Source: Clostridia bacterium (GTDB taxonomy: Bacteria > Bacillota > Clostridia > Oscillospirales > CAG-272). Taken from it: a DNA stretch of 64,000 nt. A program made the translations under genes and the position numbers. Shown piece after piece: positions 1 to 64,000 of the stretch. Numbering within the stretch: position 1 is the stretch's first letter; each line of letters begins with the position of its first letter. The notes beneath the pieces are model-generated. The model made no database searches, was not told the origin of the DNA, and was given only the letters and a program-made list of their open reading frames with translations. Location of the stretch: NCBI GenBank assembly GCA_017621415.1, contig JAGATD010000033.1, forward strand, positions 83,311 to 147,310. Reading direction: 5' to 3'.

Positions 1-719
1 GCGGCGAAACGGTTACTCCGGAAATTCCTACAGGATATCAGCCCGGAAACGGAAAGTTCTATAATGACAGAGCAAATATCACAGGCGGTTCTGTATCGGT
101 AAAGGACTTTAACGCAACCACAACAGGTATAGGTGTAAACAATTCCAACGGAACCTCTAAGGTGGTTAAAGGAGTAAGCGAGTTTAATATGAGCGCAGCA
201 TCGGATTCTTATATAAGGATAGAGAATACGACATCTCCTACCGATCTTACAGAATATATCACTGTTTCCGAATTTGATATAAAGTTCTCGGGATTTGATA
301 TAAGTGCTATGAAAACGGCAGGAAATTACCCTTACTACTTTGCATATTTCCGCATTTACAACGGCAATGATTCGGGTGCAAATTACATCAGATTTGTGCT
401 GAATGATGACGGTGAGACTCTGTCACTTGGTACAAAGAACACTGCCGAAATAAAAATGGATGAGTGGTTCAATATTAGATTTGAAATAGTTTATAACGAA
501 GACGGATCAGCAGAATTCGACATTTACATTAACGGAGAGTTTGCAACCACCGTTAAGTACGATTCATTTGTTATGAAGTGCGGTAAGACATGGATATGCG
601 CAAATAGTAAGATGTATAAATCCGAGGCTGGAGCCGAGCAAGGCACAATATATCTTGATAACATCTATTACGGACACATTTCTTCGGAATATAAGACCGA
701 AGCAGAGGAAAATAGCTAA
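1..719 (+). CDS. 3' part of a gene open from the window edge; C-terminal LamG/concanavalin-like jelly-roll module of a secreted-protein family
   Basis: Frame 3 has no stop from nt 3 to the TAA at 717-719, so the listed GTG at 162 is unlikely to be the start. Motifs DEWFNIRFEIVYNEDG..DIYINGEF..IYLDNIYYG match the module recurring in 2299..3753, 40086..45326 (x3) and 46954..49146 (x2). Confidence 0.7.
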   Translation, partial: GETVTPEIPTGYQPGNGKFYNDRANITGGSVSVKDFNATTTGIGVNNSNGTSKVVKGVSEFNMSAASDSYIRIENTTSPTDLTEYITVSEFDIKFSGFDISAMKTAGNYPYYFAYFRIYNGNDSGANYIRFVLNDDGETLSLGTKNTAEIKMDEWFNIRFEIVYNEDGSAEFDIYINGEFATTVKYDSFVMKCGKTWICANSKMYKSEAGAEQGTIYLDNIYYGHISSEYKTEAEENS

Positions 720-778
720 ATTAATTTAACAAAAGCCCGACGCAGCGGGCGTCGGGCACGACCCTAAGGTATAATAAA

Positions 779-2032
779 ATGGAAAAATTCAGTGAAAAAT
801 GGCAGGCTCTCGAAGCCGAAGCAAACAGACGAGGCGGTGACGGGGAAGCGATAGTTGCCGCTATGAAGGACCACTACAAGATATACAGCGAGAGCATTTA
901 TCTTTGGCTTGCGGGACTTTATGATAAAAACGTGGGAGGCTTTTATTATTCCAACTCAGGAAGAGATAACGAGCCATTCCGCCCGGATATTGAATCCACA
1001 AATCAAGCGACAAACTTTATGCTCTCCTCGGGGCTTATTGATAAGCCTGAGGACCTTCCTCTTGCTATGAGAGAGCAGATGACAAAATTCTGTCAGAGCC
1101 TTATCAGCCCGACAGACGGCTACATTTACCATCCCCAGTGGGACTATAACGACCCGAATTGGAAGCAAAAAGATTCCAGAATGGGCAGAGATATGGGCTG
1201 GGCTGTAGATATGGCAAGAAAATTCAAGTTCAAGTACCCTTATCCCACCGCCAACGAAAGACTCAAGGCATCTCTTGAAAAGTCTGCGAAAAATGATGAT
1301 AAATCCAACCTTGCGCCTCATCTTCGCTCGGCTGAAGCTCTTTGGGAGTATCTCGAAACCTACAACTGGGAGACCGATGCATACTTCTCCGGTAATAACG
1401 TTGTAGCGCAATCCGGACAAATAATCGCCGCGGGGCTTAAGGATGTTGCAGTAGACTTCCTAAATAAAAAACAGAATCCCCAAACCGGACTGTGGGGTGT
1501 TCAGGGGGGCTATGTAGGAATAAATGCTCTGTTAAAAATTTCCGGTTTCTACAGAGAGGCAAAGGCGGTTATGCCCAACTCTGACAAGGCAATGCAGGCG
1601 GCAATAGATTGTATTACCTCTGACGAGGACTGCGGAACGATATGCTACCAGTATAACGCATGGTTCTCTGTAAGCAATATTCTTGAAATACTCAGAAACA
1701 TAGGCACTACGGAGGCAAAAGCCGAAGCCGAGAAGGCGCTCAAGGTGCTTTACAAGGGGGCACCCGAGGCCATAAGAGCAACTACCGAAAAGGTAAAAGC
1801 CTTTGCAAAGCCCGACGGCGCATTCTCCTATTTGCAGAAGACTAGTACAGGCTTCTCACAAAAGGCACCCGTATCAATTCATATGACTGTCGAGAGTGAC
1901 GTTAACGCAAGCGTTATTGCCAGCACCGGCACAACAAGGCATATGTACCAAGCTCTCGAACTGCAAGACTTCTTTGTTCCATTCTTTGATAAAGAGGATA
2001 GAAAAAAATTCATAGAAGCCCTTGATTATTAA
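779..2032 (+). CDS. alpha/alpha-toroid-like repeat protein (prenyltransferase/terpene-cyclase-like repeats), no signal peptide; function unknown
   Basis: 417-aa ORF. Full-length paralogue of 45352..46725 and of residues ~186-640 of 40086..45326 (shared LYD..VGGFYYSN, PD.EST.QA, NAWF, PEAI..T.EK...FAKPDG.FSY, E.DVNA). Repeated G-aromatic motifs (GGFYYS, TGLWG, DGAFSY) resemble toroid repeats. Confidence 0.75.
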   Translation: MEKFSEKWQALEAEANRRGGDGEAIVAAMKDHYKIYSESIYLWLAGLYDKNVGGFYYSNSGRDNEPFRPDIESTNQATNFMLSSGLIDKPEDLPLAMREQMTKFCQSLISPTDGYIYHPQWDYNDPNWKQKDSRMGRDMGWAVDMARKFKFKYPYPTANERLKASLEKSAKNDDKSNLAPHLRSAEALWEYLETYNWETDAYFSGNNVVAQSGQIIAAGLKDVAVDFLNKKQNPQTGLWGVQGGYVGINALLKISGFYREAKAVMPNSDKAMQAAIDCITSDEDCGTICYQYNAWFSVSNILEILRNIGTTEAKAEAEKALKVLYKGAPEAIRATTEKVKAFAKPDGAFSYLQKTSTGFSQKAPVSIHMTVESDVNASVIASTGTTRHMYQALELQDFFVPFFDKEDRKKFIEALDY

Positions 2033-2091
2033 TCTAAATGTAAAATATTGTTAGCAAAAACAAACAAAAAACAAGAGAAAGGAGTGACGGC

Positions 2092-2232
2092 ATGAGATGC
2101 AAAAAAGAAAAAAGCTTGTATCAAGCTCCGGAAATTGTGATAACAGAGCTTTATATACCCGACATTATCACCACCTCGGGACCCCTTGGCGGAGATGAAT
2201 CCGATGGCTTTGACGCAGGCGGCTGGACCTAA
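2092..2232 (+). CDS. small 46-aa ORF (MRCKKEKSLYQAPEIVITELYIPDIITTSGPLGGDESDGFDAGGWT), not in the ORF track; paralogue at 46778..46906
   Basis: ATG 7 nt downstream of AAAGGAG (2079-2085). It sits in the same intergenic slot as a second small ORF in the paralogous cassette. Shared core: Y.A.E(I/V)...(hydrophobic)..DI(I/V)TTSG, then a Gly/Asp/Glu-rich tail ending W(T/A). Confidence 0.6.
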   Translation: MRCKKEKSLYQAPEIVITELYIPDIITTSGPLGGDESDGFDAGGWT

Positions 2233-2298
2233 TATCTTATGCAAAAAATCGACAACAGAAACTTCAACAAAAACACAAATATTGAAAGGAAAAGAAAA

Positions 2299-3753
2299 AT
2301 GAACAAAATTAAAAAGATTTTTGCTCTTAGCGCACTTGCGGTATGTCTTGCAGGTATGGTTTTTGCCTTCGGCTCTTCCGCAGGAAGTGAAAGTAAGCCC
2401 GAAATTATTTCAAAGAACGTAATGTACACCGACAAGTTTATTCTTATGTATGCCGTTGACGCAGAAACGGTGGAGGGAAATGAAGCGATCCTTAATGTTT
2501 ACGAAGAGTATCCTACAGAGACTTCTACACCCGTTTGTACATTAAAGGATACTACCACAGAGACTGTTAAAAAGGCTGACGGAAATACCCACGAATGCTA
2601 CGTATTTATTACCAACGGAATTTCCGCAACCAAATTTACCACCAATTATTACGTAACCGTAACCGACGGCAAAAATGTAAGCGATGTTGTAAGATACAGC
2701 GTTGCCGAGTACTTAAATGAGCGCCTTTACAAAAACGGCATTGTCAAGGTCACCGAGGGAGATGACTTATGGAGAAAGGAATTTTACCTTTCCACTCTTG
2801 AATTCGGTGCAAAGGCGGAGCATGTTCTGTTTAATCTTGATGATAAGGCAGAAAATGACAGAGACGACCTTGTAACCGACTATAAGTACATCTACACAGA
2901 TCTTGGAACAATTGACGGATTTTACTCGGGCATTTATGCTCCCGGAACAGAGGTTGATGTTACTTACACAGGAAGCGATTCCAATGTTAAGGGCTGGACT
3001 GTTGAAAACCTCCAAAGCGGTAAAAAGGAATTTCTTGCCAGCGGCGCAAAGCTGACAGTTAGCGCAGGCTATTATTTGGAGCCAAACACGTTAGGAACTG
3101 TGTTCGAATTCGGCAAGGGCATTTATTACAATGATACAGCAGTTACAAGCGCTGCAAGATTTGATTACAGCAGTATGATAAGCATATCCGGATATATGAC
3201 CCGCTCTCTTGTAGACGGAACATTTAAGGCGACAAAGCAGACCGATCCCTCCACGGGACTTTGCTATGCGTCAGAAGCAACTGTATATGGTGCGGATAAT
3301 GCGGTTAGTGATTCTGTGTATACAGCAATGACAAATCCTGCGCTTGTATTTGAAACGGACATTATGTTTGATGGTTTTGACAATGATACCATATCAAATA
3401 TAATGGTCAGATTTAACGGTCTTGGCAAGCAAAACAGATTCTACCTTACAACCGACGGTGAGAAAGTAACACTTTCAGGTACTAACTTAAGCCTTGAGAT
3501 CGGTGAGTGGTACAACCTTAGATTTGAGTTTTATAAGGTCAGCGACTCCGGAGATAACGGAACTTATGCAACAAAGATTTACGTAAACAACGTATATGTA
3601 GGAACAAAAACTCCTACCACAGATGCAGGAACATCCCCATCGTTCCGCTTCAGACTTTATATGACAAAGGATGCATTGGCTCCCGACTCAACATTCTATC
3701 TTGATAATACTTTCTACGGATACGTAGATAAAGCTTATGTTGCGGGTCAGTAA
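2299..3753 (+). CDS. secreted protein with N-terminal beta-rich region and one C-terminal LamG-like jelly-roll module
   Basis: Start moved to ATG 2299 (MNKIKKIFALSALAVCLAGMVFAFGSSAG signal peptide; GGAAAAG upstream); the ORF-track start is 2239. The N-terminal region is homologous to that of 46954..49146 (YSVAEYLNERLYKNG vs VSVGHYLYTKLYKEG). C-terminal motifs GEWYNLRFEFYK..IYVNNVYVG..FYLDNTFYGY. Confidence 0.8.
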   Translation: MNKIKKIFALSALAVCLAGMVFAFGSSAGSESKPEIISKNVMYTDKFILMYAVDAETVEGNEAILNVYEEYPTETSTPVCTLKDTTTETVKKADGNTHECYVFITNGISATKFTTNYYVTVTDGKNVSDVVRYSVAEYLNERLYKNGIVKVTEGDDLWRKEFYLSTLEFGAKAEHVLFNLDDKAENDRDDLVTDYKYIYTDLGTIDGFYSGIYAPGTEVDVTYTGSDSNVKGWTVENLQSGKKEFLASGAKLTVSAGYYLEPNTLGTVFEFGKGIYYNDTAVTSAARFDYSSMISISGYMTRSLVDGTFKATKQTDPSTGLCYASEATVYGADNAVSDSVYTAMTNPALVFETDIMFDGFDNDTISNIMVRFNGLGKQNRFYLTTDGEKVTLSGTNLSLEIGEWYNLRFEFYKVSDSGDNGTYATKIYVNNVYVGTKTPTTDAGTSPSFRFRLYMTKDALAPDSTFYLDNTFYGYVDKAYVAGQ

Positions 3754-3812
3754 AATTTAAACACCGTTGTATTGAAGCTAACGAAAAAATAATTTGATAA
3801 AATAAAAAAGTT

Positions 3813-3844
3813 AAAAGCGACACTTGAGAGAGTGTCGCTTTTTG
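3813..3844. terminator. bidirectional intrinsic terminator between convergent genes
   Basis: AAAGCGACACT-TGAGAG-AGTGTCGCTTT, flanked by an A-run upstream and a T-run downstream. Confidence 0.7.
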
Positions 3845-3902
3845 CGCTCTAAAAGCCAAGAAATGTAAATAAATATTGTCAAAATGCCGTTTTATCTGTG
3901 TT

Positions 3903-4520
3903 TTAACGTCTTATAAAGTTCGTCTTTGCTGCGGATTCCTTTTCGGGGAGTCCGTATTTTTCTTTGCCGAGAGAGATGGATTTTATCATAAATGCCATGT
4001 TTCTTGCGAGGTTGCGCATAGTCTGCATACCCTCTTCGTCAAAGGAGGCATCCTCGCCGTTTGAGCCATGTACCTGGTTCCAATAGGAGCTTGTGGCGAT
4101 AGGCATACCGGAAATAGAGAAATACTTGTTTATTACGTCAAAGCTGGCGGTACAGCCGCCTCGTCTTGCGCAGACTACTGCAGCTCCCACTTTCATAGTT
4201 TTATCAAACTTTGAGCTAAAGAACAGACGGTCGAGAAAGGCTACAAGACTGCCGTTTGGCGAAGCATAGTAGACAGGGGAGCCGACAATAACTCCGTCAG
4301 CCTCTTTCAGCTTTTCCGCCGCCTCGTTTACCGAGTCTTTTATAACACACCCGCTTCCGTCTTTACATCCCAGGCATACCATACAGCCCTTTACACTTGT
4401 ACCGATGTGCAAAATCTCGGTTTCCACACCCTCTTCTTTAAGAATGCGTTCAGCCTCGGACAGAGCGGTAAAGGTTGTGCCGTTTTTATGAGGCGAACCG
4501 TTGATTAAAAGTACTTTCAC
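3903..4520 (-). CDS. flavodoxin-like fold NAD(P)H-dependent FMN reductase / iron-sulfur flavoprotein family
   Basis: MKVLLINGSPHKNGTT.. N-terminus, VIVGSPVYYASP motif and a Cys cluster CMVCLGC..GC typical of this family. Confidence 0.8.
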   Translation of the reverse strand: MKVLLINGSPHKNGTTFTALSEAERILKEEGVETEILHIGTSVKGCMVCLGCKDGSGCVIKDSVNEAAEKLKEADGVIVGSPVYYASPNGSLVAFLDRLFFSSKFDKTMKVGAAVVCARRGGCTASFDVINKYFSISGMPIATSSYWNQVHGSNGEDASFDEEGMQTMRNLARNMAFMIKSISLGKEKYGLPEKESAAKTNFIRR

Positions 4521-4670
4521 TTGTTTTCTCGCTTTCTATTTGTTAATTTTTTGTAAATTAAATCAATGAATTAATTTGAAAAATGTAGGTTTTACTATTG
4601 CTTCACCGCTATTTTACCACAGTTTTCTGTTTCTTTCAAGTCTTAAAAAGCAAAAAAATTCATTTCCCCC

Positions 4671-4699
4671 TTGAAACTGCCCAGCTTGTGTGCTATAAT
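4671..4699 (+). promoter_or_regulatory. sigma-A-type promoter for the MutS-like operon
   Basis: TTGAAA (4671-4676), 17 bp, TATAAT (4694-4699), with TG two nt upstream of the -10. Confidence 0.55.
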
Positions 4700-4758
4700 A
4701 TAAAATAACTTTAATTTATTTGTATGCGCGATGTGTTTTGCGCGTGAAAGGCAGCGAA

Positions 4759-6372
4759 ATGCAAGAGAATTTTATCAGTCTTCTTTATCCGAACGAGAAT
4801 TCCCGGGATGCTCATGCCGACGGAAAGTCTCTTCCCAATATATCCGATGATGTTTGCTATGAGCTTGGACTTGAAGAAATATTTGACCTTAAGTGCGGCT
4901 CGCTTTCGAATTTCTTTACTAAAGACGAAGAAGTTATAGCATATAGGCAAAGAACTCTAAATGACGTTGTTGAAATTCCCGAGCTTAGCAAAACGCTTTC
5001 TGCGGTTACACCTATTCTCGAAGATATAAATGAGCTTCGCCGTCTTGATATTGAGACAAATGCTTCCGGAGAGTCCTACCTCTATAGCATAACAGAAATC
5101 GAGCTTTATGTTTCCTGCATTGATACTCTTTCACGTGGGCTTTCTCCCGTGCGTGAAAAAATAAAGAGCGAGGCATTCTCTGCTCTTGCGGATTTTGCGA
5201 TAAAGCTTTCACAGTCGGAGTATTACAAAGAGCTTAACAAAAGTCTTGAATCCCTTGCATCAAGAGTTCACGAGGTAAGAAGCATTACGGTAGGAGTAAA
5301 CCTTGATAACCAGCTCCGCCCCGCATCTGCAGGTGTTATTTCGATAAATTCCGAGCAGTTCAAGTCGGGAAAGGTGCTTGATAAAATTCTTCGTTTTTCG
5401 TTCAAGAATGATGCTTTTACCTGTATTGCGGACCTTTCTCCTTTTGGAAAGGGTCAAAGCGAGAATAGGCAGGAGGCGCTTGTAGGTGCTTTCAACTCGG
5501 CTATTGAGGAGGTCTTCCGCAGTTCTGTAAAGGGTTGGAGAGCGGTTGTCGGAGAGTATGTTCTTGACAGTACGGATTTTCTTCTACGTCTTCTTCCTGA
5601 AATTGAGTTTGTAACCAAATCGGCAGAGCTTGTGTCAAAGCTTTCGTCACACCCGGGCTGCAGGATGACCGTGCCTAAGATTTGCCCTAAGGAGGAGCGG
5701 GCATTCCGCGCCGTAGGCATATACAATCCCAGGGTCGCACTGGCAATTGACGATGAAATTGTTACAAACGATTTTATGTTTGACGATGATGCTCACATTT
5801 ATGTTCTTACAGGACCTAACCGAGGCGGAAAGTCTGTTATAACCGTCGCCGTGGGAGCTTCTCAAGCTTTATTCCAGCTTGGACTGCCTGTTCCGGCTGA
5901 GTCCGCGGAGCTTTCGGTCGTTGATGCAATATTTACTCATTTCCCCGAGGGGGCTGATGACACCATTGATAAAGGGCGTCTCGGTGAGGAGTGCGCAAGA
6001 CTTAAGGAAATATTTGATTCTGTAACACCCGACAGTATGATACTTCTTGACGAGTCTCTATCGTCAACCGGTGCATACGAGGCATCGTATATCGCGTCTG
6101 AAATTCTTTCGGGATTTGCTGTGCTTGGGTGTCGCGGAATATTCTCGACCCACCTTCACGAGCTTGCGGCAAGTGTTCCCGAGATAAACAAGCGCTCAGA
6201 GGAGCTTGGCGGAATAAAAATAGATACCTTAGTCGCAGGTATCGAGGAGGGACGCCGTTCGTTTAAAATATACAGGGCAAAGCCTGACGGTAAATCATAT
6301 GCCCGAGATATTGCCGACAAATACGGTCTGTCCTTTGACACCCTTATGCAAAGAATCGGAAAGGGCGATTGA
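4759..6372 (+). CDS. MutS-family ATPase (domain V type) lacking an obvious mismatch-binding N-terminal domain and Smr domain
   Basis: Walker A TGPNRGGKS; MutS signature region ILLDESLSSTGAYEASYIA..FSTHLHEL. Start chosen at ATG 4759 (GAAAGG RBS) rather than the TTG at 4720. Confidence 0.8.
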   Translation: MQENFISLLYPNENSRDAHADGKSLPNISDDVCYELGLEEIFDLKCGSLSNFFTKDEEVIAYRQRTLNDVVEIPELSKTLSAVTPILEDINELRRLDIETNASGESYLYSITEIELYVSCIDTLSRGLSPVREKIKSEAFSALADFAIKLSQSEYYKELNKSLESLASRVHEVRSITVGVNLDNQLRPASAGVISINSEQFKSGKVLDKILRFSFKNDAFTCIADLSPFGKGQSENRQEALVGAFNSAIEEVFRSSVKGWRAVVGEYVLDSTDFLLRLLPEIEFVTKSAELVSKLSSHPGCRMTVPKICPKEERAFRAVGIYNPRVALAIDDEIVTNDFMFDDDAHIYVLTGPNRGGKSVITVAVGASQALFQLGLPVPAESAELSVVDAIFTHFPEGADDTIDKGRLGEECARLKEIFDSVTPDSMILLDESLSSTGAYEASYIASEILSGFAVLGCRGIFSTHLHELAASVPEINKRSEELGGIKIDTLVAGIEEGRRSFKIYRAKPDGKSYARDIADKYGLSFDTLMQRIGKGD

Positions 6373-7235
6373 TGATGAAAACTGTAATTGGAATAGATGT
6401 TGGAGGCAGCACAACTAAGATTGTGGGCTTCCGTATAGAAAAGGGGTGCTGCGAGCTGATAGAGCCGCAGATAGTTAAGGCTAATGACCCCATAACTGCG
6501 ACATATGGCGCTTTTGGAAAATTTACTGATGAAAACAATCTGAAGTTTTCTGATATAGCCAAGGTTTATATGACAGGTGTAGGCTCTGCCTACATTCGCA
6601 AAAATCTTTACGGTCTCTCTTGCGAGAGAGTAGAGGAATTTAACAGTATAGGACAGGGCGGACTTTATCTTTCGGGCCTCTCTGAAGCCTTGGTTGTGAG
6701 CATGGGTACAGGTACTGCTATGGTACATGCAAAGGCAGATGGAAAAATGACCTACCTTGGCGGTACGGGTGTCGGCGGCGGTACTCTTATGGGACTTTCA
6801 AAGCTTATGCTCGGCGCTGAAACCGTTGAACACATTATCGAATATGCCGAGGAGGGCAGCCTTGATAACATAGACCTGAAAATCAAGGATATGACCGCTG
6901 ACGATTCGCTCACGGCATTGTCTCGCGACCTTACCGCAGCTAACTTCGGAAATGTATCCGACCTTTGCACAAAAAACGATATTGCTATCGGAATTCTCAA
7001 TCTTGTTTTCGAGACGGTGGCTATGGTATCTGTTTTTGCCGCCAGAAGCGTTGGTGTATCTGACATTGTGCTCACAGGAAGCATAACTCAGCTGGCTCTG
7101 TGCCGTAAGAAGTTTGAGGAGCTTAATGCTATGAATTACGGTGTTAAATTCCATGTTCCAGAGCGCTCAAGGTATGCAACAGTCATAGGTACGGCTATCA
7201 GAGCTATACCGTGTGAGTACTGCGAGGTAAATTAA
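6372..7235 (+). CDS. coaW: type II pantothenate kinase-like (Fumble/CoaW family, ASKHA fold)
   Basis: GIDVGGSTTKIVGF phosphate-1 motif, GTGTAMV, GGTGVGGGTLMGL, IVLTGS. The start overlaps the upstream stop (TGATG). Confidence 0.65.
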   Translation: MMKTVIGIDVGGSTTKIVGFRIEKGCCELIEPQIVKANDPITATYGAFGKFTDENNLKFSDIAKVYMTGVGSAYIRKNLYGLSCERVEEFNSIGQGGLYLSGLSEALVVSMGTGTAMVHAKADGKMTYLGGTGVGGGTLMGLSKLMLGAETVEHIIEYAEEGSLDNIDLKIKDMTADDSLTALSRDLTAANFGNVSDLCTKNDIAIGILNLVFETVAMVSVFAARSVGVSDIVLTGSITQLALCRKKFEELNAMNYGVKFHVPERSRYATVIGTAIRAIPCEYCEVN

Positions 7236-7237
7236 CC

Positions 7238-7660
7238 GTGAACATTCTACGCTTTATGGTTCCGAAAAGTTTGGTTGAATACCTGACGGAGGACCTTACT
7301 TTCAGGCAGGCGCTTGAAAAAATGAGATATCACAGATATGCCGCAATTCCTGTTCTCGACAGCGAGGGCAGATATGTCGGAACTCTTCGCAACGATGACG
7401 TATTGCGATTTATCTTGGAGCTTTCGGAATTCAGTCCCAAGGCGGCAGAGAAAATTTCGCTCTCCTCGCTTATGGATTCCAAGAGTGTAAAGCCTGTTTA
7501 TCATAATGCTTCAATGCAGGAGCTTATCGAACAGATAAAGGAGCACAATTTTGTTCCGGTTGTTGATGATAGGGGCTGTTTTATCGGCATTATACTTAGG
7601 CGGGACGTTTTAAATTATTTGTTGGACTTTTATAACGAAAATGACGGGGGTAACCAATAA
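7238..7660 (+). CDS. CBS-pair protein, CbpB/YkuL-like
   Basis: 140 aa, two CBS motifs (HRYAAIPVLDSEGRYVGTL; HNFVPVVDDRGCFIGIILRRDVL). GTG start preceded by GAGGT. Confidence 0.7.
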   Translation: MNILRFMVPKSLVEYLTEDLTFRQALEKMRYHRYAAIPVLDSEGRYVGTLRNDDVLRFILELSEFSPKAAEKISLSSLMDSKSVKPVYHNASMQELIEQIKEHNFVPVVDDRGCFIGIILRRDVLNYLLDFYNENDGGNQ

Positions 7661-10600
7661 TGGCAGAAAAGAGAGAAAAACCTATTGTAGGTAAGGTTGG
7701 TGCTGATAATAAGGCGGACCTTGCCGCAAGGCTGAATGCTGCCTCGGGCAATATTGAACGTGTAAGCGCTGATACTGTTGCCCGCCAGACTGAGCAAAAG
7801 AAGAATTTGAAAAAGAGTGAAAGCGACGCCAGGGCGAGAGCCAGGGGGTCCGAAAAGCAGCTGGTTGCGGATAACAAACGCAGAGACGACGAGGCTGCCA
7901 GGAGACTTGCTGAGCTGGAGTATGCTGAGGATTATAGAAAAAAGCTTCAGCGTGACCGCAAGCGCGCCATGGCGGAGGCAAAGGAGGCTAAGGAGGCTGC
8001 TGAGGCAAAGGCTCGTGAAGAGAGAAGCCGACAGATAGCCGAAATGCTTGAACAGGAGCGCCGAGAGGCAAGGGAGAGAGGCGAGAGAGCCGATGCTCTC
8101 CTTAGAATGCTGGCGCGCCGCGACGCGTCTGAAGTGACAGAGGAAGCACCCGAGCAGCGGAGTACAACTGAAAGCGCCTCCGAGGATACGGCTAATTCCT
8201 TTGAGCCGTCAGAGGCAGCTGCTAACGAAGAGATTTCCGACGCAGTAGCCGAAGCTGTTGTCGATAGCGCTGTAAATGAGGATAACGAATATGCCGAGAA
8301 TACGGTGTCCGAGGAAAGTGAGGAGGCCGCACCCCCGGCAGCCGAATCATACTCTGAGGCTATAGCGTCGTACGAAGAGCCTGTGGCAGAAGCCGAGCAG
8401 ACAGAAAAAATAATCATAGATGTCAAGGATGACAGACTGCTTCTGAACATCGGTCCCGATGGCAGCTTTTACTCAATTGAGGATCCGAAAGCGGAGGGAA
8501 GCAAGACTGAGCAGCGCGAAGAGGTTGTAGGCGAATATCCCGACCCCAAGCTTTCGTCTGATCCTGTCGTTGCCGCAATTCAAACCCTTGGCAAGAGTGT
8601 TTACAGCACATCAACCTATCGTAAGTATGTTGACAAGAGCCGTGCGGCTATAAAAGAGTTTAAGAGAATTTCTGCCGATGCGGCGCAGAATGCGTCTATC
8701 GGAAGCATAGATGAGGGCGCAGCAGGCGCTGCTATGGTGCAATCTATCAAAGCGGCGGGACGAATTGTTGAGATAAGATGTGACAATCTCCGTCTTGCGT
8801 CAAAATTCGGTCAGAAGAGCGTAGGAGATATTTCAGACGAGCTTCATAAGGATATTGACAGGTACAATTCAAGAGCATCTGAGTTTACTGCCTATACCGG
8901 CGAGAGACTTACACGCATTTCAACAGCTCTTCCTGCGAGAATTGCCGACGGTACGGGCCTTGAGGTTGTTCCTGAGCTTACATACGATGAAAGATACATT
9001 GAGTACAATGGCGAATACAGCGGTGAACGAACAAGATCTTACGTTATAACAATAGGATCTCAGGATGAAGAGCCCAGCGTTACACGCGAACGATCTAAGG
9101 GTGTTTCCGGAACATATATTGTAAATCCGATTATTCCCGAACTTACCGCAGAGGAGCTTCTCAGAGGCACATATGTATACGATACAGAGTCTTACGAGAG
9201 CTATCGCTATGTGGTTAAGAACGCAGGCCGTGCTATCGAACGTGCAATCAAGGATATCTCCAGAGGTATAAGCCTTGCAGAACGCGAAAACACAAAGCTT
9301 GCGGGTCGTCTTGAATATCATCGCAAGAGCATTGAAAAGCTGCTCGAAAATATGCAGCTTAAGATAGATGATGCAAAGGACGTAATGTTCAGAAAAACTC
9401 TTGCTGTGCTTGAGGGAAAGAGAGCTAAATACGAAAGGGACGAGAAAAAGCTCGAGCTTAACCGTACTTACATTGAGGACGAGAACAGAAAGCGCAGCAT
9501 AACAGTTAGTACATTTGCGCTAAGACGTGAAAAGCTTCTTCTTGCGTTCAATACGCTTTCTGCATCAACCGTTTCTGACAAGGCAGAATATGTTGAGAAA
9601 GCCAAGGCAGAGCTCATTGCCGAAATGGGTCTTTATAACAAGGCGGCAGAGGATTGCTCTGTTGCAATAGGAATTCCCGTAAGTCCTGTCAGCGCAAGCC
9701 TTGCCGACGAGATTATCGAGGGTAAAACTTGTGTGGATATACCCAGAATAGCTATTCTTAAGGAGCTTGTTGAGACTGTTGGCGAGGAGTCCAGAGTTAT
9801 CGGCAGGTGTGAAAACACATCAGGTGCTGCAACATGTACCTTTGTTATCAAGGGACAGCAGTCTGAAAAGAGTGAAAAAACCGTTGGCGGTGTAAAGCGC
9901 CGTTCCGGAATAAAGACGGTTCACGGACATTTTTTTATCGGTGGTACGGCATCTAACGGCGGAGCCTTAAGCGGTGATGCCGGATGTGCCGATGCTCTCG
10001 TAACAGGAGCTATACTTGCAGGACCTATGATATCTGCAGGCGGTGGCGATGGAGTTGATCCCGGCGCGGCAGCAGCTACAGCATTGGCATTCGGAACCGC
10101 AGCAAGAGCCTCGGGATTCCCGAGTGTTATAAGCGCCGCTTCGGATAACGGTGCTGTCGGCAGCTCTACTGAGGACATCGGATACGATGCAACTCCGGAG
10201 ACTGTTGAGACCGCTCCCGAGTCTGTTGCAGTGCCCGAGGCGGTCTCTGCGGCTGCGTTAACAGCACAACCCGCCATTGCTTCAGAAGCAGCGTCGGTTG
10301 CAGAAGCAGCACCTGTCGAGGAGGTTGCTCCTATTGCGGATGTTGAGCCTATTGCGGATATTACACCTGCTTCGGAAGCAGCACCCGATGGCTCGGAATT
10401 TGCGTTCACACCCGGTGTGTTTGGATTCGAAAATCAGCCTGAAGATACAGAGGAGTTGCTGTCTGCTGTTCCTGAAGAAAACATAGAGATATCCGAGGCA
10501 GCGAACGAAGCGTCTATCCCAGAGAATTTTGAAGCGCCCGCGTTGGAAGAGTCGGTGATAGAGGAAACACCCATTATTGAAGATATTCAGCCCCTCGAAG

Positions 10601-13014
10601 AGTTTGCGGATGAAGCGGCTGTCGAGGAGAGCTTCTCGGCAATGCCCGAGCAGGCTCCCTCGTTCAATATTGAAAAAACCGATGACTCTTCGTTTGATAT
10701 TGCGGATGAGGCTGACGTGGCTTTTGATAATGCTGAGACTCAGGAGCCTACTGATATTTCCGAGGCTCCGATAGAGGAGATTTCTCCTAAGAAGCTTGTC
10801 AAGACGGTTCGCAATGCTGACGGCGGCGAAACAGTTTCTGAAGAGCCTTATACCGAGGAGCTTGTTGATGACGGCGACGGATTTGATTCTGAGCAGTCCG
10901 GCGAAGAAGTCTCAGACGAGATGTATAGCGGACTTGAGCCTGTCGATATGACCGGCGGTGATGAGACTGCAAAGGGTAAAAAGCTAAAGCTTGTTCAGCT
11001 TCCTCCTCCTGAGGGTGCAGATGGAGCACAGGACGCAGAGCAGGGAGAGCTTACGGATGATGGCATGGGTCCTGTATATCCCGGAAATATGATAGAGCAT
11101 TCCGATTCGGACAAATATGCAGACCCTGATGACCTCTCATCTCTTCCCGACGTTATTGAGATAGACGATAGCGCTGATATTACCGAGGGAGATGTTCTTA
11201 CCAATCCCACAAAGCGCGGTCTTAAGAAGCATTTGGCTTATATTTCCAGAAAAGTCAAGAGAGCTGAGCATGAGCGCTCGCGTCTTATTCGTCTTAAACG
11301 TGCTGAAAAGAGTGTTGTACCCAAGGTTAAGTACATAATTTCCATACTCGGTATTCAAAAAGAAATAATTGATTGGTACTGTAATGCTCTTTCGTCTGCG
11401 TGTGACGTAGGTGTAAAGAAGAAAATCAGGAAAATTGCGACAAGGCTTCGTTCGGAGCTTAAGCGCTATAACAAGTTCGTTAAGGAATATGAGCACATAA
11501 CCGATGACCGTCTGACAAGAGCTTCTCTTGAAATTCCCGCATGCATTATTGATGGCGAGGATTATCCGATTATTCCTAAGGTAAAGCTTCGAGAGTTTGA
11601 GGCTCCTGAAAACGGAGTGGTATATGAGGACGGTATAACCGAAATTGCCGACGTTGATGTTGATTTTTCTGACAATGTCATAATGACAGAAAAGGATCTT
11701 AAGCGCCGTCTTCGTGAAAGCTCAAGAGAGCTTGCAAGACTTCATAATGAGCTTGATAGAAAGTCAAGAGATAAGCACAACGCTTGGGGAATTGATAAGT
11801 CTGTCCTTGTAGCAGAATGCTTTGCTATAGAGAAGAAGATTATTGACAATTTGGCAGCCGATCTTCACGCCGCATGTCAGGTTTCAGCGGTAAAGGATAT
11901 TCAGTCTGTCAAGAAGGATCTTGCATACGAAATAAAGCAGTATAACCGTCTTGTCAGCGAGTATAGAGCGGCAACAGGAAATGTTCTTACTCCCGCGTCA
12001 GACAGTATTCCTCAGGATATTATCGCCGGTAAGCTCTATTCTCCCATTGCCAAGGTTGGCTGTATACATAATGCCGATGATGATCTTGAGGCTGAAATCG
12101 GCTTAATGTCACGCAATACTTACGGTGTTGAGGATGATGACATAAGCGAGGCAGGACGCGCTGCTTTCAGATCTAATGTTATTGCTCAGGCTAACAAAGA
12201 TTTCACATTCATCACGCGCCGTGCGGATTATCGAATCAGTATGCTTGAGAGCGAGAGAGATATGCTGGAATATAGATTCGGCAAGGAGTCATCTCAGGTA
12301 AAGCGTGAGAAAAAGGCAATTACAAAGCTTATCGAGCAAATAAAAGCAGAGCACAAGGCTGCTCTCCGTTATGAGAATAGCGACAACAGACGCTATTATG
12401 CAGCTGTAACAGCTAACCCCAGAACTATGACTCTGCGTAACAGAAGAGCAGACAGAACAAGAATTGCTGCTCTACGTTCAAGAATTATCAGTCTTCTTAA
12501 CGAAAGAGATTTGATAAACGGTAAGCTTATGGCTCTTTATGGCGGTGAGGGCGAGGGAACTCTCGGAAGTATAAATCAGACCTTCCGCCGTGTTAAGAAT
12601 AACGCAGCAGCAAAGTCGAAGAAAAAGCAGAAGAGTCTTGCTAAGGTAGTAAAATCACTTCCTATTACAGTTAAGGATAAGGAAAGATTCTACGATCTTA
12701 TGAACAAGAAGGTGGATGCTGAGTCGACTATTGCCTTTGTTAAATACCGTATGAAGAAGGGTAAACTTCACAAGGCAGATATGCTTTGTGCTAAGCGCGA
12801 CATAAAGGAGCTTAAAGCAAAGGTAAGCCGTATAGAAAAAGATATCAAGGACCTTATGAAGAGCGTTAAGCAACGCATATCAGAGGTAGAGTCAGGTTCA
12901 ACATGGCTTGTTGCATTTATGTTTGTGCTTGTGCTTATCGCCGCAGGAATTGCGCTTTATGTTTATTTCTTCGGTGACAGCATTACGCAAATGCTGAATA
13001 TCTTCAGCTCATAG
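7660..13014 (+). CDS. 1784-aa tail-anchored protein: charged coiled-coil N-terminus, four ~125-190 aa internal repeats, Gly/Ala-rich segment, ~350-aa acidic Pro/Glu/Ala low-complexity region, C-terminal TM helix
   Basis: ATG overlaps the CBS gene stop (TAATG). One hydrophobic helix sits near the C-terminus (WLVAFMFVLVLIAAGIALYVYFFG). The four repeats end in YN....E(F/Y)....TG..LT..S..IP..I(I/A).G. Confidence 0.8.
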   Translation: MAEKREKPIVGKVGADNKADLAARLNAASGNIERVSADTVARQTEQKKNLKKSESDARARARGSEKQLVADNKRRDDEAARRLAELEYAEDYRKKLQRDRKRAMAEAKEAKEAAEAKAREERSRQIAEMLEQERREARERGERADALLRMLARRDASEVTEEAPEQRSTTESASEDTANSFEPSEAAANEEISDAVAEAVVDSAVNEDNEYAENTVSEESEEAAPPAAESYSEAIASYEEPVAEAEQTEKIIIDVKDDRLLLNIGPDGSFYSIEDPKAEGSKTEQREEVVGEYPDPKLSSDPVVAAIQTLGKSVYSTSTYRKYVDKSRAAIKEFKRISADAAQNASIGSIDEGAAGAAMVQSIKAAGRIVEIRCDNLRLASKFGQKSVGDISDELHKDIDRYNSRASEFTAYTGERLTRISTALPARIADGTGLEVVPELTYDERYIEYNGEYSGERTRSYVITIGSQDEEPSVTRERSKGVSGTYIVNPIIPELTAEELLRGTYVYDTESYESYRYVVKNAGRAIERAIKDISRGISLAERENTKLAGRLEYHRKSIEKLLENMQLKIDDAKDVMFRKTLAVLEGKRAKYERDEKKLELNRTYIEDENRKRSITVSTFALRREKLLLAFNTLSASTVSDKAEYVEKAKAELIAEMGLYNKAAEDCSVAIGIPVSPVSASLADEIIEGKTCVDIPRIAILKELVETVGEESRVIGRCENTSGAATCTFVIKGQQSEKSEKTVGGVKRRSGIKTVHGHFFIGGTASNGGALSGDAGCADALVTGAILAGPMISAGGGDGVDPGAAAATALAFGTAARASGFPSVISAASDNGAVGSSTEDIGYDATPETVETAPESVAVPEAVSAAALTAQPAIASEAASVAEAAPVEEVAPIADVEPIADITPASEAAPDGSEFAFTPGVFGFENQPEDTEELLSAVPEENIEISEAANEASIPENFEAPALEESVIEETPIIEDIQPLEEFADEAAVEESFSAMPEQAPSFNIEKTDDSSFDIADEADVAFDNAETQEPTDISEAPIEEISPKKLVKTVRNADGGETVSEEPYTEELVDDGDGFDSEQSGEEVSDEMYSGLEPVDMTGGDETAKGKKLKLVQLPPPEGADGAQDAEQGELTDDGMGPVYPGNMIEHSDSDKYADPDDLSSLPDVIEIDDSADITEGDVLTNPTKRGLKKHLAYISRKVKRAEHERSRLIRLKRAEKSVVPKVKYIISILGIQKEIIDWYCNALSSACDVGVKKKIRKIATRLRSELKRYNKFVKEYEHITDDRLTRASLEIPACIIDGEDYPIIPKVKLREFEAPENGVVYEDGITEIADVDVDFSDNVIMTEKDLKRRLRESSRELARLHNELDRKSRDKHNAWGIDKSVLVAECFAIEKKIIDNLAADLHAACQVSAVKDIQSVKKDLAYEIKQYNRLVSEYRAATGNVLTPASDSIPQDIIAGKLYSPIAKVGCIHNADDDLEAEIGLMSRNTYGVEDDDISEAGRAAFRSNVIAQANKDFTFITRRADYRISMLESERDMLEYRFGKESSQVKREKKAITKLIEQIKAEHKAALRYENSDNRRYYAAVTANPRTMTLRNRRADRTRIAALRSRIISLLNERDLINGKLMALYGGEGEGTLGSINQTFRRVKNNAAAKSKKKQKSLAKVVKSLPITVKDKERFYDLMNKKVDAESTIAFVKYRMKKGKLHKADMLCAKRDIKELKAKVSRIEKDIKDLMKSVKQRISEVESGSTWLVAFMFVLVLIAAGIALYVYFFGDSITQMLNIFSS

Positions 13015-13072
13015 GGTATAGTGTGAAATTCTGTAATGTGCGGTCGCCGTTAGGCGGCAGAATGGAGTTTTT

Positions 13073-13312
13073 ATGAAAGTTAAAAGAACAAGCGGAATAA
13101 GAAAGAAAAAATCAAATTCAGCCAGAATTGTCGACACACACATATTCCTTGAGCGCAGAAAGGATGCCGAGCAGCTTGAAAAGCAGCGACTTTCTGTTAA
13201 CCGCGAATTAGAAGAGGTGTTGGCAGAATATGCCGACCTTACGGGTTATAAAAAGCTTAAAACCCGTCAATACAAGGTTGGAGATGCGCCGAACGATTGG
13301 AAAAAGGGATAA
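13073..13312 (+). CDS. small basic hypothetical protein (79 aa)
   Basis: ATG preceded by GGAG at 6 nt. Lys/Arg-rich N-terminus with a predicted helical remainder; no recognisable family. Confidence 0.4.
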   Translation: MKVKRTSGIRKKKSNSARIVDTHIFLERRKDAEQLEKQRLSVNRELEEVLAEYADLTGYKKLKTRQYKVGDAPNDWKKG

Positions 13313-13358
13313 TTTTTCCATAAAATACATAATTTTCAAATATTTTATTTAAAAACTA

Positions 13359-13386
13359 TTGATTTTTTTGAAAAGTATGGTATAAT
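13359..13386 (+). promoter_or_regulatory. sigma-A-type promoter of the rimP-nusA-infB operon
   Basis: TTGATT (13359-13364), 16 bp, TGgTATAAT extended -10 (13381-13386). Confidence 0.5.
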
Positions 13387-13412
13387 TACTATAGTTGAAT
13401 ATAGTAGAATTA

Positions 13413-13445
13413 TGAAGAGTGGCTTTCGGGTCACTCTTCATTTTG
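13413..13445 (+). terminator. leader hairpin with a short U-tract between the promoter and rimP (candidate attenuator)
   Basis: TGAAGAGTG-(9 nt)-CACTCTTCA followed by TTTTG. It lies inside the spurious N-terminal extension of the 13412 ORF. Confidence 0.4.
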
Positions 13446-13471
13446 TAAAAAAGATATTCTTAGAGGTGTTT

Positions 13472-13930
13472 ATGAAAAAAGGAATCAAGGACACGGTAAG
13501 AGAAGCAATTGAGCCTACCGTTACCGAGCTTGGGTACTCGATTTGGGATATAACCTATTCCAAGGTTGGTGCAGATTATCATCTTGAGATAACCATTGAT
13601 AACGAGAAGGGCATTTATATTGAGGATTGTGAAAAGGTACACAGAGCCATAGACCCTATTCTTGATGAAATAGACCCCATTGAGGGATTTTATTATCTTG
13701 ATGTCTCAAGCCCCGGGGTAGAAAGAGAGCTGCGCACAGAGGAGCATATTACTGCTATGGTGGGCTCTAAGGTTGAAGCTAAGCTCTTCTCGGCAAGAGA
13801 CGGTAAAAAATCTGTTATAGGTAAGCTTTTAGGTCTTGAGGGTGACAGTGTTGTTATCGATGAGAATGGAGAGGTTTCTATTCCCCGTGCTGAAATTTCA
13901 AAGCTTACAACACTTTATTTCGAGGACTAA
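13472..13930 (+). CDS. rimP: ribosome maturation factor RimP
   Basis: Start at ATG 13472 (AGAGGTG RBS). Motifs LGY..WDI......HL.I.ID...G...EDCEKV.RAIDPILD and LDVSSPGVERELR; position upstream of nusA. Confidence 0.85.
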   Translation: MKKGIKDTVREAIEPTVTELGYSIWDITYSKVGADYHLEITIDNEKGIYIEDCEKVHRAIDPILDEIDPIEGFYYLDVSSPGVERELRTEEHITAMVGSKVEAKLFSARDGKKSVIGKLLGLEGDSVVIDENGEVSIPRAEISKLTTLYFED

Positions 13931-13990
13931 TTAATATATATTCTAATAATAATGAAAGGACCGTATAAATTTACGGGGTAAAACGGAAAA

Positions 13991-15022
13991 ATGAACGCAG
14001 AGTTTTTCAACGCCCTTGACCTTTTAGAGAAGGAAAACGGCATTCCAAAGGAGTATATGATTGCGCAGATTGAGCTTGCTCTTGCAAACTCCTGCCGAAA
14101 GGAGCTTGGACCGACAACGGTCATCCGTGTTCAGCTTGACCCTAACAAGAAGGATATGCGTGTGTTCCAGCAGCGCACAGTTGTTCCCGACGGTGAGGTT
14201 ACAGATGACAAGTGCGAAATTTCCCTATCGGCAGCAAAGGCGCTTTCCAGAAGACACAAGCTTGGCGGAGTTGTTGAGACCGAGCTTAAAACAAAGGATT
14301 TCAGACGCCTGTCTGTTCAGCCCGGAAAGCAGATGATAGTTCAGGCTATCCGTACCGCAGAGCGCGAGAGACAGACCAAGGAATACGAGAACAAGAAGGA
14401 AGAAATCATCACCGCTATGGTTGATAAGGTTGATAATTCTACAGGAAACCTTATCCTTGACACGGGCACAGGTTATGCAACTCTTCTTAAGGAGGAGCAG
14501 ATTCCCGGTGAGGTTTACGATGTTGGCGATAGAATAAAGGTGTTTATCTCCGAGGTTAAGTCGGGCGAGACACGCGGTCCTATCGTAACTCTTTCGAGAG
14601 TTCACCCCAATTTTGTTAAGAGACTCTTCGAGCTTGAGATTCCCGAAATTCAAGACGGAACAATAGTTATCAAGGGTATTGCACGTGAGGCGGGCAGCCG
14701 TACTAAGATTGCGGTTGAGTCAAGAGATGAAAATGTTGAGGCGGTTGGCTCATGTATAGGTAAAAACGGTATGAGAATTTCCGCAATTCTTGATGAGCTC
14801 TCCGGAGAGAAGATCGATATAATCAAGTACAGCGACGATATCTGTGAGTTTGTTGCAGAGGCTCTTTCTCCCGCAAAGGTGCTTAGCGTTACCCTTGAGG
14901 AAGAGCGTATATGCCGTGTAACAGTTTCTCCCGACCAACTCTCTTTGGCAATTGGTAAAGAGGGTCAGAACGCAAAGCTTGTTGCCCGTCTTACAGGCTG
15001 CAAGATAGATATAAAAGCATAA
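13991..15022 (+). CDS. nusA: transcription termination/antitermination factor NusA
   Basis: N-terminal LE.EKGI..E.....IE.AL, an S1 domain and two KH domains (GSCIGKNGMRI; LAIGKEGQNAKLVARLTG). Confidence 0.95.
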   Translation: MNAEFFNALDLLEKENGIPKEYMIAQIELALANSCRKELGPTTVIRVQLDPNKKDMRVFQQRTVVPDGEVTDDKCEISLSAAKALSRRHKLGGVVETELKTKDFRRLSVQPGKQMIVQAIRTAERERQTKEYENKKEEIITAMVDKVDNSTGNLILDTGTGYATLLKEEQIPGEVYDVGDRIKVFISEVKSGETRGPIVTLSRVHPNFVKRLFELEIPEIQDGTIVIKGIAREAGSRTKIAVESRDENVEAVGSCIGKNGMRISAILDELSGEKIDIIKYSDDICEFVAEALSPAKVLSVTLEEERICRVTVSPDQLSLAIGKEGQNAKLVARLTGCKIDIKA

Positions 15023-15023
15023 G

Positions 15024-15305
15024 ATGCAGGTACAAAGACCAAAAAAAATACCGACACGCAGATGCCTCGGATGTAACGAGCATTTTCCGAAGCTCACACT
15101 CATTCGTGTTCTCAGAACCAAGGACGGCGAAGTAGTCCTTGACCTTACTGGAAAGATGTCGGGCAGGGGCGCATATATTTGCAAAAGCCTCTCCTGCTTC
15201 AAAAAGGCGAGAAAGGCCCGTAGATTTGAGACCGCGCTTGAGTGCGCTATTCCCGATGAGGTTTATGCGAGAATGGAAGAGGAGCTGTCGGTTGGAAAAG
15301 AATGA
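15024..15305 (+). CDS. rnpM: YlxR/RnpM family (DUF448) RNA-binding protein
   Basis: RRCLGC....K..LIRV....DGEV.LD.TGK..GRGAYIC motif; conserved position after nusA. Confidence 0.85.
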   Translation: MQVQRPKKIPTRRCLGCNEHFPKLTLIRVLRTKDGEVVLDLTGKMSGRGAYICKSLSCFKKARKARRFETALECAIPDEVYARMEEELSVGKE

Positions 15306-15324
15306 TTTTACACGCTTTCGCGGT

Positions 15325-15615
15325 ATGCTTGGCTTTGCTATGCGGGCAGGAAAGGTGCTTATCGGTACCGATAGAGTGATTTCCGCTTTGCCTGACAGGG
15401 GAGAAAAGGCGGTAAGGCTTGTTTTGATTGCCAACGATGCATCAGAGGCCACAAAGAAAAAGCTTACCTTTAAGTGTGAATTTTATGGAAAAGAAATAAT
15501 TGTTGCGCCTCTTAGCGGTGAGGAGCTTGGCAAATTGCTTGGTAAGCTTTATGTTCCCGCAGTTGTAGCAATTACCGACGATAGATTTGCCGACGAGCTT
15601 AAAAAATCCATATAG
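15325..15615 (+). CDS. ylxQ: L7Ae-family ribosome-associated protein YlxQ
   Basis: MLGFAMRAGKVLIGTD....L.......LVLIANDASE.T.KK; ATG at 15325. The longer ORF-track version (15139) overlaps ylxR in another frame. Confidence 0.8.
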   Translation: MLGFAMRAGKVLIGTDRVISALPDRGEKAVRLVLIANDASEATKKKLTFKCEFYGKEIIVAPLSGEELGKLLGKLYVPAVVAITDDRFADELKKSI

Positions 15616-15675
15616 CTTTAAGGCAATCAGCAAAGAAGAGAAAGGAGTCTCCCTTTCGGGAGACAGGTGATACTT

Positions 15676-18450
15676 ATGCCACAAATTTCGGTAAAGATTA
15701 CTCAAATCTCTAAAGATTTTGATTTAAAATCAAAAGATGTTCTTGATACCTTTAAGGAGCTTGGTATTGATAAAAAAAGCGGAGGTACAGTAGATACCGA
15801 CGAGTTTGAGCTGTTTATGCAGCATATTACCAAGAGCCGCCAGATAAAGGATCTTGATGCTTACAGAGATGGAAGAGTTAAAATAACAGCTCCCAAGGCA
15901 GAAAAGCCTGCGCCAAAGGCAGAGCCTGCTTTAGAAAAGAAGCCCGAGCCGCCAAAGCCTGAGGTAAAAGCTGCTGAGGTTAAAAAGCCGGTGGAGAAAA
16001 AAGCAGAGGAAAAGAAGCCTGAGGAGCGCCGCAGCTATGACAATAGCCGTCAGGGTGAGAGAAAGACCTCTTACCAAAAGTACAGTGCTGCTCCGACAGA
16101 GAATCCTTTTGCTAAAAAAATTGATAATATGAATCTGAAGGCGCAGGGATTTAAGGGTCCTAATTCTCAGAAGCCCCAGCCGGAGGCAAAGAAGCCTCAG
16201 CCTGAAATAAAGAAGCCTGAGCCGCCAAAGCCCGAGCTTAAAAAGGCAGAGCCTTCGCCTGTTCGTCCCGCGCAGCAGGCAATGGCTGAAAAAGCGCAGA
16301 AGATAGAGGCGCAAAAGGCTGCACCTAAGGCTGCGCCCGCACCTCAGCCCAAGCCCAAAAAAGAGGAAAAGAAGCCTCAGAAGCAACAGTTCAAGACTAT
16401 TACCCCCACAATTGACAGAAGCGCTGTTAAGGGCGGTGTAAATATCGGTGCTGAATATGCCAGCGAGACAACACAAAAGACCCGTGTTGTTGATATGAGA
16501 ACCTCTGACGTAAATCTCTCTAAGTACGATGACAGATACAACGAGCAGTATTACGCAATTCTTAACGGCACCGACTCCAAGGCATCTAAGCAGAAGCTTA
16601 AGAAGCAGGATAACAAGGGTCAGAATCAGAAGAGCGCAAAGGATAAGGAAAGAGCTGCTCAGGAGAAGATTAAGCGCCTTGAGGCTGAGCGCGCAAGAAA
16701 CAAGCAGCTTGAATTTACCGTTCCCGATGAGATAACCGTTGTTGAGTTTGCATCCAGACTTAAAAAGAGTGCTGGCGACGTTATCAAAAAGCTTATGTTT
16801 ATGGGCGAAATGAAGGGAATGAACGATACTATTGATTATGCAACCGCAGAGATAATTGCCGATGAGTTCGGCGCAAAAATTACCAAAGAGGTTGTTGTAA
16901 CAATAGAAGAAAAGCTCTTCACCGAGGCAGAGGATTCAGCAGAGGACCTTGTTGAGCGCGCACCTGTTGTTTGTGTTATGGGTCACGTTGACCATGGTAA
17001 AACCTCTATTCTTGATGCAATCAGACATACAAATGTAACGCGCGGCGAGGCGGGCGGTATCACCCAGGCTATCGGTGCATACAGAGTTAAAGCCAACGAC
17101 AAGGATATCACTTTCCTTGATACCCCCGGTCACGAGGCATTCACCGCAATGCGTATGCGCGGAGCTAAGTCTACCGATATTGCAATTCTGGTTGTAGCAG
17201 CTGATGATGGTGTAATGCCCCAGACAGTTGAGGCAATAAACCATGCTAAGGCTGCGGGAATTGATATTATAGTAGCAATAAACAAAATGGATAAGCCCAC
17301 CGCAAACCCCGACAATGTTCTTAATCAGCTTACTCAATATGAGCTTGTTCCCGAGTCATGGGGCGGTGATGTTATCTGTGTACCGTGTTCTGCACACACA
17401 GGTATGGGAATCTCAGACCTCCTTGAAAACGTGCTTTTAGTTGCTGAGGTTAAGGAGCTTAAGGCTAACCCCAAGCGCCGTGCGGCAGGTCTTGTTATCG
17501 AGTCTAAGCTTGATAAGGGCCGCGGTCCTGTTGCCACCGTTCTTGTACAGAACGGTACTCTTCACCAGGGTGATTACGTTATCGTTGGTAACGCAGTTGG
17601 CCGTGTAAGAGCAATGGTAGACGACAAGGGCAAGAACGTAAAGGTTGCAGGTCCCTCTGTTCCTGTTGAAATTATCGGACTTGATGATGTTCCTCAGGCA
17701 GGCGACGAGCTTAATGCGGTTGAAAATGAGAGAATGGCTAAGGACCTTGCCGAGCAGAGAAGAGAAAAGCAACGCCAGGAAATTCTTGCAGCTAACTCCA
17801 GAGTTAACCTTGATGAGCTCTTCGGTCAGATTGCGGCAGGTGTTCAGACCCTTAATATAGTTGTTAAGGCAGACGTTGCAGGCTCTGTTGAGGCGGTTAA
17901 GTCTTCACTTATTAAGCTCTCTAACGAGGAGGTTAAGGTTGCCGTAATTCACTCAGCGGTAGGCGGTATCACCGAGAGTGACGTTATGCTTGCTGCTGCA
18001 TCAAATGCAATTATCTGCGGATTTAATGTTCGTCCTGACAGAAATGCTCTTGATTCCGCAGAGCGTAATAAGGTTGATATCAGAACTCACAGAATTATAT
18101 ATGAGATAATCGACGAGGTAGAGGCTGCGATGAAAGGTATGCTTGCGCCTACCTACAAGGAGGTTCTCCTCGGCCATGCTGAGGTTCGCCAGTGCATCAG
18201 AGTTCCTAATGTCGGTATTATCGCAGGATGCTATATTCTTGATGGAAAAATTACCCGTAATGCCCAGATTCGTATCGTTCGTGACGGTATAGTTATATTT
18301 GAGGACAAAATTGCTTCTCTCCGCCGTTTTAAGGATGACGTTAAGGAGATTAATGAGGGCTACGAATGCGGTGTTGGTATAGAAAAGTTTAACGACATTC
18401 GCGAAGGTGATACGCTTGAAGCATTCGTTATGGAAGAGGTCAAAGACTGA
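15676..18450 (+). CDS. infB: translation initiation factor IF-2
   Basis: Lys/Pro/Glu-rich N-terminal region, G-domain [23 protein letters not shown], and C-terminal IF2 domains. Confidence 0.95.
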
Positions 18451-18484
18451 TTCAAAATTTGAACTTCTACAGTTCGCTTAAAAA

Positions 18485-18530
18485 ACTCCCACAAATGTAC
18501 TTATTTAAGTCTTTTGTGGGAGTTTTTGTT
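18485..18530 (+). terminator. intrinsic terminator directly after infB
   Basis: ACTCCCACAAA-(17 nt)-TTTGTGGGAGT followed by TTTTGTTG. Confidence 0.75.
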
Positions 18531-18633
18531 GTATTTTTTTAGACAAAATCAAATTGAAAAAAGGTTCAAAAATATACAAACCGCGAACGATTTTATACAA
18601 AAAATAATTATAAGGGCTTTTTTGCTCAAAAAC

Positions 18634-18661
18634 TTGACATTATATTCGTTTTTAGTATAAT
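18634..18661 (+). promoter_or_regulatory. sigma-A-type promoter for the oxidoreductase gene
   Basis: TTGACA (18634-18639), 16 bp, TATAAT (18656-18661). Confidence 0.55.
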
Positions 18662-18725
18662 TTAGTTGTAAGGTTTTTTGAACCTTTAATTTCTGAATGC
18701 AATTATTAAAAAGGAGAACAAAACT

Positions 18726-19760
18726 ATGGCACAGAAAAAAGTAAGATTTGCAGTAGTTGGTGTTGGCGGTCTTGGCAGATCGCATATGATAGGCGTCAAC
18801 AACAATTCCGACATTGCTGAGATCACAGCTATCTGCGATGTTAGCGAGGAGTTTCTTCAGAAGAGGGGCGATGAGTTTGGCGTTGAGAGACGTTACACCG
18901 ATTATTACGAGATGATTAAAGACGGTGGTTTCGACTGCGTTATTCTTGCAACCCCGGACTACATTCATAAGGAGCACGCTGTTGCTGCTTGTGAAGCGGG
19001 AATTCACGTTCTTTGCGAGAAGCCTCTTGCTCAGACTGTTGAGGACTGTAACGCAATGATTGAGGCTTCCGAAAAGGCTGGTGTTAAGTTTATGACCGGT
19101 CAGGTTTGCCGTAAGGCTCCCGGTTTTATGAAGGCTAAGGAGCTTGTAGAACAGGGCGAGATTGGCGATCTCTTCTATGTTGAGTCTGAGTATGCTCACG
19201 ACTATCAGTTCCTTGGCAAGGCTTGGAGATGGGATCCTGTTCATCTTCGTTATTCTATCATCGGCGGCGGCTGCCATGCTATCGACCTCCTTCGTTGGAT
19301 TGCAGGCGACCCCGAAAAGGTTATGGCGCTTGCTAACAGAAAGGTACTTACCGACTGGCCTGTTGATGACTGTACAGTAGCTATTATGCAGTTCCCGAAC
19401 AATGTTGTAGGTAAGATATTCTGCGGTATCGGTGTTAAGAGAGATTACACTATGCGTACCTGCCTTTACGGTACAAAGGGTACTATCATTTGTGACAACC
19501 GTTCCCCGGAGATTACTCTCTTCCGCCATGCTATAACCGATAACGGTCAGCACATCTATCCCGACAAGAAGATTCCTGTCGATGTCAACAACCATAACGT
19601 AACTGCTGAGATTAAGGATATGGCAGAAGCAATCCTCAATGACACTCCCCTTGAGTGCACAGTTTACGAGGGTGCAAACACTGTTGCTGTTGGTATTGCG
19701 GCAGTTGAGTCTGCGGCTAAGGGCGGCGAGCCTGTTGCTCCCAGATACTACAAAAAGTAA
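18726..19760 (+). CDS. Gfo/Idh/MocA family NAD(P)-dependent oxidoreductase
   Basis: Rossmann N-terminus VRFAVVGVGGLGRSH and the EKPLA motif (CEKPLAQTVEDC). The 418-aa ORF on the opposite strand is an antisense shadow. Confidence 0.85.
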   Translation: MAQKKVRFAVVGVGGLGRSHMIGVNNNSDIAEITAICDVSEEFLQKRGDEFGVERRYTDYYEMIKDGGFDCVILATPDYIHKEHAVAACEAGIHVLCEKPLAQTVEDCNAMIEASEKAGVKFMTGQVCRKAPGFMKAKELVEQGEIGDLFYVESEYAHDYQFLGKAWRWDPVHLRYSIIGGGCHAIDLLRWIAGDPEKVMALANRKVLTDWPVDDCTVAIMQFPNNVVGKIFCGIGVKRDYTMRTCLYGTKGTIICDNRSPEITLFRHAITDNGQHIYPDKKIPVDVNNHNVTAEIKDMAEAILNDTPLECTVYEGANTVAVGIAAVESAAKGGEPVAPRYYKK

Positions 19761-20060
19761 TGAGCGCCCTTTAGGATAGGTTATGAGCAATAAAATGCTT
19801 TCCATTGCGATAATTCAGTTTGACACCGCGAGGGTGGCTGTTAACAATGAAATAATATCGCGCAATGCGGAGGTCAAAGGCTCATAACGGCTATTTTGCC
19901 TCAATATTAAGGGGCTTGAAAGCCATTTCCTTAGAAAAGTAAGCCATTAAATAGAGCTTATCGACTGATTTTGCATAAAAGCGAGACTGACAATCCCAGC
20001 CTTTTAAGGGATTTGATGTTTCGCTTTTTTGTTTGCTTTAAGCATTTTACTTAATAGGCA

Positions 20061-20110
20061 ATAAAAACTAGCTCAAGCACAAATGCGTGCAGCTGAGCTA
20101 GTCTTTTTTA
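20061..20110. terminator. bidirectional intrinsic terminator
   Basis: Imperfect stem ACTAGCTCA..GCAC / GTGC..TGAGCTAGT flanked by AAAAA and TTTTTT. Confidence 0.6.
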
Positions 20111-20145
20111 TTGCGCATTACTGATTTAAAGCTGTGGTTATAAAA

Positions 20146-20976
20146 TTATTTTTCGGGTATTACAGTTACGTTGATATTACGATTCACCCAATCGTCATCG
20201 CTCTTGCCCGAAGCACCGTATCGAATGTAAATATCACTTGTCAGTCTGCTAATATCCAGAGTTACCTCAAAGGAGACCGTTTTCCAGCTTTCGTCTAAAA
20301 CACCGGAACCGTGTTCGAATTTGTGCATATAGAGAAGAGAGGGATCACCACTATCTTCACCGAATACGTATTTGTCATAGAAATCCATCACAGAGGAAAT
20401 ATCATTGCTTGCGCACTGAGTATTACTGTAAAGGAATATGTACTGATATCCGTCATCCTTTTCTCTGACCTCTGCGGAGAGAGAAACCGTTATTTTTGTA
20501 TAGCCGGCCCTTTTGAGGTCTACAATGCTATAATTGGAACTGATTCCTATTTTATCAAGCTGCTGATTTGCTCTTCCGGAGTCGGTGATTGTCGCATCTC
20601 CTTCCCTTACGAGGTAGGATGAGGGTTTAACTGTTATCCACTTTGCGTATGCTGTTCCTTTGGCTTTTTGCGCCTTTGTAATGTCAAACGGATGAATGTA
20701 ATCATTAAATGAGGAGTCACTGTACCAGCCGGCGAAATCATAGCCTTCCTTTGTGGGCTTAGTGGCAATAATGTCCTCGAATTTTGTATTTTCAGTGGGG
20801 TTAATACCGGTTCCGCCGTTCAAGATGATATTTATAGTTTCTCCACTTCCGAGAGGAGCGGAGCTGCCGTCGGAGTAAACGTTAATAGGGCGGTTGTCAT
20901 CTGAGCAGGAAGTTAGAGCTGCTAACATGGAAATTCCCAGGACCGCCGCTATAAATAAGTAGATTGCCTTTTTCAT
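20146..20976 (-). CDS. lipoprotein with a Listeria-Bacteroides-type (Flg_new-like) repeat; function unknown
   Basis: Signal peptide with lipobox MKKAIYLFIAAVLGISMLAALTSC; the segment GYDFAGWYSDSSFNDYIHPFD is typical of that repeat. Confidence 0.7.
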   Translation of the reverse strand: MKKAIYLFIAAVLGISMLAALTSCSDDNRPINVYSDGSSAPLGSGETINIILNGGTGINPTENTKFEDIIATKPTKEGYDFAGWYSDSSFNDYIHPFDITKAQKAKGTAYAKWITVKPSSYLVREGDATITDSGRANQQLDKIGISSNYSIVDLKRAGYTKITVSLSAEVREKDDGYQYIFLYSNTQCASNDISSVMDFYDKYVFGEDSGDPSLLYMHKFEHGSGVLDESWKTVSFEVTLDISRLTSDIYIRYGASGKSDDDWVNRNINVTVIPEK

Positions 20977-21116
20977 ATTCTAGTACCTTTCTTTTTAAAT
21001 AATTGCGCAATATTCTTCCAATTTGGAATTAATATTATTATAATTCCGTTTCGGAATTTTGTCAATAGATTTTGGAGATATAATTCTAAAAAAGAAGAAA
21101 AAAAGGATGAAATTAT

Positions 21117-21365
21117 ATGAAGATTAGAAAGCAGGAATACGGAAACGCAAATATGGTTGGCAAAAATATCGAGAGACTTCGTAAGGAGAAAGGAATAAAG
21201 CAAAAGGATTTTATTGCAAAAATTCAAATTATGGGTTGCGATATGAACCCCACAAGTTATTCTAAGCTTGAAGGACAGGTGAGGAGCGCCACCGATAAAG
21301 AGATATATGTTATCTCCAAGGTTCTTGGCATAAGAATGGAAGAGTTGTTCGAAACAGAAAATTGA
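21117..21365 (+). CDS. XRE-family helix-turn-helix transcriptional regulator (82 aa)
   Basis: GKNIERLRKEKGIKQKDFIAKI......SYSKLE HTH_3 pattern. Confidence 0.8.
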   Translation: MKIRKQEYGNANMVGKNIERLRKEKGIKQKDFIAKIQIMGCDMNPTSYSKLEGQVRSATDKEIYVISKVLGIRMEELFETEN

Positions 21366-21466
21366 CATATTGTAATAAGATTAGAGGGGCAATTGCTGTT
21401 TTGTGTCAATGCCTGTTCAGCATTCTATAACGGTTAGAGAAAATGAACTTCATATCTCTAAATTAC

Positions 21467-21503
21467 AAAAGCCAAGCGAGGTTTTACCGCCGCTTGGCTT
21501 TTG
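21467..21503. terminator. bidirectional terminator between the XRE gene and the HAD hydrolase gene
   Basis: AAAAGCCAAGCG-(12 nt)-CGCTTGGCTTTT. Confidence 0.65.
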
Positions 21504-21504
21504 C

Positions 21505-22293
21505 TTATTCTTCTATTCCTGCTATTTCTCCAACGCCCTTAAGTATGTATTTAGGTCTGTATGCAAAGTCGTTTATACTTTCCATAGTCGAAACACCCGA
21601 AAGCACAAGAACTGTGTCCATCTCGCTTTCTATACCTGCGATAATGTCGGTGTCCATTCTGTCACCGATAATTACAGCATCTGAGCGCGAAACACCGAGA
21701 CTCTTTAATGCGTGGCGCATCATAAGAGGGTTGGGCTTTCCTACAAAATACGCTTTTTTGCCGGTTGTAAGCTCAATGGGCGAAATCAAAGCCCTGCAGG
21801 CGGGAATTATACCCTTTTCAGAGGGGTCGGTGAGGTCGCTGTTTGTGCCTATAAGCTTTGCTCCGTTCATAACCAGGCGCGAGGCTTTTTCTATCTGCTC
21901 GTAGTTAAGGAATTTGCTTGAGCCGAAAACTACATAATCCGGGTTAACGTCATTCATGCTGAAGCCTGCCTCATACATTGCGTAAGTAAGTCCCGGTTCG
22001 CCGATAACATAAACAGAACCTCCGTCGCACTGGCTCTTTAAAAACGATGCGGTGGCGAGAGCGCTGGTGTAGAAATGGTCCTCGCTGACACTAAGTCCCA
22101 TTCTTTTAAGCTTTTGAGCAAGCTCTCTTGGCGAGCGGCCGGAGCCATTAGTTAAAAACAGATATTTTTTGTCATTATCTTCAAGCCATTTTATAAATTC
22201 TTTAACATGGGGAAGGAGCTTATTTCCGTGATAAATTACTCCGTCCATATCGCATATAAAGCCTTTTTTACTTCTGAGATCGGTGTAGTCCAT
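21505..22293 (-). CDS. HAD-IIA family hydrolase (NagD/sugar-phosphatase-like)
   Basis: DMDGV motif I (FICDMDGVIYHG), LTNGS motif II, GK....M and GDRMDTDI motifs III/IV. Confidence 0.85.
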   Translation of the reverse strand: MDYTDLRSKKGFICDMDGVIYHGNKLLPHVKEFIKWLEDNDKKYLFLTNGSGRSPRELAQKLKRMGLSVSEDHFYTSALATASFLKSQCDGGSVYVIGEPGLTYAMYEAGFSMNDVNPDYVVFGSSKFLNYEQIEKASRLVMNGAKLIGTNSDLTDPSEKGIIPACRALISPIELTTGKKAYFVGKPNPLMMRHALKSLGVSRSDAVIIGDRMDTDIIAGIESEMDTVLVLSGVSTMESINDFAYRPKYILKGVGEIAGIEE

Positions 22294-22395
22294 TTGTTTT
22301 TCCTCTGCTCTTTGTTTTTACTACACCATTATAGCTCTTTTTGTTACATAATTCAAGTAGCTTGTGAAAAAAATCACAATCAAAGTTTGCTATTG

Positions 22396-23196
22396 TCAAC
22401 ATTTTGCTTTGAAAATTGTATTTCCGTGGCAGTCAAAGATGTAGCTTTCGCTGTTTGAGTCGGTGTAGGCCTGTGTATACACGCAGCCATCATCGCACGG
22501 GGCAGCGAGGGTGTTAAAGGTTGGGTGAATAATAAATTTTCCGACAGTATCGATATACCCGTATCTGCCGTTAAGTCTTACCGCGGCAAGACCTGCATCA
22601 GTAAAATCGTAGGCATCGTCAAATTTGGGCGATATAACAAACTCACCGTCGATGTCGATATATCCATACTTTCCCTCGTATAATACAAGAGCAAGACCGC
22701 AGGATGCAAAGTCCGAGGCATAATCAAAGGTAGGCGGAATAATAAATTCCCCTTTTGTTGATATAAAACCATATTTACCATTGAGCTCAGCCCTTGCTAT
22801 ATTAAGGTCGGTAAAGCTGTATGCGCACTCAAATTCTGGAGATATGGCATATTTACCGTTTTTTTCAATATATCCGTACCTGCTGCCAACCCATACTAAG
22901 GCAAGTCCGATAGGCGAGAACGGAAGAGCTCCGTCAAAGCCAGGAGCGACGATGTAATCTCCGTTAGTATCAATATATCCGTATTTGCCGTTAACGGAGA
23001 CAACAGCCGCGCCGTTAATTGAAAAATCCGCAGCATAGTCAAACAAAGCCGGAATAACAATGTCTCCCGAACTATTGATATACCCATACTTTCCCCTTGC
23101 TCTGAAAAGCGATAAGCCGCAGCTTTGCGCAAGCTCCTCTTTAGGAAAGGTAGTATCTATTTCTGCCGCTAATGTTTCCTTGTGTCCGACATGCAT
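22396..23196 (-). CDS. WG-repeat (KWG) protein, no signal peptide
   Basis: Seven or more repeats of GKYGYI(D/N)..G..(V/I)I.P.FD.A..F. Confidence 0.8.
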   Translation of the reverse strand: MHVGHKETLAAEIDTTFPKEELAQSCGLSLFRARGKYGYINSSGDIVIPALFDYAADFSINGAAVVSVNGKYGYIDTNGDYIVAPGFDGALPFSPIGLALVWVGSRYGYIEKNGKYAISPEFECAYSFTDLNIARAELNGKYGFISTKGEFIIPPTFDYASDFASCGLALVLYEGKYGYIDIDGEFVISPKFDDAYDFTDAGLAAVRLNGRYGYIDTVGKFIIHPTFNTLAAPCDDGCVYTQAYTDSNSESYIFDCHGNTIFKAKC

Positions 23197-23329
23197 ATAA
23201 ATTATACCTCCCCTTACAGTGAAAAAAAGTTTATTTTTCGAACATTATACCGCAAAATGCGGTAAATGTCAATACCGCAAATTGCAGTTTGGTATAATTT
23301 TGTTAAAAGCCGTCAATAGTGAGGACGAT

Positions 23330-23545
23330 ATGGTTTATAAACGGATACGTGACCTGCGCGAGGACAGGGATATTACTCAAAAGGAAATAGCGAAAAAGCT
23401 TAACTGTTCCCAACAGGTATACTCAAATTACGAGCTTGGACAAAGAGATATTCCAACAGATATTCTCATCAAATTATCAAACTTATATAATGTGTCTGTG
23501 GATTATATTCTGGGGCTTAGCGATTCTCCAAAAAGAGCAAAGTAG
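23330..23545 (+). CDS. XRE-family HTH regulator (71 aa)
   Basis: Start at ATG 23330 (GTGAGGA RBS). IRDLREDRDITQKEIAKKLNCSQQVYSNYELGQRDIP and a VDYILGLSD tail. Confidence 0.8.
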   Translation: MVYKRIRDLREDRDITQKEIAKKLNCSQQVYSNYELGQRDIPTDILIKLSNLYNVSVDYILGLSDSPKRAK

Positions 23546-23737
23546 GCATGTAAAAATAGAAAACAGGAGCAAAGCAACACAGTTTTCGCTCTTGTTTTTT
23601 GTTGAAACAAAGTTATGCCTTTTTTGTTTTTAGTAATTTTTAAACAGATAAAAACTTTTTATTTGTGGAAAATGTCCTTTGTATTTTTTTCTCAAAATAT
23701 GGTAAAATATATACAGTAGAAAAATGCGGAGGACGGT

Positions 23738-24247
23738 ATGTATAAGGTAGGGGACAGGATAGTATACGGTCAGGCGGGAGTGATGACTGTTGTTGACATA
23801 AGGGAGGAGAAGGTTCTTAACGAGAAAAATACCTACTATGTTCTGAGAGCACATGATGCAGGGGAGGGGGCGCTTACGTTTGTGCCTACTGACAACGAGG
23901 AGTTAGTTTCCCTTATGCGTCCTCTTATGACCAAGGAAGAGATAGAAAAAATGATTATTGCCGTTAAGGAATCTCCCGATATACAATGGATAGAGGATAC
24001 AAGGGCGAGGTCTATGGTGTTTAAAAAAATTGCCGACTCCTCGGATTTTACAGAAATTTTGCGCATGATAAGGTCAATTGAAGAAAAGATAACTATTCGC
24101 ACCGAGTCTGGGAAGAGAAGCTATCTTTCGGATGAGATAATAATGAAAAAGGCGAAAAAAAGAGTTTATTCCGAATTTTCTGCCGTTCTGGACCTGGATT
24201 ATGAGCAGACCGATAATTATATTAGATACATGATGTCTCAAAAATAG
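23738..24247 (+). CDS. CarD/CdnL-family RNA-polymerase-binding protein
   Basis: N-terminal Tudor-like MYKVGDRIVYGQAGVMTVVDI.......YYVL motif. Confidence 0.75.
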   Translation: MYKVGDRIVYGQAGVMTVVDIREEKVLNEKNTYYVLRAHDAGEGALTFVPTDNEELVSLMRPLMTKEEIEKMIIAVKESPDIQWIEDTRARSMVFKKIADSSDFTEILRMIRSIEEKITIRTESGKRSYLSDEIIMKKAKKRVYSEFSAVLDLDYEQTDNYIRYMMSQK

Positions 24248-24255
24248 TGGATATA

Positions 24256-24297
24256 AAAACAGCACTTGAGCAAGAAAAACTCAAATGCTGTTTTACT
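24256..24297. terminator. bidirectional terminator between the carD-like gene and addB
   Basis: AACAGCACTTGAG-(9 nt)-CTCAAATGCTGTT, flanked by AAAAA and TTTTAC. Confidence 0.7.
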
Positions 24298-24298
24298 T

Positions 24299-27200
24299 TT
24301 ATTTTATGACCGCAGAACGGCATATAGGCTTAAATTCGCAGCTTTCGCACCTTGTGCTTCCGTTTTCTTCTGCGGGGGAGGCCTTAATATTTCCGCCTGT
24401 GATGCCCTCGGCAATTGTTGCTACCGCAGCCATAGCATCGTTCATTATTTCCTCAAAGCCATCCTCGGTAAACAGGAATTTGCGCTTTGAGTCGGACACC
24501 TTATCAGGCTTTCTTTTATCCGTAACCGGAGTGAATTCAAGCCCCATTGCCGTAAGGCTCTCTTCATTGTCAAGAACCATACCCTCTCTGCCCTGAGCTT
24601 CTTTGACGGTTATTTCCGCAATGTTGTCATCGGGGATGTCTACCCTTGTATCTCCAACAGCGGTTTTAATGTATATTACACCTGCAGGTATTGCGCGGCC
24701 GCCCTCTTTAACTCCCAGCTTTTCTTTAAAGCTTTTGTTACCCGAGTCAAGTATAGATTTGAGATATAGAAACATTTGCAGATTTTTACCCTCTGAAATA
24801 TCCTCCGGGGCGAATTTTTTAGCACCTGTTTTATAGTCGACTACTCTGACAAAAACATCATCTCCCGACTCGTAGGTATCAACTCTGTCAATATATCCGT
24901 AAACGTATATGTCTCTGCCACCGAGAGTTTTTGTCTTAATGGGCTCGGGGCAGTCCTCTCTGTCGGGTGCTATGGCAAGCTCGAAGAATTTCGGCTTGAA
25001 GCCGGATACTGCAAACTCGTCACAAAGACCGTCAACAATAGGCGTAGCCGCACGCACAAGTCTTGATATTTTTATCCTTGTCAGCGCCGAGCTCTCATCA
25101 GCTCCTTCGCCAAGCTCAGTTAAATATTTTTGTGCGGCTTTGGCGGTGAGATTTTCTCTTTCCTCTTTTGAGAGACTTGCTGTGTCGATGCCCTTGTCGC
25201 TTATATGCCGAAAAACATTCTCTAATATTGCGTGTATAAACGTGCCTATGTTTCTTGCGTCGAATTCGGCAGGCTCTTCGGGACTTAGCGAAAGGGTATA
25301 TCTGCAAAAATATCCAAAGGGACAGCTTCTAAAACTGTCTATTCTTGATTGGGTTAGTGAGATTGGGCGTGCTTCGTTGTCAAAATTGCTTCGAGTAAAT
25401 GAAAGAGATGCGTTTGTTATTGATGAGCGGCATCGATCTACCATATCAGAAAGCCCCGCCTTGCGTAATGCCTGCTCAGCCGCTTGCAAATCAACGGTAG
25501 AAAGAGTTGAAAGTGACTCAAGTGCGCCCTCCGCAGAGTATATCCTCTCGGATACGCATAGCTCGGAAATCTTTTTTACCTCGAGCCCTTCAACAATGGA
25601 TATCAAACGGTCGATTACCCCTGAGCGCTCGGTGACCTTGTATTTTGTATTTCTTGCCGAGTAGGTGAGTGTAACGCTTTCAGTAGCATAGGTGTAGCAT
25701 CTTGTGAAGATATAAAGCTCCTTAGCTCCTTTTGTTTCAAGCTCGGGGGATACCGATAAACCAAGCGCAGAAAGCGCTGCTTTGTCCTTTTCGGAAAAGT
25801 AATCGTTGTCGGTTACATTTCCTGGGAATTCGCCTGCGTTAACTCCGATAAGATAAATATGCTTCTTTCCGTAAAGCCTCAGCATATCGGCATTTCCCAC
25901 TGTAACCTCGTCAACATAAGAGGGGATCTTAGCCATATCTATCTGACCAAGGCATATCTTAAGCTGACCGATAAATGCTTCGCTTCCGGAGGGCATTTCG
26001 TCTGAAACCTCAACTAGTGTATCAAGGCATTCGCAAAGCATAGGCCATAGCCGCCTTGTTTCATCAGCAATAGCCCCCTCTCCTATCAATTCCAATTTTT
26101 TCGCTTCGGATTCAAGAGAATCGGGGAGCTTTATTCGCAATAAATATGAAACAAACAGTTCAGCCTGCTCTTTTACGGTTTTAGCCTTTGATTGTCCATC
26201 GGCAAAATCTTTTAAAGGAGCAATAAGTCTGCTTTTTATTTCATTTATTTTGGCGACATGCTCCGCAGCGCCGGATCTCCACATGGTTGTATACCCATCG
26301 GGATTCATGTTCCATATTTCTCCGTCGGTAAAGCGCGAGCCGTTAATCTGCCATTTTTCAACATAATACTCAAGCTCATCACACTCCTCACGGCTTATTC
26401 CCGCAAGGGCGCATTTGGCATAAGCGATAACAGCTTCTTTGGCAAAGCCCGACCTTGTTACCGCATAAGCCGCATAAATTAGCTTTATTGCCTCGTGTGA
26501 GCTGATGTCCTTTTTCTTCGAGAAAAAGGCGGGAACCTTGGCAAGCTCAAGAGAAGAATCAAGAATACCGACGTATTTTTCGGTGTTTCTCGCTACTATG
26601 GCAAAGTCGGAGAAAGACTCGCCTGCCATAACTCGCCTTTTTATATCCGAGGCAATAAAATCACATTCTTCAAAAGGCGTTTCAGCTTCTAAAACTCTAA
26701 TTTGTTGGTTGTTTTGTAAACCAATCTTGTCAAAATTGCCGTTTTGGCGCCATAAAAGCTCGCTGGAAAGAGTTATTGCACTTTCATAATTCGAGCATCT
26801 GTATTCGTTTTCAAGTTTTACATCGGTGTCAGCAAGTCTGCCTACACGTTTTAGTCTGTCGATAGTATCTCTTACTTCTGCATATTCAAAGGAATCTGAA
26901 GCGCTGTGAGAAATATTAATAAGCACAGACACGCAGCCTCTTTTGCTAAGCTCTGAAATAACCGAATACTGGGGAGCGGTAAATGAGGTAAACCCCTCAA
27001 TAAATATATAGCTTTTATTAAGGTACTCGGGGTTTGATCTCAGCTTTTCGGGCATAGCGGAGATAGCATCCATACTGTCCAAGTAACGCTGGGATATTAA
27101 CTTTTTATAAAGAGAAAAAACTGCCGCAAGATCTTTAGTCTTAGACTTTAATCGCGTATCGGTCAGTCCATCTGAATCAAGTACTTGTATTAGCTCCGCC

Positions 27201-27598
27201 TCGGTTATTCCCTGAGCGGAGAGCTGTTCAGATGCCGCAAGATACCTCGAAACCATACTCTCGTTTACTGTTTTTGAGCCGCAGGATGAGAGAATGGGGC
27301 AAAGCTCGGTGAGCGCGCGCCACATAATAAGGCTCTTTTTCGTTTTGTCACAGTATTCACCGGATATTCCGCCAAGCGCTCTTGATGCGGTATCAGAAAG
27401 TCGTGTAAAGTTTGTCGCTTCAAAGCTCAAAGGAGCAGACGAGGGCAAAAGGTCTGCCATTTCAGCTTCTGCCATAACGGTTTGTTGCTCGGGGACAATA
27501 AGAAGAACCTTGTGCCCCTCGGCTACATGCTCCTTTATTTCGTCTTTTATTTTTTCACGGCCCAAAGAAGTAAATCCGCTTCTGATTATTCTAAGCAT
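24299..27598 (-). CDS. addB: helicase-exonuclease AddAB subunit AddB (PD-(D/E)xK nuclease with Fe-S cluster)
   Basis: N-terminal LLIVPEQQT motif. C-terminal nuclease block VDRVD....VRVVDYKTG and Cys cluster C(x)n..CESCEFKPIC. Start at ATG 27598 behind GGAGGAGG. Confidence 0.85.
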   Translation of the reverse strand: MLRIIRSGFTSLGREKIKDEIKEHVAEGHKVLLIVPEQQTVMAEAEMADLLPSSAPLSFEATNFTRLSDTASRALGGISGEYCDKTKKSLIMWRALTELCPILSSCGSKTVNESMVSRYLAASEQLSAQGITEAELIQVLDSDGLTDTRLKSKTKDLAAVFSLYKKLISQRYLDSMDAISAMPEKLRSNPEYLNKSYIFIEGFTSFTAPQYSVISELSKRGCVSVLINISHSASDSFEYAEVRDTIDRLKRVGRLADTDVKLENEYRCSNYESAITLSSELLWRQNGNFDKIGLQNNQQIRVLEAETPFEECDFIASDIKRRVMAGESFSDFAIVARNTEKYVGILDSSLELAKVPAFFSKKKDISSHEAIKLIYAAYAVTRSGFAKEAVIAYAKCALAGISREECDELEYYVEKWQINGSRFTDGEIWNMNPDGYTTMWRSGAAEHVAKINEIKSRLIAPLKDFADGQSKAKTVKEQAELFVSYLLRIKLPDSLESEAKKLELIGEGAIADETRRLWPMLCECLDTLVEVSDEMPSGSEAFIGQLKICLGQIDMAKIPSYVDEVTVGNADMLRLYGKKHIYLIGVNAGEFPGNVTDNDYFSEKDKAALSALGLSVSPELETKGAKELYIFTRCYTYATESVTLTYSARNTKYKVTERSGVIDRLISIVEGLEVKKISELCVSERIYSAEGALESLSTLSTVDLQAAEQALRKAGLSDMVDRCRSSITNASLSFTRSNFDNEARPISLTQSRIDSFRSCPFGYFCRYTLSLSPEEPAEFDARNIGTFIHAILENVFRHISDKGIDTASLSKEERENLTAKAAQKYLTELGEGADESSALTRIKISRLVRAATPIVDGLCDEFAVSGFKPKFFELAIAPDREDCPEPIKTKTLGGRDIYVYGYIDRVDTYESGDDVFVRVVDYKTGAKKFAPEDISEGKNLQMFLYLKSILDSGNKSFKEKLGVKEGGRAIPAGVIYIKTAVGDTRVDIPDDNIAEITVKEAQGREGMVLDNEESLTAMGLEFTPVTDKRKPDKVSDSKRKFLFTEDGFEEIMNDAMAAVATIAEGITGGNIKASPAEENGSTRCESCEFKPICRSAVIK

Positions 27599-28133
27599 TT
27601 TTACCTCCTCCAAGATACTTTTTATCAATACAGTATCCCTGTTTTCTTGACGATAGAATTATTTTTTCTCCTTGCTCGATTTTTTCTCTCAGGTAGTGGA
27701 TATAAACATTCACTATACCGTAATCGGCATCACCGCTCCATACGCGGGACAGTATTTCCTCTCGGCCGACAAACTCCCCCTCAGCCGACATAAGGCAGGA
27801 TAGAAGAGATGCTTCAAGCTCGGTAAGCTTTATTCTTTCTCCTCTGATACGGCAGATGCGGCCGTCAAGGGCGATAAGCGCCGCGCTATTATCTTCAATA
27901 AGGGTATTCAGCGACTCAAATTTGCAAGGAAGCGCAAGGTCGGCCGGTGATGAATAGCTCATAGTTAAAATCTTTTCATTTTTAGGAGCATCTGAATAAT
28001 CAATATCCCAAAGACATATATCACAGTCAGCATCAGCAGAGCCCAGAACCTCAACCGTGTATTTGTCTGACAGGGCGAGTTTTATTTTTTGCCCAAGATA
28101 CGGCTTGTCTGTTACCACAAGTACCTTTTTCAT
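27591..28133 (-). CDS. OmpR/PhoB-type winged-helix DNA-binding protein with a short, atypical receiver-like N-terminus
   Basis: C-terminal LTELEASLLSCLM...GEFV.REEIL..VW.......IVNVYIHYLREKI (Trans_reg_C pattern). The N-terminal ~85 aa resemble a truncated REC domain (VLVVTDKP; CLWDID). Confidence 0.7.
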   Translation of the reverse strand: MKKVLVVTDKPYLGQKIKLALSDKYTVEVLGSADADCDICLWDIDYSDAPKNEKILTMSYSSPADLALPCKFESLNTLIEDNSAALIALDGRICRIRGERIKLTELEASLLSCLMSAEGEFVGREEILSRVWSGDADYGIVNVYIHYLREKIEQGEKIILSSRKQGYCIDKKYLGGGKNA

Positions 28134-28262
28134 ATTCTGCGCTCCTTTCTAAATTCTAATTTATTAAAAACATTATAATATAACTTACACTCCTTGTCAA
28201 GTAGAAAACACAAAGAGGATGTCAGAAATCAACAACATCAACTTTCGCAATATCGAGAGCAA

Positions 28263-28300
28263 TTTTTGCAATTGTTGCAAAAAGCTTTATATTGTATAAT
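28263..28300 (+). promoter_or_regulatory. candidate promoter with an overlapping perfect palindrome (operator-like) upstream of eda
   Basis: TTTTTGCAA-TTG-TTGCAAAAA (28263-28283) overlaps a TTGTTG -35 (28273-28278); 16 bp; TATAAT (28295-28300). Confidence 0.4.
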
Positions 28301-28340
28301 ATATATGCATTTAAAATATAATTTTTAAGGAGATATAAAA

Positions 28341-29309
28341 ATGAACAACGACATGATGAAAGAACTCTATTCTATCGGCCTTATTCCTGTAATCAAGATT
28401 GAGAATCCCGATGATGCAGTTCCGCTTGCTAAGGCGCTTATCGACGGCGGTCTTCCCGCTGCTGAAATCACTTTCAGAACCGCATGCGCTGCTGAGGCTA
28501 TTAAGAATATCACCGAGGCATATCCCGAGATGCTTGTTGGTGCAGGAACTGTTCTTACCTGTGAGCAGGTAGACGCAGCAATTGCAGCAGGCTCTAAGTT
28601 TATTGTTTCCCCCGGTCTTAACCCCAAGGTAGTTTCCTACTGCCTCTCTAAGGGTGTTCCCATGCTTCCCGGCTGCTCCAACCCCTCTGATGTTGAGGTA
28701 GCTCTCGAGCTTGGTCTTAAGACTGTTAAGTTCTTCCCAGCAGAGGCTGTTGGCGGACTTAAGATGCTCAAGGCTATGGCTGCTCCTTACGGTCAGCTTA
28801 CCTTCATGCCCACAGGCGGCATCAATGCAGATAACCTTCTTGACTACCTTAAGTTCAACAAGATTGTTGCTTGCGGCGGCTCCTTTATGGTAAAGGATGA
28901 GCTTGTTAAGGAGAAGAAGTGGGACGAGATTACCGCTCTTACCAAGGATGCGGTTAAGAAGATGCTCGGTCTTGAATTTACCCACATGGGTATCAATACC
29001 GATAACAAGGAAGAGGCTGAAAAGTCTGCAAAGCTCTTCAATCTTCTCTTCGGTATGCCTATTAAGGAGACCTCCAAGTCTTACTTTGCGGGCGATGCCT
29101 TTGAGTTTATGATGGGCAAGGGCCCCGGCAAGTGCGGTCACATCGGTATTAAGACTCACTTTGTTGACAGAGCAATTGCATACTTCAAGCGTATGGGCTT
29201 TGAGTTTGACGAGTCCTCTATCACCTATGATGATAAGACCGGCAAGCCCAAGTTTGTATACTTTAAGGATGAGATTGCCGGATTTGCAGTTCACCTTGTT
29301 CAAAAATAA
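28341..29309 (+). CDS. eda: KDPG/KHG aldolase (Eda) fused to a C-terminal VOC/glyoxalase-like domain
   Basis: Residues 1-~205: IPVIKI......A.AL..GGL..AEITFRT, GAGTVL, KFFPAE..GG, PTGGI. Residues ~210-322: FTHMGIN...EA....F...FG.....GHIGI..... (VOC-like). Confidence 0.85.
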   Translation: MNNDMMKELYSIGLIPVIKIENPDDAVPLAKALIDGGLPAAEITFRTACAAEAIKNITEAYPEMLVGAGTVLTCEQVDAAIAAGSKFIVSPGLNPKVVSYCLSKGVPMLPGCSNPSDVEVALELGLKTVKFFPAEAVGGLKMLKAMAAPYGQLTFMPTGGINADNLLDYLKFNKIVACGGSFMVKDELVKEKKWDEITALTKDAVKKMLGLEFTHMGINTDNKEEAEKSAKLFNLLFGMPIKETSKSYFAGDAFEFMMGKGPGKCGHIGIKTHFVDRAIAYFKRMGFEFDESSITYDDKTGKPKFVYFKDEIAGFAVHLVQK

Positions 29310-29407
29310 TTTTCGGATATAATATGTGTGTTGCGGGCTTTGCGTAGATAATTGCGCCCAGTGCCGGCGAGAAGTAGCAATCTCGAAAATTCAAACTTTA
29401 GCTATCA

Positions 29408-29435
29408 AGCTCCCTTGAAAAAAGGGAGCTTTTTT
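29408..29435 (+). terminator. intrinsic terminator after eda
   Basis: AGCTCCCTT-GAAAA-AAGGGAGCT followed by TTTTT. Confidence 0.7.
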
Positions 29436-29485
29436 CGTCTTAATTATAAAAAATAAAACTCCCTTTTACAGGAGTTTTTGAGGGG
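29431..29485. repeat. 55-bp direct repeat, copy 1 (contains a bidirectional terminator hairpin)
   Basis: TTTTTCGTCTTAATTATAAAAAATAAAACTCCCTTTTACAGGAGTTTTTGAGGGG is identical to 30894..30948. Internal hairpin AAAACTCC-CTTTTACA-GGAGTTTT. Confidence 0.9.
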
Positions 29486-29570
29486 ATTTTGGGGCTATCT
29501 CAATGAGACAACCCCATATTTATAACGAACATATTTTGCACTATTTTTCACTTGTTGAAATATGATATTT

Positions 29571-30206
29571 TTATCCGTTATTAGTGCAATAAAGATAACC
29601 CATGTTGGTGAAAGATTGAACGGTCATTGCGATAGGATCTATTCCGATTTTGAATTCATACAAACCAGAACCGTAAGCTTTCGCATTTGTTGTGGATATG
29701 TTGTATCCAGCTGCATCAAAATTGCTACAACTCCATCCTAATGCGTAGGTATAACCATACGAAGTAGCTCCAATGTACTCGACACTAATGCCATCATATA
29801 TGAAGTCTGCATCAACGTAAAAATCCCAAATTGTCATACCGAAAACGTTTTTTCCTTCAGCATGATATCTTTTCATTACCCAATAAGCGGTGCCTCTAGT
29901 GTTTTTCTGTGAGGTATATTCTTCACACGTTATTGTTACATAGTATGTATCGTTGAGTTTGATTGTTGTTTCATCATCCGAAACCATTCTTGAAGCATTT
30001 AAAGCATTGGACAGTTTATTCGTTGAGAATGCATCAATCATGTCATCAATTTCTTTGTCGGAATATGTGTAATTGTTCCATGCAGCAGCCTTGCTTGAAT
30101 CATAGGATGCTTTGGTAGAGGTGATAGCCGGTTCTTGTGCATTTACGCTAAGGGCAAATGTAAGCATCAGTCCAATGGCTAAGATGAGGGAAGTAAGTTT
30201 TTTCAT
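29571..30206 (-). CDS. secreted hypothetical protein (211 aa)
   Basis: Start at ATG 30206 (AAAGGATGG RBS). Signal peptide MKKLTSLILAIGLMLTFALSVNA/QE; Tyr/Gly/Thr-rich mature part with no recognisable family. The region is visibly more A+T-rich than its flanks. Confidence 0.65.
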   Translation of the reverse strand: MKKLTSLILAIGLMLTFALSVNAQEPAITSTKASYDSSKAAAWNNYTYSDKEIDDMIDAFSTNKLSNALNASRMVSDDETTIKLNDTYYVTITCEEYTSQKNTRGTAYWVMKRYHAEGKNVFGMTIWDFYVDADFIYDGISVEYIGATSYGYTYALGWSCSNFDAAGYNISTTNAKAYGSGLYEFKIGIDPIAMTVQSFTNMGYLYCTNNG

Positions 30207-30316
30207 TAATAACCATCCTTTCGGTTTGTTTCCATAGCAAAATACGATATGGAAGTTTTGTTCTTGTAAAGGGAAAAACAGATAATACATTCGTATAAAT
30301 TTTTGTATTACTATGT

Positions 30317-30757
30317 TTATAAGGAAAGTTCCTTTGTAAACACATCAGATGATGATACGTTAATGGAAATAGTTTTTCCAAAAGTGTACCATAGTAAAAG
30401 CAGAACTATAATTGAAATCAACGTTATGCCAACAATTTTCCAAATTTTCCTATTAAATCTTGCTTTGGTTGCCAGTTGTTCATTTAACTTTGATAGCTGA
30501 ATAGCGAGAAAATTTTTTGATTCAACAGTATCGGTTGTTTCAGCATAATCATCTAATTCAGAATTAGGAGATTTTAATAAATATTGAACATCCGTTTCCA
30601 ACACCAGAGCAATTTTTTCAAGCAAATTAGCATCAGGCACAGAGAGATTTTTTTCCCATTTTGATATGGTTTGTCTCACTATGTGAAGTTCTGTTGCTAA
30701 GTCCTCTTGCGTTAATCCTTTTTGCTTTCGTAATTTTTTGATATTATCTCCAAGCAT
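30317..30757 (-). CDS. membrane-anchored XRE-family HTH regulator
   Basis: Start at ATG 30757 behind GGGAGG. GDNIKKLRKQKGLTQEDLATELHIVRQTISKWE HTH and one TM helix (IWKIVGITLISIIVLLLLWY). Confidence 0.75.
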   Translation of the reverse strand: MLGDNIKKLRKQKGLTQEDLATELHIVRQTISKWEKNLSVPDANLLEKIALVLETDVQYLLKSPNSELDDYAETTDTVESKNFLAIQLSKLNEQLATKARFNRKIWKIVGITLISIIVLLLLWYTFGKTISINVSSSDVFTKELSL

Positions 30758-30893
30758 TATGGACCTCCCATCGGTTGTTTTTGCCATTAGTATATCACAA
30801 TTTGTGCGTTGCTTCAAGCAACGCATATTAACATTACTGTAAATTTTCGTAAAATGTAGTGACTAAATAGCTGAGAGTATTATCAACTTAATG

Positions 30894-30948
30894 TTTTTCG
30901 TCTTAATTATAAAAAATAAAACTCCCTTTTACAGGAGTTTTTGAGGGG
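30894..30948. repeat. 55-bp direct repeat, copy 2; also serves as the atpC terminator region
   Basis: Identical to 29431..29485. On the - strand the hairpin AAAACTCC..GGAGTTTT is followed by ATTTTTT. Confidence 0.9.
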
Positions 30949-30997
30949 TTTTAAGGGGAGCTTTTTGCAAAAAGCTCCCATCTTTCTTTATCATCTG

Positions 30998-31414
30998 CTA
31001 TTTGTGATTATTCTCGGCAACGCTGATACGGCTTATTGCTCGTTTAAGCTTTGCCTTTGCCAAAAGAATATCCCTGTCGTTTTTTGCTCTCGTAAGGGCT
31101 TCTTCGGCTCTTTCCTTTGCTGCCCTTGCGCGGTTTATGTCTATCTCATCAGCAAATTCAAAGGTAGTGGCAACAAGCTTGACTGACTTTTTGTCAACCG
31201 AGATAAACCCACCCGACAAGGCGCCTATTCTGTCCCCCGTGGATGTTCTTATCCTCGCTCTGCCTGTGGCAAGAGTTGCAAGATAGTCTGCGTGCCCTGC
31301 GAGAATTTCAACATCACCGTCGTCTGTGCGAACAAGCAAGCTTTCCGCCTCACCTCTATAAGCTGAGCCGTCAGGGGTTACTATTTCAAGCTGAAATGTT
31401 CTCATATCGCTCAC
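30998..31414 (-). CDS. atpC: F1 ATP synthase epsilon subunit
   Basis: 138 aa; F.LEIVTPDG........VR...G...IL.GH motif; last gene of the atp operon. Confidence 0.9.
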   Translation of the reverse strand: MSDMRTFQLEIVTPDGSAYRGEAESLLVRTDDGDVEILAGHADYLATLATGRARIRTSTGDRIGALSGGFISVDKKSVKLVATTFEFADEIDINRARAAKERAEEALTRAKNDRDILLAKAKLKRAISRISVAENNHK

Positions 31415-31416
31415 CG

Positions 31417-32859
<1,443 letters not shown>

Positions 32860-32958
32860 TTATATTTTTGCGCAAAAAAGCAAAACCAAAAATGAACTTT
32901 AATTTATCATTTTTCATTTTCAATTTCTCATTTAAGGCGAAATTTTTCGCCTTAAAGC

Positions 32959-33261
32959 GCTTCGCTGCCGGAAACGATCTCTGTTATTTCTTGTGTTATA
33001 ACTGCTTGACGAGCTCTGTTTCCAGCCTTCCCCTTGGGGAAGGGGGACCGGCTTGCCGGTGGATGAGGTGGCTACAATGCTTCGCTGCCGGAAACGATCT
33101 CTGTTATTTCTTGTGTTATAACTGCTTGACGAGCTCTGTTTCCAGCCTTCCCCGTTGGGGAAGGGGGACCGGCTTGCCGGTGGATGAGGTGGCTACAATG
33201 CTTCGCTGCCGGAAACGATCTCTGTTATTTCTTGTGTTATAACTGCTTGACGAGCTCTGTT
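32959..33261. repeat. tandem repeat, period 120/121 bp, 2.5 copies: 62-bp atpG 3' end plus a 58/59-bp double-hairpin element
   Basis: The 62-bp unit GCTTCGCTGCCGGAAACGATCTCTGTTATTTCTTGTGTTATAACTGCTTGACGAGCTCTGTT occurs at 32959, 33079 and 33200. Elements lie at 33021..33078 and 33141..33199. Confidence 0.95.
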
Positions 33262-34041
33262 GTAGCTTAACATCAAGCTATCAATCATCTCGGTCGCGTT
33301 TTTGTTTGCTGCGTTCATTGCCGTTCGTCTTGCACCTGATTCAGAAGCCAGCGACTCGGAGACTGCAGACGCTAAAACTCCTCCGATGTACTGTGGCACA
33401 ATTTTATCAAGCATTTCCTCGGGGTCACCCTCAAAGAGAATATCGTTTTCTTTAAAATCGGTTTTGCTTTCCTCGTTGTTAAAAGGAAGAAGATTTACAC
33501 TTTGAGGAAGCTGTGTCAGCATTGAAACAAATTTTGTATACACAAGTGTCACTCGCTTAAATTCACCGTTTTTGTATCCCGTGGCAATAAGCCTTGAAAT
33601 GTCAAGCGCCCTGCCAACAGATACGTCATCTGCATATTCGAATGAGTCGCTGAAGATAGGAGTGCCTCTGTGGCGATAATGCTCAAGCGCCTTTTTACCT
33701 ATCGGTAAAACAATATCGCCCTCGTTATATAAGGATGCCGCAAGCTTAAAAATGTTAGAGTTGTATCCTCCTGCAAGACCTCTATCACCGGCTATTACAA
33801 TAAGGAGACCGGGTCCGCCATCTGACTTAGCCGACCAGACAGAGCCCTTGGCTTCTGATGAAGCATCTATTATGTCGATAGCACTTCTTATAACCTCAAA
33901 ATAAGGGCGTGACCTTTCGGCCTTTTCCTTTGCGCGCCTGAGCTTTGATGTAGCAACAAGCTCCATAGCTTTGGTTATCTGTCTTGTGCTTTCGACACTT
34001 TTTATGTGAGCTTTAATGTCATTCATTGACCTGCCAGCCAT
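33193..34041 (-). CDS. atpG: F1 ATP synthase gamma subunit
   Basis: 282 aa; I...ES..QITKAMELVA..KLRRA and C-terminal NRARQA.IT.E..EI.SG. Confidence 0.95.
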   Translation of the reverse strand: MAGRSMNDIKAHIKSVESTRQITKAMELVATSKLRRAKEKAERSRPYFEVIRSAIDIIDASSEAKGSVWSAKSDGGPGLLIVIAGDRGLAGGYNSNIFKLAASLYNEGDIVLPIGKKALEHYRHRGTPIFSDSFEYADDVSVGRALDISRLIATGYKNGEFKRVTLVYTKFVSMLTQLPQSVNLLPFNNEESKTDFKENDILFEGDPEEMLDKIVPQYIGGVLASAVSESLASESGARRTAMNAANKNATEMIDSLMLSYNRARQAVITQEITEIVSGSEAL

Positions 34042-34089
34042 GACGTTTTTTCTCCTTTCTGTAAACTATTATTTTCAAAATAGCCTGTT

Positions 34090-35592
34090 TTAGAAATTTT
34101 CTTTGCAGTGGTTGATAGCATTTTTGAGAATTTCTTCGTTCTCAGAAGAGAGAACTCCGCTTGTTCTAATGTCTGCAAGAAGACTCTCGCAGTTTGAGGT
34201 GAGATACTCGAACAGTCTCTCTTCAAAGAGCGGAATATCCTCTACTGCAATTTCCTTAAGCATATTATTGACTACCGCATATATAATGGCTACCTGAAGC
34301 TCTACTGCGATAGGTGAATTTCTGTTTTGCTTAAGAACCGCAACAATTCTTTCACCCTGGGCAAGGCGAGCCTTTGTGTCGGCATCAAGGTCGGAGCCAA
34401 ACTGAGCAAAGCCTGCAAGCTCGCGGTACTGAGAGTAAAGGAGCTTAAGAGTTCCCGAGACCTTTTTCATCGCCTTGATTTGCGCATTACCGCCAACACG
34501 GGATACCGAAATACCGGGGTTAACCGCGGGTCTTACACCCGAGTGGAAAAGCTCGGTTTCAAGGAATATCTGACCGTCGGTGATAGAAATTACGTTTGTG
34601 GGAATATAAGCAGAAACGTCGCCTGCCTGCGTCTCAATTATCGGAAGAGCGGTAAGCGAGCCGCCGCCATACTCGGGTGCAAGACGCGCCGCACGCTCAA
34701 GAAGTCGTGAGTGAAGATAGAACACGTCTCCCGGATAAGCCTCTCTGCCCGGGGGGCGTCTGATAAGCAGGGAAAGCGCTCGGTATGCGACTGCGTGCTT
34801 TGACAGGTCGTCGTAAATTATGAGAACATCTTTTCCTTTATCCATAAAGTATTCACCCATAATACAGCCGGAGTATGGAGCAATATACTGCAGGGGAGCG
34901 GGGTCTGAGGCGGTTGCCGCAACAACTATGGTGTAGTCCATAGCCCCTGCCTTGGTCAGGGTTTCAACAACACCTGTAACCGTTGACTGCTTTTGTCCTA
35001 TGGCAACATAGATGCATATAACATCCTTGCCCTTTTGGTTGATTATTGTATCGGTGGCAATAACGGTTTTACCTGTTTGGCGGTCACCGATAATAAGCTC
35101 ACGCTGACCTCTGCCGATAGGAATCATTGAGTCAATAGCCTTAATACCTGTTTGTAACGGTACAGAAACAGATTTTCTCTCAATTATTCCATAGGCGCGT
35201 CTTTCAATGGGATTATATTCGGCAGCTTCAATGGGACCCTTGGAGTCTACCGGCTCACCGAGAGCATTTACAACTCTGCCAACCATGTTTTCGCCGACAG
35301 GGACTGATACAACTCTGCCTGTGCGCTTAACAAGGCTGCCCTCGCTGATGCCAACATCACTGCCGAGAAGAACCGCGCTGACAAGATTCTCTTCAAGGTT
35401 AAGCGCCATACCGTAGGTGCCGTTTGAAAACTCAAGAAGCTCGTTGGACTTGCACTTATCAAGGCCGTGAACTTTTGAAATACCGTCACCAACAGAGATA
35501 ACATAGCCAACCTCGTCTTGCTCGGTTTTCTTAGAGTAGTTTTTTATCTGCTCTTTAATTATCTTGCTGATATCATCTATTTTAGATTGCAT
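34090..35592 (-). CDS. atpA: F1 ATP synthase alpha subunit
   Basis: Walker A GDRQTGKT; 500 aa; typical alpha-subunit motifs. Confidence 0.95.
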
Positions 35593-35639
35593 TCTTTTTC
35601 TTCTTTCTTTCTGCCCTTGCAGAAGCTTTTTCGGAAAAA

Positions 35640-36173
35640 TTAAATAACTGTTTTGGCAAGAGCCTCTTCAAACTTATCAAGCCTTGTTTTAACAGAGCCG
35701 TCAAGCTGAACTTCTCCGTATCGGAGCATAACTCCGCCAAGAATATTTTTGTCTTGGGTATTCTTTAAAACAACCGTCTTTCCTGTCTCGTCCTCAAGCT
35801 TTTTCTTCATATTAAGAAGCTGATTTTCGGACATAGGAACAGCGGTTATGGCCTCGGCATGCAGAATTCCGCGCGCATCACAGTAAAGGGCATAATACTC
35901 CTTCTGCAAATGAGGGATAATACGTGCCAGCCTGGATTCGGCCAAAATCTTTATTAGATTTTTGAGCATTAAGTTAAATGAGGACAAAGCCTCGTCAATA
36001 AGCGAAAGTCGTTCCTCTTTAGAGAGGGCAGGGGTGTCGAGAAGCCTTGAATATTCGGGATTTTCTTTCATTATCCCGGCGATGGCAGAAAGCTCCTCCA
36101 GAACCGCTTCGGTCGTGCCCTCTTCCTCTGTCAGAAGAAACAGGGCCTTTGCATATTCCTTGGCTCCGTTCAT
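35640..36173 (-). CDS. atpH: F1 ATP synthase delta (OSCP) subunit
   Basis: 177 aa; YAKALF N-terminus; position between atpF and atpA. Confidence 0.85.
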
Positions 36174-36694
36174 TTTTCATCACCCATATTATTGATAAAA
36201 TCGTCAATTAGGTCGGAATGCTCCTCTGCCTTAACATCGCGCTCAATAACGGCAGATGCTATGCTGATAGCCATTTCCGAAACCTCATTTTTCACCTGAT
36301 TAAGAGCATGCTTTTTCTCAAGCTCAATCTGCTCCTCAGCTCTTTTAAGGGTGCGGGCAGCCTCGTCGTTTGCTTCCTTGATAATTTCCTCCTCACGAAG
36401 CAGTGCGCGGCGCTGCGCATCCTTAAGTATAGCCTCGCTCTCGCTGTGTGCCTCGGAGAGCTTCTTTTCATACTCGGTCTTCATATTTTCCGCATCAGTG
36501 CGAGAGATTTCCGCCTCGGAGTACATATCATCAATCTCCTTTTGGCGGGAATCTATCATTCTCTTAAGCGGAACAAAGGCCAGCTTTTTCAAGAAAAGAT
36601 AAAGGATAAGAAGGTTTAGCCAGGCGAAAAGCATTGTCCATGGATTTACACCGACAAAGGCTTCAAATTTCTGTAAAAACCACTGATATTCCAC
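36170..36694 (-). CDS. atpF: Fo ATP synthase subunit b
   Basis: One N-terminal TM helix followed by a long charged helix; 4-nt overlap with atpH. Confidence 0.85.
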   Translation of the reverse strand: MEYQWFLQKFEAFVGVNPWTMLFAWLNLLILYLFLKKLAFVPLKRMIDSRQKEIDDMYSEAEISRTDAENMKTEYEKKLSEAHSESEAILKDAQRRALLREEEIIKEANDEAARTLKRAEEQIELEKKHALNQVKNEVSEMAISIASAVIERDVKAEEHSDLIDDFINNMGDEK

Positions 36695-36743
36695 TTGCTT
36701 TTCCTTTCTTCTCTAAGCTTTTTGTAATATCCTTATAAGAACA

Positions 36744-36983
<240 letters not shown>

Positions 36984-37028
36984 CTAGATTTCAATTTATT
37001 TTTTATTTTTTGAATACAAATGTAAATA

Positions 37029-37979
37029 TTAATTAGCTTTTTGCCCTTTTTTCTCTGTTTTTTCACGTCTGTTATCGGGAATTTCCTCGGGCGGAGGACA
37101 GGCGCCTCCAACGTAGACCATTGTCAAAAGTGAGAATACAAGGGCTTGAACAAAGCCCGAAAACAGGTCGAAATACACGGAGAGAAATGCGGGAATACCT
37201 ACCTGAAGAAAAGGTATTTGGGAAATCATATCAGGCAGGAATGAAAATACCAGCTGAGAAAGACCTGCCAAAGCAGCATAGATAAGGGCGGTAAGAACAC
37301 CGCCTCCGGCAACGTTACCGAAATGACGGAAAGCAAGAGAAATGGGCTGAGCAATTTCTGATACAATATTCATAGGTGTCATAACCACAATGGGCTCGGT
37401 AAAGCCCTTAAGCCATGCCCCAAAGCCAAAGTTTTTGATATTGTTGTACCATACCATGCCTGTTGTAACAAGCGCCCACGCTAGGGTTACGGAGAGGTCA
37501 GCGGTTGCGGAGGGAAGCAGCTGAGTCATCCCGAGAAGCGTTCCTAAAATAGAAGAAAGAAAAAGTGTTCCTATATAGGGCGCGAACTTCGCGTTATGCT
37601 TGCCCATAGTGTCCTCTACCAGGTTGTAAAGCATTGTAACAAGCTTTTCTATAACTATCTGCACTCCGGTGGGGCGCTTTTTAAGTCCCCTGGTCAGAAC
37701 ACAGGCAAGAACAACTAAAATAAGTGTAACCGCACACAGCGAAATGGTAGTTACAGTTAAAATATTACCAAGCTCCAAAATAGGAATACTTTCCGAAATC
37801 TCCTGAAGAGCAGGGATGCCAAATATTACTCTTGCGCCGTTTGGAGAAATCAGCGCCCCATCATCCTCCGGCACCGGAATAGCATCATAGAGCAGGGCTA
37901 CAAGAAGGCATAGACCGCTGATTACGGCTAAGACCGCAAACAGTACCGCAAGCCTTACTATTATCTTTTTGTTTTTCAT
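37029..37979 (-). CDS. atpB: Fo ATP synthase subunit a (with an N-terminal extension)
   Basis: Polytopic membrane protein; conserved LAFRHFGNV..G (essential Arg). Confidence 0.9.
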   Translation of the reverse strand: MKNKKIIVRLAVLFAVLAVISGLCLLVALLYDAIPVPEDDGALISPNGARVIFGIPALQEISESIPILELGNILTVTTISLCAVTLILVVLACVLTRGLKKRPTGVQIVIEKLVTMLYNLVEDTMGKHNAKFAPYIGTLFLSSILGTLLGMTQLLPSATADLSVTLAWALVTTGMVWYNNIKNFGFGAWLKGFTEPIVVMTPMNIVSEIAQPISLAFRHFGNVAGGGVLTALIYAALAGLSQLVFSFLPDMISQIPFLQVGIPAFLSVYFDLFSGFVQALVFSLLTMVYVGGACPPPEEIPDNRREKTEKKGQKAN

Positions 37980-38437
37980 TTTTCGGTTTTTCCTTTTAAT
38001 GTTTCACTAATGTAAATAAGCGGCCTGAACATAAGCATCGGGATTGCTGTGCAAAGCGGATTAAACCAACCGGTAACAAAGGCGATTACAAGTGCTGCAA
38101 GCATTGAGAGGGTCCTTATTATAAACGAGAACTTGATTTTGTTCTGAATCACCATAGAATTCTCGTTGGTGAAGCGCTCTGCCTCTTCTTCGGTCATTTC
38201 CCGAGAGCCTCTTGCCTCAAGATAGCTGTCCACCGCGCGATTGACCGACAGGGTAAGAAACGCAAAGTTGAGTACAACAACCAGCGCTCCGAGAATGGCA
38301 CCTGTTACAGCACTTAGGTCAAAGGTGTATTCTGTGAAAAGCGAAATTACAAATGCTCCGATAGCCGTCAATGCGGCAATAACGATTTCTCCGACAATAA
38401 GTATAATTACTTGGCGGTTAGTTTGCTTTTTATCCAT
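37976..38437 (-). CDS. atpI: ATP synthase subunit I-like membrane protein
   Basis: Four predicted TM helices. Start taken at ATG 38437, overlapping the upstream stop by 8 nt; the ORF-track start is 38488. Confidence 0.6.
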   Translation of the reverse strand: MDKKQTNRQVIILIVGEIVIAALTAIGAFVISLFTEYTFDLSAVTGAILGALVVVLNFAFLTLSVNRAVDSYLEARGSREMTEEEAERFTNENSMVIQNKIKFSFIIRTLSMLAALVIAFVTGWFNPLCTAIPMLMFRPLIYISETLKGKTEK

Positions 38438-38714
38438 TATTATTACCTGTTTTATCAGATTTTTTACTACTGTTTTGCTCTTTTTCAAGCCTTTCGTATG
38501 CCGCCATAGCGGAGAGCACGAATTTTATCATGGAATAAAACCCCGAAAGAGCTCCGAGGGTGATAAGAACTGCATATATCCACCTCGGCGCGGAAAGATA
38601 GGTTACAAGAAGCCAAGAAAGCCCAAAGCCTAATCCGATAGGAATTGAGAGAGTGAATACGGCTTGAGAGACGATGTTGAAGATATATAAAGCGCTGACA
38701 AGTTTTTTATACAC
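38430..38714 (-). CDS. AtpZ/AtpI-family small membrane protein (first gene of the atp operon)
   Basis: 94 aa, two TM helices; GTG start 8 nt after GGGAGG. Confidence 0.6.
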   Translation of the reverse strand: MYKKLVSALYIFNIVSQAVFTLSIPIGLGFGLSWLLVTYLSAPRWIYAVLITLGALSGFYSMIKFVLSAMAAYERLEKEQNSSKKSDKTGNNNG

Positions 38715-38754
38715 CTGCTGTCCTCCCTAAAAATTACCAACTTTCCACATATAG

Positions 38755-38783
38755 TATATTACACCAAAACGGATATAAAATCA
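38755..38783 (-). promoter_or_regulatory. candidate promoter of the atp operon
   Basis: On the - strand: TTGATT, 17 bp, TAATAT. Confidence 0.4.
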
Positions 38784-38927
38784 AGAAGCGCAGCGAAAGT
38801 TAAAATTTTAACTTTTGTTCCGGCAAATAATAGCACAATAATGCGCCGTGTTTTTTGTGCAAAAGCGACATTCATAAAGAAACAAGCGGATATTGCTACC
38901 GTAAAATTGGGCAAATATCCGCTTAAC

Positions 38928-39659
38928 TTATATTTGGCTCTCAGAGCTCATTTTGTATTTTCTGGGAGACATTCCGAAATGGGACTTAAAGGTTTTTGAA
39001 AAATATGCCATATCAAGGAACCCGCATTTTTGCGCAATTTCATTTACCGAAAGCTCGGTAGAGAGAAGCATATCTCCCGCATTTTTTATTCTCACGTGAT
39101 TTAGGAATTTTACAGGGGGCATTTTGGCAACCTCAAGAAATTTGCTTCTGATATAATCCTCAGCATAGCCGCTGGCGCGCATAAGATCGCCCGCTCTCAG
39201 ATGAGGGTCGCCATATCTGTCTTCCATTATGGAAATAATTCTGTAAATTGTGGAATACACATCCTTTGCGTACTCGGTGCGCTTCATAAGAGCAAAACGG
39301 ACAAGGGCATTTATGCAGGCATTTGCATAAGCCTCGTTCTCCAAAGCGTAGCGCAGGGCTGTCTCAGCGAGCATTTTTGCTTCGCCAAACTCTGTGTCGT
39401 GAGTTTCATAAATATCGGTCAAAAAGGTGAGGTTATCAAGGTGCTCACCTATAGAAATTATTCTGTGAGAGATTTTTGAACGGGTTGCATGAGGAACATT
39501 CGGCGGTGCAATAAAAAGGCATCCCGGAGAAAAGGGAATTTCTCCGTACTGGGTGATAAGTGAGCCCTCGCCCTCCAGGACAAACATTATTTCGTGATGT
39601 GGGTGGGTGTGCATTGGCCTAAAGTTAACATTAGGCGCCGTGACCTGTGCGTACAACAT
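38928..39659 (-). CDS. AraC-family transcriptional regulator with N-terminal cupin sensor domain
   Basis: Cupin HTHPHHEIMFVLEGEG; C-terminal AraC HTH LSVNEIAQKCGFLDMAYFSKTFKSHFGMSPRKY. Confidence 0.85.
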   Translation of the reverse strand: MLYAQVTAPNVNFRPMHTHPHHEIMFVLEGEGSLITQYGEIPFSPGCLFIAPPNVPHATRSKISHRIISIGEHLDNLTFLTDIYETHDTEFGEAKMLAETALRYALENEAYANACINALVRFALMKRTEYAKDVYSTIYRIISIMEDRYGDPHLRAGDLMRASGYAEDYIRSKFLEVAKMPPVKFLNHVRIKNAGDMLLSTELSVNEIAQKCGFLDMAYFSKTFKSHFGMSPRKYKMSSESQI

Positions 39660-40085
39660 ATCTTACTCCGATCGATATCGTAATAGTTGATATTCTACAG
39701 TTAGTTTAACATTTTGTCTATCTTTTATTCAAGACTTTTCTTAAAAGAAGTGTGTTTTATACATAAACTGCTATCTTTTATTATAAAAACTTTTAACATA
39801 GCTCAAAAAAAGGCTTTTCTACATTATTTATTTGAATAAAATATATTTTTCGCTTTCGAGAGTATCAGAGAATGACGTTTTATAGCCGAGTTGTCTGATT
39901 TGGGGCTCAATTAGTATGTTTTACACAAGAATTAGTCTGTTTTATTATACAAAATTTTCAAAAATAATGATATACTAGAAATGTAAAATATGCAAGTTGA
40001 CTATACATAGTTTATCTCTATGCTTTTGTTGTTTAATTTAGTGCTATATTGTAAATGCCATTATGTTTAATTTAAGGAGAATTGT

Positions 40086-43000
40086 ATGAAAAAATTAAAT
40101 TTTTTAATTGCTTCTATGATACTTTCGCTTGCTGTGCTTGCTTCCTGCACAGGTGGTGAAAGCGAGGATAGTAAAAACAACCCGGGCGGCGGTCAAGAGG
40201 GAGAGACAGCTTCTATTGCGATAATCTTCCCCAATACCGAAAACAGTAAGGTTACAGACAGTTTTTATGAATTTTATTATGCGCTTGGAGACCTTACAGG
40301 AGCAACACCTGAGCTTATCGGTGCAACCGACAGTCGGCGAGAGAGGGAAATCATTTTCGGCAAGAGTGAGCGAGATGTATCTGTTGAGGCTTACCGCAGA
40401 CTTGAAAGAATAGATCTTTCTGATGAGGATATAGATGCTAAAAATCCCAGGGTGCTTATCTACTCTGACGGAAAGTCTGTTGCGGTGGCATATGAGGAGT
40501 GCGAGGATGATGTTGCGCTTATTACGGCTATCGGCATACTTAATGAGAAAATTTCTTCCTTGTATCCTACCACGCAATCGGGCGTTTTACATAAAGAGGT
40601 TGTAAGCCTCGATAAATACTATCAGGCTATTGATGATAAAATGATTTCTGAAAAATGGGCAGCTCTCGAAGACAAGATAGGCGGAACTCTTGGAAAAGAC
40701 ATTGTATCCGCTATGAAAGGGTTGTATTCGCTTTATTCTGATGACCTCATCTCCTGGTTTGCAAACCTTTATGACCCGGCGGTAGGCGGATTTTATTATT
40801 CAAATTCCGCGAGAAATACCGATGGCTATCTTCCCGATGCAGAAAGTACAGAGCAGGCGTTGCGTTTTATTAACACATCGGGCATGATTGAGGGTGTAGC
40901 CGACAGCTATGCAAAGGCCCTGCCGGAGGAGATAGGCGAGCAAATAGTTAACTTTATATACAATCTCCAGGACTCTAACGGATATTTCTATCATCCCCAG
41001 TGGTCAAAAGAGGCGGTAGATAACAGAGTATCCCGCCGTTCAAGAGACCTTAGCCACTGTGTATCAATACTTTCTGCCTACGGTGTGGCTCCCCAGTATA
41101 AAACTCCGTCGGGTGTTGACACCGAGAATGCAGAGCCTGTATCATTCGTTAATCTTACAGGTCGGCTTAGAGCATCTGCTGTTAGCGCGGTTTCGAAAAT
41201 CATTGCGGCCTCAGACTCGGAGGTTGCCGTTGACCCTAATCTTAAGGATGACGTAAGCTTCCGCAAATATCTTGACAGTCTTGATGTACAAAACAATTCA
41301 TACAGCGCAGGAAACACACTTACCGCATTTTTCAGCGAGATAGAGTATAGAGACAGTGTTTTGCAGGAGCAGAATGTTGGTTACTCGCTTGTTGATATAA
41401 TGATAGAGCATCTCAACTCAAAGCAGTTCGAGCATAACGGCCTCTGGCACAAGGAGACTAATTACTACGCAGTAAACGGACTTATGAAGATAAGCGGTGT
41501 TTACTCAAAGGCGGGAGTTCCTATTCCCAATTCCGAGAAGGCTACAAGAGCCGCCATGGATGCCATAACCTCCGAGGAGGAAGCGGGCGCTGTAACCGAT
41601 ATTTATAACACATGGTTCGCAGTCAGCCGTATGTTCAATATTATGACAAAGTATGGCGGTGCAGAGGGAGAAGCCCTCACTGAGACAATGAGAGCCGAGC
41701 TGCTGGCAAAAGCACCTGAGGCTATCAAGACAACGGCTGAAAAATTTGCGGCATTCCTTAAGGAAGACGGCTCATTCTCCTACACTCCTATGTATTCTTC
41801 CAAGAACTCTCAGGGTATGCCGGTTGCTGTTCCAAACAGTGTCGAGGGAGATGTAAACGCAACCGTAATTTGCAGCTCTGATGTTCTCGGTTACATATAT
41901 AGCGCTCTTGGTCTTAGCGATTATAAGGTTCCTATGTGTACATACAACGATTGGAGACATTATAAGGCGATTCTAGAAAATCTTGGACCCGTAATAAAGG
42001 ATACTGAGGATCCTATATACGAGCCGATAAGCTTTGACGATCAATCCCTTGACCAGGAAGAGATATATATAGAAAATCTTACGTTCTCCGAGCGCTCAAA
42101 GGCTGCGGGCGGCGGAGTATCTCTTATCGCTGACCCGAGAGAGGGCTATACTGGAAATGTTCTCAAGGTAACATCTATCACAGGAACAAGCGATTCTATT
42201 GATATAAGCTCGCCCAATCTGTCTCACGCATTTTCTTGCTTCGCTTTTGAGGGAGATTTCTGTCTTGTTTCATCAAATACCGATTTCCCTGTAAGATTTT
42301 CGATAGGTGATTGCTACATTGTATCATTGAAGATATCCGACGGCCACATAAGGCTTGTACAGTCCACCTCGGGAACGGCAAGCAAGTCTCAGGACACAAT
42401 TCTCTGCGACGGACCTGCGCTTGGCGAGTGGTTCAGCTTTAAGGTAGAGTATTACAAGGGCGACCATAACACAGTGCGTATAAAGTTCTATTTTGACGGT
42501 GACCTCACAGACGGTAAGGCGCTTAAGCTTGTTGCTGTAACCGACGGATACTGCGACCCCGAGGGCTTAAAGTTTACCGAGGGCTTTGGCGAGCCGGCTA
42601 CACAGTATCATAGCACTAACCTTTGGTTTATGAAAGGGTATGATATTGTAATGCTTATGGATAACGTAGCATCCTATAAGTCAAACGATATCTACAGGAA
42701 ATATACCGATACAAAAAATCCCCTTAAGCTTAATGTTGATGCGCCTATCCCCGAAGCAGGAGACGATGCGTCAGGCATTCCCGCTTATACAGATACCTAT
42801 TATAATCTTGCGGAAGTAATAGGATCAAGATACGACTATTCTCAAAATCTCGCAAAGGATAGTATATTCAACAAGAAGTACGATAGCGAGACAGATAAAT
42901 CCACCGTCTCACTCCCAACAGTTACAGGTGTTTCGGGCGGAAAGCTTAATGTATCAAACCTCTCTAACTGGACAGCATTCGCTATCGCAAACCTTTCGGA

Positions 43001-45326
43001 GAATAAGGCAGGTACAGCGGGCGCAAAATACGTCTTTGATACAACATTTGTATGGATTGGCGGTCGTCAGACCGAGGGCACAGGCGCTGCCGCATACATC
43101 GGTCCTCTCGGCGCGCATAAGGCGGTTGATAACACATATATGCATGCGTACACCGAAATGACCTTCTCTGAAACCGACCCCGATATTATTTTTGTCGGCG
43201 GCGCGAAGCTTGAGAAAGGAAAAGCCTACAATATAAGAATAGAGTACATTGTGGGTGAATCGATACACGTCTACGTTGATAACGTAGAGGCTTACGGCGG
43301 CTTTGTTGCAAAGGGAGCTAATGCTGATGAAACAACCTTTGAGGCATTCGGCTTCTACATGCGTAAAAACTACGTTGACGCCTTTGAATTCACTTTTGAC
43401 AATACCTTTGTGGGTGTTGTTTATCCCGACAGCGAGGGAGATTATCCTATAGTTGCCGTTGACCCCAACGCGCCTCCTGCCGATGCGGGACTTCCCGAGG
43501 GTCTTGAAACACTTTATGCAAACACTGAGTATAACGGAACAAGATACGACTTTACAACCGTAGCAGATTACACAACAGATAAGATCTATAACAAGACCTC
43601 TGGTGACGGTGTTATAGCAGCCAATATCGCTAAGGTTAAAGACGGCAAGCTCTACGTTGACAATATGGGTCTTAGATGGGAGGCTCTGGCGTTCAAGAAC
43701 GAGGGCGCGACCGAAGGCGGCGATGGATACACTTATGTCTTTGAGGCGGATATCAGATGGATCTCAGGACATCAGGCGACAGATCAGCTGGCAAGCGGCG
43801 CTGCATTCATTGGCTTCCTCGGTGAGCATGCAGCGGTAGAAAATAGCTATATGCCGGCCTGGGGTTATATGAAGTTTATCGAGGGCGAAAGCAACAAGAT
43901 GATAATAGGCAACACCGAGATAAATCGCGGCACAACCTACAATCTTCGCTTCGAATATACCGTTGGTACAGGAGTTAAGATGTATGTAAACGGCACTCTT
44001 GCCGACTTTGGAAAGACTAACGCAGGCAAAAACGGTGACAGCTCCACATACCAGGGCTTCGGTATTTACTTAAGAAAGAGCTTTGCTCCCGACCTTGAAT
44101 TTACCGTTGATAACGTATATATGAATGTATTTGGGCCTGATGATATTGTTCCCGACACAACTCCCGGAAAGCCTATTCAGACCGAAACAGCAAAGGTTCT
44201 TTCCACACCTACAGGTGCTGATGGCATTGTTGTGCTGATGCACGATGACGGAACACTCGATACAGTAAGTATAATGGATAAGATCTTTGCCGACTACGGT
44301 CTGAGAGGAAATATTGCTCTTCTCGGTAACAAAGTATATGCAGACGGCGCTTATAAAACTGCCGAGATAGCAAAATGGCAGGCATATCTTAACACAGGCC
44401 GTTGGCAGATATCCTCTCACTCAATGACTCACACCTTTTGGGGACTTACCGACAAGGCAGAAACGGTTTATGCACCCGACGGCACAACTGTTCTTGCAAC
44501 AATTACCGAAGACGGAATGATCACTTATGAGGTAGTAACCTCAGCTGAGATTTTGCGTACCGCTTTCCCGGGACAAAGAGTACTCACCTTTGCTTATCCC
44601 GGCTTCTGGGCGCAGCGCTCACTTGGCGAAAGCCGCTTCTCAGCGGTGGCAAGGCTTCTTGTTGATAAGACCTATATCGCTGGCAGAGATGCTTACGGGA
44701 ACGCAAACATTTCACTGGCAGACAAAACAACCGATTGGGAGTTCTCTCCCTCGTATCAGCTTGACAGCACTAATGTAAACGACATTGTTACTGCGGTGAA
44801 TAGAGCTAAGAACGGACAAATGGCAGTTATCTTTACTCACAAGGTAATAAGCGACGACACTGAGATTCCGTCAGGCTCTGAAACAAGCTACATTCACGAG
44901 AGTGACTACTGCACCGTTGCGGCAAAGGTTAAGGATCTTGCAGATGACGGTAAGGTGTGGAATGCATTTTACGAGGATGCAGTACTTTACACCAGAGAAG
45001 CGCAGGCGGCAAATCTTACATACAGCGCTACGGGCTCAAAGATAAGGTTTAATCTTACAACCCCCGACCTTGATGTTGATATATACAACTATGCTCTCAC
45101 TGTCAGGGTTCTTGTTCCCGAAGCTTGGCAAACCGTTAAAATAGCGCAGGGAAAAAATGAAAAAGAAGTGACTGCAAGCCTTAAGGACGGTGTTTGGTGC
45201 GTTGATGTTGAGGTTGTTCCCGGTAGTGGAACAGTAACTTTGACTAATGCTGCAGAGCCTGATGTTCCCGATGTTGAGGGGGCCCCTGACAGCGGTGATA
45301 TAAGCGGCGATTGGACCGAAAACTGA
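40086..45326 (+). CDS. 1746-aa multidomain lipoprotein: N-domain, alpha/alpha-toroid-like domain, three LamG-like jelly-roll modules, CE4/NodB-like polysaccharide deacetylase domain, C-terminal beta domain
   Basis: Lipobox MKKLNFLIASMILSLAVLASC. The toroid region (nt ~40641-41990) is collinear with 45352..46725. Modules end in MLMDNVASY, FTFDNTFVGV and FTVDNVYMNV. Deacetylase-like VVLMHDDGTLDT ... SSHSMTHTFW. Confidence 0.85.
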   Translation: MKKLNFLIASMILSLAVLASCTGGESEDSKNNPGGGQEGETASIAIIFPNTENSKVTDSFYEFYYALGDLTGATPELIGATDSRREREIIFGKSERDVSVEAYRRLERIDLSDEDIDAKNPRVLIYSDGKSVAVAYEECEDDVALITAIGILNEKISSLYPTTQSGVLHKEVVSLDKYYQAIDDKMISEKWAALEDKIGGTLGKDIVSAMKGLYSLYSDDLISWFANLYDPAVGGFYYSNSARNTDGYLPDAESTEQALRFINTSGMIEGVADSYAKALPEEIGEQIVNFIYNLQDSNGYFYHPQWSKEAVDNRVSRRSRDLSHCVSILSAYGVAPQYKTPSGVDTENAEPVSFVNLTGRLRASAVSAVSKIIAASDSEVAVDPNLKDDVSFRKYLDSLDVQNNSYSAGNTLTAFFSEIEYRDSVLQEQNVGYSLVDIMIEHLNSKQFEHNGLWHKETNYYAVNGLMKISGVYSKAGVPIPNSEKATRAAMDAITSEEEAGAVTDIYNTWFAVSRMFNIMTKYGGAEGEALTETMRAELLAKAPEAIKTTAEKFAAFLKEDGSFSYTPMYSSKNSQGMPVAVPNSVEGDVNATVICSSDVLGYIYSALGLSDYKVPMCTYNDWRHYKAILENLGPVIKDTEDPIYEPISFDDQSLDQEEIYIENLTFSERSKAAGGGVSLIADPREGYTGNVLKVTSITGTSDSIDISSPNLSHAFSCFAFEGDFCLVSSNTDFPVRFSIGDCYIVSLKISDGHIRLVQSTSGTASKSQDTILCDGPALGEWFSFKVEYYKGDHNTVRIKFYFDGDLTDGKALKLVAVTDGYCDPEGLKFTEGFGEPATQYHSTNLWFMKGYDIVMLMDNVASYKSNDIYRKYTDTKNPLKLNVDAPIPEAGDDASGIPAYTDTYYNLAEVIGSRYDYSQNLAKDSIFNKKYDSETDKSTVSLPTVTGVSGGKLNVSNLSNWTAFAIANLSENKAGTAGAKYVFDTTFVWIGGRQTEGTGAAAYIGPLGAHKAVDNTYMHAYTEMTFSETDPDIIFVGGAKLEKGKAYNIRIEYIVGESIHVYVDNVEAYGGFVAKGANADETTFEAFGFYMRKNYVDAFEFTFDNTFVGVVYPDSEGDYPIVAVDPNAPPADAGLPEGLETLYANTEYNGTRYDFTTVADYTTDKIYNKTSGDGVIAANIAKVKDGKLYVDNMGLRWEALAFKNEGATEGGDGYTYVFEADIRWISGHQATDQLASGAAFIGFLGEHAAVENSYMPAWGYMKFIEGESNKMIIGNTEINRGTTYNLRFEYTVGTGVKMYVNGTLADFGKTNAGKNGDSSTYQGFGIYLRKSFAPDLEFTVDNVYMNVFGPDDIVPDTTPGKPIQTETAKVLSTPTGADGIVVLMHDDGTLDTVSIMDKIFADYGLRGNIALLGNKVYADGAYKTAEIAKWQAYLNTGRWQISSHSMTHTFWGLTDKAETVYAPDGTTVLATITEDGMITYEVVTSAEILRTAFPGQRVLTFAYPGFWAQRSLGESRFSAVARLLVDKTYIAGRDAYGNANISLADKTTDWEFSPSYQLDSTNVNDIVTAVNRAKNGQMAVIFTHKVISDDTEIPSGSETSYIHESDYCTVAAKVKDLADDGKVWNAFYEDAVLYTREAQAANLTYSATGSKIRFNLTTPDLDVDIYNYALTVRVLVPEAWQTVKIAQGKNEKEVTASLKDGVWCVDVEVVPGSGTVTLTNAAEPDVPDVEGAPDSGDISGDWTEN

Positions 45327-45351
45327 TTTATCGGTACGAGGATTTTTGAAG

Positions 45352-46725
45352 ATGAAAAACGAAAAATATTATAAGGCTCTTGCCGACAAGGTTGGCGGTG
45401 AGCAGGGAATAAAAATAGCCGAGGCTATAAGAGATATGTACACTCTCTACAAGCCCGAAATGATAGACTGGTTTGCGAACCTTTACGACCCGGCAGTTGG
45501 CGGATATTATTATTCTAACGGCGCAAGAGATAACGAAAAAATTCACTACCAGGGTGTCAGCTACGACCTGCGCCCCGATACCGAGTCTACCGAGCAGGCT
45601 CTGAGGTTTATCAGCACCTCGGGTCTTCTCGGAGACGGAACGCTAAAGGAAAAGCTCCCCGCCTGGATGCAGGAGCAGATAGTAAGGTATATTAAAGGGC
45701 TACAGGACCCTAACGGATTTTTCTATAATCCCCAGTGGCCTAAGGAGCTTACCGACTCAAAGCTTTCAAGAAGAGCCAGGGACCTTAGCTGGTGCGTGTC
45801 TATTCTTGAAAACCTAGGCTCAGCGCCCACATACGATACCCCAACAGGGGTAAAGGGCGACGGACTTGACATAGACGGCAAACCCATTAAAGTCATTGGT
45901 GAAAGCTCCTGCACCGAGAGGGAAGAGGGGCCTAAAAGCTCGGTTGCGATACCAAAAGAGCTTGAAAACAAGGAAAGCTTCATTAATTATTTAAATTCCC
46001 TCGACATAAAGCACGAGTCCTACTCGGTAGGTAATACGCTGACAGCAATTGCAGGGCAGATAATTTACAGAGACAGGGAGCTTGAAGCTGCGGGAGCTGA
46101 CTATTCGCTCAGAAAGATTGTTATCGACTGGCTTAACGAAAACCAAAATCCCGAAAACGGACTCTGGCACGAGACCGCAAACTATTACGGAGTAAACGGT
46201 CTTATGAAAACCAGCGGAGTTTACGGCAAGATAGGGGTGCTGATGCCCCATGCCGACAAAGCGGTGAAATCCGCCATAGATGCTATAAGCACAGACCAGA
46301 CTCCCGGAGCTGTAACCGATATTTACAATACTTGGTTTGCGGTTACAAGAATTAAGCGACATTTGCGTACCTACGGCGGCGACGAGGGGCAGAGAATGGC
46401 AGATAAAATAGTCGAGGACCTAATAAAAATGGCTCCCGAGGCTATAAGAATTACCAAAGAAAAGCTTTCGGTATTCGCTAAGCCCTACGGCTCATTCTCT
46501 TACACTCCTATGGCATCGGCAGGCAGGTCACAGGGAATGCCTGTTACCTTTAGAGGCGCCTATGAGGGCGACGTTAACGCAACCATAATCTGCTCATCTG
46601 ATATTCTCGGATATATGTATTCTGCACTTGAATTGTCTGATGTGAGAGTTCCTATATATTCTCCCTTGGACTTCGTAAGATACATTGAAATTCTTGAGAA
46701 AAACAGGGCTAAAATTATTGGTTAA
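45352..46725 (+). CDS. alpha/alpha-toroid-like repeat protein, no signal peptide (paralogue of 779..2032 and of the toroid domain of 40086..45326)
   Basis: Collinear similarity to the lipoprotein toroid region over the whole length (WFANLYDPAVGG(Y/F)YYSN, STEQALRF, NGLWH.E.NYY.VNGLMK.SGVY, GAVTDIYNTWFAV, GSFSYTPM, EGDVNAT(I/V)ICSSD(I/V)LGY). Confidence 0.8.
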   Translation: MKNEKYYKALADKVGGEQGIKIAEAIRDMYTLYKPEMIDWFANLYDPAVGGYYYSNGARDNEKIHYQGVSYDLRPDTESTEQALRFISTSGLLGDGTLKEKLPAWMQEQIVRYIKGLQDPNGFFYNPQWPKELTDSKLSRRARDLSWCVSILENLGSAPTYDTPTGVKGDGLDIDGKPIKVIGESSCTEREEGPKSSVAIPKELENKESFINYLNSLDIKHESYSVGNTLTAIAGQIIYRDRELEAAGADYSLRKIVIDWLNENQNPENGLWHETANYYGVNGLMKTSGVYGKIGVLMPHADKAVKSAIDAISTDQTPGAVTDIYNTWFAVTRIKRHLRTYGGDEGQRMADKIVEDLIKMAPEAIRITKEKLSVFAKPYGSFSYTPMASAGRSQGMPVTFRGAYEGDVNATIICSSDILGYMYSALELSDVRVPIYSPLDFVRYIEILEKNRAKIIG

Positions 46726-46777
46726 ATAAAAAGAGCGCAACAAAAAACAAAATAAATTAAATTGAAAGGAGACTTTT

Positions 46778-46906
46778 ATGGAAAAGCTGAAAGAATTTTA
46801 TGAAGCGGCAGAAGTCGAGGTAGTTCTTTTTGAATTTTCCGATATTGTAACTACCTCAGGTTGGGTAGACCCGCCTGGTGAGGGTGACATTGGTGACTGG
46901 GCGTGA
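46778..46906 (+). CDS. small 42-aa ORF (MEKLKEFYEAAEVEVVLFEFSDIVTTSGWVDPPGEGDIGDWA), not in the ORF track; paralogue of 2092..2232
   Basis: ATG 7 nt after AAAGGAG (46765-46771). Same position between toroid gene and secreted jelly-roll gene as at 2092, with the same DI(I/V)TTSG core and acidic Gly-rich tail ending in W-x. Confidence 0.6.
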   Translation: MEKLKEFYEAAEVEVVLFEFSDIVTTSGWVDPPGEGDIGDWA

Positions 46907-46953
46907 AATTTGTAAAAACAAAATTTTCAAAAATATGAAAGGTGAAAAAAACT

Positions 46954-49146
46954 ATGAAAAACACAAACCATTCCCGCATTCTTATTTTAGCTCTCTCGCT
47001 TGTAATTCTCGTAGGCGCTATGGTTGGCTTCTCCTCAAGCGCTGAGGACACAGAATATACGAACGAGATCGTATCTATGAACATCGCATACGGCGACACA
47101 GTTCAGGTTCTTATTGCTCTTGACGCTCCCATAGACAACCAGGATGGTATTACTGTTAAGTATATCGACCCTAATGGTGACGAGCAGACCGCAACCTATT
47201 GGAAGACAATGGACGTTAAGGGTACCAATCGCCCTGTATGGTACACTAAGGGCATATCCGCAAAGGACCTTGGTCAGGATGTTGTTGCTACCGTTTATGT
47301 TGACGGTGAGGCTATCAGCACCGCAAATGTTAGCGTTGGACATTACCTTTACACAAAGCTTTACAAGGAAGGTTTTATCAACGCAACCGAAGAAACAGAC
47401 CTTCACAAGAAGGAGCTTTACCAGAACCTTCTTACCTATGCGGCATCTGCTGAGACTGTTCTTTGGAATGATAAGGCAGAGAATGCATCTAACCAGAGAG
47501 TTCTTATTACCGATAAGCTTTACGTTTATGCGGTTGATGGCACTGTTGACGCAGACAAGAAGCTGACAGAGGACGTGCTTACAAAGTCCGAAACTGTAAC
47601 TCTTAACTATACCGGCACCGCTCCAGAGGGATATGAGTTTACAGGAATTTGGCTTTCTTCTATCGACGGTACATCGGTAATAAAGGATGGCGTTGCTACA
47701 ATGCCTACCGTTCACGGTGTTTACGAGCCTATATTCGACTCTGTGACCCATACCGTCGGCAAGTATTATTCCAGCGAAACCGAGGGCACAAGATACGACT
47801 TTGATACAAAACTCAATCTTTCCGGTGACGATCAGACAGACCTCTCGGTTTATAATGCTGAAACCAATCCTACAGGCATTCTTGCAAACGAGCTTGGTGC
47901 AGATGCAACAGCCAGCCTTGTTTCCGATAAGCTTTCTACTCTTGACAACTCTACAGGCGAACTTGTATTTAATATGACCTCCACCGACTGGACCGGCTTC
48001 AATCTTGCTAACAAAAGTGACACAGAAGGTGCTACGGGCTCAAAGTATATCGCGGAGTTTGACTTTACCTACATTGATTCCGCAGCTTACACAGGCTCAG
48101 GCAGCTCCAATCAAGTTGCATTCTACATAGGACCCACATCTTATAACGAGAACGACAAGTATATGCACTCTATAACTCACGCAAAGTTTGAGGCAGACCG
48201 TGAGGTAATGATGTTCGGTAACGTTCCTGTGGTAAAGGGCAGAACCTATACTATTCGAATCGAAACCACCGTTGACGGTAGCTATGCTCTTTACGTTAAC
48301 GACGTTCTCGCTGCCGATAAGCCTGGTTATTACACCAATGAAGCTGAAATTCCTGCAGATTATGATGAAACAATCTATGCAGGCTTTGGATTCACTGTTC
48401 GTCAAAGACACGCAGGCGATAGCTTCTCGTTCTCTGTTGATAACTTCTATATGGGTACTATCGACTCATATTATGATGATAAGACGGTAGCAGGTGACAG
48501 ATACGACTTTACCGATAGCTTTGATGTTTCGGTATATGATGCGGAATCCAATTCCACAGGTCTTCTTGCAGGAACTCTTACAAACGATGATGTTGATGCT
48601 CTTCAGACTAAAAAAACTCTGTCGCTTACCAACACCGACAGTCGTCTTCTGGTTGATATGACAACAAGAGAATGGGCAGGATTTACTATTGCAAACAGAG
48701 AAGCAGTTACTGCATATGAAGGCTCTGTTCATATTGCCGAGTTTGACTTCACCTACATTTCTAACACTGCATATACCGGCACAAGCAAACCAGACTATAA
48801 TGCATTTGCTTTTGGTATCTCCAGTAGTGGAGGTGCTCTTAACAGTATGATCTGTTACAACTATGTGGACCACAAGGATGATACTTTTGGAGGATCTCTT
48901 GCATATAATACTGCAGTATTCGAGATGAACAAGACCTACAGGATAAGAATTGAGAGCACTGTTGGCGGTGACGAGCTTATCTACGTTGATAACGTTCTCG
49001 TTTCTAAAAACGCAAGTGCCAAAGGTAAATCGAACGATCCTTACATCTACGCAGGTCTTGGATTCTACTTCCGTGACAGACACGCAGGAGATGCTTTGTC
49101 ATTCTCTATCGACAATCTGTTTATGACAACTCTTGATCCTAAGTAA
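46954..49146 (+). CDS. secreted protein with an N-terminal beta-rich region and two LamG-like jelly-roll modules
   Basis: Start at ATG 46954 (AAAGGTG RBS). Signal peptide MKNTNHSRILILALSLVILVGAMVGFSSSA. Modules GTRYDF...KGRTYTIRIETTVDG..LYVNDVL...FSVDNFYMG and GDRYDF...NKTYRIRIESTVGG..IYVDNVL...FSIDNLFMT. Confidence 0.85.
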   Translation: MKNTNHSRILILALSLVILVGAMVGFSSSAEDTEYTNEIVSMNIAYGDTVQVLIALDAPIDNQDGITVKYIDPNGDEQTATYWKTMDVKGTNRPVWYTKGISAKDLGQDVVATVYVDGEAISTANVSVGHYLYTKLYKEGFINATEETDLHKKELYQNLLTYAASAETVLWNDKAENASNQRVLITDKLYVYAVDGTVDADKKLTEDVLTKSETVTLNYTGTAPEGYEFTGIWLSSIDGTSVIKDGVATMPTVHGVYEPIFDSVTHTVGKYYSSETEGTRYDFDTKLNLSGDDQTDLSVYNAETNPTGILANELGADATASLVSDKLSTLDNSTGELVFNMTSTDWTGFNLANKSDTEGATGSKYIAEFDFTYIDSAAYTGSGSSNQVAFYIGPTSYNENDKYMHSITHAKFEADREVMMFGNVPVVKGRTYTIRIETTVDGSYALYVNDVLAADKPGYYTNEAEIPADYDETIYAGFGFTVRQRHAGDSFSFSVDNFYMGTIDSYYDDKTVAGDRYDFTDSFDVSVYDAESNSTGLLAGTLTNDDVDALQTKKTLSLTNTDSRLLVDMTTREWAGFTIANREAVTAYEGSVHIAEFDFTYISNTAYTGTSKPDYNAFAFGISSSGGALNSMICYNYVDHKDDTFGGSLAYNTAVFEMNKTYRIRIESTVGGDELIYVDNVLVSKNASAKGKSNDPYIYAGLGFYFRDRHAGDALSFSIDNLFMTTLDPK

Positions 49147-49198
49147 TCTTTGGTTGATAAATTAAGATTAAGATTTCATAACGAACATAAACAAAAAA

Positions 49199-49225
49199 AT
49201 GCGGCTCTTTGGAGTCGCATTTTTA
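49199..49225 (+). terminator. intrinsic terminator after 46954..49146
   Basis: ATGCGGCTC-TTTG-GAGTCGCAT followed by TTTTTAT. Confidence 0.7.
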
Positions 49226-49228
49226 TAT

Positions 49229-49390
49229 AAGGCTTCCCCAGCGAAGCGTGTTGGGGAAACTGTCACGCAGTGACTGATGAGGTAAGAGATAGGCTAGATT
49301 ATTGTTTGACTTGCGTTTTTCTTAAAGTTAGCCTCTGGAACACCTCATCCGTCAGGCTTCGCCTGCCACCTTCCCCCACTGGGGAAGGCT
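49229..49390. repeat. inverted pair of REP/MITE-like double-hairpin elements (same family as 33021..33078 and 33141..33199)
   Basis: Left copy 49229..49283 (AAGGCTTCCCCA..TTGGGGAAAC TGTCAC-GCA-GTGAC TGATGAGGT). Right copy 49341..49390 in reverse orientation (CACCTCATCC GTCAGGC-TTC-GCCTGCC ACCTTCCCCC-ACT-GGGGAAGGCT). Confidence 0.75.
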
Positions 49391-49410
49391 AATATTTTCA
49401 ATTTCTAATG

Positions 49411-49456
49411 AAAAAGCCTTTCCCGAGAGAGACGCTTCGTAAAGAAGTTGTCTCTC
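49411..49456 (+). terminator. second hairpin terminator
   Basis: CCCGAGAGAGAC-(16 nt)-GTCTCTCTCGG followed by TTTTTATTT. Confidence 0.6.
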
Positions 49457-49581
49457 TCGGTTTTTATTTCAATAAAAAAATGACACTTAACACAAAGATT
49501 GTGAAAGTGTCATAGTGGGTTACATACTTTAAAAAGGTTAAAACCTTACCGAAATTTAATGTTTTTTCGGTGTGTAAAGAA

Positions 49582-49754
49582 TGATATATCTCTAACGAGA
49601 TATGATATACAGCTTTGCCGTATGATATATTTTCACTTCGTGAAAACATGATATAATATCCGTTCCTGAATATGCCGCAGGCATATATCATCGCTCGTAG
49701 AGCGATATCATACCAAAGGAATATCACCCGTTCCGCAGAGGAACGGATATCATT
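49582..49754. repeat. array of eight (A)TGATAT(A) motifs, four forward then four reverse, interleaved with short tetraloop-type hairpins
   Basis: ATGATATA at 49582, 49603, 49623 and 49649. Reverse complement (T/G)ATATCAT at 49685, 49705 and 49747, plus a partial AATATCAC at 49721. Hairpins: ATATCTC-TAAC-GAGATAT, TTTTCAC-TTCG-TGAAAA, ATATGCC-GCA-GGCATAT, CGCTC-GTA-GAGCG, CCGTTCC-GCAGA-GGAACGG. Confidence 0.7.
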
Positions 49755-49801
49755 GAGGCGCACTCCGTAAGGACGTGCGCCTCGAAAGAAGGGCTTTTTT
49801 A

Positions 49802-50626
49802 TTACATCTTCATCAGATAATCGTATGTAGCTTTTACAAGCTTTGTTTTTTGGTGCAGGACCTCTCGGGGGCAGTTCTTTGAGTCGCCGGGGATTTCATA
49901 GTTAAACATCCCCTCGTAATTTATCTCTCTCAGACCGTCAATAAAGTCCTGCCAGTCAATATTTCCACGGCTGAACGGGAGAATATGCTGGTCCTCACCG
50001 CCGTCGTTATCGTGAACGTGCAGAGCTTTTATAAGGCTTCCTCCCTTTACGAGAAATTCCTTTTGAGAGGAGGTTTTTGTCCTGTTAAGGTGGCCTGTAT
50101 CAAGGCAAATTGCAAATTTCGGTGAGCCAACTCTCTTGATTAGCTCGAGAATAGGGTCAATTCCCACAGGAGCGCCGCCGCCAAGGTTTTCAAGACAGAT
50201 GTACATATCAATATGCGCCGTACGTCTTGCAACCTCCTTAAGAGCAACAACATTTTTTTCAAATATGTCCTCGTCGGTCACATCAACCCCGCGCATATAG
50301 TCGCAGTGTAGAACAGAGCACTTAATGCCGATAGCCTCGTAGAGCTCTGCCTGGCGGACAATATAGTCAATAAAGCTTTCACCCTCGCAGACAATAAGAG
50401 AGGGAAAAGCCAAGTGACCCTGCGTTGCGGTAATGCCATGCTCAGCCATAAATTCTTTGAATTTTCTGCCGTTTTCTCTATAGTCTCCATCTCTTGCCAA
50501 AATGGCGCTGCCGTGCTCATGAGAAAGCTCAATATGAGTTACTCCGTCTTTTTCAAACTCGAGAATAGCCTCTTCGGGCTCCTCGGTGTTGTAATACTGT
50601 GACCATATACTAAATGGCGCGTTCAT
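49802..50626 (-). CDS. xylose-isomerase-like TIM-barrel protein (sugar phosphate isomerase/epimerase family)
   Basis: 274 aa; THIELS, CLENL, CLDTGH and HVHDN patterns typical of the AP_endonuc_2 fold. Confidence 0.75.
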   Translation of the reverse strand: MNAPFSIWSQYYNTEEPEEAILEFEKDGVTHIELSHEHGSAILARDGDYRENGRKFKEFMAEHGITATQGHLAFPSLIVCEGESFIDYIVRQAELYEAIGIKCSVLHCDYMRGVDVTDEDIFEKNVVALKEVARRTAHIDMYICLENLGGGAPVGIDPILELIKRVGSPKFAICLDTGHLNRTKTSSQKEFLVKGGSLIKALHVHDNDGGEDQHILPFSRGNIDWQDFIDGLREINYEGMFNYEIPGDSKNCPREVLHQKTKLVKATYDYLMKM

Positions 50627-50669
50627 AGATAATTATACTCCTTTTTCTGGAAGACGCAGTTTGTTTGAT

Positions 50670-51401
50670 TTAGTCGTGTCTTTGGTCCTTACGGTAATAG
50701 GTTTCGCAAAATCTTGCGGCAAATGCAGGCTCAACATCTTTAACATAAAGGTGTGACGTATCGCCAAAGCTGCCCATTCTGAAATATGCGACACCCTCTC
50801 TGCGCTCCTCGGTTACAAGGGTTGTTACAGAAGTGGGCGCAGCGCAGCTGCCGTGCCATAGAGGTACAGGTGAAATATTCAGAATGTGAGAGAGTAAAAC
50901 ACATTCAAGGCCGAAATGGCAGAAGAGAACTACCGTATCCTCGTTGGGTCTCTCAGCACGGTAAACAAGGCCGTCTCTTACATATCCGTGCTTTTCAAGC
51001 AAAGTGTCAAGCCCGTCGCACACATATTTATATGCCTCGGGAACACCCGCCTCCTTGTATACAGGTACGTTCATCCATTTATCCTTGTCGAAAAATTCGG
51101 GGATAACGGTCCAGGCGGTAGGAAGCCAGTCCCAGCAGCAGCTAAGCTCCTCAGCTCCCTCTTTTCCTTTTATCTGAGGAGGAAATTCGCGAAGCCAATC
51201 AAGAGTTTCAGCCTCTCTGCCCATTTTTCTAAGAGTGGGCTTTGAAGTCGCCTGTGCTCTTCCTAATGGGGAGCAATAAAAGGCTGTAACATCCATTTTT
51301 TTAATCTTTTCCGAGAGCAGCTCCGCTTCAATAAAGCCCCCCTCGGTCAGCGAGTCGTGCTCGTAGTCCGGGTCGCCGTGCCTTATGATAATAAGCTTCA
51401 T
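50670..51401 (-). CDS. histidine phosphatase (phosphoglycerate-mutase-like) family protein
   Basis: N-terminal catalytic RHG motif (LIIIRHGDPD) and SPLGRAQ.T. Confidence 0.8.
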   Translation of the reverse strand: MKLIIIRHGDPDYEHDSLTEGGFIEAELLSEKIKKMDVTAFYCSPLGRAQATSKPTLRKMGREAETLDWLREFPPQIKGKEGAEELSCCWDWLPTAWTVIPEFFDKDKWMNVPVYKEAGVPEAYKYVCDGLDTLLEKHGYVRDGLVYRAERPNEDTVVLFCHFGLECVLLSHILNISPVPLWHGSCAAPTSVTTLVTEERREGVAYFRMGSFGDTSHLYVKDVEPAFAARFCETYYRKDQRHD

Positions 51402-51413
51402 AACTTTTCCTCT

Positions 51414-52310
51414 TTATCCGAGACGTCTTTCGTAAAGGGTCATAAAGTCCTCTTCGGTAACACCCGAGTGCTCGTAAGGACAGTCGTAAACAGGGTCGGG
51501 GAATGTGAGAAGCCCGCCGAGAATATTCTCGTGGTCTGCGCCGCCCATTTTGTAGAGCTTATGCTCATCACATACCTTTTCGTAGAAGTCGTGCTCCTCG
51601 GGAGTGAGCATAGAGTGCCTGGTCTCAAAGCCCATAACACCCATGTTGATATAATAATCTACAAGATGACCGTTGTTATGAGGGTGGGCAATAACAGGAA
51701 CACCGCCCGCCGCCTTTATGATACGTACAACGTCCTCGGTTATAATGTCCTTGTAGCCGTATCCGATAATTTCGCGAATCTTATCCTCGTAGCCCAGACG
51801 GTAAGAGAAGTTGGGCTTTAGGAACACGTCGTCATACTCTGCCTTTATGTAAATTCCGCGCTTAAGCATGGATTCAAAGACCTGGTTGTTGCAGATGTAG
51901 TCGTTATAGGGGTGGTCGTCAAGCACGTCTTGCCAAGTAATACCGTCTCTGAGAGTTCCGCGCTCCTGTCCCCACTTAAAGAGCAGCTCAGAGCGTTTTG
52001 TCTGAATGGAAGACCCTTTGCGCAAAAGCTCACGCATTTCGGGGTACTCGGGGTCAAAGTCAAAGCCGCAAAGATGCGCTCCGCCATGCCGGTTATGGGT
52101 AGAGAACTCACATCCCATCATGGTTTTCATGCCGCGTCTGTCGCACTCAGCCTTGATAAAGGGATAACCCTTTGCTGTGTCGTGGTCGGTGAGAATGATT
52201 CCACCGTGTCCCATGTTCCATGCCATTCTCGCCAGAGTTTCGGGGGTATATTCCGCATCCGAGAAGCAGGAGTGGTTATGGCAGCTTGCAAAAATTCTTA
52301 CATCACTCAT
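51414..52310 (-). CDS. PHP-domain metal-dependent phosphoesterase
   Basis: CHNHSCFSD..YTPE......GHGGIILTDHD (PHP motifs I/II) and downstream His clusters (IAHPH). Confidence 0.75.
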   Translation of the reverse strand: MSDVRIFASCHNHSCFSDAEYTPETLARMAWNMGHGGIILTDHDTAKGYPFIKAECDRRGMKTMMGCEFSTHNRHGGAHLCGFDFDPEYPEMRELLRKGSSIQTKRSELLFKWGQERGTLRDGITWQDVLDDHPYNDYICNNQVFESMLKRGIYIKAEYDDVFLKPNFSYRLGYEDKIREIIGYGYKDIITEDVVRIIKAAGGVPVIAHPHNNGHLVDYYINMGVMGFETRHSMLTPEEHDFYEKVCDEHKLYKMGGADHENILGGLLTFPDPVYDCPYEHSGVTEEDFMTLYERRLG

Positions 52311-52573
52311 TTTTAAATACCTCGTGTCTTTGTCCTCAATAAATTCAAGGAGAGTATATTGTTAATTATAGCACAAAAGACCTGCTTGGTCAAGATTATT
52401 TCATAAAATAAATAAAATATTTTAAATATTTTAAGCTGCGCTGTTAATTAAGCTTGAAACAATGCTAACAACTAATAAAATGGGTTAAGAATTGATAAGC
52501 TAAATTGGCAAATAATCTTGAAAAATGAAAAGAATTGTTTGCAAAATACCTGCAAATTGCGTTTTTTAGGAAA

Positions 52574-52612
52574 TAAAAAATTCGAAGAGAAAAAATCTCT
52601 TCGAATTTTTTG
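52574..52612. terminator. bidirectional terminator ending the T-box-controlled two-gene operon
   Basis: AATTCGAAGAGA-AAAAA-TCTCTTCGAATT flanked by A- and T-runs. Confidence 0.75.
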
Positions 52613-52642
52613 TATGTGATTTGCAGGCTGAAGCTCTGCGAG

Positions 52643-55156
52643 TTAAGATTTTGCCGGTCCTGCGGTGTCGGAGCCGTCTCCGACCAGTCCGAGGCGCTTT
52701 GCGGCATCCTCTCTCATCTTATATTTAAGAACCTTTCCCGCAGCATTCATAGGGAAGCTGTTAACAAATTCAATGTACTTCGGAACCTTATGACGCGCCA
52801 TACTTGCCTTAATGTAGTCGGACATTTCCTCAACGGTAACGCTACCCGGCTCTTTAAGGATAATGCAAGCCATAATTTCCTCACCGTATTTTTTATCGGG
52901 AACACCGATAACCTGTACGTCCTTTGTCTGAGGGTGAGTATAGATGAACTCCTCAATTTCTTTAGGATAAATATTTTCGCCTCCGCGGATTATCATATCC
53001 TTAAGACGTCCTGTAATGCGGTAGTTGCCATCCTCGTCACGGGATGCAAGGTCGCCCGAGTGAAGCCAGCCGTCCTCGTCTATTGTGCCCTTTGTTGCCA
53101 TAGGCATTTTGTAATAGCCTTTCATCTGGTTGTAGCCCTTGGCGCAGAACTCACCGTTAACACCGGGTCCAACCTCTTCGCCTGTTTCGGGGTCTACTAT
53201 CTTGCAGCGAACGTGCGGGAATGCGTATCCAACCGTTTCGGTACGCACCTCAAGTGAGTCAGTCCAGGAGCTCATTGTGTTTCCGGGAGCGCATTCGGTC
53301 TGACCGTAAACGCTGACAATACCTGTCATATTCATTTCATCGGGCCTTGCGGCTCTGCGCATAAGCTCAGGGGGACAGCCCGCACCTGCCATAATACCTG
53401 TTCTCATATGGGAGAAGTCGGTAGAACGGTAGCTTGGGTGGTTAAACATTGCGATAAACATCGTGGGAACGCCGTTAAAGCAGGTGATTTTTTCCTGATT
53501 TATACAAGCGAGAGATGATTTTGCGGAGAAGTATGGCATAGGACACATGGTAGTTCCGTGGGTCATTGATGATGTCATAGACAGTGTCATTCCGAAGCAG
53601 TGGAACATAGGCACCTGAATCATCATTCTGTCAGCGGTGGAAAGACCCATGCGGTCGCCTATACACTTGCCGTTATTTACAACATTGTAGTGAGTAAGCA
53701 TAACTCCCTTAGGGAAGCCTGTTGTTCCTGAGGTGTATTGCATGTTACATACATCGCTTGGGCGTACCGCCGCTGCCATTTTAGCAACCTGCTCGGAGCT
53801 TACAAGCTTGTATCTTGCCATAGCCTCGTCAAAGGTGAGAGAGCCGGGCTGCTTGAAGCCTACTGTAATAACATTTCTGAGGAATGGCAGCTTCTTTGAA
53901 TGAAGAGGCTCGCCGGGAACGGTGTCTTTTATTTCGGGACAGAGTGTGTTTATAATTTCCTTGTAGTTTGAGTCAAGGCAGCTGTCAATCATAACCAGTG
54001 TATGGGTATCAGACTGACGGAGCAGGTACTCGGCCTCGTGAATCTTATATGCGGTGTTAACTGTGACAAGAACTGCACCGAGCTTTACGGTAGCCCAGAA
54101 TGTGATATACCACGCGGGAAGGTTTGTTGCCCATATTGCAACCTTAGAGCCCGCCTTTACACCAAGAGAAACAAGAGCTCTTGCAAAGCGGTCAACGTCC
54201 TCACGGAACTCGGCATAGGTTCTTGTGTAATCAAGTGTTGTGTACTTAAAGCAGTACTGGTCAGGGAACTCGTCGGCAACTCTGTCAAGCACCTGTGAAA
54301 ATGTAAGGTCGATAAGCTCGTCTTTTTTCCACACATACTGGCCTGTGCCGTCATGGTTGAAGTAGAGTTTCTTTTTCATATCCCTTGTTGAATGGAAGCG
54401 GGACATGTAGTTTACAAAATGAGGGAAAATAATTTCGGGGTCAGAGAGCTCGTCGAGCCACTCGGGCTTCCACTCAAGAGAGATAAAGTTATCGTAGTTT
54501 ACCGAGGAAAGAGCGCGCATAACGTCGTCAATAGGCATACTGCCCTCGCCGATAAGCTGATATGTTCCCTCATCGTCAGAGTCTCTTAAGTGAACATGGC
54601 GCACATAGCAGCCAAGGTTTTTTATTGTATCATCACCCGACTCACCGTTGTCTCTGTATGGGTGATGAACGTCCCAAAGAACCGCAAGATTGTCGCTTGC
54701 AAAACGGTCAAGCATATCTCTAAGTCTTGCTGTGTTTGAATAAATTCCGCTTGTTTTTACAAGAATTGTAACATCCGAGGCTTCAGCATAAGGTAAAAGC
54801 TCGGTGAGCACCGAATATACAGTATCCTCATTGTCATTAAGCGCGCATACAACAACATAGGGCACACGGCTGTCGCTTGCAGTATTTATAAGAGACTTTA
54901 CGGTATCCTTTACAGATGGGTCTTTGGAGATGTCGCAGGATGTGTCAAAGCAGGGAATAGTGAGCTGCTTTTCGCGAAGAGTGCGCACTGTTGCAGCAGT
55001 ATTATACTTGTGGAAAGGACCTCCGCGGTCGGTAAGAGCATTAAAGCTTTGAAGATTATAAACCTCTATGCCGGAAAAACCCATTTCCTGCGCTGTTTCC
55101 AGCATTTCATCAAAGGACAGCCCCGGCCAGCCTCTTGTGGAAAAGGAGAGCTTCAT
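52643..55156 (-). CDS. fusion protein: N-terminal xylose-isomerase-like TIM barrel (~270 aa) + C-terminal AMP-forming acyl-CoA synthetase/ligase (~560 aa)
   Basis: N-terminus: MKLSFSTRGW...GFSGIEVY...HVHLRD...SLEW. C-terminus: AMP-binding motif YTSGTTGFPKGV, GYGQTE-like VYGQTE, WLHSGDL, GRLKDMIIRGGENIYPKEIE. ATGA overlap with the upstream gene. Confidence 0.85.
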   Translation of the reverse strand: MKLSFSTRGWPGLSFDEMLETAQEMGFSGIEVYNLQSFNALTDRGGPFHKYNTAATVRTLREKQLTIPCFDTSCDISKDPSVKDTVKSLINTASDSRVPYVVVCALNDNEDTVYSVLTELLPYAEASDVTILVKTSGIYSNTARLRDMLDRFASDNLAVLWDVHHPYRDNGESGDDTIKNLGCYVRHVHLRDSDDEGTYQLIGEGSMPIDDVMRALSSVNYDNFISLEWKPEWLDELSDPEIIFPHFVNYMSRFHSTRDMKKKLYFNHDGTGQYVWKKDELIDLTFSQVLDRVADEFPDQYCFKYTTLDYTRTYAEFREDVDRFARALVSLGVKAGSKVAIWATNLPAWYITFWATVKLGAVLVTVNTAYKIHEAEYLLRQSDTHTLVMIDSCLDSNYKEIINTLCPEIKDTVPGEPLHSKKLPFLRNVITVGFKQPGSLTFDEAMARYKLVSSEQVAKMAAAVRPSDVCNMQYTSGTTGFPKGVMLTHYNVVNNGKCIGDRMGLSTADRMMIQVPMFHCFGMTLSMTSSMTHGTTMCPMPYFSAKSSLACINQEKITCFNGVPTMFIAMFNHPSYRSTDFSHMRTGIMAGAGCPPELMRRAARPDEMNMTGIVSVYGQTECAPGNTMSSWTDSLEVRTETVGYAFPHVRCKIVDPETGEEVGPGVNGEFCAKGYNQMKGYYKMPMATKGTIDEDGWLHSGDLASRDEDGNYRITGRLKDMIIRGGENIYPKEIEEFIYTHPQTKDVQVIGVPDKKYGEEIMACIILKEPGSVTVEEMSDYIKASMARHKVPKYIEFVNSFPMNAAGKVLKYKMREDAAKRLGLVGDGSDTAGPAKS

Positions 55157-56556
55157 TCTACTTCCTCCTCGTAAATTATTTTGTTAAGTGCACTGAGATA
55201 CGCCTGTATACCAGCGCCTACAATGTCGGTGGATATTCCTCTTCCGGAATACACCTTTGCGCCCGAGCGGAGCTTGACAATGGTCTGTCCCATAGCCTCG
55301 CGACCTTCGGTTACTGCCTGGAGCTGGAAGTCATCAAGCTCGTAGTGGCAGCCGGTGATTTTTTCAATAGCCTGGAATGCGGCATCGATAGAGCCGTCTC
55401 CGATATACACACCCTCGGTGGGCATGCCGTTTTTCAAGAGCTTGATATGAGCGGTGGCGGAAATGGTATTTCCGGATGTAATAACATAGGTGTCAAGCTT
55501 GTATGTAGGCGGAACCTGCATGGCAGATGACGCAACTATTGCATCAAGCTCCTTTAAGCCAACCTTTTCCTTTTTCTCTGCAATTTGCATGAATGCGTTA
55601 TATACCTTAACACTGTCCTCCTCAGAGAGGTCATAGCCAAGCCTCTGGACCGCAAGAGTCACTGCGGCTATGTCATCGTGAGAGGTAAGATAAATGTCGG
55701 ATTCCTCGCTTTGTGTGGCTGCGACTGCATTTTTCTTTCCGGGATGGCACATCCAGTTTATCTGGTCAATTATTCTGCTGAGCTGAGTTGTTTTAACCCC
55801 GCTGAATGCATCAAGAGTATCCGACTTTGCCGCAAGTATACGCGCAATATTCGCAACAGATGCCGCATCAATGGGATATGCCGCAGCTCTTATCTGCTCA
55901 GCTCCTGCGGATGCTGCGGCAATTGCGCAGGCATCTGCCATAGAAATCGCATCAGAGCAGCAAACACCGAGGCATACTTTTTTTAGCTCGGGAAGATTTT
56001 CATATTGGAGCTTAATGAATGCCGCAAATTCATCAGGAAGCATAGCGCTTGCCGTATCGCAAACTGTAACAGTTGTCGCTCCCGCATCAATTGCCGTTTT
56101 TAATGCCAATGTAAGGAAGGATTGCTCGCTCCTTGTTGCGTCGCCTGCAATAAATTCAACATCGGGGCAGAGAGATGCGCACTTTGCGACAGATGTTTTT
56201 ATAGCCTCTATCATCGCATCGGGCTTCTTGTGGAACAGATATTCAATCTGCACGGCGCTTGTAGGCGCAAACACCTGAAGCCTCGGCTTTTTAGCAGTCT
56301 TTAAAGCTGCCCATGTAGCCTCAATGCTTTCATTATTTAATTCTACGGGAACGGCAACGGCGCTGTCGGCAACGGCCGCTGCAATAGACTTTATACGAAG
56401 GGAGTCAATACGGGCGTTGCTTATTCCCTCAAGCTCAATCACGTCAACTCCGAGCTTGTCAAGCAGCTTCGAAAATTCTATCTTTTCTTTAAATGATAGG
56501 TTAAAGTTTTCGGATATCTGCTTCATTGTTGCATCGCTGATTTTGATTTGTTTCAT
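55153..56556 (-). CDS. 2-isopropylmalate-synthase-like protein with degenerate catalytic motifs but an intact LeuA C-terminal regulatory domain
   Basis: Collinear with LeuA (PRLQVFAPTS, DVEFIAGDATRSE, DAGATTV.VCDT; C-terminal Y.L....TSG......A.I.L..NG....GV..G.GSIDAAF.AI..I). TLRDGEQ is replaced by ATMKQIS and HxH(D/N)D by CCSDA. Start at ATG 56556 behind AAGGAG. Confidence 0.8.
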   Translation of the reverse strand: MKQIKISDATMKQISENFNLSFKEKIEFSKLLDKLGVDVIELEGISNARIDSLRIKSIAAAVADSAVAVPVELNNESIEATWAALKTAKKPRLQVFAPTSAVQIEYLFHKKPDAMIEAIKTSVAKCASLCPDVEFIAGDATRSEQSFLTLALKTAIDAGATTVTVCDTASAMLPDEFAAFIKLQYENLPELKKVCLGVCCSDAISMADACAIAAASAGAEQIRAAAYPIDAASVANIARILAAKSDTLDAFSGVKTTQLSRIIDQINWMCHPGKKNAVAATQSEESDIYLTSHDDIAAVTLAVQRLGYDLSEEDSVKVYNAFMQIAEKKEKVGLKELDAIVASSAMQVPPTYKLDTYVITSGNTISATAHIKLLKNGMPTEGVYIGDGSIDAAFQAIEKITGCHYELDDFQLQAVTEGREAMGQTIVKLRSGAKVYSGRGISTDIVGAGIQAYLSALNKIIYEEEVE

Positions 56557-56605
56557 AACTTTTTCTCCTTTCAATATAAAAACAAACGTCAGTAAAATAG
56601 CAATT

Positions 56606-56880
56606 CAAAAAAACAAAAATCCCTGAGGCTGCCAAACGCAGCTTCAGGGACGAAAATACATTTCGCGGTACCACCCTGATTATCCCCCAAAAAGGGAAAT
56701 CTCTCAACCTCAAACAAGGTATTGCCCTGTAACGGTGGCATCCGTGTCTCATTACTCGCGTATCGCTTTGACAAGACCGACTCGGGAAGAAGAATGCCCA
56801 ACCCATCCGTATCGGCTTACACCAACCGCCGACTCTCTGCAACATCCGAAAAGGGCAAGATTTCCGTCACTGTCTTTAAG
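56606..56880 (-). promoter_or_regulatory. T-box leader (tRNA-sensing riboswitch) with terminator/antiterminator
   Basis: On the - strand: K-turn GACAGUGACGGAA, AGAGAG box, distal GGUUGGUGUAAGCC, F-box CCGUUA, T-box AAUCAGGGUGGUACCGCG. Terminator CCCUGAAGCUGC-GUUU-GGCAGCCUCAGGG followed by AUUUUUGUUUUUUU. Confidence 0.9.
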
Positions 56881-56903
56881 TGAATGGCTATTCAATTATC
56901 TAT

Positions 56904-56932
56904 ATTTAATCACTAAACTGCCGTTTTGTCAA
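56904..56932 (-). promoter_or_regulatory. promoter for the - strand T-box operon
   Basis: On the - strand: TTGACA, 17 bp, TTAAAT. Confidence 0.5.
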
Positions 56933-57028
56933 GAGAAAATTTGAAAAAATGAACATATTTGTCATTTGTGTCAAAAAAGGATTTAAGCTTTCAGCATAAT
57001 TTTGGATATTTTAACAACAAAAAAATGT

Positions 57029-57057
57029 TTGACATTTGAAAAAAGATGTGGTACAAT
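57029..57057 (+). promoter_or_regulatory. promoter for the + strand T-box operon
   Basis: TTGACA (57029-57034), 17 bp, TGgTACAAT extended -10 (57052-57057). Confidence 0.6.
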
Positions 57058-57065
57058 AAACTCAT

Positions 57066-57316
57066 AAAAACTGTGACGAAGACGGTACGGTGAAAAAGTT
57101 CTCAGAGAATCGGCGGTTGGTGTGAGCCGATAGCTTGTAGCCTCAGTGCCTATCACTTCCGAGTTGGTGGTTCGAGCGATTATCGCCAGGGCTTACCCGT
57201 GCACCCGCGTTAAGGGATAGGGCTTGTTGGAGTCTGAAGCGGCGATCTATCGCAATTTGAGTGGTACCGCGGGTATATTTACTCGTCTCAAGAATTATTT
57301 CTTGAGATTTTTTTGT
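57066..57316 (+). promoter_or_regulatory. T-box leader (tRNA-sensing riboswitch) with terminator/antiterminator
   Basis: K-turn AACUGUGACGAAG, AGAGAA box, distal GGUUGGUGUGAGCC, F-box-like GCGUUAA, T-box AAUUUGAGUGGUACCGCG. Terminator UCUCAAG-(7 nt)-CUUGAGA followed by UUUUUUU. Confidence 0.9.
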
Positions 57317-57442
57317 TTTTATAGGACTTTTTAAGTCTGATTTATCCCTATTACTATTAAACTAGCGGTTTTGTGTTTCATTATAACTAATGAAATAATT
57401 CTATAATCCAAAAACCAAAAAAACGAACAGGAGGAAAAAGCT

Positions 57443-59710
57443 ATGACGAAACAAACCGAAACAAATCAACTTCAGAGGATAGCGCTTCGAATTCGCGAAA
57501 TGCGTCAGATTCTCGGTTTTACTACGGCGGAGATGGCAGAGAAAACAGATCTCACAGAAGAGACCTATCTCTCATACGAGTCGGGCACAGTTGATTTACC
57601 ATTTACATTTATGCACAAGTGTGCGAAGGTGTGCGGCATAGAGATTACCGATATTCTTGAGGGACACAGCGCAAAGCTGTCGGGATATACAATCACCCGC
57701 AAGGGCGAGGGACTCACTACTGCCAGCGAGGACGGCATCACCATTCAGGATATGGCGCCTCTCTTCCGTCAGAAGCTTGCAACCCCATATTGGGTTACAT
57801 ATAAATATTCCGAGGAGCTTCAGAGCCAGCCTATAAGCACGGTTACTCACGCAGGTCAGGAGTTTGACCTTGTATTAAAGGGTGCTATGCGTATCCGTGT
57901 TGGCGAGAAGGAAGAGGTTCTTCGCGAGGGCGACAGCATCTTCTATAAATCCTCAACACCCCACGGTATGATTGCTGTTGAGGGTGAGGATTGCGTATTC
58001 CTTGCAATGGTTATGGCAAGCGATACAACCGATACTCCTATGTATATCGGAAACGGTGACTACAAGGTGTCTGAGAGACCTCTTCTTTGTGAGAAGTTTG
58101 TTAAGCCTGTTGAGGACGAGAACGGAGTTCTTGTTGATATTAATTATGAGAATGAAGAAAAGTATAACTTTGCCTTTGATACAGTTGACGAAATAGCCCG
58201 TAAGTATCCCGATAAGCTGGCTATGCTCCATATTTCTAACGATATGACAGAGCGCCGCTTTACATTTAAGGATATGAAAGATGCCTCCTCACAGAGCGCA
58301 AACTACTTTAAGTCCCTGGGAATCAAGCGCGGCGACAGAGTTATGCTGGTGCTTAAGAGACATTACCAGTTCTGGTTTGCTATTCTCGGTCTTCATAAGC
58401 TTGGCGCTATTGCTATTCCCGCAACAAATCAGCTGGTAGAGCATGACTTTACCTATCGCTTCAAGGCGGCAGGAGTAAGCGCAATTCTCTGTACTGCAGA
58501 CGGTGATACCGCGCATCAGGCAGAGCTTGCAGAGGCAGCCAGCGGTCTTTCGCTTACCAAAATTATGGTTGGCGGAGAGAGAGAGGGCTGGCACAACTAC
58601 GACCGTGAGTTTGTTCTCTTCAGCCGTAGATATGTGCGTGAGGCTGATGCTCCCTGCGGAAGCGACCCTATGCTTATGCTGTTTACTTCGGGAACAACAG
58701 GCTATCCCAAGATGGCTATGCATTCATATAAGTATGCTCTCGGTCATTACGTAACCGCAAAATACTGGCACCTTTGCCGACCCGACGGATTACACTTTAC
58801 CATTTCCGAAACAGGATGGGGTAAGGCGCTTTGGGGTAAGCTTTACGGTCAATGGCTCTGCGAGGGCGCGGTATTTACCTACGACTTTGACAGATTTGAT
58901 TCGGCAAAGATTCTTCCTATGTTTGCCAAGTATAAAATCACCACATTCTGCGCGCCTCCCACAATGTACAGGATGCTTATCAAGCAGGATTTAAGTCAGT
59001 ATGACCTCTCCTCTATCCGCCACGCAACTACTGCGGGTGAGGCGCTTAACCCCGAGGTGTTCTATCAGTTTGAAAAGTCCACAGGGCTTCGTATCGCTGA
59101 GGGCTTCGGTCAGACCGAGATGACTCTCGGTATCGGAAACCTGCTTGGCACACAGCTTAAGCCCGGCGCTATGGGTAAGCCTATCCCCGGATATGGCATA
59201 GACCTTGTTGATACAGACGGAAATCCGGTTGCCGACGGTGTAAACGGTGAAATAGTTATCCGTACCGAGCCTAAAACCGCCTGCGGCGTATTCCTCGGTT
59301 ATTATCTCAACCAAGAGGCGACCGACAATGTATGGCATGACGGTATGTACCATACAGGCGACCTCGCTTGGCGCGATGAGGACGGATATTACTGGTATGT
59401 GGGACGCGCCGATGACGTTATCAAGTCTTCGGGCTACCGTATCGGTCCGTTCGAGATAGAGTCTACAATTATGGAGCTTCCTTATGTTCTTGAGTGCGGT
59501 GTTTGCGCAGCTCCCGACGAGGTTAGAGGTCAGGTTGTTAAGGCGTGCATCGTGCTTGTTAACGGAACAGAGGGCACAGAGGAGCTGAAAAAGGAAATTC
59601 AGAATTACGTAAAGCTTCATACAGCCCCCTACAAGTATCCCAGAATTGTAGAATTCCGCAAAGAACTGCCTAAAACAATAAGCGGTAAAATAATGAGAAA
59701 TAAGCTGTAA
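57443..59710 (+). CDS. fusion protein: XRE-type HTH + cupin domain (~190 aa) + medium-chain-type AMP-forming acyl-CoA synthetase
   Basis: HTH IREMRQILGFTTAEMAEKTDLTEETYLSYESG; cupin HAGQEFDLVLKG..R..VG......GDSIFY.S..PHGM. AMP-binding FTSGTTGYPK, GFGQTE, YHTGDLA, GRADDVIKSSGYRIGPFEIES and a C-terminal SGKI.R. Confidence 0.85.
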   Translation: MTKQTETNQLQRIALRIREMRQILGFTTAEMAEKTDLTEETYLSYESGTVDLPFTFMHKCAKVCGIEITDILEGHSAKLSGYTITRKGEGLTTASEDGITIQDMAPLFRQKLATPYWVTYKYSEELQSQPISTVTHAGQEFDLVLKGAMRIRVGEKEEVLREGDSIFYKSSTPHGMIAVEGEDCVFLAMVMASDTTDTPMYIGNGDYKVSERPLLCEKFVKPVEDENGVLVDINYENEEKYNFAFDTVDEIARKYPDKLAMLHISNDMTERRFTFKDMKDASSQSANYFKSLGIKRGDRVMLVLKRHYQFWFAILGLHKLGAIAIPATNQLVEHDFTYRFKAAGVSAILCTADGDTAHQAELAEAASGLSLTKIMVGGEREGWHNYDREFVLFSRRYVREADAPCGSDPMLMLFTSGTTGYPKMAMHSYKYALGHYVTAKYWHLCRPDGLHFTISETGWGKALWGKLYGQWLCEGAVFTYDFDRFDSAKILPMFAKYKITTFCAPPTMYRMLIKQDLSQYDLSSIRHATTAGEALNPEVFYQFEKSTGLRIAEGFGQTEMTLGIGNLLGTQLKPGAMGKPIPGYGIDLVDTDGNPVADGVNGEIVIRTEPKTACGVFLGYYLNQEATDNVWHDGMYHTGDLAWRDEDGYYWYVGRADDVIKSSGYRIGPFEIESTIMELPYVLECGVCAAPDEVRGQVVKACIVLVNGTEGTEELKKEIQNYVKLHTAPYKYPRIVEFRKELPKTISGKIMRNKL

Positions 59711-59757
59711 TTTTCAGCATAATTTATTGAACCAAAAGTGAAATTTATCAAAAAGTA

Positions 59758-59787
59758 TTGACAAGACCCGACAAGGTTATGTATAAT
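59758..59787 (+). promoter_or_regulatory. near-consensus sigma-A promoter in front of the second synthetase paralogue
   Basis: TTGACA (59758-59763), 18 bp, TATAAT (59782-59787). Confidence 0.6.
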
Positions 59788-59859
59788 ATAATTTGATAAA
59801 TTTTACTTTTAATAGATTTTTCTATCAAAAGACAGTAAACTTTGTAAAAGAGGTACGAT

Positions 59860-62145
59860 GTGGAACCGATTTTGAACGAAATGGAAAACAAAATAAAGCA
59901 AATAGCAAATCGTATAAAGGAGCTTCGTCTTATCACAGGTCTTTCTGTCCAGGAAATGGCTACTCGCACAGGTACTACTGTCGAGGAATACGAACAGTGC
60001 GAGGCAGGTAACCGCAACTTAAGCATTGCATTCCTTTATCACTGTACATTAAGCTTCGGCGTTGATATGGGAGATATCCTTGAGGGTAAAAGCCCCAAGC
60101 TCCGCTCGTATGCGCTTACACGCAAAGGCGACGGTCAGAAAATAGAGGAAGCTCATCATATGATAGGCTATAACCTTGCTTCCGGCTTCCGCAACCGTAT
60201 TGCATTGCCGCTTTATATGGAACTTGGATATCGCGAGGGCTCGGAAAATCAGCCTATTGATCTTGTAACTCACGAGGGTCAGGAATGTGATATCGTGATT
60301 AAGGGTCAAATGAAAATTCAGATTGGCGACCACTCTGAGATACTGAATCCCGGCGATTGTATTTATTATGACTCCGGCACACCCCACGGTATGATTGCCG
60401 TAAACGGCGAGGATTGTACATTCTATGCTATCGTGCTCCGCAACCAGGCGGCAAGAGAGGGTGAGCAGGTAGCTGAAATGTCGGCTGCCACCAAGCGCCT
60501 TGAGGAGGATTCAAAGCGCCGTGTATATCACGACTTTATTATTCCAACCGAAGAAAACGGTGTTCTTAAGAAGATTGAATTCAAGAATGAAGAGAAGTTC
60601 AACTTTGCCTTTGATGTTGTTGATGCTCTTGGCAGACGCAAGCCCGAGAAGCTTGCTATGCTTCACGTAAGCGAGGACGGAACTGAAAGGCGCTTTACAT
60701 TCCGCGATATGAAAAAGGAGTCGGCAAGAGCTGCCAACTACTTTAAATCTCTGGGTATCAAGCGCGGTGATAGGGTAATGCTTGTTTTGAAGCGCCACTA
60801 TCAGTTCTGGTTTGCTATTCTTGGTTTACATAAGCTTGGTGCGGTTGCTATTCCCGCACCCAACCAGCTTCTAGAAAAGGACTTTAAATACCGCTTTGAG
60901 GCAGGTAAGGTAAAGGCTATACTCTGCACCTCTGACGGTGAGGTTGCCGATGCGGTAGATAAGGCAGCTGCTCAATGCCCCGGACTTGAATACAAGATAA
61001 TTGTGGGTAAGGACAGAGAGGGCTGGCATAACTTCAATGAGGAGTATGCTATCTTCAGCAGCCATTATGCCCGCACAGAGGATGCGCCCTGCGGCAGCGA
61101 CCCGATGCTGATGTACTTTACCTCGGGAACCAGCGGCTATCCCAAAATTGCGGCTCATAACTATAAATATCCTCTCGGTCACTTTATAACCGCTAAGTAT
61201 TGGCACCAGGTTAATCCCGAGGGACTTCACTTCACAATTTCCGATACAGGCTGGGCAAAGGCTATGTGGGGTAAGCTTTACGGCCAGTGGCTCTGTGAGG
61301 CGGCAAACTTTGTTTACGACTTTGACAGATTTGATGCCGAGAAGATACTTCCTCAGTTTGCAAAGCATAAGATTACTACATTCTGCGCACCTCCCACAAT
61401 GTACAGAATGCTGATAAAGCAGGATCTTTCAAGGTTTGACCTCTCTTCAATAGAGCATGCATCGACTGCGGGCGAGGCGCTTAACCCTGAGGTATTCCGC
61501 CAGTTTGAAAAGCACACAGGTCTTAAGATTATGGAGGGCTTCGGCCAGTCCGAGAGTACACTTATTATCGGTAATCTTGCGGGCGGCAGCCACAAGATAG
61601 GCTCTATGGGTAAGCCTGTTCCTCTTTACGACGTTCATCTTCTTAACCCCGACGGTGAGGAGGTTCAGAGAGGTGAAAGCGGTGAGATATGCATAAATAT
61701 CTCGAACGGACTTCCTTGCGGTCTTGCATATGCATATGAGGCAAACGAGGAGGTTACCCGCGAGACCTGGCGTGAGGGATATTATCACACAGGCGACGTT
61801 GCTTGGATGGATGAGGACGGATTCCTCTGGTATGTCGGACGCGCTGATGACGTTATTAAGTCCTCGGGCTACAGAATAGGTCCGTTTGAGATTGAGAACG
61901 TAATTATGGAGCTTCCTTATGTTCTTGAGTGCGGCGTTTCTGCCGCTCCCGATGAAATAAGAGGCCAGGTAGTTAAGGCAAGCATAGTTCTCGTTAGTGG
62001 TACCGAGGGAACAGACGAGCTGAAAAAAGAAATTCAGAATTACGTTAAGTCCCGTACCGCGCCTTACAAGTACCCAAGAATTGTGGAATTCCGTGAGAGT
62101 CTTCCTAAGACCACCAGCGGAAAGATTATAAGAAAACAACTTTAA
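59860..62145 (+). CDS. second HTH-cupin::acyl-CoA synthetase fusion (tandem paralogue of 57443..59710)
   Basis: Same architecture with long identical stretches (ANYFKSLGIKRGDRVMLVLKRHYQFWFAILGLHKLGA; ITTFCAPPTMYRMLIKQDLS; GRADDVIKSSGYRIGPFEIE). GTG at 59860 behind AGAGGT; alternative ATG at 59881. Confidence 0.85.
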   Translation: MEPILNEMENKIKQIANRIKELRLITGLSVQEMATRTGTTVEEYEQCEAGNRNLSIAFLYHCTLSFGVDMGDILEGKSPKLRSYALTRKGDGQKIEEAHHMIGYNLASGFRNRIALPLYMELGYREGSENQPIDLVTHEGQECDIVIKGQMKIQIGDHSEILNPGDCIYYDSGTPHGMIAVNGEDCTFYAIVLRNQAAREGEQVAEMSAATKRLEEDSKRRVYHDFIIPTEENGVLKKIEFKNEEKFNFAFDVVDALGRRKPEKLAMLHVSEDGTERRFTFRDMKKESARAANYFKSLGIKRGDRVMLVLKRHYQFWFAILGLHKLGAVAIPAPNQLLEKDFKYRFEAGKVKAILCTSDGEVADAVDKAAAQCPGLEYKIIVGKDREGWHNFNEEYAIFSSHYARTEDAPCGSDPMLMYFTSGTSGYPKIAAHNYKYPLGHFITAKYWHQVNPEGLHFTISDTGWAKAMWGKLYGQWLCEAANFVYDFDRFDAEKILPQFAKHKITTFCAPPTMYRMLIKQDLSRFDLSSIEHASTAGEALNPEVFRQFEKHTGLKIMEGFGQSESTLIIGNLAGGSHKIGSMGKPVPLYDVHLLNPDGEEVQRGESGEICINISNGLPCGLAYAYEANEEVTRETWREGYYHTGDVAWMDEDGFLWYVGRADDVIKSSGYRIGPFEIENVIMELPYVLECGVSAAPDEIRGQVVKASIVLVSGTEGTDELKKEIQNYVKSRTAPYKYPRIVEFRESLPKTTSGKIIRKQL

Positions 62146-62195
62146 TACATAAAGCGCCGTCTGCCCGATATAGGGTAGACGGAAAGAGAAATACT

Positions 62196-62864
62196 ATGGA
62201 TTCTAAAAGATTAACTCTCTTTGCAGGGCACTATGGCAGCGGCAAAACCAACATTGCTGTAAACTATGCTTTACATCTTGCAGAGAAAGGGAAGAAAGTC
62301 TGTATTGCCGATCTGGATATTGTTAATCCGTATTTCAGAACGAAGGACAGCGAGAGGGAACTCAAGGAAGCCGGAATTGAGCTGGTTTCTCCAAAGTATG
62401 CTAACAGCAACGTGGACCTGCCTGCGCTGCCTGCCGAGAGCTACCGTCTTGTTCAGGATAAGTCTGTGTACGGTATAATGGATATCGGCGGCGATGACAG
62501 AGGCGCTTATGCGCTGGGTAGGTTTGCTGATTTTATAAAGGCAGAGGATGATTACCGTTTTGTCTTTGTGGTAAATTGCTTCCGGCCGCTTACCTCTACT
62601 GTTGATGACGCGATAGAAATCATGCGCGAAATTGAGAAGGCGGCGGGACTTGAGTTTACCTGTATAGTAAATAATTCCAATATTGGAAAAGAGACAACGA
62701 CAGAGCTGTTTTTGACAACGCTCGACTTTGTCCAAGACTTAAGCGAAAAAACAGGGCTTCCGATATGGATGCATACTGCGGAGCGCTCTGTTGCGGAGGG
62801 ACTTTCGGGTCTTACCGTTCTGCCTATGACGCTTCAAAAGAAATATTTTGACCTGCCCGACTGA
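62196..62864 (+). CDS. P-loop NTPase of the MinD/ParA/CooC-like (SIMIBI) type
   Basis: N-terminal Walker A GHYGSGKTNIA, DLDIVNPYF and MDIGGDD (Walker B-like); 222 aa. Confidence 0.7.
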   Translation: MDSKRLTLFAGHYGSGKTNIAVNYALHLAEKGKKVCIADLDIVNPYFRTKDSERELKEAGIELVSPKYANSNVDLPALPAESYRLVQDKSVYGIMDIGGDDRGAYALGRFADFIKAEDDYRFVFVVNCFRPLTSTVDDAIEIMREIEKAAGLEFTCIVNNSNIGKETTTELFLTTLDFVQDLSEKTGLPIWMHTAERSVAEGLSGLTVLPMTLQKKYFDLPD

Positions 62865-62905
62865 TAGCGGTTATATGGCAGGCTTGATTATAAGGAGGAA
62901 TATAA

Positions 62906-63112
62906 ATGGCAAAGGTAACTTTTAATACCGATATGTGTAAGGGCTGCGGTCTTTGTGTTGATGCGTGCCCTAAAAAATGTCTTGCGATTGCAGACGACAA
63001 GCTTAACCAAAAGGGCTACTCTCCCGCTTATATGAAAGAGCAGGAGAAGTGTATTGGATGCGCATTCTGTGCAACAATGTGCCCCGATTGTATAATTACT
63101 GTTGAAAAGTAA
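62906..63112 (+). CDS. 2x[4Fe-4S] ferredoxin-type delta subunit of a 2-oxoacid:ferredoxin oxidoreductase
   Basis: CKGCGLCVDACP and CIGCAFCATMCP motifs; 68 aa; immediately upstream of the alpha subunit. Confidence 0.85.
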   Translation: MAKVTFNTDMCKGCGLCVDACPKKCLAIADDKLNQKGYSPAYMKEQEKCIGCAFCATMCPDCIITVEK

Positions 63113-63127
63113 GGAAAGGAGACTGTT

Positions 63128-64000
63128 ATGGCAGAAAGAATTTTAATGAAAGGCAACGAGGCTATTGCTGAAGCTGCGATAAGAGCAGGTTGCCGTCACT
63201 ATTTTGGTTATCCTATCACTCCCCAGACTGAGATTGCCGCTTATATGGCAAAGAAAATGCCTAAGATTGGCGGAGTATTTCTTCAGGCAGAGAGCGAAAT
63301 TGCATCTATAAACATGGTATATGGCGCAGCTGCGGCAGGTATGCGTGTTATGACATCATCCTCCAGCCCCGGAGTTTCACTTAAGGCTGAGGGTCTTAGC
63401 TACATAGCCGGCTCTGATGTTCCCGCGCTTGTTGTTAACGTACAGAGAGGCGGCCCCGGTCTCGGCGGTATTCAGCCCTCTCAGTCTGATTATTTCCAGG
63501 CTACAAAGGGCGGCGGACACGGTGATTACCGTATGATAGTTCTTGCTCCCGCATCGGTTCAGGAAATGGCAAGTCTTACTATCAAGGGCTTCGACCTTGC
63601 TGATAAATACTGCGTTACCTCTATGATCCTTGCCGACGGAACAATCGGTCAGATGATGGAGCCTATTACCTTTGAGGACACCGAGCCTAAGGTTTATGAC
63701 AAGCCCTGGGCGCTTACAGGTACTGAGGGAAAGCGTAAGCACAATGTTGTTAACTCACTTTACCTTAAGCCCGACGAGCTTGAAAAGAAGAATTTCGAGC
63801 GTTATGAAAAATACGCTGAGATAGAGAAGAACGAGGCTATGTGGGAGGAATATATGATGGACGATGCCGAATATTGCGTTGTAGCATTCGGTATTGCATC
63901 CCGTGTAGCGAAGAATGCGGTAGTAGCCGCAAGAGAAGAGGGAATTAAGGTAGGTCTTATCCGTCCTATCACCCTTTGGCCCTTCCCCACAGCTGCTTTT
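63128..64000 (+). CDS. vorB: 2-oxoacid:ferredoxin oxidoreductase alpha subunit, VorB-like (3' end outside the window)
   Basis: Not in the ORF track because there is no stop before the window end. My translation: MAERILMKGNEAIAEAAIRAGCRHYFGYPITPQTEI....FLQAESEIASINMVYGAAAAGMRVMTSSSSPG...VVNVQRGGPGLG. Confidence 0.8.
   Translation, partial: MAERILMKGNEAIAEAAIRAGCRHYFGYPITPQTEIAAYMAKKMPKIGGVFLQAESEIASINMVYGAAAAGMRVMTSSSSPGVSLKAEGLSYIAGSDVPALVVNVQRGGPGLGGIQPSQSDYFQATKGGGHGDYRMIVLAPASVQEMASLTIKGFDLADKYCVTSMILADGTIGQMMEPITFEDTEPKVYDKPWALTGTEGKRKHNVVNSLYLKPDELEKKNFERYEKYAEIEKNEAMWEEYMMDDAEYCVVAFGIASRVAKNAVVAAREEGIKVGLIRPITLWPFPTAAF

Follow-up and report, generated by a model that had tools for sequence, protein, structure and literature searches.

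The 64,000-nucleotide stretch of DNA analysed here (the window) carries two short open reading frames, at 2092..2232 and 46778..46906, both of which are real, conserved small-protein genes. The peptides they encode are precursor-type members of a very large, unnamed family in gut Clostridia and are best filed as a variant of the precursors of linear polyphosphorylated peptides (LPP), a group of RiPPs of Bacilli (Popov et al., Nat Commun, May 2026, PMC13381572). Two features are new relative to LPP: linkage of the peptide gene to an unannotated module of secreted proteins, called module X here, and mimicry of a neighbouring protein's C-terminus by the tail of the peptide. In the best explanation of the whole, which we hold with moderate confidence, each peptide would be an LPP-like precursor, its tail a docking motif and module X the candidate reader of that motif. 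The peptide genes and their neighbours, called T (toroid), J (secreted jelly roll) and G (giant protein or lipoprotein), form two cassettes with the following features:

1..719, plus strand: G1, C-terminal part of a giant protein that runs past the left end of the window, with a terminal jelly roll
779..2032, plus strand: T1, cytoplasmic (alpha/alpha)6 toroid protein, 417 residues, no Pfam family
2080..2084, plus strand: AGGAG, ribosome-binding site of peptide gene 1, 7 nt ahead of the ATG
2092..2232, plus strand: peptide gene 1, 46 residues, MRCKKEKSLYQAPEIVITELYIPDIITTSGPLGGDESDGFDAGGWT
2092..2178, plus strand: leader-like conserved N-terminal box of peptide 1 (residues 1–29), with Y10-x-x-P13-x-I15 and D24-I-I-T-T-S29
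2179..2229, plus strand: tail of peptide 1, GPLGGDESDGFDAGGWT, variable, acidic and Gly-rich; proposed docking motif
2299..3753, plus strand: J1, secreted, 484 residues, with signal peptide, module X, a small beta domain and a ConA-like jelly roll
about 2404..2838, plus strand: module X of J1 (residues 36–180), a beta-sandwich plus two helices, pLDDT > 90
38928..39659, minus strand: AraC-family regulator, divergent from G2
40086..45326, plus strand: G2, 1746-residue lipoprotein (lipobox LASC) with a toroid domain, jelly rolls and a deacetylase-like region
45346..46725, plus strand: T2, second toroid protein, likely start at the ATG at 45352
46766..46771, plus strand: AAGGAG, 6 nt upstream of peptide gene 2
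46778..46906, plus strand: peptide gene 2, 42 residues, MEKLKEFYEAAEVEVVLFEFSDIVTTSGWVDPPGEGDIGDWA
46778..46858, plus strand: N-terminal box of peptide 2 (residues 1–27)
46859..46903, plus strand: tail of peptide 2, GWVDPPGEGDIGDWA
46955..49146, plus strand: J2, secreted, with module X near its N-terminus (about 47134..47463) and two jelly-roll regions

An earlier reading of this DNA, made from its letters and called the sequence-only reading below, had described the first gene as a 141-nt frame with a ribosome-binding site, placed a second small frame at the equivalent position of a paralogous cassette, and noted a common peptide pattern with a penultimate Trp. All of this holds. The frame at 2092..2232 translates into exactly the 46 residues that were quoted, the second frame is present and encodes 42 residues, and the two peptides align at E = 1e-6 over their N-terminal 27 residues (BLASTP). 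Their tails are 15–17 acidic, Gly-rich residues long and end in G/D-W-T/A, so that the penultimate residue is Trp in both. The neighbours were also named correctly: 779..2032 encodes a toroid, 2299..3753 a signal peptide and a jelly roll, and the second cassette is paralogous to the first. Neither peptide has a signal peptide, as was claimed, but the accompanying claim that Cys is absent is wrong for peptide 1, which has a Cys at position 3 (MRCKKEK) that is kept in its close orthologs.

Similarity between the two loci that extended over all reading frames would have pointed to a DNA or RNA element in place of a peptide. When a profile built from homologs was compared with all six-frame segments of the window, only the two peptide frames matched (E ~1e-25) and the third-ranked segment had E > 4; the similarity is thus frame-specific and lies at the level of protein. 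No Rfam family lies over either peptide site. Conservation elsewhere is that of a coding sequence. Fourteen close homologs of 41–60 residues differ by amino-acid substitutions and in-frame indels, and comparison of the peptide ORF with orthologous DNA (L125–L130) gives dN/dS of 0.08–0.42 at dS of 0.35–0.69. Loci whose toroid gene is 47–59% identical have a gene of 40–52 codons with the same pattern. The argument of the sequence-only reading, that conservation of peptide, ribosome-binding site and position speaks for a real small protein, is borne out by these loci and by the dN/dS values that it had proposed to calculate. A near-identical 46-residue protein is already present at NCBI as 'hypothetical protein J6B48_03870', between a toroid gene (_03865) and a downstream gene (_03875). 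Pfam and NCBIfam scans of both peptides and of T, J and G returned no family.

A full HMMER search of 1.84 billion representatives (E <= 1e-3) puts the family at no fewer than 1284 cluster representatives (clusters at 50% identity); nearly all of the best 150 of these 1284 matches are 33–70 residues long. Three long matches (2809, 1254 and 280 residues) were considered as fused forms and turned out to be eukaryote-like tandem repeats. A degenerate DNA pattern, made by hand to represent the N-terminal box, was scanned against GTDB genomes and gave at least 125 matches in at least 119 stretches. All 125 matches listed fall inside ORFs of 28–69 residues, and almost all are from Clostridia (Lachnospiraceae, Oscillospiraceae, Ruminococcus and a few cultured strains). 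Cultured carriers of family members include Anaerotaenia torta DSM 100431, Porcipelethomonas ammoniilytica and Clostridiales VE202-01.

The family has a two-part anatomy. The N-terminal box, which includes a beta-strand run between its Tyr and Asp motifs, reads K, Y, x, x, P/A, x, I/L/V/M, E, I/V, V/I, x, F/L, three variable residues and D-I/V-I/V-T-T/A-S; its Tyr is present in 151 of 154 sequences, and its Asp and the Ser of the TTS box in all 154. The tail that follows is hypervariable and mostly acidic (20% Gly, 19% Asp and 7% Trp in a sample), and many relatives have no Ser or Thr in the peptide outside the TTS box. A few relatives have Cys-rich cores, and one locus (L009) has three tandem precursor copies. 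Literature searches on the peptide motifs (those like DVITTSG and those like ELPFVP) brought up no relevant publication, and PDB sequence searches with the peptide profile or with the PqqD-like protein described below gave no match.

LPP clusters have a core set of a discrete RRE, an archaeal-type SpI peptidase, an HprK-like kinase, an NTP transferase and an exporter resembling MsbA (PMC13381572). The LppA precursors combine a conserved leader, YxxPxVLxHQxIxFET followed by xxS, with variable C-termini; LppB, the RRE, brings the leader to LppS, the SpI-like peptidase, LppK polyphosphorylates Ser3 of the core, and the biological role is reported as unknown (PMC13381572). The same five core genes lie downstream of the peptide gene at 14 or more of the 52 related loci that extend at least 4 kb downstream (e.g. 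L064, L050, L079, L027, L085, L023, L012 and L109), and this fraction, like the other context fractions from the pattern scan, is a lower bound since the loci are 8-kb blocks in which the match is not centred. The set consists of an HprK-like kinase, a PqqD-family protein of the RRE type (PF05402, 44 bits, above the Pfam cut-off), a 150-residue signal-peptidase-I-like protein, which is also S26-like, an MsbA-like ABC exporter and a nucleotidyltransferase (PF14907, E = 9e-42). As in LPP, there are one to three precursor genes per locus.

Both the peptidases and the RREs of the Clostridial loci show detectable homology to their LPP equivalents, LppS and LppB, and the peptidases score 68–103 bits against the Ruminococcus enzyme of SSN cluster 9 versus 11–34 bits against LppS. 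Clostridial pairs of SpI and RRE were assigned to SSN clusters 4 and 9 in the LPP study, whose supplementary table lists no precursor for them (PMC13381572). Given the common gene set and the peptidase scores, the family is most simply read as the precursor set, so far unrecognised, of a Clostridial sister of LPP, i.e. the Clostridial counterpart of LppA. It would then supply the missing precursors for the Clostridial relatives of a pathway described only in 2026 and only for Bacilli, and a large set of unannotated small genes of gut and rumen Clostridia (at least 1284 clusters) would find its place in a recognisable class.

The counterpart differs from LppA in several respects. The box reads ..EIVEFxxxDVITTS here and ..VLxHQxIxFET followed by xxS in LppA; no significant alignment of the two was obtained, and, as the spacing of the leader motif also differs from YxxPxVLxHQxIxFETxxS, the case for homology is made from motif logic and gene context. 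The tails are short and acidic (8–20 residues), whereas those of LPP are long, basic and rich in Gly, Asn and Pro. The Clostridial enzymes belong to the SSN clusters without a reported precursor, and tail mimicry of a neighbouring surface protein is absent from the description of LPP (PMC13381572). In the window, the peptide gene adjoins a module-X secreted protein, a toroid protein and a giant lipoprotein, not LPP enzymes, and phmmer searches with the five LPP-type proteins of related loci found no match in the 64 kb. As the LPP gene neighbourhood is absent locally, the window copies are not claimed as LPP proper.

The Pro of the YxxP motif is a further point of difference. Peptide 1 has Y10-Q-A-P13-E-I, peptide 2 has Y-E-A-A, with Ala in place of Pro, and the remainder of the box is unlike the published LPP logo. 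In the subfamily that lies next to toroid, J and G genes, this Pro is replaced in 11 of 17 peptides (10 Ala, 1 Cys), and Ala is found at the position in 1 of 20 relatives linked to the biosynthetic gene set (Fisher p = 2e-4 for loss of Pro, with lineages that are not independent). A P-13A change weakens RRE binding in a Bacillus-type system, so the toroid/J/G subfamily may have left the RRE pathway and be independent of it.

By analogy with LppA, the N-terminal box (about 27–29 residues) would be a handling element. In the relatives, Y-x-x-P-x-hydrophobic is presumably bound by the PqqD-type RRE, and the HprK-like kinase presumably phosphorylates the invariant Ser of the box; where the TTS box holds the sole Ser and Thr residues, it offers the only possible acceptor. 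The SpI-like peptidase would cut in or just after D-[IV]-[IV]-T-[T/A]-S, and the ABC pump would export the peptide. The idea of a processed or modified peptide, one of three put forward in the sequence-only reading, is thereby upheld in spirit, with relatives that adjoin an RRE, an SpI-like peptidase, an HprK-like kinase, a nucleotidyltransferase and an exporter; its choice of the toroid as the modifying enzyme finds no support (see below).

The leader also resembles the [Y/W]xxPx[L/V/I] motif of lasso precursors, with Thr at -2, and cores of 15–17 residues with an acidic residue at position 7–9 would fit a lasso, in which Gly1 would close a ring to Glu7 or Asp9 (peptide 1) or Glu8 (peptide 2) and Trp would serve as the plug. 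This reading was dropped because neither an asparagine-synthetase-like cyclase nor a B2 transglutaminase-like peptidase is found at the related loci scanned or among the window proteins scanned. Furthermore, only 47% of the family have Gly as the first residue behind the TTS box, with Asn, Asp, Ile or Pro often in its place, and the peptidase that accompanies the peptides is SpI-like, as it is for the linear LPPs. A lasso precursor is thus the least credible of the explanations weighed here. The paeninodin- and pseudomycoidin-type lasso peptides of Bacillota are nevertheless comparable in their RRE-dependent leader recognition via [Y/W]xxP, in their HprK-like kinase and nucleotidyltransferase tailoring genes and in their ABC exporter, but the related loci scanned show no macrolactam cyclase and no B2 cysteine peptidase, and a linear product is expected.

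In Nif11/NHLP-type families, many scattered precursors are served by one export and processing system. The peptides described here are similar to them in having one conserved leader-like region with very diverse C-terminal parts and several copies per genome at separate loci (two in the window; locus pairs from one MAG). The leaders are unrelated in sequence, however, and neither a C39-peptidase ABC transporter nor a Gly-Gly cleavage motif is present.

Module X is an Ig-like plus helical-hairpin domain of ~105 residues; neither Pfam nor the PDB sequences contain a relative of it. Of 104 peptide genes, 43 lie 0–200 nt (median ~20 nt) after the gene of a large secreted protein whose last ~250 residues are two copies of module X; the N-terminal parts of these X-X proteins vary (alpha-amylase with CBM26, BspA-type LRR). 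In the window, the N-terminal domain of J is module X (hhalign probability 91%, E = 1e-6). The module X HMM finds J1 at E = 3e-14 and J2 at E = 8e-13 and no other window protein. In L003 and L097 the genes are ordered pep-J-T-G; the window has G-T-pep-J. The peptide gene thus goes with J and not with T. Among 50 metagenomic toroid loci, many of them on short contigs, a peptide gene is seen at five, each time directly upstream of a module-X protein; the one further module-X protein among these loci is a J-T-G fusion (L178), which has no peptide gene.

The peptide gene therefore tracks the module-X secreted protein, not the toroid, the latter possibility having been set aside on account of the 45 of 50 toroid loci that have no visible peptide gene. 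The suggestion in the sequence-only reading of an accessory to the adjacent secreted proteins is partly supported by the same linkage.

The toroid itself came into that reading as the modifying enzyme: T would be a cyclase of the LanC kind or resemble a prenyltransferase, and could, for instance, prenylate Trp of the peptide as in ComX. The fold is confirmed: T1 is an (alpha/alpha)6 toroid (AF2, pLDDT 94; Foldseek), class II terpene cyclases and drimenyl-diphosphate synthase are among its best structural matches, LanCL2 is in the list, and the peptides have a conserved Trp near the C-terminus. The matches, however, are weak and mixed (TM 0.3–0.45, about 0.4 for the best), with GH76, GH88/105 and C3d scoring equally well and LanCL2 ranking 41st (E = 0.39, TM 0.33). 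The toroid has no Pfam LANC_like or prenyltransferase match, and T found nothing in a PDB sequence search. The tails of the window peptides have no Cys, most tails of the family have no Cys, Ser or Thr pattern for lanthionine, and features of class I–IV lanthipeptides are thus missing from both tail and toroid. A ComX-type system is likewise not apparent: no ComQ-type gene (polyprenyl-synthase family) was matched among the peptide-gene neighbours, and no ComP-like kinase was seen among the scanned window proteins. The same toroid is also an extracellular domain of lipoprotein G, where prenyl diphosphates are unavailable, and most toroid loci have no visible peptide gene. The toroid as modifier is a highly improbable proposition.

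Another role for the toroid is that of a cytoplasmic partner. The peptide would then be an unprocessed, unexported ligand of T, acting as a subunit, an inhibitor or a signal, possibly also for the toroid of G before its export. T is without a signal peptide, and in both cassettes of the window its gene immediately precedes that of the peptide. Its many invariant Arg, Lys and aromatic residues could hold an acidic, Trp-containing peptide, and in L010 a toroid homolog carries a fused HTH_3 DNA-binding domain, an arrangement seen in ligand-sensing regulators. The frequent loss of the YxxP Pro in the toroid/J/G subfamily and the absence of export and processing genes from the window fit this proposal too. 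Against it, J separates the peptide gene from T in L003 and L097, the peptide gene is not visible at 45 of the 50 toroid loci (many of them short contigs), most of the superfamily occurs without any toroid, and the tail is found again at the extracellular C-terminus of lipoprotein G. We regard such a partnership as unlikely. An RRNPP-type system would pair a propeptide secreted via Sec or PptAB with a cytoplasmic HTH-TPR receptor. Here the peptide has no signal peptide and the toroid is not a TPR protein (TM about 0.1 between T and Rgg2 in Foldseek); the L010 toroid homolog has its HTH_3 fusion.

The most unusual property of the peptides is the resemblance of their tails to the C-termini of neighbouring surface proteins. 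The last residues of the 1746-residue lipoprotein G2, ...GAPDSGDISGDWTEN (about 45276..45323), resemble the tail of peptide 2, ...PPGEGDIGDWA: GDIGDWA in the peptide corresponds to ...GDISGDWTEN in G2, whose C-terminus reads ...PDSGDISGDWTEN. The G lipoproteins of three other loci similarly have acidic C-terminal tails of the ...GW... type that are like those of their own peptides (...MSGDGWSTPNLN in L005, ...NVGDTDWT in L010 and ...HDDEGWTKENG in L141). The Trp tail is absent from G1 and from the G proteins of L001 and L003. In other subfamilies, the peptide gene is followed by that of a 'stalk' (a lipoprotein or membrane-anchored protein) with an abundance of Pro, Thr and Glu, and the C-terminus of the stalk repeats the peptide tail, for example:

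L027: peptide tail GELPFVPAE, neighbour C-terminus IELPFVPAF
L045: peptide tail PNQTPWG, neighbour C-terminus PNQTPWG
L077: peptide tail DLPDDLF, neighbour C-terminus QLPEDSFF
L089: peptide tail PEGEEIEI, neighbour C-terminus PEGEEIDPFQ

In a permutation test, 10 of 116 same-locus pairs (8.6%) reach a score of at least 24, compared with 0.6% of cross-locus pairs. Where the motifs are identical, their codons still differ at synonymous sites (in L027 at 5 of 21 nt, in L045 at 3 of 21 nt), which rules out a recent duplication of DNA as their source; since the matches persist through synonymous changes, the motifs are kept by selection on the protein. All nine tail-matched loci that have an upstream flank also carry a module-X protein. 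With its tail copying the C-terminus of a neighbouring cell-surface protein, the peptide probably ends in a short docking tag.

These matches also bear on the proposal of a bioactive RiPP of the conventional sort, in which the peptide would be an antimicrobial or a diffusible pheromone and its neighbours would be incidental or merely co-regulated. A leader followed by a hypervariable core, the tandem precursors of some relatives (L009), the Cys-rich cores of a few others and the dedicated exporter and peptidase genes of related loci are what such a RiPP would have, and LPP systems show patchy, conflict-like phyletic patterns (PMC13381572). Incidental neighbours would leave unexplained why the tail motif is systematically common to the C-terminus of the adjacent anchored protein and held there by selection, and why the peptide gene is so tightly and directionally adjacent to module-X proteins. 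The tails are, moreover, short and acidic and have no known bacteriocin features. A conventional bioactive product is accordingly rated improbable, about as much so as the cytoplasmic partner of T.

In the preferred LPP-like explanation, the tail would be the working part of the peptide, a short linear motif presented both on the free peptide and on an anchored protein (here lipoprotein G). Module X is the constant partner across all subfamilies and so the best candidate for a reader of the motif; in the window, the most likely reader would be the copy at the N-terminus of J, encoded immediately downstream of the peptide. The free peptide might compete with the anchored motif or serve as a second, modified anchor. 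Tail mimicry and the linkage to module X would thus suggest a testable role for the LPP pathway, that of organising large carbohydrate-active proteins on the cell surface. They also define a new protein module together with a set of short candidate ligand motifs.

A broader and more tentative proposal, which we consider possible although rather doubtful, is that the loci belong to an unrecognised surface-assembly system of gut Clostridia in which module X, carried by large secreted enzymes, docks onto a short C-terminal motif that is borne both by a membrane-anchored stalk or giant lipoprotein and by a small peptide from an LPP-type RiPP pathway. The peptide could be a release factor, competing in soluble form, or could become a second anchor once phospho-modified, and the GW-tailed peptides of the window, J with its module X and G as a GW-tailed lipoprotein would be one version of the system. 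If true, this would be the first biological role for LPP-type RiPPs. Such an arrangement is comparable, by analogy only, to that of cohesin and dockerin, where large secreted carbohydrate-active proteins likewise have a conserved non-catalytic end module and a membrane-anchored stalk protein of the same locus presents the matching element. Here, in contrast, the putative ligand is a C-terminal motif of 6–10 residues and not a folded calcium-binding dockerin, a free peptide form of it is also encoded, and module X has no sequence relative in Pfam or PDB. No cohesin or dockerin Pfam match was found in J, G or the module-X proteins.

The window cassettes have the appearance of a carbohydrate-directed surface system, judging by their AraC neighbours and by the regions of G that are polysaccharide-lyase-like and deacetylase-like. 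The AraC-family regulator at 38928..39659 may control cassette 2, and AraC genes also flank the cassette in L005. The Foldseek matches of the J1 jelly roll are PL36 alginate lyase and legume lectins. Neighbours of all three types, T, J and G, are found at 3 of the 119 pattern-scan loci listed, and all three peptides encoded there have tails of the ...GW... type.

The small peptides of this family, in which a variable tail follows a conserved N-terminal box, share a C-terminal motif, e.g. ELPFVP(A/F), with an adjacent short anchored protein at several related loci from other genomes and metagenomes (L064, L027, L109 and others). In these loci, long Pro/Thr/Glu-rich linkers are found in the short anchored proteins, three of which are as follows:

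L064, 4872..5357: short lipoprotein or membrane-anchored protein
L027, 2854..3360, minus strand: short lipoprotein or membrane-anchored protein
L109, 1702..2121: short lipoprotein or membrane-anchored protein

The tails vary in length and composition. A longer subfamily of 63–69 residues (L014, L054, L056, L084, L110, L117 and L122) has tails that end in ...YGAYNW, ...GSYTW or ...STYGW, and in six of its loci the gene directly upstream encodes a conserved protein of 214–230 residues (cluster 7) with no Pfam family. Cys-rich tails (e.g. ...TTSCSVDVNDWGCGNDGQSCWDYDLG) occur in some other family members (L022; proteins P0170, P0203 and P0238), which suggests that other core chemistries are carried on the same N-terminal box. 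A few family members come from metagenome-assembled genomes without a Clostridia label, namely L006 (Prevotella sp.), L019 (Coriobacteriales) and L067 (Bacilli); these labels could reflect either binning contamination or genuine lateral spread.

Fusions that include the (α/α)6 toroid were seen at two related loci:

L010, 5317..7380, minus strand: toroid homolog fused to an N-terminal HTH_3 (XRE) and an SRA-like domain
L178, 1474..5190, plus strand: 1238-residue protein with a signal peptide, module X (Ig-like plus helical), the toroid and jelly rolls

In the L010 lineage, the toroid may provide a DNA-binding protein with its sensor domain. The L178 protein unites the secreted jelly-roll (J), toroid (T) and giant (G) proteins in one chain, and no peptide gene lies upstream of it.

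Several other features were recorded in the window:

7660..13014, plus strand: 1784-residue, highly acidic protein with coiled-coil-like sequence, a hydrophobic C-terminal segment and no Pfam families
49680..49755, minus strand: Gut-1 RNA (RF01706; 54.9 bits against a gathering score of 50)
52643..55156, minus strand: 837-residue fusion of a xylose-isomerase-like TIM barrel and an AMP-binding (adenylating) enzyme
55153..56574, minus strand: LeuA/HMGL-like gene
56643..56879, minus strand: T-box leader
57064..57293, plus strand: T-box leader
57443..59710: HTH, cupin and AMP-binding-enzyme protein
59860..62145: second such protein, in tandem

The Gut-1 RNA is located ~530 nt downstream of J2, the secreted protein of the second cassette, with a xylose-isomerase-like TIM-barrel gene on its other side. 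The 837-residue fusion adjoins genes for PHP-domain, histidine-phosphatase and second TIM-barrel proteins. The two T-box leaders form a divergent pair (112 and 94.5 bits), one preceding the LeuA/HMGL-like gene and the other the two tandem proteins, whose HTH–cupin–AMP-binding combination is an unusual architecture behind a T-box.

Follow-up and report, generated by a model that had tools for sequence, protein, structure and literature searches.

A triplicated atpG 3' end in a clostridial atp operon as a possible relic of a DUF559-type selfish element bounded by two-hairpin modules

In fungal mitochondria, endonuclease mORFs bring a foreign C terminus to their host gene and displace the native one, as described for atp6 of Allomyces macrogynus and for atp6, atp9, cox2, and nad3 of Glomus (PMC3630166). 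The known EDxHD/Vsr-like homing endonucleases reside within group I introns or between split-intein halves (PMC3239194, PMC2677866). Bacterial REP/BIME sequences and MITEs are short, GC-rich, hairpin-forming, extragenic repeats present in many copies; they lie in either orientation, often as convergent pairs, and at times inside operons. Phages and ICEs that integrate at att sites supply a substitute 3' end that keeps the host gene intact and leaves the old end beyond the insert, and it is typical of site-specific integrative elements that the gene end is preserved while a 3' segment is duplicated. Here we describe an atpG 3' end that occurs three times, interleaved with a hairpin module designated E, and compare it with each of these systems.

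On the minus strand of the window, by which we mean the whole 64,000-nt stretch of DNA that was analyzed, atpG (33193..34041; F1 gamma subunit, 282 amino acids, ending in EIVSGSEAL-stop) is followed by atpD as the next cistron (31417..32823; F1 beta subunit, 468 amino acids). Both genes were taken from the list of open reading frames, atpG with its translation; on two metagenome scaffolds with an identical gamma protein (L130 and L131), atpG was called with Pfam PF00231, and atpD was called as well. Tandem Repeats Finder reported positions 32959..33261 as a tandem array with a period of 121, 2.5 copies, 99% matches, and a score of 597. On the gene strand, the array reads atpG...TAC, A, ATTGTAG-E-GGA, A, ATTGTAG-E-GGA, A, GCTTTAA-hairpin-spacer-atpD, where A is a 62-bp block that is identical in its three copies (32959-33020, 33079-33140, and 33200-33261). 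The spacers between the A copies measure 58 bp (33021-33078) and 59 bp (33141-33199), and their sole difference is one additional G in the loop of hairpin 1 (CCCCTTGGGG versus CCCCGTTGGGG).

By sequence reading, only the third A copy (33200..33261, minus strand) lies within the atpG open reading frame, where it forms the last 62 nt of the gene ahead of the final Ala-Leu-stop; this live end, GCA TTG TAG, occupies 33193-33201, with the stop codon at 33193-33195. The middle copy (33079..33140, minus strand) is noncoding, and ATTGTAG comes after it on the gene strand. After the downstream copy comes GCG CTT TAA (32952-32960), and the two together (32952..33020, minus strand) match the element-free relatives L001, L002, and L005, identifying them as the displaced original 3' end of atpG, which is now noncoding. 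A native stem-loop, UUUAAGGCGAA-AAAU-UUCGCCUUAAA (32931..32956, minus strand; -13.7 kcal/mol; fold z-score, -3.4), overlaps and directly follows the original stop codon, and its position has been kept, with relatives carrying a hairpin at the equivalent site. Both the live end and the displaced native end encode ...SGSEAL-stop. An earlier note on this DNA had described the triplicated 62-bp gene end with its 58- and 59-bp spacers, an unchanged gamma C terminus, and an atpG-atpD spacer inflated to ~360 to 370 bp. All three descriptions were borne out, the distance from the live atpG stop to atpD being 369 nt, compared with about 121 to 128 nt in element-free relatives.

The same note had taken the entire 58/59-bp spacer as the inserted element; a discrete hairpin element is indeed present, but its conserved part spans only ~48 nt. 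E copy 2 (33144..33192, plus strand, 49 nt) is an E(+) on the plus strand, hence an E(-) along the atp operon, and reads AG CCTTCCCC GTT GGGGAAGG GGGA CCGGCTTGCCGG T GGATGAGG TGG. E copy 1 (33024..33071, plus strand, 48 nt) is the same apart from the loop of hairpin 1 (TT versus GTT). Copy 2 is flanked by TCC (33141-33143) and by CTACAAT (33193-33199), the latter providing the last base of the final Ala codon, the Leu codon, and the stop codon of the live atpG. In metagenomes, only 33024-33071 and 33144-33191 reached depths of 100 to 1500, continuing into many differing flanks, which sets the repeated module at ~48 nt. With boundaries drawn from the metagenome contigs and from 145 family members, TCC and CTACAAT (ATTGTAG on the gene strand) both fall outside the family. 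A GTAG adjoins the atp copies of E and is not common to the family. The complete 58-mer spacer has no further match in the window, and none of 100 shuffles had any match, which excludes chance as the source of the repeat.

A degenerate pattern for E, CCTTCCCC-N3-6-GGGGAAGG-N10-25-GGATGAGG, matched at least 120 loci in a collection of species-representative genomes. The matches listed came mostly from gut or rumen Clostridia and included isolates of Gemmiger, Pseudoflavonifractor, Bifidobacterium, Rhodanobacter, and Luteimonas; BLAST added Rhizobiaceae, Xanthomonas sacchari, and a Planctomyces plasmid, with E unannotated every time. Besides Clostridia, proteobacterial, actinobacterial, and planctomycete isolates thus carry the family. 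Nothing matched in E. coli genomes, and the annotation around matches in plasmids and phages was uninformative. The 145 copies have in common AG-CCTTCCCC-loop-GGGGAAGG-TG-hairpin 2-C-GGATGAGG-TG(G), with flanks that differ beyond ~48 nt, the invariance of hairpin 1 and GGATGAGG being partly a product of the search pattern; variants with compensated stems were also seen (CCTTCTCC/GGAGAAGG and GCTTCCCC/GGGGAAGC). Searches of the literature on the motif, on REP-like repeats in Clostridia, and on DUF559 found no description of such an element. The family is unannotated and absent from Rfam.

Hairpin 2 was represented by 109 distinct sequences. With pairs counted in hand-set columns, it showed 91 compensatory cells, compared with 34 ± 4 in shuffles, none of 500 of which reached 91, and slid-register controls gave at most 37; RNAalifold on a MAFFT alignment missed this hairpin, whose stem lengths vary. 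Half of the hairpin 2 loops are C(GNA)G triloops, a hyperstable type of DNA mini-hairpin. The orientation of E relative to neighboring genes is random (25/23/19/15). Neither the atp region nor 18 E loci matched an Rfam family, the only hit among those loci being a cobalamin riboswitch elsewhere, and the best overlapping Rfam 15 match, whalefall-1, scored 12.5 bits, far below its gathering score of 37, so a known structured RNA was set aside. Given the covarying hairpin 2, its triloops, the random orientation, and the lack of an Rfam match, these data point to a repeat that acts at the level of DNA rather than to a cis-acting RNA. Several other classes were also rejected. No intrinsic terminator was predicted in 32700-33400, and the atp copies are followed by GGAAACAG; a CRISPR array is contradicted by two spacers of the same sequence bar one indel and by a "repeat" that is atpG coding sequence. 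Hammerhead or other ribozymes, riboswitches, integron attC sites, and the repeats of diversity-generating retroelements did not fit the motif order, the orientation neutrality, and the identical copies.

A relaxed pattern scan revealed a second E locus in the window (49230..49390), a convergent pair with no gene between its members. One is an E2-type copy, GGCTTCCCC...GGGGAAAC TG TCACGCAGTGA CTGATGAGG (49230-49285, plus strand), and the other is an E-type copy (49340-49390, minus strand) with a DNA fold z-score of -3.5. The family is therefore multicopy in the source genome, and the earlier expectation of related elements elsewhere is borne out both here and across species. The definition of E (core, spacer, covarying hairpin 2, and GGATGAGG) applies to both atp copies and to the one at 49340-49390. 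The particular variant in the window seems to be private to its species, since a 30-mer that includes the CTAC flank had no match in genome and viral collections and a 33-mer of the E core had none in genome and metagenome collections. Gene-less convergent pairs like that in the window are common (L016, L071, L086, L093, Xanthomonas, and Planctomyces), and solo copies form the majority of the family. A stop codon lies 0 to 5 nt before E in 9 of the 145 cases; in Xanthomonas sacchari, E lies 8 nt past sufB, between sufB and sufC.

The recurrent neighbors of the 145 copies were DUF559 genes, ABC-transporter ATPases, and leucine-rich proteins only, and the latter two were dropped as generic families. 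The DUF559 neighbor encodes ~120 amino acids and has its start codon right behind E(+). In a reverse search, 80 loci encoding relatives of this protein were fetched and 79 were scored: E(+) ended 6 to 12 nt ahead of the ATG in 50 of them, an inverted E(-) overlapped or lay just past the stop codon in 60, and 44 had both. Where units in different genomes are 87 to 91% identical, the similarity is lost precisely at the outer edges of the two E modules, which defines the unit as E(+)-DUF559-E(-), ~0.45 kb in length. The proteins match PF04480, and the E-adjacent ones match PDB entries 3HRL (E = 3e-17) and 3R3P (E = 2e-4) and keep an I/V-E-L-D-G-x-x-H motif. 3R3P is I-Bth0305I; its PDB entry is named "mobile intron protein," and it has been placed in the Vsr/DUF559 group as a homing endonuclease of group I introns (PMC3424549). 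Judged from these similarities, and as part of the overall explanation that we favor below, E would probably, though by no means surely, represent the terminal inverted repeats of a ~0.45-kb selfish element with a predicted Vsr/EDxHD-fold DUF559 nuclease. DUF559 genes have been reported to be enriched among predicted targets of programmed inversion (PMC9881135), a result that flanking inverted repeats would yield. The E-linked genes resemble the EDxHD homing endonucleases in their structural matches and shared motif but differ in being free-standing, ~120 codons long, and bracketed by hairpin repeats, and they are predicted nucleases.

E also shares with REP/BIME sequences and MITEs all of the traits listed at the outset, but it lacks the GTAG/CGTC tag, a recurrent Y1 (RAYT) or DDE transposase neighbor, and a fixed short target duplication. 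REPs are species specific, whereas the sequence of E is conserved across phyla and its autonomous partner is apparently a nuclease gene rather than a transposase. We therefore rejected a REP/RAYT assignment, given that the flanks past GGATGAGG vary (TGG, TGT, GG, and AGA) and that DUF559 is the only specific recurrent neighbor. A MITE assignment was rejected as well: convergent pairs exist, but flanking repeats, where there are any, are long and vary, and the parent encodes a nuclease. A search for short target duplications of fixed length around E was not convincing. The window contains no DUF559 gene by tblastn, and neither atpG nor the rest of the window has a left-hand E, so that E itself ties the atpG structure to the DUF559 element; the copies closest to those in the atp operon are the right-end E(-) modules of units at L146, L148, and L169.

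Long imperfect direct repeats (30 to 70 nt) abut 21 to 26% of 43 complete DUF559 units, compared with 0 to 4% of controls at the stricter score and 4 to 9% at the looser one. Flanking repeats are found at ~8 to 11% of all E copies (0 to 3% of controls), and ~90% of solo copies have none. At L169, the upstream gene ends in ...ISDTAKENILGGTLKKVLGV-stop, and a second copy past the unit encodes ...ISDTAKENILGCTLKKVLGV-stop; the two copies differ by 13 nucleotide changes affecting 11 codons, of which 10 are synonymous, TAA versus TGA included. At L174, the reading frame of the live gene continues into E(+) and ends in ...PEENNEPSP-stop, whereas the displaced copy retains ...PEESNTEE-stop. The same host gene is occupied at L146 and L148, where the unit lies 3 nt past its natural stop codon (...PEENKTEE-stop); occupation of this one host gene at L146, L148, and L174 would be indirect evidence of homing. 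Since both copies look shaped by purifying selection, coding repeats of this kind represent alternative ends of the host gene, both of them functional, that is, two alleles, one incoming and one resident, and not a fresh duplication with one decayed half.

At atpG, the insert is lineage specific, as three related Eubacteriales metagenome-assembled genomes (MAGs) have an ordinary atpG-atpD spacer (about 120 nt) with no insert. Their atpG proteins are 89%, 75%, and 68% identical to that of the window (the last being a partial match), and their genes end in GCG CTG/CTT TAA with a hairpin next. Public gut-metagenome contigs mapped onto the region provided data on close strains. Three contigs join 32958 to 33200, giving an element-free allele with the native end (X5, X6, and X9), and one joins 32958 to 33079, giving a one-unit allele (X10). 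Of the two scaffolds with the identical gamma protein, L131 has a single unit and L130 has a 100-N gap within the repeat. Other strains carry element-flanked A copies with single nucleotide polymorphisms (SNPs) of their own (X3, X11, and X13), those of X3 and X13 being flanked on both sides. Alleles with 0, 1, and 2 units thus occur among close strains, and the unit number is polymorphic. The earlier note had called for spacer comparisons in related strains, with an element-free allele expected, and had offered tandem duplication of the unit as one of two routes: the insert is absent from L001, L002, L005, X5, X6, and X9, so element-free alleles exist in related species and close strains alike, and the one-unit alleles (L131 and X10) make tandem amplification the best reading of the two-unit form.

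The origin of the live gene end proved to be different from that originally proposed. GCA TTG TAG (live) and GCG CTT TAA (displaced) differ by four synonymous changes in three codons, and three synonymous transitions separate the live end from GCG CTG TAA, as found in relatives. Variation of the A copies across strains is confined to offsets 11, 26, 35, and 59, and all of these differences fall at synonymous third positions, untranslated copies included. In X3, X11, and X13, the live A copy differs from the other copies at offsets 26 and 35 only by such synonymous third positions; A copy 2 is marked by an A at offset 11 in X3 and X13 and, in X3, by an A at offset 59 too. At offset 59, an A is found in the displaced copies (X3, X10, X11, and X13) and in the empty allele (X5, X6, and X9) versus a G in the live copy, a tie between displaced copy and empty allele that amounts to about one informative marker. 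In the window strain, all three copies are identical, which we attribute to later homogenization, as the displacement reading given below has to assume, or to recent amplification.

Divergence from an element-free strain was 0 to 0.3% on the atpD side and rose to 8.8% in atpG on reaching the inner boundary of A, and beyond this step it decays to ~5%, 2.3%, and 1.1% into atpA and farther. The step and decay look like an imported tract that ends at the insert, although a step by the stop codon could also reflect recombination tracts ending at the start of a fast-evolving spacer. Identity to the outgroup L001 is 87.4% on one side of the insert and 87.9% on the other, so that this comparison does not identify which strain is the recombinant. 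The earlier note had regarded GCA TTG TAG as derived from the element, but this end lies outside the conserved core of E and differs only synonymously from the native end and the ends of relatives; it fits a genuine atpG end of another lineage that arrived together with the element. Likewise, the 62-bp duplication stands insofar as three copies are present, but it is best read as a foreign end beside a displaced native end and not as an in-place duplication. Insertion of the element at the atpG stop codon, as the note had proposed, is not favored, given that the displaced copies share the A at offset 59 with the empty allele and that all differences between copies are synonymous.

We consider it somewhat more probable than the opposite that the native end was pushed aside by a foreign atpG end together with the element, that tandem amplification of the unit followed, and that the structure is the relic of a DUF559-type selfish element. 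DUF559 elements usually sit directly past the stop codon of a host gene. On entering a related genome, such a locus would find homology on the gene side only, so that the incoming gene end, its stop codon, and the element might be joined illegitimately upstream of the resident end, which would be pushed downstream as a dead copy. At atpG, a donor lineage would first have carried E right after the atpG stop codon, in the order ...GCA TTG TAG followed by E; this donor arrangement (TAG-E, then non-A sequence) was not found in genome, viral, or metagenome collections, and the junction of the live end with E had no match in metagenomes. A donor atpA-atpG tract together with E would then have replaced resident sequence, with the joint at GGA/AACAGAG, 71 nt ahead of the resident stop codon, leaving the resident 62 nt plus GCG CTT TAA downstream; the present structure, the markers, and the divergence step at this joint are as described above. 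Last, the 121-bp unit would have become two by unequal homologous recombination, with alleles of both sizes observed, and one unit would have gained the 1-nt loop indel. The gamma subunit is unchanged because the incoming end encodes an identical Ala-Leu-stop. The atpG insert is a relic in that it has neither a nuclease gene nor a left-hand E.

Measured against the fungal mORFs, the E/DUF559 elements likewise place a foreign C-terminal segment in frame while the native segment lies displaced downstream and unused; the native copy resembles relatives, the inserted copy has diverged with its peptide (nearly) unaltered, the mobile unit carries the gene of a DNA endonuclease, here a predicted one, and an ATP-synthase gene serves as host. 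They differ in being bacterial, in having a nuclease of the DUF559 (Vsr/EDxHD) type instead of LAGLIDADG or GIY-YIG, and in being bounded by conserved inverted two-hairpin modules, and the atpG structure differs further in having no nuclease gene and in retaining one terminal module, tandemly amplified. At atpG, an incoming in-frame end (A plus GCA TTG TAG) is paired with a displaced native end (A plus GCG CTT TAA), and the native copy is like that of element-free relatives while the inserted copy is synonymous with it, a comparison with few markers and with identical copies in the window. Between the C-terminal copies, the spacer holds only the 48-nt E and no endonuclease open reading frame, whereas such a reading frame is present at L169 and L174. 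The atpG structure is thus at best a relic of the mORF type and not a complete member.

An alternative along the lines of the earlier note, which we regard as unlikely, though the strongest of those considered, is that a solo E inserted alone by a cut-and-fill process with nicks ~62 nt apart, creating a true 62-bp target duplication that was subsequently duplicated in tandem. The filler ATTGTAG would then have restored Ala-Leu-stop by chance, with selection keeping only such events. This explanation would account for the identity of the three A copies in the window and for the variable repeats (16 to 70 nt) that flank ~8 to 11% of solo E copies and 21 to 26% of DUF559 units, and one locus, L025, has the structure A-E''-A-E-A with two distinct E variants, as though a single site had been struck twice. 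However, a random 7-mer is calculated to supply Leu plus a stop codon with a chance of only ~0.4%, and an insertion a few bases farther along would have needed no frame repair at all. Moreover, differences confined to synonymous sites would not arise in a dead copy made in place, yet the copy differences in other strains are all of this type, as are 10 of 11 changed codons at L169, and the A at offset 59 links the displaced copies to the empty allele.

The insert might also have been kept because it is useful, with hairpins between the gamma and beta cistrons behaving like REP or other intercistronic stem-loops and protecting the upstream mRNA or forming a processing site that tunes the 1:3 ratio of the two subunits; effects on mRNA processing and stability had been suggested in the earlier note. 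In the sense of the operon, each unit does add two hairpins (~-21 kcal/mol per unit) and the entire spacer has a fold z-score of -5.8; part of the clostridial literature reports intercistronic stem-loops that set subunit stoichiometry (PMC4423207, PMC9045158), and an E copy is also present between sufB and sufC of X. sacchari. Single units, in contrast, fold no better than shuffles (z of about -1.1), the hairpins have no U-tract, and no terminator-like site was predicted. Relatives lack the insert altogether, and the finding of 0-, 1-, and 2-unit alleles side by side among close strains suggests that it is near neutral. Metatranscriptome runs (X19, X21, and X22) yielded few contigs of this organism. 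Any effect of the insert on atp expression is most likely small or nil; a regulatory role in the operon is possible but unsupported, given that the unit number is polymorphic and that the family is neutral as to orientation, and selection for usefulness as the reason for the insert strikes us as improbable.

We assign a still smaller likelihood, a very low one, to the footprint of a site-specific integrative element, in which a tyrosine or serine recombinase would have acted at the atpG 3' end, the 62 bp being the att core and the 58 bp a remnant. The atpG end is preserved with a duplicated 3' segment, as is typical of such elements and of phage or ICE integration, but the repeats enclose an entire and discrete copy of E, a dispersed 48-nt family. 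At other loci, the flanking repeats are locus specific, varying in sequence and length by site, and the boundaries vary, with no constant att sequence; no recombinase recurs beside E, and no recombinase cluster was found among its neighbors, so this candidate was set aside. An assembly artifact, in which the assembler would have expanded a lone copy or one unit by mistake, is barely credible: the 121-bp period is shorter than a read, L130 has its gap inside the repeat, and L131 has one unit only, but the two spacers differ by an indel, junction-specific unitigs for each spacer variant were detected in run X1, the depth of the 62-nt A unitig was ~3.4-fold that of its flanks in X1 (45.9 versus 13.4 to 13.5) and 2.4-fold in X2, and the alleles of other strains in public metagenomes, with their own SNPs and element-flanked A copies on both sides (X3 and X13), exclude a single-copy artifact, a concern that had been raised in the earlier note.

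More broadly, and only tentatively, E and DUF559 together may constitute an undescribed, cross-phylum class of selfish element: a free-standing gene for a Vsr/EDxHD-type nuclease, set within two-hairpin modules that probably act as single-stranded or cruciform DNA, which would home beside stop codons and bring replacement gene ends along, with thousands of solo modules left behind in bacterial genomes, and would seed recombination breakpoints and tandem arrays even in essential operons such as atp and suf.

For the atp operon itself, the finding is probably minor, the gamma subunit being unchanged and strains with 0, 1, and 2 units coexisting. The E family is the more notable, as a module of 45 to 50 nt that extends from gut Clostridia to Xanthomonas, Rhizobiaceae, Bifidobacterium, and Planctomyces and is tied to an uncharacterized DUF559 nuclease. 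If the proposed reading is true, DUF559 would gain a testable function as a homing or selfish nuclease with DNA hairpins as its defined ends, and the scoring of DUF559 genes as "programmed inversion" targets (PMC9881135) would be explained. The gene-end replacement of fungal mitochondria would be extended to bacteria, and metagenome-assembled genomes would have an identified source of recombination boundaries, of duplicated gene ends, and of breaks in the assembly.

Inverted E modules (E being the ~48-nt two-hairpin family, and E(+) and E(-) its two orientations) were found on both sides of a gene for a ~120-aa DUF559 nuclease in the loci L132 to L211, with both E ends present in 44 of the 79 DUF559 loci. 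In the resulting ~0.45-kb units, such as those at positions 549 to 990 of L133 and 545 to 1000 of L169, the Shine-Dalgarno-like GAGGTGG of the nuclease gene comes from E(+) and lies 6 to 8 nt ahead of the ATG, while the ORF terminates within E(-), giving a C terminus of ...TSS(V/D)TS or ...STSSTASGPPSPQGEG. The 3' end of the host gene, the gene whose end adjoins the unit, occurs in two copies that flank the unit in L169 (480 to 550 and 1000 to 1075) and in L174 (500 to 560 and 1005 to 1070), and the differences between these copies are almost all synonymous. The live host gene of L174 has lost its own stop codon and terminates at a TGA in the E(+) loop.

Several DUF559 units from different genomes (L010, at about 590 to 640, as well as L055, L133, L134, L136, and L141) have, immediately beyond their right end and at times upstream as well, a conserved block, TTTTTGTCCCTAACTTGACAAAATCATATAAT, that resembles a promoter and includes good -35 and -10 hexamers. 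This block may be part of the mobile unit or may mark neighboring tandem units.

Within the window, the GAGGTGG of each E(+) in the atpG-atpD insert lies 5 nt ahead of the ATG of a 14-codon ORF, MLRCRKRSLLFLVL*, which is antisense to atpG (33061 to 33120, plus strand). Although this arrangement parallels the use of E(+) as the ribosome-binding site of DUF559, the antisense ORF is probably incidental. The adjacent atpG-atpA tract (33262 to 34900) diverges by 5 to 9% from the strain in three public gut metagenomes that carry the element-free atpG allele (X5, X6, and X9), compared with 0 to 1.7% outside the tract, and 17 of the 25 differences examined in it were synonymous. To judge by this divergence, the tract looks like a recombination import with a boundary at the insert.

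A second E locus in the window (49230 to 49390) is a convergent pair, with an E2-type variant on the plus strand and an E-type copy on the minus strand ~55 nt apart and no gene between them, in the intergenic region past a gene that ends at 49146. The E2-type copy carries a small additional hairpin in loop 1, plus CTGATGAGG.

Many E matches were located at contig ends. E copies are also repeated locally in tandem in L024 (about 1880 to 2200, minus strand), L012 (3119 to 3391), L048 (1428 to 1874), L098 (about 7070 to 7200), and L025 (about 3790 to 4020); the periods of these arrays are about 66, 95, 228, and 399 bp. In the L025 array, just past the stop codon of a gene, a 25-nt block that contains a hairpin occurs three times, in alternation with two different E variants. 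In L130, a public scaffold from the same organism as the window, a run of 100 Ns falls exactly within the atpG repeat (2937 to 3056); this is a case of a short-read assembly broken by an E-associated repeat.

In the sufB-sufC spacer of Xanthomonas sacchari (L212, 1494 to 1640), E(+) starts 8 nt past the sufB stop codon and is followed by an inverted short-form partner that lacks hairpin 2, CACCCTCACCCC-AA-CCCCTCTCCC-GGTG-GGAGAGGGG. Since this short-form type is very common in Proteobacteria, the true size of the E family may be much larger than our search pattern reveals.

Follow-up and report, generated by a model that had tools for sequence, protein, structure and literature searches.

Does the recurrence of a four-gene cassette, in which a gene for jelly-roll modules is followed by genes for a toroid protein, a small peptide and a second jelly-roll protein, reveal a functional unit, and what could such a unit do? 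The question is raised by a stretch of 64,000 nucleotides from a Clostridia bacterium of the CAG-272 lineage (assembly GCA_017621415.1, contig JAGATD010000033.1), hereafter the window, in which a sequence-only reading had distinguished two diverged copies of the arrangement, loci A and B. The eight open reading frames of these loci all occur on the + strand at the coordinates given by that reading (Table 1), and its description of the spacers and Shine-Dalgarno sites holds equally, AAAGGAG preceding both peptide genes.

Table 1. Features of loci A and B in the window.
Feature	Positions	Strand	Basis or remark
3' end of locus A upstream gene, ConA-like jelly-roll module	1..719	+	most probably the terminal part of a giant with a toroid, truncated by the left end of the window
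Stand-alone toroid protein A, 417 aa	779..2032	+	family HMM E 5e-147
Small peptide A, 46 aa, tail ends GGWT	2092..2232	+	family HMM E 1e-18 (17 peptides in the build, A and B among them)
Secreted protein A, 484 aa: signal peptide, conserved N-terminal region, one ConA-like jelly roll	2299..3753	+	
AraC-family regulator (Cupin_2/AraC_binding sensor and HTH_18), divergent from locus B	38928..39659	-	Pfam
Giant surface lipoprotein of locus B, 1746 aa	40086..45326	+	ORF
Toroid domain within the locus B giant, aa 186-632	40641..41981	+	HMM E 8e-175
Acidic Trp tail, C-terminal in the locus B giant (EGAPDSGDISGDWTEN)	45276..45323	+	resembles the tail of the small peptide of the locus
Stand-alone toroid protein B, 457 aa, no signal peptide	45352..46725	+	all-helical alpha/alpha toroid model
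Small peptide B, 42 aa: conserved N-module, variable acidic tail ending DWA	46778..46906	+	family HMM E 4e-17 (same build)
Secreted protein B, 730 aa: signal peptide, ~250-aa conserved N-terminal region, two ConA-like jelly-roll modules	46954..49146	+	conserved partner downstream of the peptide; N-domain HMM
Terminator-like hairpin behind the last cassette gene of locus B	49369..49388	+	sole + strand candidate in 39500-49900

Loci A and B are true copies, as had been proposed, yet they represent two members of a large paralogous family rather than a two-copy duplication. Pairwise comparison of the stand-alone toroid proteins gives 38% identity (E 4e-91), and the small peptides are homologous, with 41% identity over 27 aa. 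The secreted proteins are 30% identical by BLAST over ~356 N-terminal residues (E 9e-19), which bears out the common N-terminal region claimed for them, whereas the common C-terminal modules claimed at the same time do not produce any significant mutual alignment by BLAST, though both proteins end in ConA-like jelly rolls. The upstream genes exhibit a weak pairwise likeness (E 0.14). Their designation as jelly-roll genes was correct as far as the modules are concerned, but the locus B gene encodes a lipoprotein containing a third copy of the toroid, 49% identical to stand-alone toroid B (E 5e-141). The fragment at the left edge of the window is 30-33% identical (E 3e-19) to the three modules repeated at the C-terminal end of a 1573-aa toroid lipoprotein from a related locus, L016, the gene order of which is identical to that of the window cassette.

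Synteny was counted in 73 stretches: the window, and 72 loci related to it which come from 15 MAGs of uncultured Clostridia/Oscillospiraceae. In 16 of the 73 stretches, giant, stand-alone toroid, peptide and secreted protein follow one another in exactly this order; 9/73 show the shorter order giant, peptide, secreted protein. A giant adjoins a stand-alone toroid in 43/73, the peptide gene lies immediately behind a toroid gene in 35/73, and it lies immediately ahead of the gene for the secreted protein in ~29/73. Dozens of loci from other genomes thus repeat the arrangement, far beyond chance, and the gene-neighbourhood check outside this genome that the sequence-only reading had proposed turns out strongly in favour of its view of the cassette as a maintained functional unit, which is well supported. 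In locus B, no + strand terminator-like site occurs between 40086 and 49146. The parts of the cassette are modular: between orthologous loci, both the distal part of the giant and the peptide together with the secreted protein are swapped, the latter two moving as a pair. Some loci, such as L037 and L056, carry the peptide without either secreted protein or stand-alone toroid and count against our main reading. The cassette proteins do not reach the threshold of any Pfam or NCBIfam family, the seven submitted to the PADLOC anti-phage models had no match at E≤0.01, so that they are not assigned to anti-phage defence, and the peptide motif was not found in the searchable literature; the earlier remark that this is not a described system agrees with these searches. 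Loci A and B belong to a previously undescribed family of putative operons that is confined to one lineage of uncultured gut Clostridia.

The unit also takes in the AraC-family regulator encoded divergently from locus B, which combines an HTH_18 domain (68 bits) with a Cupin_2 sensor (41 bits) and is a member of the AraC/XylS family; the corresponding regulator of locus L014 combines HTH_18 with PocR (77 bits). The window regulator falls into the cluster of regulators that adjoins the cassettes (cluster 0), which accounts for 39 copies in 34 loci, beside the giant/toroid block. In two cassettes with no AraC gene in view, the first gene encodes an HTH_3-SRA-toroid fusion, and another such fusion precedes a giant; fusion of an HTH domain to the toroid is limited to a minority of members.

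The giant of locus B consists, from N- to C-terminus, of a lipobox (LAVLASC), an N-domain of ~160 aa, the toroid domain, three ConA-like jelly-roll modules, a NodB-like region (weak Pfam match to Polysacc_deac_1, aa 1379-1506) and the acidic Trp tail. A lipobox-like N-terminus occurs in at least 77 of 97 diverse relatives. Secreted protein A, modelled by AF2 with a pLDDT of 82, is predicted to adopt the ConA-like lectin/glucanase jelly-roll fold, its Foldseek matches comprising the PL36 alginate lyase, PL14 and PL20 lyases, legume lectins, BoNT Hc-N and CBM40 (E 2e-7 to 5e-5, probability 1.00). Laminin_G_3 and Polysacc_lyase score below threshold on the jelly-roll proteins. In three loci a GH4 gene replaces that of the secreted protein, and the neighbours of the cassettes include GH1-like (from reading of the sequence), GH94, GH36, DUF4838, Gfo/Idh/MocA and xylose-isomerase-like TIM proteins.

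The toroid protein has at least 265 homologues, all unnamed, and a family of 1363 cluster representatives. The AF2 model of toroid B (pLDDT 94.4, pTM 0.92) is all-helical and retrieves by Foldseek weak matches to class II terpene cyclases, GH76, transcobalamin and TED; the cyclases are the best of them (E 1e-3, TM 0.28-0.36), and the six-hairpin glycoside hydrolases match weakly too (E 0.06-0.8, TM up to 0.36). Searches against PDB sequences, including a profile search, gave no match. Prenyltransferase-like repeat motifs (hydrophobic-x2-hydrophobic...Q-[DN]-P-x-G-[FL]-[FW]) occur together with an invariant P-D-x-E-S-T-x-Q motif; Pfam Prenyltrans (PF00432) is matched below threshold in 2/33 members (best E 0.024) and not at all in the toroid proteins of the window. 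Among the same 33 members, the DxDD catalytic motif of class II terpene/squalene-hopene cyclases, for which some of these enzymes have a DxDTT-type variant, is absent from all (searched as D.DD), which speaks against such a cyclase, and DDxxD occurs in three and is not conserved. The invariant or nearly invariant columns hold no Zn-ligand Cys or His, which speaks against a LanC-like cyclase, where Cys and His, with Asp, are the conserved Zn ligands, and, along with the unreached Pfam gathering threshold, against a PF00432 prenyltransferase beta subunit.

The toroid carries a conserved site. Thirteen residues (D76, E78, Y125, W129, R140, R143, D144, W272, K286, N326, E405, D407 and N409), which include the invariant carboxylates D76, E78, D144, E405 and D407, are ≥95% conserved in giants and cytoplasmic stand-alone toroids, the domain of the locus B giant keeping the key residues as the cytoplasmic copies do. 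In mid-size lipoproteins, W272, E405, D407 and N409 fall to 0.70-0.91 and the other nine remain at ≥0.96, and the HTH-toroid fusions retain 26/28 invariant positions.

The small peptide associates a conserved N-module (Y-x-x-[PA]-x-[LIV]...D-[IV]-[IV]-[TA]-[TA]-S) with a variable, acidic tail containing an invariant Trp. The family comprises 189 database clusters and is under purifying selection (pN/pS about 0.4-0.5). The tail mimics that at the C-terminus of the giant from the same locus: similarity reaches 13.7 within loci against 1.0 between loci (permutation p≤5e-5), and the synonymous differences indicate that this likeness is not due to recent gene conversion. Tail-bearing giants, whose tails lie behind Pro-rich linkers, are enriched in peptide-bearing loci (19/42 vs 3/25, p=0.0067). 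N-module peptides also accompany toroid-less giant proteins; the peptide therefore does not belong to this cassette alone, which is a further point against our main reading.

From these data we tentatively derive a reading which we consider somewhat short of an even chance, namely that the cassette encodes an AraC-controlled cell-surface complex for glycan binding or glycan processing, in which the peptide serves as a tag mimic or an adaptor; support for the mechanism as such is moderate to low. The operon, under the adjacent AraC-type or HTH-toroid regulator, would build a complex around the giant, anchored by its N-terminal lipid, with a membrane-proximal toroid, distal ConA-like lectin- or lyase-like modules and, in some copies, a deacetylase-like module. 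The secreted ConA-like protein would accompany the giant as its partner, and one or more cytoplasmic paralogues keep the same conserved site as the toroid of the giant. The toroid would bind or cleave a small ligand that occurs within the cell as well as outside it, most probably a glycan or a glycoside product, which the cytoplasmic toroids, some of them fused to a DNA-binding domain, would process or sense; to call the toroid glycan-active is a guess from its context, considering that no family threshold is passed and that the structural matches are weak. The tails of peptide and giant would be tags that dock to one and the same partner, particular to each locus and most likely the secreted protein encoded next to the peptide, and the peptide would act as a tag mimic, adaptor or competitor in the assembly or regulation of the complex. 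Several observations count against this reading. The peptide has no recognisable signal peptide, whereas its proposed partners, the secreted protein and whatever binds the tail of the giant, are extracellular; it occurs beside tail-less giants in L001-3 and L016, and is absent from L031, where the giant bears a tail. In addition, a transporter gene is normally expected in a sugar-utilisation locus of a Gram-positive bacterium, but none recurs in the loci.

The absence of an export signal bears equally on an unlikely alternative, in which the cassette is a peptide signalling module of the RRNPP or ComQX type: the peptide would be a leader-core precursor, the released and possibly modified Trp tail of which would be sensed by the cytoplasmic toroid; control of the operon would then fall to the toroid in its HTH-fused form or to toroid and AraC regulator jointly, and the tail of the giant could be shed as the same signal. 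RRNPP systems (PlcR-PapR, NprR-NprX, Rgg-SHP) associate a TPR-type receptor carrying an HTH domain with a secreted propeptide which is re-imported; in ComQXPA, the polyprenyl synthase ComQ (DDxxD) is encoded upstream of comX and the ComP kinase downstream, and a Trp near the C-terminus of ComX is prenylated. Several features resemble these systems: the peptide gene lies immediately behind that of a helical-repeat cytoplasmic protein, sometimes fused to HTH_3, and such fusions head cassettes which also encode the peptide; the toroid fold, weakly prenyltransferase/terpene-cyclase-like, recalls ComQ-ComX; the N-module is leader-like, with a small-residue motif ([TA][TA]S, then G); and the variable tail, with its Trp near the C-terminus as in ComX, differs by locus. 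However, tails vary independently of the toroid, toroids 92% identical being paired with completely different tails, and the toroid site is kept equally in extracellular giants and in many peptide-less loci, while N-module peptides also adjoin giants devoid of toroid. The toroid is closed and has no TPR match, HTH domains are confined to a minority, and the N-terminus of the peptide contains several acidic residues and no hydrophobic core, all of which speaks against membership of RRNPP; neither an exporter, an Opp system, a histidine kinase nor a ComQ-type synthase occurs in the cassettes, and without conserved DDxxD, DxDD or Zn ligands in the toroid, the Trp is the sole feature common with ComQXPA.

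The number and plasticity of the loci would also suit a family of variable adhesins or surface coats, which would diversify the cell surface so that it adheres to plant or host material or escapes phages, and in which toroid and jelly rolls would be binding or structural elements devoid of any catabolic role and the cytoplasmic toroids spare parts for recombination. The presence of as many as 18 loci in a single MAG, the modular replacements described above, toroid genes in tandem arrays (L010-L012), lectin-like folds and the Flg_new repeats of some members all argue in this direction. But the cytoplasmic toroids are full-length, retain all key residues and have their own start sites in the window, and therefore fit silent cassettes poorly; moreover, the AraC sensors and the neighbouring genes of sugar metabolism suggest that the loci respond to nutrients, and the HTH-toroid fusions imply the sensing of a ligand. 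This explanation, too, appears improbable.

Less likely still, indeed doubtful at best, is a RiPP-type unit in which the stand-alone toroid would be a tailoring enzyme, prenyltransferase- or cyclase-like, with the C-terminal Trp of the peptide as its substrate and possibly, before export, the tail of the giant as well. Leader-core architecture, the fold class of the toroid and the tight adjacency of both genes recommend it, as does the Y-x-x-[PA]-x-[LIV] motif with Thr at -2 and Gly at +1, which resembles lasso-type leader recognition (YxxPxL...T(-2)). Lasso peptides have a core with Gly1 and Asp/Glu at 7-9, together with genes for B (protease/RRE) and C (lasso cyclase) proteins. On inspection, many members break this ring rule, with cores starting with T, R, N or V or lacking D/E at 7-9, and B or C genes occur neither in the 72 loci nor in the window; RRE, radical SAM enzyme, protease and exporter are likewise missing from the 72 loci. 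The motifs and Zn ligands lacking in the toroid, the absence of the peptide from many toroid loci and the conservation of the same site in extracellular domains, where prenyl diphosphates are unexpected, lead away from such a unit. Finally, a polymorphic toxin/immunity system, with the giant as secreted effector and the one to six small paralogous genes in tandem behind it as immunity proteins or orphan modules, is suggested by that layout and by the modular C-terminal replacement but is hardly credible, because the supposed immunity genes are homologous to the conserved N-terminal domain of the giant instead of matching partners of its variable C-terminus, and the giants are lipoproteins with lectin-like modules, free of any toxin domain and of PADLOC or toxin family matches.

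The cassette can be compared with several known systems. Prenyltransferase and class II terpene cyclase toroids (PF00432, SQHop_cyclase; e.g. SHC 8pak, MstE 6sbd) and the six-hairpin clan (GH76, GH88/105, transcobalamin, complement TED) have an all-helical toroid fold like that predicted for the cassette protein and provide the best, yet weak, Foldseek matches; unlike the cyclases and prenyltransferases, from which it is separated by the TM values, thresholds and motifs given above, the cassette toroid is also found outside the cell as a lipoprotein domain and, in other members, joined to an HTH domain. Cohesin-dockerin cellulosomes and polysaccharide utilisation loci (PULs) consist of multi-modular surface enzymes and lectins, with a C-terminal docking element behind a Pro-rich linker. 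The C-terminal element of the giant, similarly placed, could dock in the same way, and the sugar-type regulators and glycoside hydrolase neighbours are reminiscent of these systems; the putative tag is, however, a linear tail of ~12-20 residues instead of a folded dockerin, and the loci contain neither cohesin, dockerin or SusC/D homologues nor a transporter. A free peptide with the same tag is not known from cellulosome or PUL systems.

According to Siezen et al. (2006, PMC1534035), the csc clusters (cscA-D, with WxL-domain proteins), which Lactobacillus plantarum has in common with further Gram-positive bacteria, are absent from clostridia. Like the cassette, they are multi-copy paralogous clusters of about four gene families each, encoding surface or secreted proteins with putative sugar-binding domains and one small protein, and surface complexes for carbohydrate acquisition have been proposed for them. 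There is no homology between the two systems: CscA (DUF916), WxL and LPXTG CscD matches are lacking in all cassette proteins (Pfam, NCBIfam), which are thus not csc members. Whereas the Csc proteins all possess signal peptides, the cassette includes cytoplasmic members, the stand-alone toroid and the signal-peptide-less peptide, and it differs further by its lipoprotein anchor, its AraC regulators and its tail mimicry.

Both loci of the window were found to consist of the same succession of genes on the same strand, as the sequence-only reading had proposed, with every open reading frame at its expected position. The toroids, proteins modelled as all-helical alpha/alpha domains and encoded in the middle of each block, are related to one another (38% identity, E 4e-91), and the N-terminal likeness claimed for the secreted proteins A and B was recovered as 30% identity over about 356 residues (E 9e-19); peptides A and B share 41% identity over 27 residues, including the motif DI(I/V)TTSG. 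Ribosome-binding sites of the AAAGGAG type occur upstream of both peptide genes, as had been noticed, and sites of the AAAGG type precede the downstream genes. The description of the two upstream genes as a pair of jelly-roll genes has to be amended, as their pairwise likeness is weak and giant B is not simply a jelly-roll protein: a further toroid, the third copy, 49% identical to that of toroid B, makes up its residues 186-632. The fragment 1..719 matches the repeated C-terminal modules of a toroid lipoprotein of 1573 aa (E 3e-19) encoded in L016, a related locus from an uncultured Clostridia MAG which displays the same gene order as the window loci. Promoter-like sites occur in locus B upstream of the giant.

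Features of the two cassette loci in the window
Feature	Position	Strand	Basis or remark
Locus A upstream ORF, 5'-truncated	to 719	+	ORF call
Toroid A, 417 aa	779..2032	+	ORF call
Peptide A, 46 aa	2092..2232	+	ORF call
Secreted protein A, 484 aa	2299..3753	+	ORF call
Giant B, 1746 aa	40086..45326	+	ORF call
Toroid B, 457 aa	45352..46725	+	ORF call
Peptide B, 42 aa	46778..46906	+	ORF call
Secreted protein B, 730 aa	46954..49146	+	ORF call
AraC-family regulator of locus B	38928..39659	-	
Terminator-like hairpin, only + strand one in locus B	49369..49388	+	just past last gene

Other features of the window deserve mention. A perfect GC-rich palindrome, GCCCGACGC..GCGTCGGGC, located at 735..757 between the stop codon of the upstream giant and toroid A, may represent an internal attenuator or RNA-processing site of locus A; its equivalent is absent in locus B. 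Outside the cassettes, two divergent T-box leaders occur at 56643..56879 (-) and 57064..57293 (+), the latter lying just 5' of an unusual HTH/Cupin_2/AMP-binding fusion gene (57443..59710), which is accompanied by a second Cupin_2/AMP-binding gene devoid of HTH (59860..62145) and by a TIM-barrel/AMP-binding fusion (52643..55156, -). Finally, the region 7660..13014 (+) encodes a protein of 1784 aa, without Pfam match and unrelated to the cassette, which is highly charged and coiled-coil-like, with long acidic low-complexity stretches and a single C-terminal hydrophobic segment resembling a tail anchor.

The four-gene arrangement, regarded from the two loci as a maintained unit, recurs with the same synteny in other genomes and is therefore a conserved unit, so that the claim of a functional unit is strongly supported. 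At least 265 toroid homologues, all unnamed and all from uncultured Clostridia, occur in a set of 5.8 billion proteins, and of 1.84 billion representatives of clusters formed at 50% identity, 1363 match the toroid at E<=1e-3, many of them 900-2400 aa long. When 185,579 species genomes were scanned, 265 toroid-encoding stretches emerged, the best 72 of which form the locus set; these originate from just 15 MAGs, labelled Eubacteriales, Clostridia, Oscillospiraceae or 'uncultured Ruminococcus' and obtained from roe deer, goat and other sources, with up to 18 of these best 72 loci in a single MAG, and they contain 181 toroid-domain matches. Usually, one to six stand-alone toroid genes come immediately after a giant of 1200-2350 aa, the toroid of which lies at about residues 190-660, and a lipoprotein-type N-terminus occurs in at least 77 of 97 diverse giants. 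The peptide HMM matches 40 of the 73 stretches (the 72 loci and the window), every time on the cassette strand; about 29 peptides are followed by a protein of 450-730 aa which bears a signal peptide and is conserved at its N-terminus (EIISKNVxY...LMYAVD); a GH4 enzyme takes the place of this protein in three loci. The exact order giant-toroid-peptide-secreted protein was encountered 16 times and the order giant-peptide-secreted protein 9 times, the peptide gene being separated by a median of 47 nt from the toroid gene and of 45 nt from that of the secreted protein. The block is flanked by AraC-family regulators (39 copies in 34 loci), which measure about 280 aa and contain a cupin or PocR sensor. 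None of the cassette proteins, all of which were scanned against Pfam, NCBIfam and PADLOC, exceeded a threshold. The cassette is thus real and conserved, with all its parts unannotated.

Depending on the locus, the components are differently combined. L006 encodes (6591..9389) a protein of 932 aa in which a toroid (residues 462-928) is fused to the N-terminal region typical of the secreted proteins (residues 3-332), a fusion which links two cassette components in Rosetta-stone fashion. In L010-L012, L019, L053 and L057, four to eight toroid-containing genes stand in tandem, without peptide or secreted-protein gene. Three loci, L001-L003, share 75-85% DNA identity with the window over the regulator, giant residues 1-1346, the toroid gene and the downstream flank, and unrelated sequence replaces both the distal part of the giant (window 44124..45356, i.e., the NodB-like region and the tail) and the peptide tail together with the secreted protein (window 46784..49782). 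These two replaced segments of locus B indicate that the cassettes evolve by module swapping, in which the peptide travels with the secreted protein, and consequently a 92% identical toroid is paired with an unrelated tail.

The AlphaFold2 model of the toroid, built from an alignment of 33 sequences, is all-helical (pLDDT 94.4, pTM 0.92). Foldseek matches to the PDB are weak (best E 1e-3, TM 0.28-0.36), namely class II terpene cyclases, drimenyl-diphosphate synthase, GH76 mannanase, transcobalamin, the complement TED and GH88/105, and all belong to the six-hairpin or alpha-alpha toroid superfamily; searches of the PDB by sequence, with a single query as well as a profile, gave no meaningful relative. 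The sequences contain repeated prenyltransferase-like motifs such as IVRYIKGLQDPNGFF and VIDWLNENQNPENGLW, and Pfam Prenyltrans is touched by 2 of the 33 members (E 0.024). Because DxDD is absent from the family, and neither DDxxD nor Cys or His residues are conserved, the toroid is no canonical cyclase, prenyltransferase or LanC.

The same domain occurs in three settings: as part of the surface lipoproteins, on its own in the cytoplasm, and joined to HTH_3 and SRA-like domains. These fusions occupy the first position in cassettes without an AraC gene; proteins of about 685 aa combining HTH_3, SRA-like (PF18491) and toroid domains are encoded in L044 (5357..7411), L048 (6063..8129) and L088 (2236..4299). 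Thirteen residues (D76, E78, Y125, W129, R140, R143, D144, W272, K286, N326, E405, D407 and N409) reach at least 95% conservation in the giants as well as in the cytoplasmic stand-alone toroids, with W272, E405, D407 and N409 less conserved in mid-size lipoproteins (0.70-0.91), and the HTH-toroid fusions retain 26 of 28 invariant positions. From this conservation, we infer that one ligand or one chemistry may serve the toroid on both sides of the membrane and in sensing, a glycan or glycoside product being the simplest candidate ligand. As this conserved site is shared by extracellular toroids, cytoplasmic toroids and a transcription factor, the question of the ligand can be tested directly. 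A role of the toroid as specific receptor of the variable tail was rejected, as 92% identical toroids pair with unrelated tails and the thirteen key residues are also kept in loci without peptide or tail.

With respect to carbohydrates, the model of secreted protein A (pLDDT 82) displays a C-terminal ConA-like jelly roll which matches PL36, PL14 and PL20 lyases, legume lectins, the lectin-like domain of clostridial neurotoxins and CBM40. The giants show sub-threshold matches to Laminin_G_3, Polysacc_lyase and 3-keto-disaccharide hydrolase, and now and then to Polysacc_deac_1; a Pfam scan of 29 giants gave just occasional ConA-like, deacetylase, Flg_new and SdrD_B matches. Neighbouring genes encode GH4, GH1-like, GH94, GH36 and DUF4838 proteins, Gfo/Idh/MocA oxidoreductases and xylose-isomerase-like TIM barrels. 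No recurrent transporter gene was found among the loci, which speaks against a utilisation locus of the classical kind. Between the last cassette gene and a xylose-isomerase-like TIM gene (49802..50626, -) sits a Gut-1 RNA motif (Rfam RF01706, 54.9 bits; window 49680..49755, -).

The peptides consist of a conserved N-module, Y-x-x-[PA]-x-[LIV]-[ED]-[IV]-x-x-[LF]-x3-D-[IV]-[IV]-[TA]-[TA]-S, followed by a tail of 10-25 residues rich in Gly, Asp, Glu and Ser, which usually ends in GWT directly before the stop codon; M1, Y, D, S and W are invariant in the alignment. At least 189 database clusters (90% identity), all unnamed, match the profile, and a literature search for the motif gave no relevant paper. 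A Shine-Dalgarno-like site precedes 31 of 42 peptide genes, and pN/pS amounts to about 0.47 in the N-module and 0.41 in the tail, with synonymous sites near saturation. The peptide carries no export signal, and a search for hidden peptides in the peptide-less loci found none.

Many giants end, after a Pro-rich linker, in an acidic Trp tail of the same kind as that of the peptide of their own locus, as exemplified by EGAPDSGDISGDWTEN in the giant and GWVDPPGEGDIGDWA (...GEGDIGDWA) in the peptide of locus B and, again with the giant named first, by ...GDNGGWTPERP and ...GDMGDWTPERN in L018 and by ...TDDAFGWT and ...SSDNFGWT in L072. The mean Trp-anchored similarity of 19 pairs reaches 13.7 BLOSUM units within a locus versus 1.0 between loci (permutation p<=5e-5), and recent gene conversion is ruled out because the codons of the tails differ at synonymous sites. 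Tail-bearing giants are more frequent where a peptide is present (19/42 versus 3/25, Fisher p=0.0067), and Pro accounts for 13% of their pre-tail segment versus 2.7% in other giants. An origin of the N-module from the giant C-terminus was discarded, as just the tail part of the peptide HMM matches giant ends; relative to the giants, the N-module is unique to the peptide. Peptides without secreted protein occur in L037 and L056, and a tail-bearing giant without peptide in L031. A free peptide copying the C-terminal tail of a surface protein, with locus-specific co-variation, is unusual, and this mimicry is the most unusual and most testable feature of the cassette; if functional, it would represent a new way of assembling or regulating surface complexes.

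Distant N-module peptides devoid of the Trp tail are located 13-21 nt downstream of other giant secreted proteins, e.g., a complete fn3/PKD/Flg_new protein of 3085 aa without toroid, and an LRR protein of 1032 aa. In L082-84, the peptide gene is the first one after an AraC regulator and lies ahead of a pair of proteins, each about 500 aa long and lacking Pfam matches, a giant and smaller proteins. The N-module is thus a general companion of giant secreted proteins in these bacteria and is not toroid-specific. In L080, a cluster of PqqD, NTP_transf_5, ScmC, S24-like peptidase and ABC transporter genes (10360..15462, -) is convergent to a distant peptide, which is notable in view of the YxxPxL-like motif of the peptide; it was set aside as probably a coincidence, no counterpart occurring in any other locus or in the window.

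The best-supported reading, held with moderate to low confidence as to its mechanism, is that of an operon family, controlled by AraC or HTH-toroid regulators, which builds a cell-surface complex. The complex would associate a lipid-anchored giant, with its toroid and lectin/lyase-like modules, and a secreted lectin-like partner, and the cytoplasmic toroid paralogues would act on or sense the same small ligand as the toroid of the giant. The tail would serve as a short docking tag, present in cis on the giant and in trans on the peptide, through which both would reach a partner proper to their locus; the secreted protein encoded next to the peptide is the most plausible one. The N-module would act as a leader-like element or adaptor, to be recognised by machinery common to the cassettes. 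The absence of an export signal in the peptide, the peptides without secreted protein (L037, L056) and the tail-bearing giant without peptide (L031) weaken this proposal. It is conceivable, if rather unlikely, that peptide and giant tail form a previously unknown tag-and-mimic system, in which a separate leader-core peptide carries a copy of the docking tail, co-evolving locus by locus, and acts as an assembly adaptor or as a signal or competitor reporting on the complex, the wider N-module family then marking an accessory factor, so far undescribed, of general use to the giant secreted proteins of Clostridia.

Among the rivals of a surface complex, a signalling module of the RRNPP/ComX type, in which the peptide would be the signal, is given the highest credence, followed by a variable adhesin family and, in third place, by a RiPP unit with the toroid as Trp-tailoring enzyme. 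The related reading as a lasso peptide fails, as the ring rule is violated in many cores and B and C genes are absent from the loci. A toxin and immunity system comes last.

Whatever the mechanism, three gene families are defined, namely the toroid, the peptides of about 33-60 aa and the secreted ConA-like proteins, together with their fixed order and regulators, and they open a way into a large block of the 'dark' surface biology of Gram-positive gut bacteria. Dozens of loci, amounting to hundreds of kilobases in each genome, are given over to the cassette in an abundant lineage of uncultured Clostridia from the herbivore gut. In concept, the cassette may be the Gram-positive counterpart either of polysaccharide utilisation loci or of the csc clusters known from Lactobacillus plantarum, without homology to either; csc clusters have been reported as absent from clostridia (PMC1534035).

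Follow-up and report, generated by a model that had tools for sequence, protein, structure and literature searches.

A 42-residue Clostridial peptide of a large unnamed family whose tail resembles that of its operon's surface lipoprotein

What is a 42-codon open reading frame doing in the 228-nt gap that separates two genes of one operon? The frame, at 46778..46906 of the 64-kb stretch of DNA that we analysed (hereafter the window), lies exactly where an earlier note on this DNA had placed it, between a gene for a 457-residue protein (45352..46725) and a gene for a protein with a signal peptide (46954..49146). Its product, peptide B, has no signal peptide, and its N-terminus is charged, not hydrophobic. 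It divides into a leader-like module and a short acidic tail:

46765..46771, + strand: Shine-Dalgarno-like AAAGGAG, 6 nt from the ATG of peptide B, as read from the sequence
46778..46906, + strand: peptide gene B, 42 amino acids and a stop codon, translation MEKLKEFYEAAEVEVVLFEFSDIVTTSGWVDPPGEGDIGDWA
46778..46858, + strand: leader-like module, peptide B residues 1-27, MEKLKEFYEAAEVEVVLFEFSDIVTTS
46859..46903, + strand: acidic Trp-ended tail, peptide B residues 28-42, GWVDPPGEGDIGDWA, resembling the C-terminal tail of a lipoprotein from the same operon

Comparison of orthologous peptide genes gave pS values of 0.35-0.74 against pN values of 0.02-0.31, and dN/dS of 0.03-0.29; between the window gene and that of locus L140 there are 12 synonymous and 2 non-synonymous differences. 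A profile search among 1.84 billion representatives returned 1,284 clusters at E<=1e-3. The conservation of the peptide is far beyond chance, and the earlier note's view that purifying selection acts on a protein is supported: the frame is a real, translated small gene. We consider it extremely improbable, and have dropped the idea, that the region is an untranslated leader or RNA element 5' of the secreted-protein gene, a reading that the intergenic site within one operon would suit: orthologue substitutions are mostly synonymous, the amino-acid pattern is kept over the 1,284 clusters despite diverged DNA, an Rfam scan of the region gave zero matches at E<=1, and its fold energy is ordinary (z-score -1.0, with 26 of 200 shuffles folding equally well), so that the reading is refuted as far as computation reaches.

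The clusters, formed at 50% identity, put the family at 1,284 or more, and nearly all members are 33-70 residues long. They share an N-terminal module with a lysine-rich start, MKxxYExP/AExEVVxFExxD[IV][IV]T[TA]S, followed by variable acidic tails; across 146 aligned members D22 and S27 never vary, while Y8 and T25 are kept in at least 90%. The window peptides have the length, the Lys-rich start, the Asp/Ser/Tyr/Thr pattern, the acidic tail and the lack of a signal peptide that characterise the family. A hand-made degenerate DNA pattern for the family, run on GTDB genomes, found 115 of its 119 matches within small open reading frames, while a pattern specific for tails ending ...GGWT found three loci. 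Members are concentrated in gut and rumen Clostridia. A few long proteins among the profile matches (P0015, P0033 and P0138) are repeat proteins and were discarded as false positives. Neither Pfam nor NCBIfam has a model for the peptides (both window peptides and seven canonical members), for the barrel proteins or for the large proteins, and a literature search on the family motif (for example DVITTS) found nothing relevant. The earlier note's picture of a locus-specific accessory peptide thus gave way to that of one member of a huge family, other members of which lie beside RiPP maturation genes.

The operon around peptide B, flanked by a gene for an AraC-family regulator, encodes in order a lipoprotein, an alpha/alpha-barrel protein, the peptide and a secreted LamG protein:

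38928..39659, - strand: AraC-family regulator (cupin and HTH_18), divergent from the operon, the same arrangement being found in loci L130 and L140
40086..45326, + strand: large lipoprotein, 1746 amino acids, lipobox LAVLASC, with a barrel domain at about residues 190-640, LamG-like modules and a deacetylase-like region
45258..45323, + strand: C-terminal tail of the lipoprotein, PDVPDVEGAPDSGDISGDWTEN, with the GD(I/L)x(1-3)(D/E)W motif shared with the peptide tail
45352..46725, + strand: alpha/alpha-barrel ('toroid') protein B, 457 amino acids, cytoplasmic (no signal peptide), in no Pfam family
46954..49146, + strand: secreted protein D1B, 730 amino acids, with a signal peptide, an N-terminal beta-sandwich-plus-helix 'X' domain and LamG/concanavalin-like modules
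47059..47463, + strand: 'X' domain of D1B, residues 36-170
49369..49388, + strand: terminator-like hairpin 3' of D1B
46784..49803, + strand: exchanged cassette of peptide, D1B and terminator, without DNA similarity to the otherwise syntenic locus L005

Since we found no terminator-like site on the + strand between the barrel gene and D1B, the genes from the barrel through D1B are probably co-transcribed. Both fold labels given to the neighbours beforehand were borne out: the toroid is an alpha/alpha barrel in its AlphaFold2 model (pLDDT 95), and the jelly-roll protein carries concanavalin/LamG-like modules, as indicated by PF13385 in homologues and by Foldseek on a low-confidence model (mean pLDDT 58) that we used for fold class only. 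Searching solved structures by sequence gave no hit for either of these two proteins, even with the threshold relaxed to E<=10.

A paralogous set of genes lies near the start of the window:

779..2032, + strand: alpha/alpha-barrel protein A, 417 amino acids
2092..2232, + strand: peptide gene A, 46 amino acids, MRCKKEKSLYQAPEIVITELYIPDIITTSGPLGGDESDGFDAGGWT, of the same family, with a YQAP motif and a ...GGWT tail
2299..3753, + strand: secreted protein D1A, 484 amino acids, with the same N-terminal domain as D1B

Peptides A and B are 38% identical and keep D-I-x-T-T-S-G and the terminal W, and alignment of the two peptide regions at the DNA level gave merely scattered identity, so the nucleotides have indeed diverged while the peptide pattern held. 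The barrel proteins upstream share 38% identity (E 4e-91) and the secreted proteins 30% (E 9e-19); it is because these flanking genes are paralogous that gene order is equal at the two loci. The order of toroid, peptide and secreted protein to which the earlier note drew attention stands for the window but does not extend to L130, where it runs peptide, secreted protein, barrel, lipoprotein.

Comparison with L005, a locus from a related metagenome-assembled genome, tied the peptide to its downstream neighbour. Window-type peptides occur at three loci (L005, L014 and L108) of JAZTXO01. DNA similarity between the two stops at 46783 and resumes at 49804; the barrel protein is 92% identical, whereas the peptide (41%) and the secreted protein (35%) have been replaced together. 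Peptide and downstream secreted protein are thus exchanged as one cassette, which is new as far as we could find and upholds the proposal of a functional tie between them. A D1-like gene lies 3' of every window-type peptide that we examined. The X domain of D1B has a homologue within the conserved last ~300 residues of large secreted proteins that precede family peptides in other genomes (hhalign probability 93.5%, E 2.4e-7; tblastn E 1e-6 to 1e-9). The peptide gene always abuts the X-domain-encoding end of its neighbour, whether it lies upstream of D1 or downstream of the genes for c0 proteins. Of 57 large secreted proteins, none has a C-terminal anchor.

The peptide has a second relation, to the lipoprotein at the start of the operon. 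In the window the lipoprotein ends ...GDISGDWTEN and the peptide ...GDIGDWA. We compared such tails by alignment scores with permutation, exact 4-mer matching being too crude (its control was inflated by a common ELPFVP motif). Across five window-type operons the scores of cognate peptide and lipoprotein tails sum to 220, against 110 +/- 11 for shuffled tails, and the true pairing ranks first among 120 permutations, a result strongly driven by one locus, L138. In the wider family, over 23 loci, cognate tails total 473 whereas permuted pairings give 355 +/- 24; out of 5000 permutations, 0 attain the cognate value. These scores indicate that the peptide tail mimics the C-terminal tail of the lipoprotein in a locus-specific manner, again new as far as we could find.

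We then have a peptide with a widely shared N-terminal module and a locally matched tail, and the gene neighbourhoods of its relatives suggest how the two halves may be used. In many Clostridial genomes family peptides adjoin genes for signal-peptidase-I-like, PqqD/RRE, HprK-like kinase, NTP_transf_5 and ABC exporter proteins, loci L076 and L025 being examples with such a cassette; neighbour clusters c1, c2, c5, c10 and c18 represent HprK-related, signal peptidase I, PqqD, NTP_transf_5 and radical SAM/SPASM proteins, and cluster c6 is an ABC transporter by size and sequence only. An HMM of 27 such cassette-linked peptides, built without the window sequences, matches peptide B at 41.8 bits (E=3.6e-12) and peptide A at E=5e-4, and none of the other window ORFs in a set of 1,329 scores. 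The 64-kb window contains no homologue of an RRE, peptidase, kinase, NTP-transferase, ABC exporter or radical SAM protein, and the same cassette homologues are absent from 173.5 kb of window-type loci. The window subfamily, with its W-ended acidic tails, is an orphan relative to the maturation cassette.

That cassette is the gene set of the linear polyphosphorylated peptides (LPPs), RiPPs of Bacilli shown experimentally in Paenibacillus, in which the signal-peptidase-I-like LppS, the RRE LppB, the HprK-like LppK, the NTP-transferase LppN and the exporter LppD accompany the precursor LppA (Popov et al., Nat Commun 2026, PMC13381572). The function of LPPs is unknown according to the authors of that paper, whose supplement holds Clostridial signal-peptidase/RRE clusters with no precursor assigned (PMC13381572). 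Relatives of the window peptide adjoin the same five gene types as LPP loci, with one to three precursor genes per locus, and both LppA and the putative precursors of the family are short, with a conserved leader that starts at Y-x-x-P in LppA and at Y-x-x-P or Y-x-x-A in the family, a conserved Thr/Ser near the leader end and a highly variable C-terminal part. The leaders differ in spacing and content, however (...EVVxFExxDVITTS in the family, ...VLxHQxIxFETxxS in LppA): the window peptide reads ...FEFSDIVTTSG where many relatives have ...FETEDVITTSG, so F-E-(T) and the invariant Ser are spaced unlike the Bacilli motif. The window subfamily differs further in having no nearby maturation genes, a conserved Trp-ended tail and a place in a surface/secreted-protein operon, LPP genes lying in capsule loci. 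Because the family HMM gave three Bacilli LppA sequences -0.7 to 0.1 bits, with no detectable sequence homology, the link to LPPs rests on the gene context of the relatives and on motif resemblance.

Taking these observations together, the best explanation as a whole is, we infer, a leader peptide processed in trans that releases a free copy of a lipoprotein-type tail, a reading to which we give about an even chance. Residues 1-27 would be the leader, held by an RRE and presented both to a kinase, which would most likely phosphorylate the invariant Ser27, and to a peptidase that would cut near TT/S, after which the tail would be exported. These genes are missing from the window and from every related locus, so the machinery would have to be encoded elsewhere in the genome and work in trans. 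The freed 15-residue acidic, Trp-ended tail would duplicate the end of the operon's surface lipoprotein and would probably bind the same partner as the lipoprotein tail does; the co-varying LamG protein, encoded just 3' and secreted, offers the best candidate in its N-terminal X domain, and through this putative interaction the peptide would modulate, or compete with, docking of the LamG protein to the lipoprotein.

Several observations weigh against this explanation. Processing in trans is an assumption, made in view of the lack of cassette genes across the window and the 173.5 kb of window-type loci. Copy A has YQAP but copy B has YEAA, with Ala for Pro in the Y-x-x-P position, and in LppA the P-13A change weakened RRE binding (PMC13381572); yet the same Pro is missing in 8 of the 27 cassette-linked Clostridial peptides. 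Scores are near 0 bits on Bacilli LppA and likewise on lasso leaders. Tails of the window subfamily are conserved (...GD(I/L)xxDW, ...GGWT), unlike the usual hypervariable core of a RiPP, and at locus A the sole visible upstream protein end, at 719, has no matching W-ended tail.

Of the other explanations, the one that fares best, though we think it unlikely, is that of the earlier note, in which the unmodified peptide is a dedicated accessory factor for D1 (a chaperone, strand donor or secretion/stability factor) without RiPP-type processing. Strict adjacency to a D1-like gene in all window-type loci, the exchange of peptide and D1 as a single cassette, the constant abutment on the X-domain end of the neighbouring gene and the lack of maturation genes nearby are all what it would lead one to expect. 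But D1 has a Sec signal and the peptide none, which would leave the two in different compartments unless the peptide is exported otherwise. The leader module, moreover, keeps the very positions that are conserved in peptides encoded next to RRE, peptidase and kinase genes, a pattern that points to the same recognition machinery, and the copying of the lipoprotein C-terminus by the tail goes unexplained.

We also weighed a partnership with the upstream gene, of the Rap-Phr or RRNPP-like kind, in which the peptide would be a pheromone precursor and the barrel its cytoplasmic receptor, and regard it as improbable. The likeness is one of layout: a gene for a peptide of about 40 residues directly 3' of one for an all-helical cytoplasmic protein of about 400-450 residues, an order reminiscent of rap-phr cassettes. 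Some barrel homologues (P0277, P0284, P0285 and a 688-residue protein upstream in L014) carry an N-terminal XRE-type HTH, and L013 has three tandem peptide genes beside a putative LytTR-type response regulator and multi-pass membrane kinase, both identified from their translations only. The fold, however, is an alpha/alpha barrel, not a TPR solenoid: the top Foldseek matches of the model are class II terpene cyclases and GH76 proteins, weak at TM 0.27-0.36, and the one Rap (TPR-type) structure in the list stands at rank 50 (E 0.78, probability 0.10). A specific receptor should co-vary with its ligand, and the barrel does not: its window and L005 versions share 92% identity despite replacement of the peptide by one with a different tail. 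This counts against such a pair and makes the barrel unlikely as the peptide's specific partner. Barrel homologues without any peptide gene exist (L008, L009), the same barrel domain is extracellular within the lipoprotein, and the peptide has no Sec signal sequence, whereas Phr and PapR carry one.

Far less probable still is a genuine lasso-peptide precursor, which would have Y-x-x-P/A in the leader and Thr at -2, then Gly (in lasso precursors generally Gly/Ala/Ser/Cys) at +1, with an Asp/Glu at +7 to +9 to form the macrolactam ring. Peptide B (...TTS/GWVDPPGE..., with T26, G28 and E35 at -2, +1 and +8) and copy A (...TTS/GPLGGDESD..., with E at +7 and D at +9) both formally have these residues, and at the level of motifs the leader is like those of Firmicute lasso peptides. 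It shares with paeninodin the leader shape MKK-[Y/W]-x-x-P-x-L-E-V-...-T-x/G, and its family relatives share accessory HprK-like kinase, nucleotidyltransferase, PqqD and ABC exporter genes. The tails, however, are so rich in acidic residues that D/E at +7 to +9 is expected by chance, and many family tails, at 5-10 residues, are too short. The family HMM detected no homology in lasso leaders, with just 6 bits on paeninodin. Pfam scanning of large window ORFs, including all those around both loci, revealed no asparagine-synthetase-like cyclase or B2 protease, and neither was seen among the recurrent neighbour clusters of the family.

Returning to the trans-processed leader peptide with its lipoprotein-type tail, we can place it in a broader and more speculative scheme, which we hold to be unlikely in its entirety: a previously unrecognised three-part surface-docking system of gut Clostridia. 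Membrane- or lipid-anchored proteins would display a short C-terminal tail, the X domain of secreted proteins that lack an anchor of their own would bind it, and an exported free tail, matured by LPP-type processing and possibly phosphorylated, would release, block or regulate the docking. The window operon, with its lipoprotein tail, peptide tail and secreted X-LamG protein, would be one version. As an analogy for the putative interaction of tail and X domain, cohesin-dockerin pairing is apt in two respects: the large secreted proteins, which lack an anchor, have a conserved domain at one terminus, and the small proteins anchored by membrane or lipid, which have long linkers, finish in a short conserved motif. 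It differs in that the putative partner here is a short linear tail at a C-terminus where cellulosomes have a folded dockerin, and in that cellulosomes have nothing equivalent to a soluble tail copy that bears a leader.

Nameless in annotation, with neither a Pfam nor an NCBIfam model, the genes of this family are missed or left unnamed. Recognising it explains why so tiny a frame is kept in two paralogous operons and identifies the neighbours with which it evolves, the lipoprotein tail and the X-LamG protein. The family link extends the RRE-dependent maturation logic of LPP and lasso-type peptides from Bacilli to Clostridia, and supplies candidate precursors that had been left unassigned for the Clostridial clusters (PMC13381572). 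Tail copying and adjacency to anchor-less X-domain proteins give testable hypotheses for the function of LPP-type peptides, and three-part docking, if true, would be their first biological role.

Peptide B is encoded in a 228-nt gap between the gene for a 457-aa barrel protein (45352..46725) and that for D1, a LamG-type protein with a signal peptide (46954..49146), and has a paralogue, peptide A, elsewhere in the window.

46765..46771, AAAGGAG read from the sequence, 6 nt 5' of the peptide B ATG
46778..46906, plus strand, peptide B ORF, translated as MEKLKEFYEAAEVEVVLFEFSDIVTTSGWVDPPGEGDIGDWA, then TGA
2092..2232, paralogous peptide A, translated as MRCKKEKSLYQAPEIVITELYIPDIITTSGPLGGDESDGFDAGGWT

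The two peptides are 38% identical, mostly at Y, D-I-x-T-T-S-G and the terminal W, and their flanking genes are paralogous (38% identity, E 4e-91; 30%, E 9e-19); the ORF, AAAGGAG, flanking genes and paralogue described in the earlier note are all present in the sequence.

Blocks of a large protein, a 457-463-aa protein, a 44-46-aa peptide and a secreted protein of ~700 aa recur in metagenomic contigs, their secreted proteins being 42-85% identical to that of the window by global alignment. Nei-Gojobori counts give the peptide ORF a dN/dS of 0.03-0.29, with 12 synonymous and 2 non-synonymous differences between the window and the related locus L140, bearing out the proposal that a protein is under purifying selection here. 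These ratios, an Rfam scan at E<=1 that found no match for the region, and an RNA fold that is not unusual (z -1.0) led us to reject an RNA leader without a gene; peptide B is a translated-looking small gene under selection. Within 45000..49500, the stretch that the scan covered, the sole plus-strand terminator-like hairpin lies 3' of the secreted-protein gene, at 49369..49388, so the operon genes probably share one transcript.

A word-index search recovered 14 close relatives of the window peptides in two subfamilies, and with a profile built from them 1,284 clusters were matched at E<=1e-3 among 1.84 billion representative proteins; three long matches were repeat proteins and were set aside as false positives. 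Nearly all of the 150 clusters among the matches listed are 33-70 aa long, with a Lys-rich start, the consensus Y-E-x-P/A-E-x-E-[VI]-[VI]-x-F-E-x-x-D-[IV]-[IV]-T-[TA]-S and a tail that is short, acidic and variable. Neither the window peptides nor canonical members of the family are matched by a Pfam or NCBIfam model. At least 120 loci in species-representative genomes match a degenerate DNA pattern written for the motif, small ORFs beginning M-K-x-Y-E holding 115 of 119 pattern matches among the matches listed. Predominant among the hosts are Lachnospiraceae, Oscillospiraceae, Ruminococcus and unclassified Clostridia MAGs from gut and rumen; the source of the window itself is an uncultured Eubacteriales/Oscillospiraceae-like organism. 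The finding is real and wider than the earlier note supposed: peptide B is almost certainly a genuine gene of a large Clostridial peptide family.

When ORFs were called around each family peptide and the neighbours clustered, a recurrent maturation cassette emerged, usually 3' of the peptide; all assignments are by Pfam/NCBIfam match except that of c6, which was judged by size and sequence alone.

c1, HprK-related/ScmC-like protein
c2, signal-peptidase-I-like protein
c5, PqqD/RRE protein
c6, putative ABC transporter of 550-614 aa
c10, NTP_transf_5 protein
c18, radical SAM/SPASM enzyme, found with Cys-containing tails

Longer members with Cys-containing tails adjoin the radical SAM/SPASM gene at L047, L109 and L123, so the family leader seems to be common to a second kind of maturation; L091 has such a tail, but no such gene was seen in the stretch covered. 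At L013, three tandem family peptide genes (2481..2891) lie 5' of an HprK-like gene and adjoin a divergent putative LytTR-type response regulator and multi-pass membrane kinase (judged from translations only), a layout that recalls an agr-type signalling locus.

The cassette matches the gene set of the 'linear polyphosphorylated peptides' (LPP) described from Bacilli by Popov et al. 2026 (PMC13381572), in which the precursor LppA carries a variable C-terminus after a conserved leader, YxxPxVLxHQxIxFETxxS, whose YxxP motif is bound by a discrete RRE, LppB; the HprK-like kinase LppK polyphosphorylates Ser+3, and LppN, which is an NTP-transferase, and the MsbA-like LppD, which is an exporter, also belong to the set (PMC13381572). 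Its supplement gives Clostridial signal-peptidase/RRE pairs (clusters #4 and #9) with precursors as 'ND', and the string ITTS is absent from it, so the Clostridial precursor family appears to be undescribed in PMC13381572. At least one Bacilli precursor, MTKKPYAPPSVLSHQKVSFETKASGNDNGGGDGGGPGGNFWS, has a Gly/Asp-rich tail with a W-x end, as do the window peptides (PMC13381572, supplementary file 2).

An HMM trained solely on the 27 peptides adjoining cassette genes matched peptide B at 41.8 bits (E=3.6e-12) and peptide A at E=5e-4, with no other match among 1,329 window ORFs; against Bacilli LppA and lasso leaders it gave about 0 bits. Relatives of peptide B in the family act as precursors in cassettes of LPP-like type. 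Its relation to LPP is thus one of system type, seen in those relatives, and of motif-level resemblance, homology of the peptides themselves not being demonstrable. Neither the 64-kb window nor 173.5 kb of loci that carry window-type peptides yielded a homologue of any cassette gene. At the window locus peptide B shows neither co-localisation with such genes nor sequence homology to LppA, so its LPP membership is not established, and it is best filed as a Clostridial orphan form of an RRE-dependent LPP/lasso-type precursor.

The window-type operons retain a large lipoprotein, a free-standing barrel protein that lacks a signal peptide, the peptide and secreted D1, in variable order (peptide, D1, barrel, lipoprotein in L130).

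38928..39659, divergent AraC regulator, likewise in L130 and L140, L141 and L142 having other genes upstream
40086..45326, large lipoprotein with a barrel-domain copy, LamG-like modules and a deacetylase-like region

The barrel protein (45352..46725) and the LamG part of 46954..49146 are paralogues of consecutive parts of this lipoprotein, and the three small genes resemble a copy of the big gene that has been split up. The barrel is modelled as an alpha/alpha barrel (pLDDT 95); its Foldseek matches, to class II terpene cyclases and GH76, are all weak. In its homologues P0277, P0284 and P0285 and in that of L014 (621..2687), an XRE-type HTH at the N-terminus and a middle domain (PF18491) are fused to the barrel, which suggests that the barrel may act as a cytoplasmic sensor domain. 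D1 begins with a beta-sandwich-plus-helix X domain (pLDDT about 80), followed by LamG/concanavalin-like modules.

In at least 57 loci of the wider family, a large protein, c0, is encoded immediately 5' of the peptide on the same strand, -28 to 91 nt off. These proteins reach 2,437 aa and are without a Pfam match (for example L090 1878..4796 and L127 116..7429, among L010-L129); they are conserved solely over the C-terminal ~300 aa, 22 of 25 complete copies have a signal-peptide-like N-terminus, and a C-terminal anchor, whether LPXTG-like or hydrophobic, is absent from all 57. The conserved region matches the X domain (hhalign probability 93.5%, E 2.4e-7), and c0 proteins match D1-like genes in tblastn; whichever the arrangement, then, the peptide gene adjoins the X-domain-encoding end of a gene.

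Elsewhere in the window, a 1,784-aa ORF (7660..13014) has no Pfam family and no relationship to the 1,746-aa lipoprotein; genes 5' of it encode a MutS-domain-V protein, a Fumble/BadF-type ATPase and a CBS protein. Architectures are unusual in the tandem paralogues 57443..59710 and 59860..62145 (HTH, cupin and adenylate-forming AMP-binding) and in 52643..55156 (minus strand; AMP-binding enzyme fused to a xylose-isomerase-like TIM barrel). A 418-aa minus-strand ORF without a Pfam match (18549..19805) overlaps a 344-aa plus-strand one (18726..19760); 20146..20976 and 22396..23196 (both minus) encode a Listeria-Bacteroides-repeat and a WG-repeat protein. The remainder is housekeeping: rimP-nusA, addB (24299..27628) and an F-type ATP synthase operon (31417..37979).

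Comparison with L005, from a MAG, revealed an exchange: the two loci have barrel genes of 92% identity and share the downstream housekeeping genes, while peptide (41%) and D1 (35%) are both replaced. DNA similarity ends at 46783, 6 nt inside the peptide ORF, and returns at 49804; also unshared is the 3' portion of the lipoprotein gene (44123..45357), tail included. The peptide co-varies with D1. The extreme C-terminus of the lipoprotein is, moreover, resembled by the peptide tail of the same operon.

Tail pairs (peptide; lipoprotein or, in the wider family, protein)
Window: ...PGEGDIGDWA; ...PDSGDISGDWTEN
L141: ...RPDLGDLDDWSKC; ...APEIGDIDTNEWHGQ
L142: ...RPNLGDMGDWST; ...APNIGDIDTDEWYNK
L014: ...NVDQDGWT; ...NVGDTDWT
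L138: ...DDGGWTNSNVW; ...EEGGWTNQKDW
Wider family: GELPFVPAE; ...IELPFVPAF
Wider family: GDPYEGEDDPIP; ...GYDPNEGELDPIP
Wider family: ...ENMTDKG; ...DNMTEKG
Wider family: DGDDTPIDPFEP; ...SGDDLPIDKFE

Across the five window-type operons the summed score of the cognate pairs is 220, shuffled tails giving 110 +/- 11, and the true pairing ranks best of 120 permutations, much of the signal coming from L138. In the wider family, the product of the gene 3' of the peptide is often a small protein, either a lipoprotein or membrane-anchored, that has a long Pro/Thr/Glu linker and an end motif resembling the neighbouring peptide's tail; over 23 loci the cognate sum was 473 against 355 +/- 24 for permuted pairings, a value reached by 0 of 5000 permutations, and the cognate partner ranked first in 5 (about 1 expected). 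At L034, L037, L039, L045, L050, L070, L077, L084 and L089, the small lipoprotein or membrane protein encoded just after the peptide has such a Pro/Thr/Glu-rich linker and ends in ...ELPFVPA(E/F/K) or a locus-specific motif that copies the peptide's tail.

We propose that residues 1-27 would serve as a leader, to be recognised by an RRE, a kinase and a peptidase whose genes lie elsewhere on the genome; the Y, D, T and S of this leader are invariant in cassette-linked peptides and likewise in orphans. LPP-type processing of peptide B in trans has, in our judgement, roughly even chances. The 15-residue tail would be freed and then exported, to meet the same partner as the tail of the lipoprotein; the X domain of D1 is the probable partner, although such docking is a tentative idea that we rather doubt. 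The suggestion that the peptide is an unprocessed accessory factor for D1 draws on strict adjacency and co-variation, but places the two in different compartments and is unlikely. A true lasso precursor would formally fit the peptide sequence, but neither a cyclase nor a B2 protease was found among the large window ORFs scanned. A Rap-Phr-like pair with the barrel protein as receptor, to which gene order and the HTH-barrel fusions had pointed, is weakened by the absence of co-variation between barrel and peptide, a non-TPR fold and barrel genes that lack an adjoining peptide. For the orphan LPP/lasso-type precursor that we prefer, what merits pursuit is the mimicry between tails, together with the connection to X-domain proteins.
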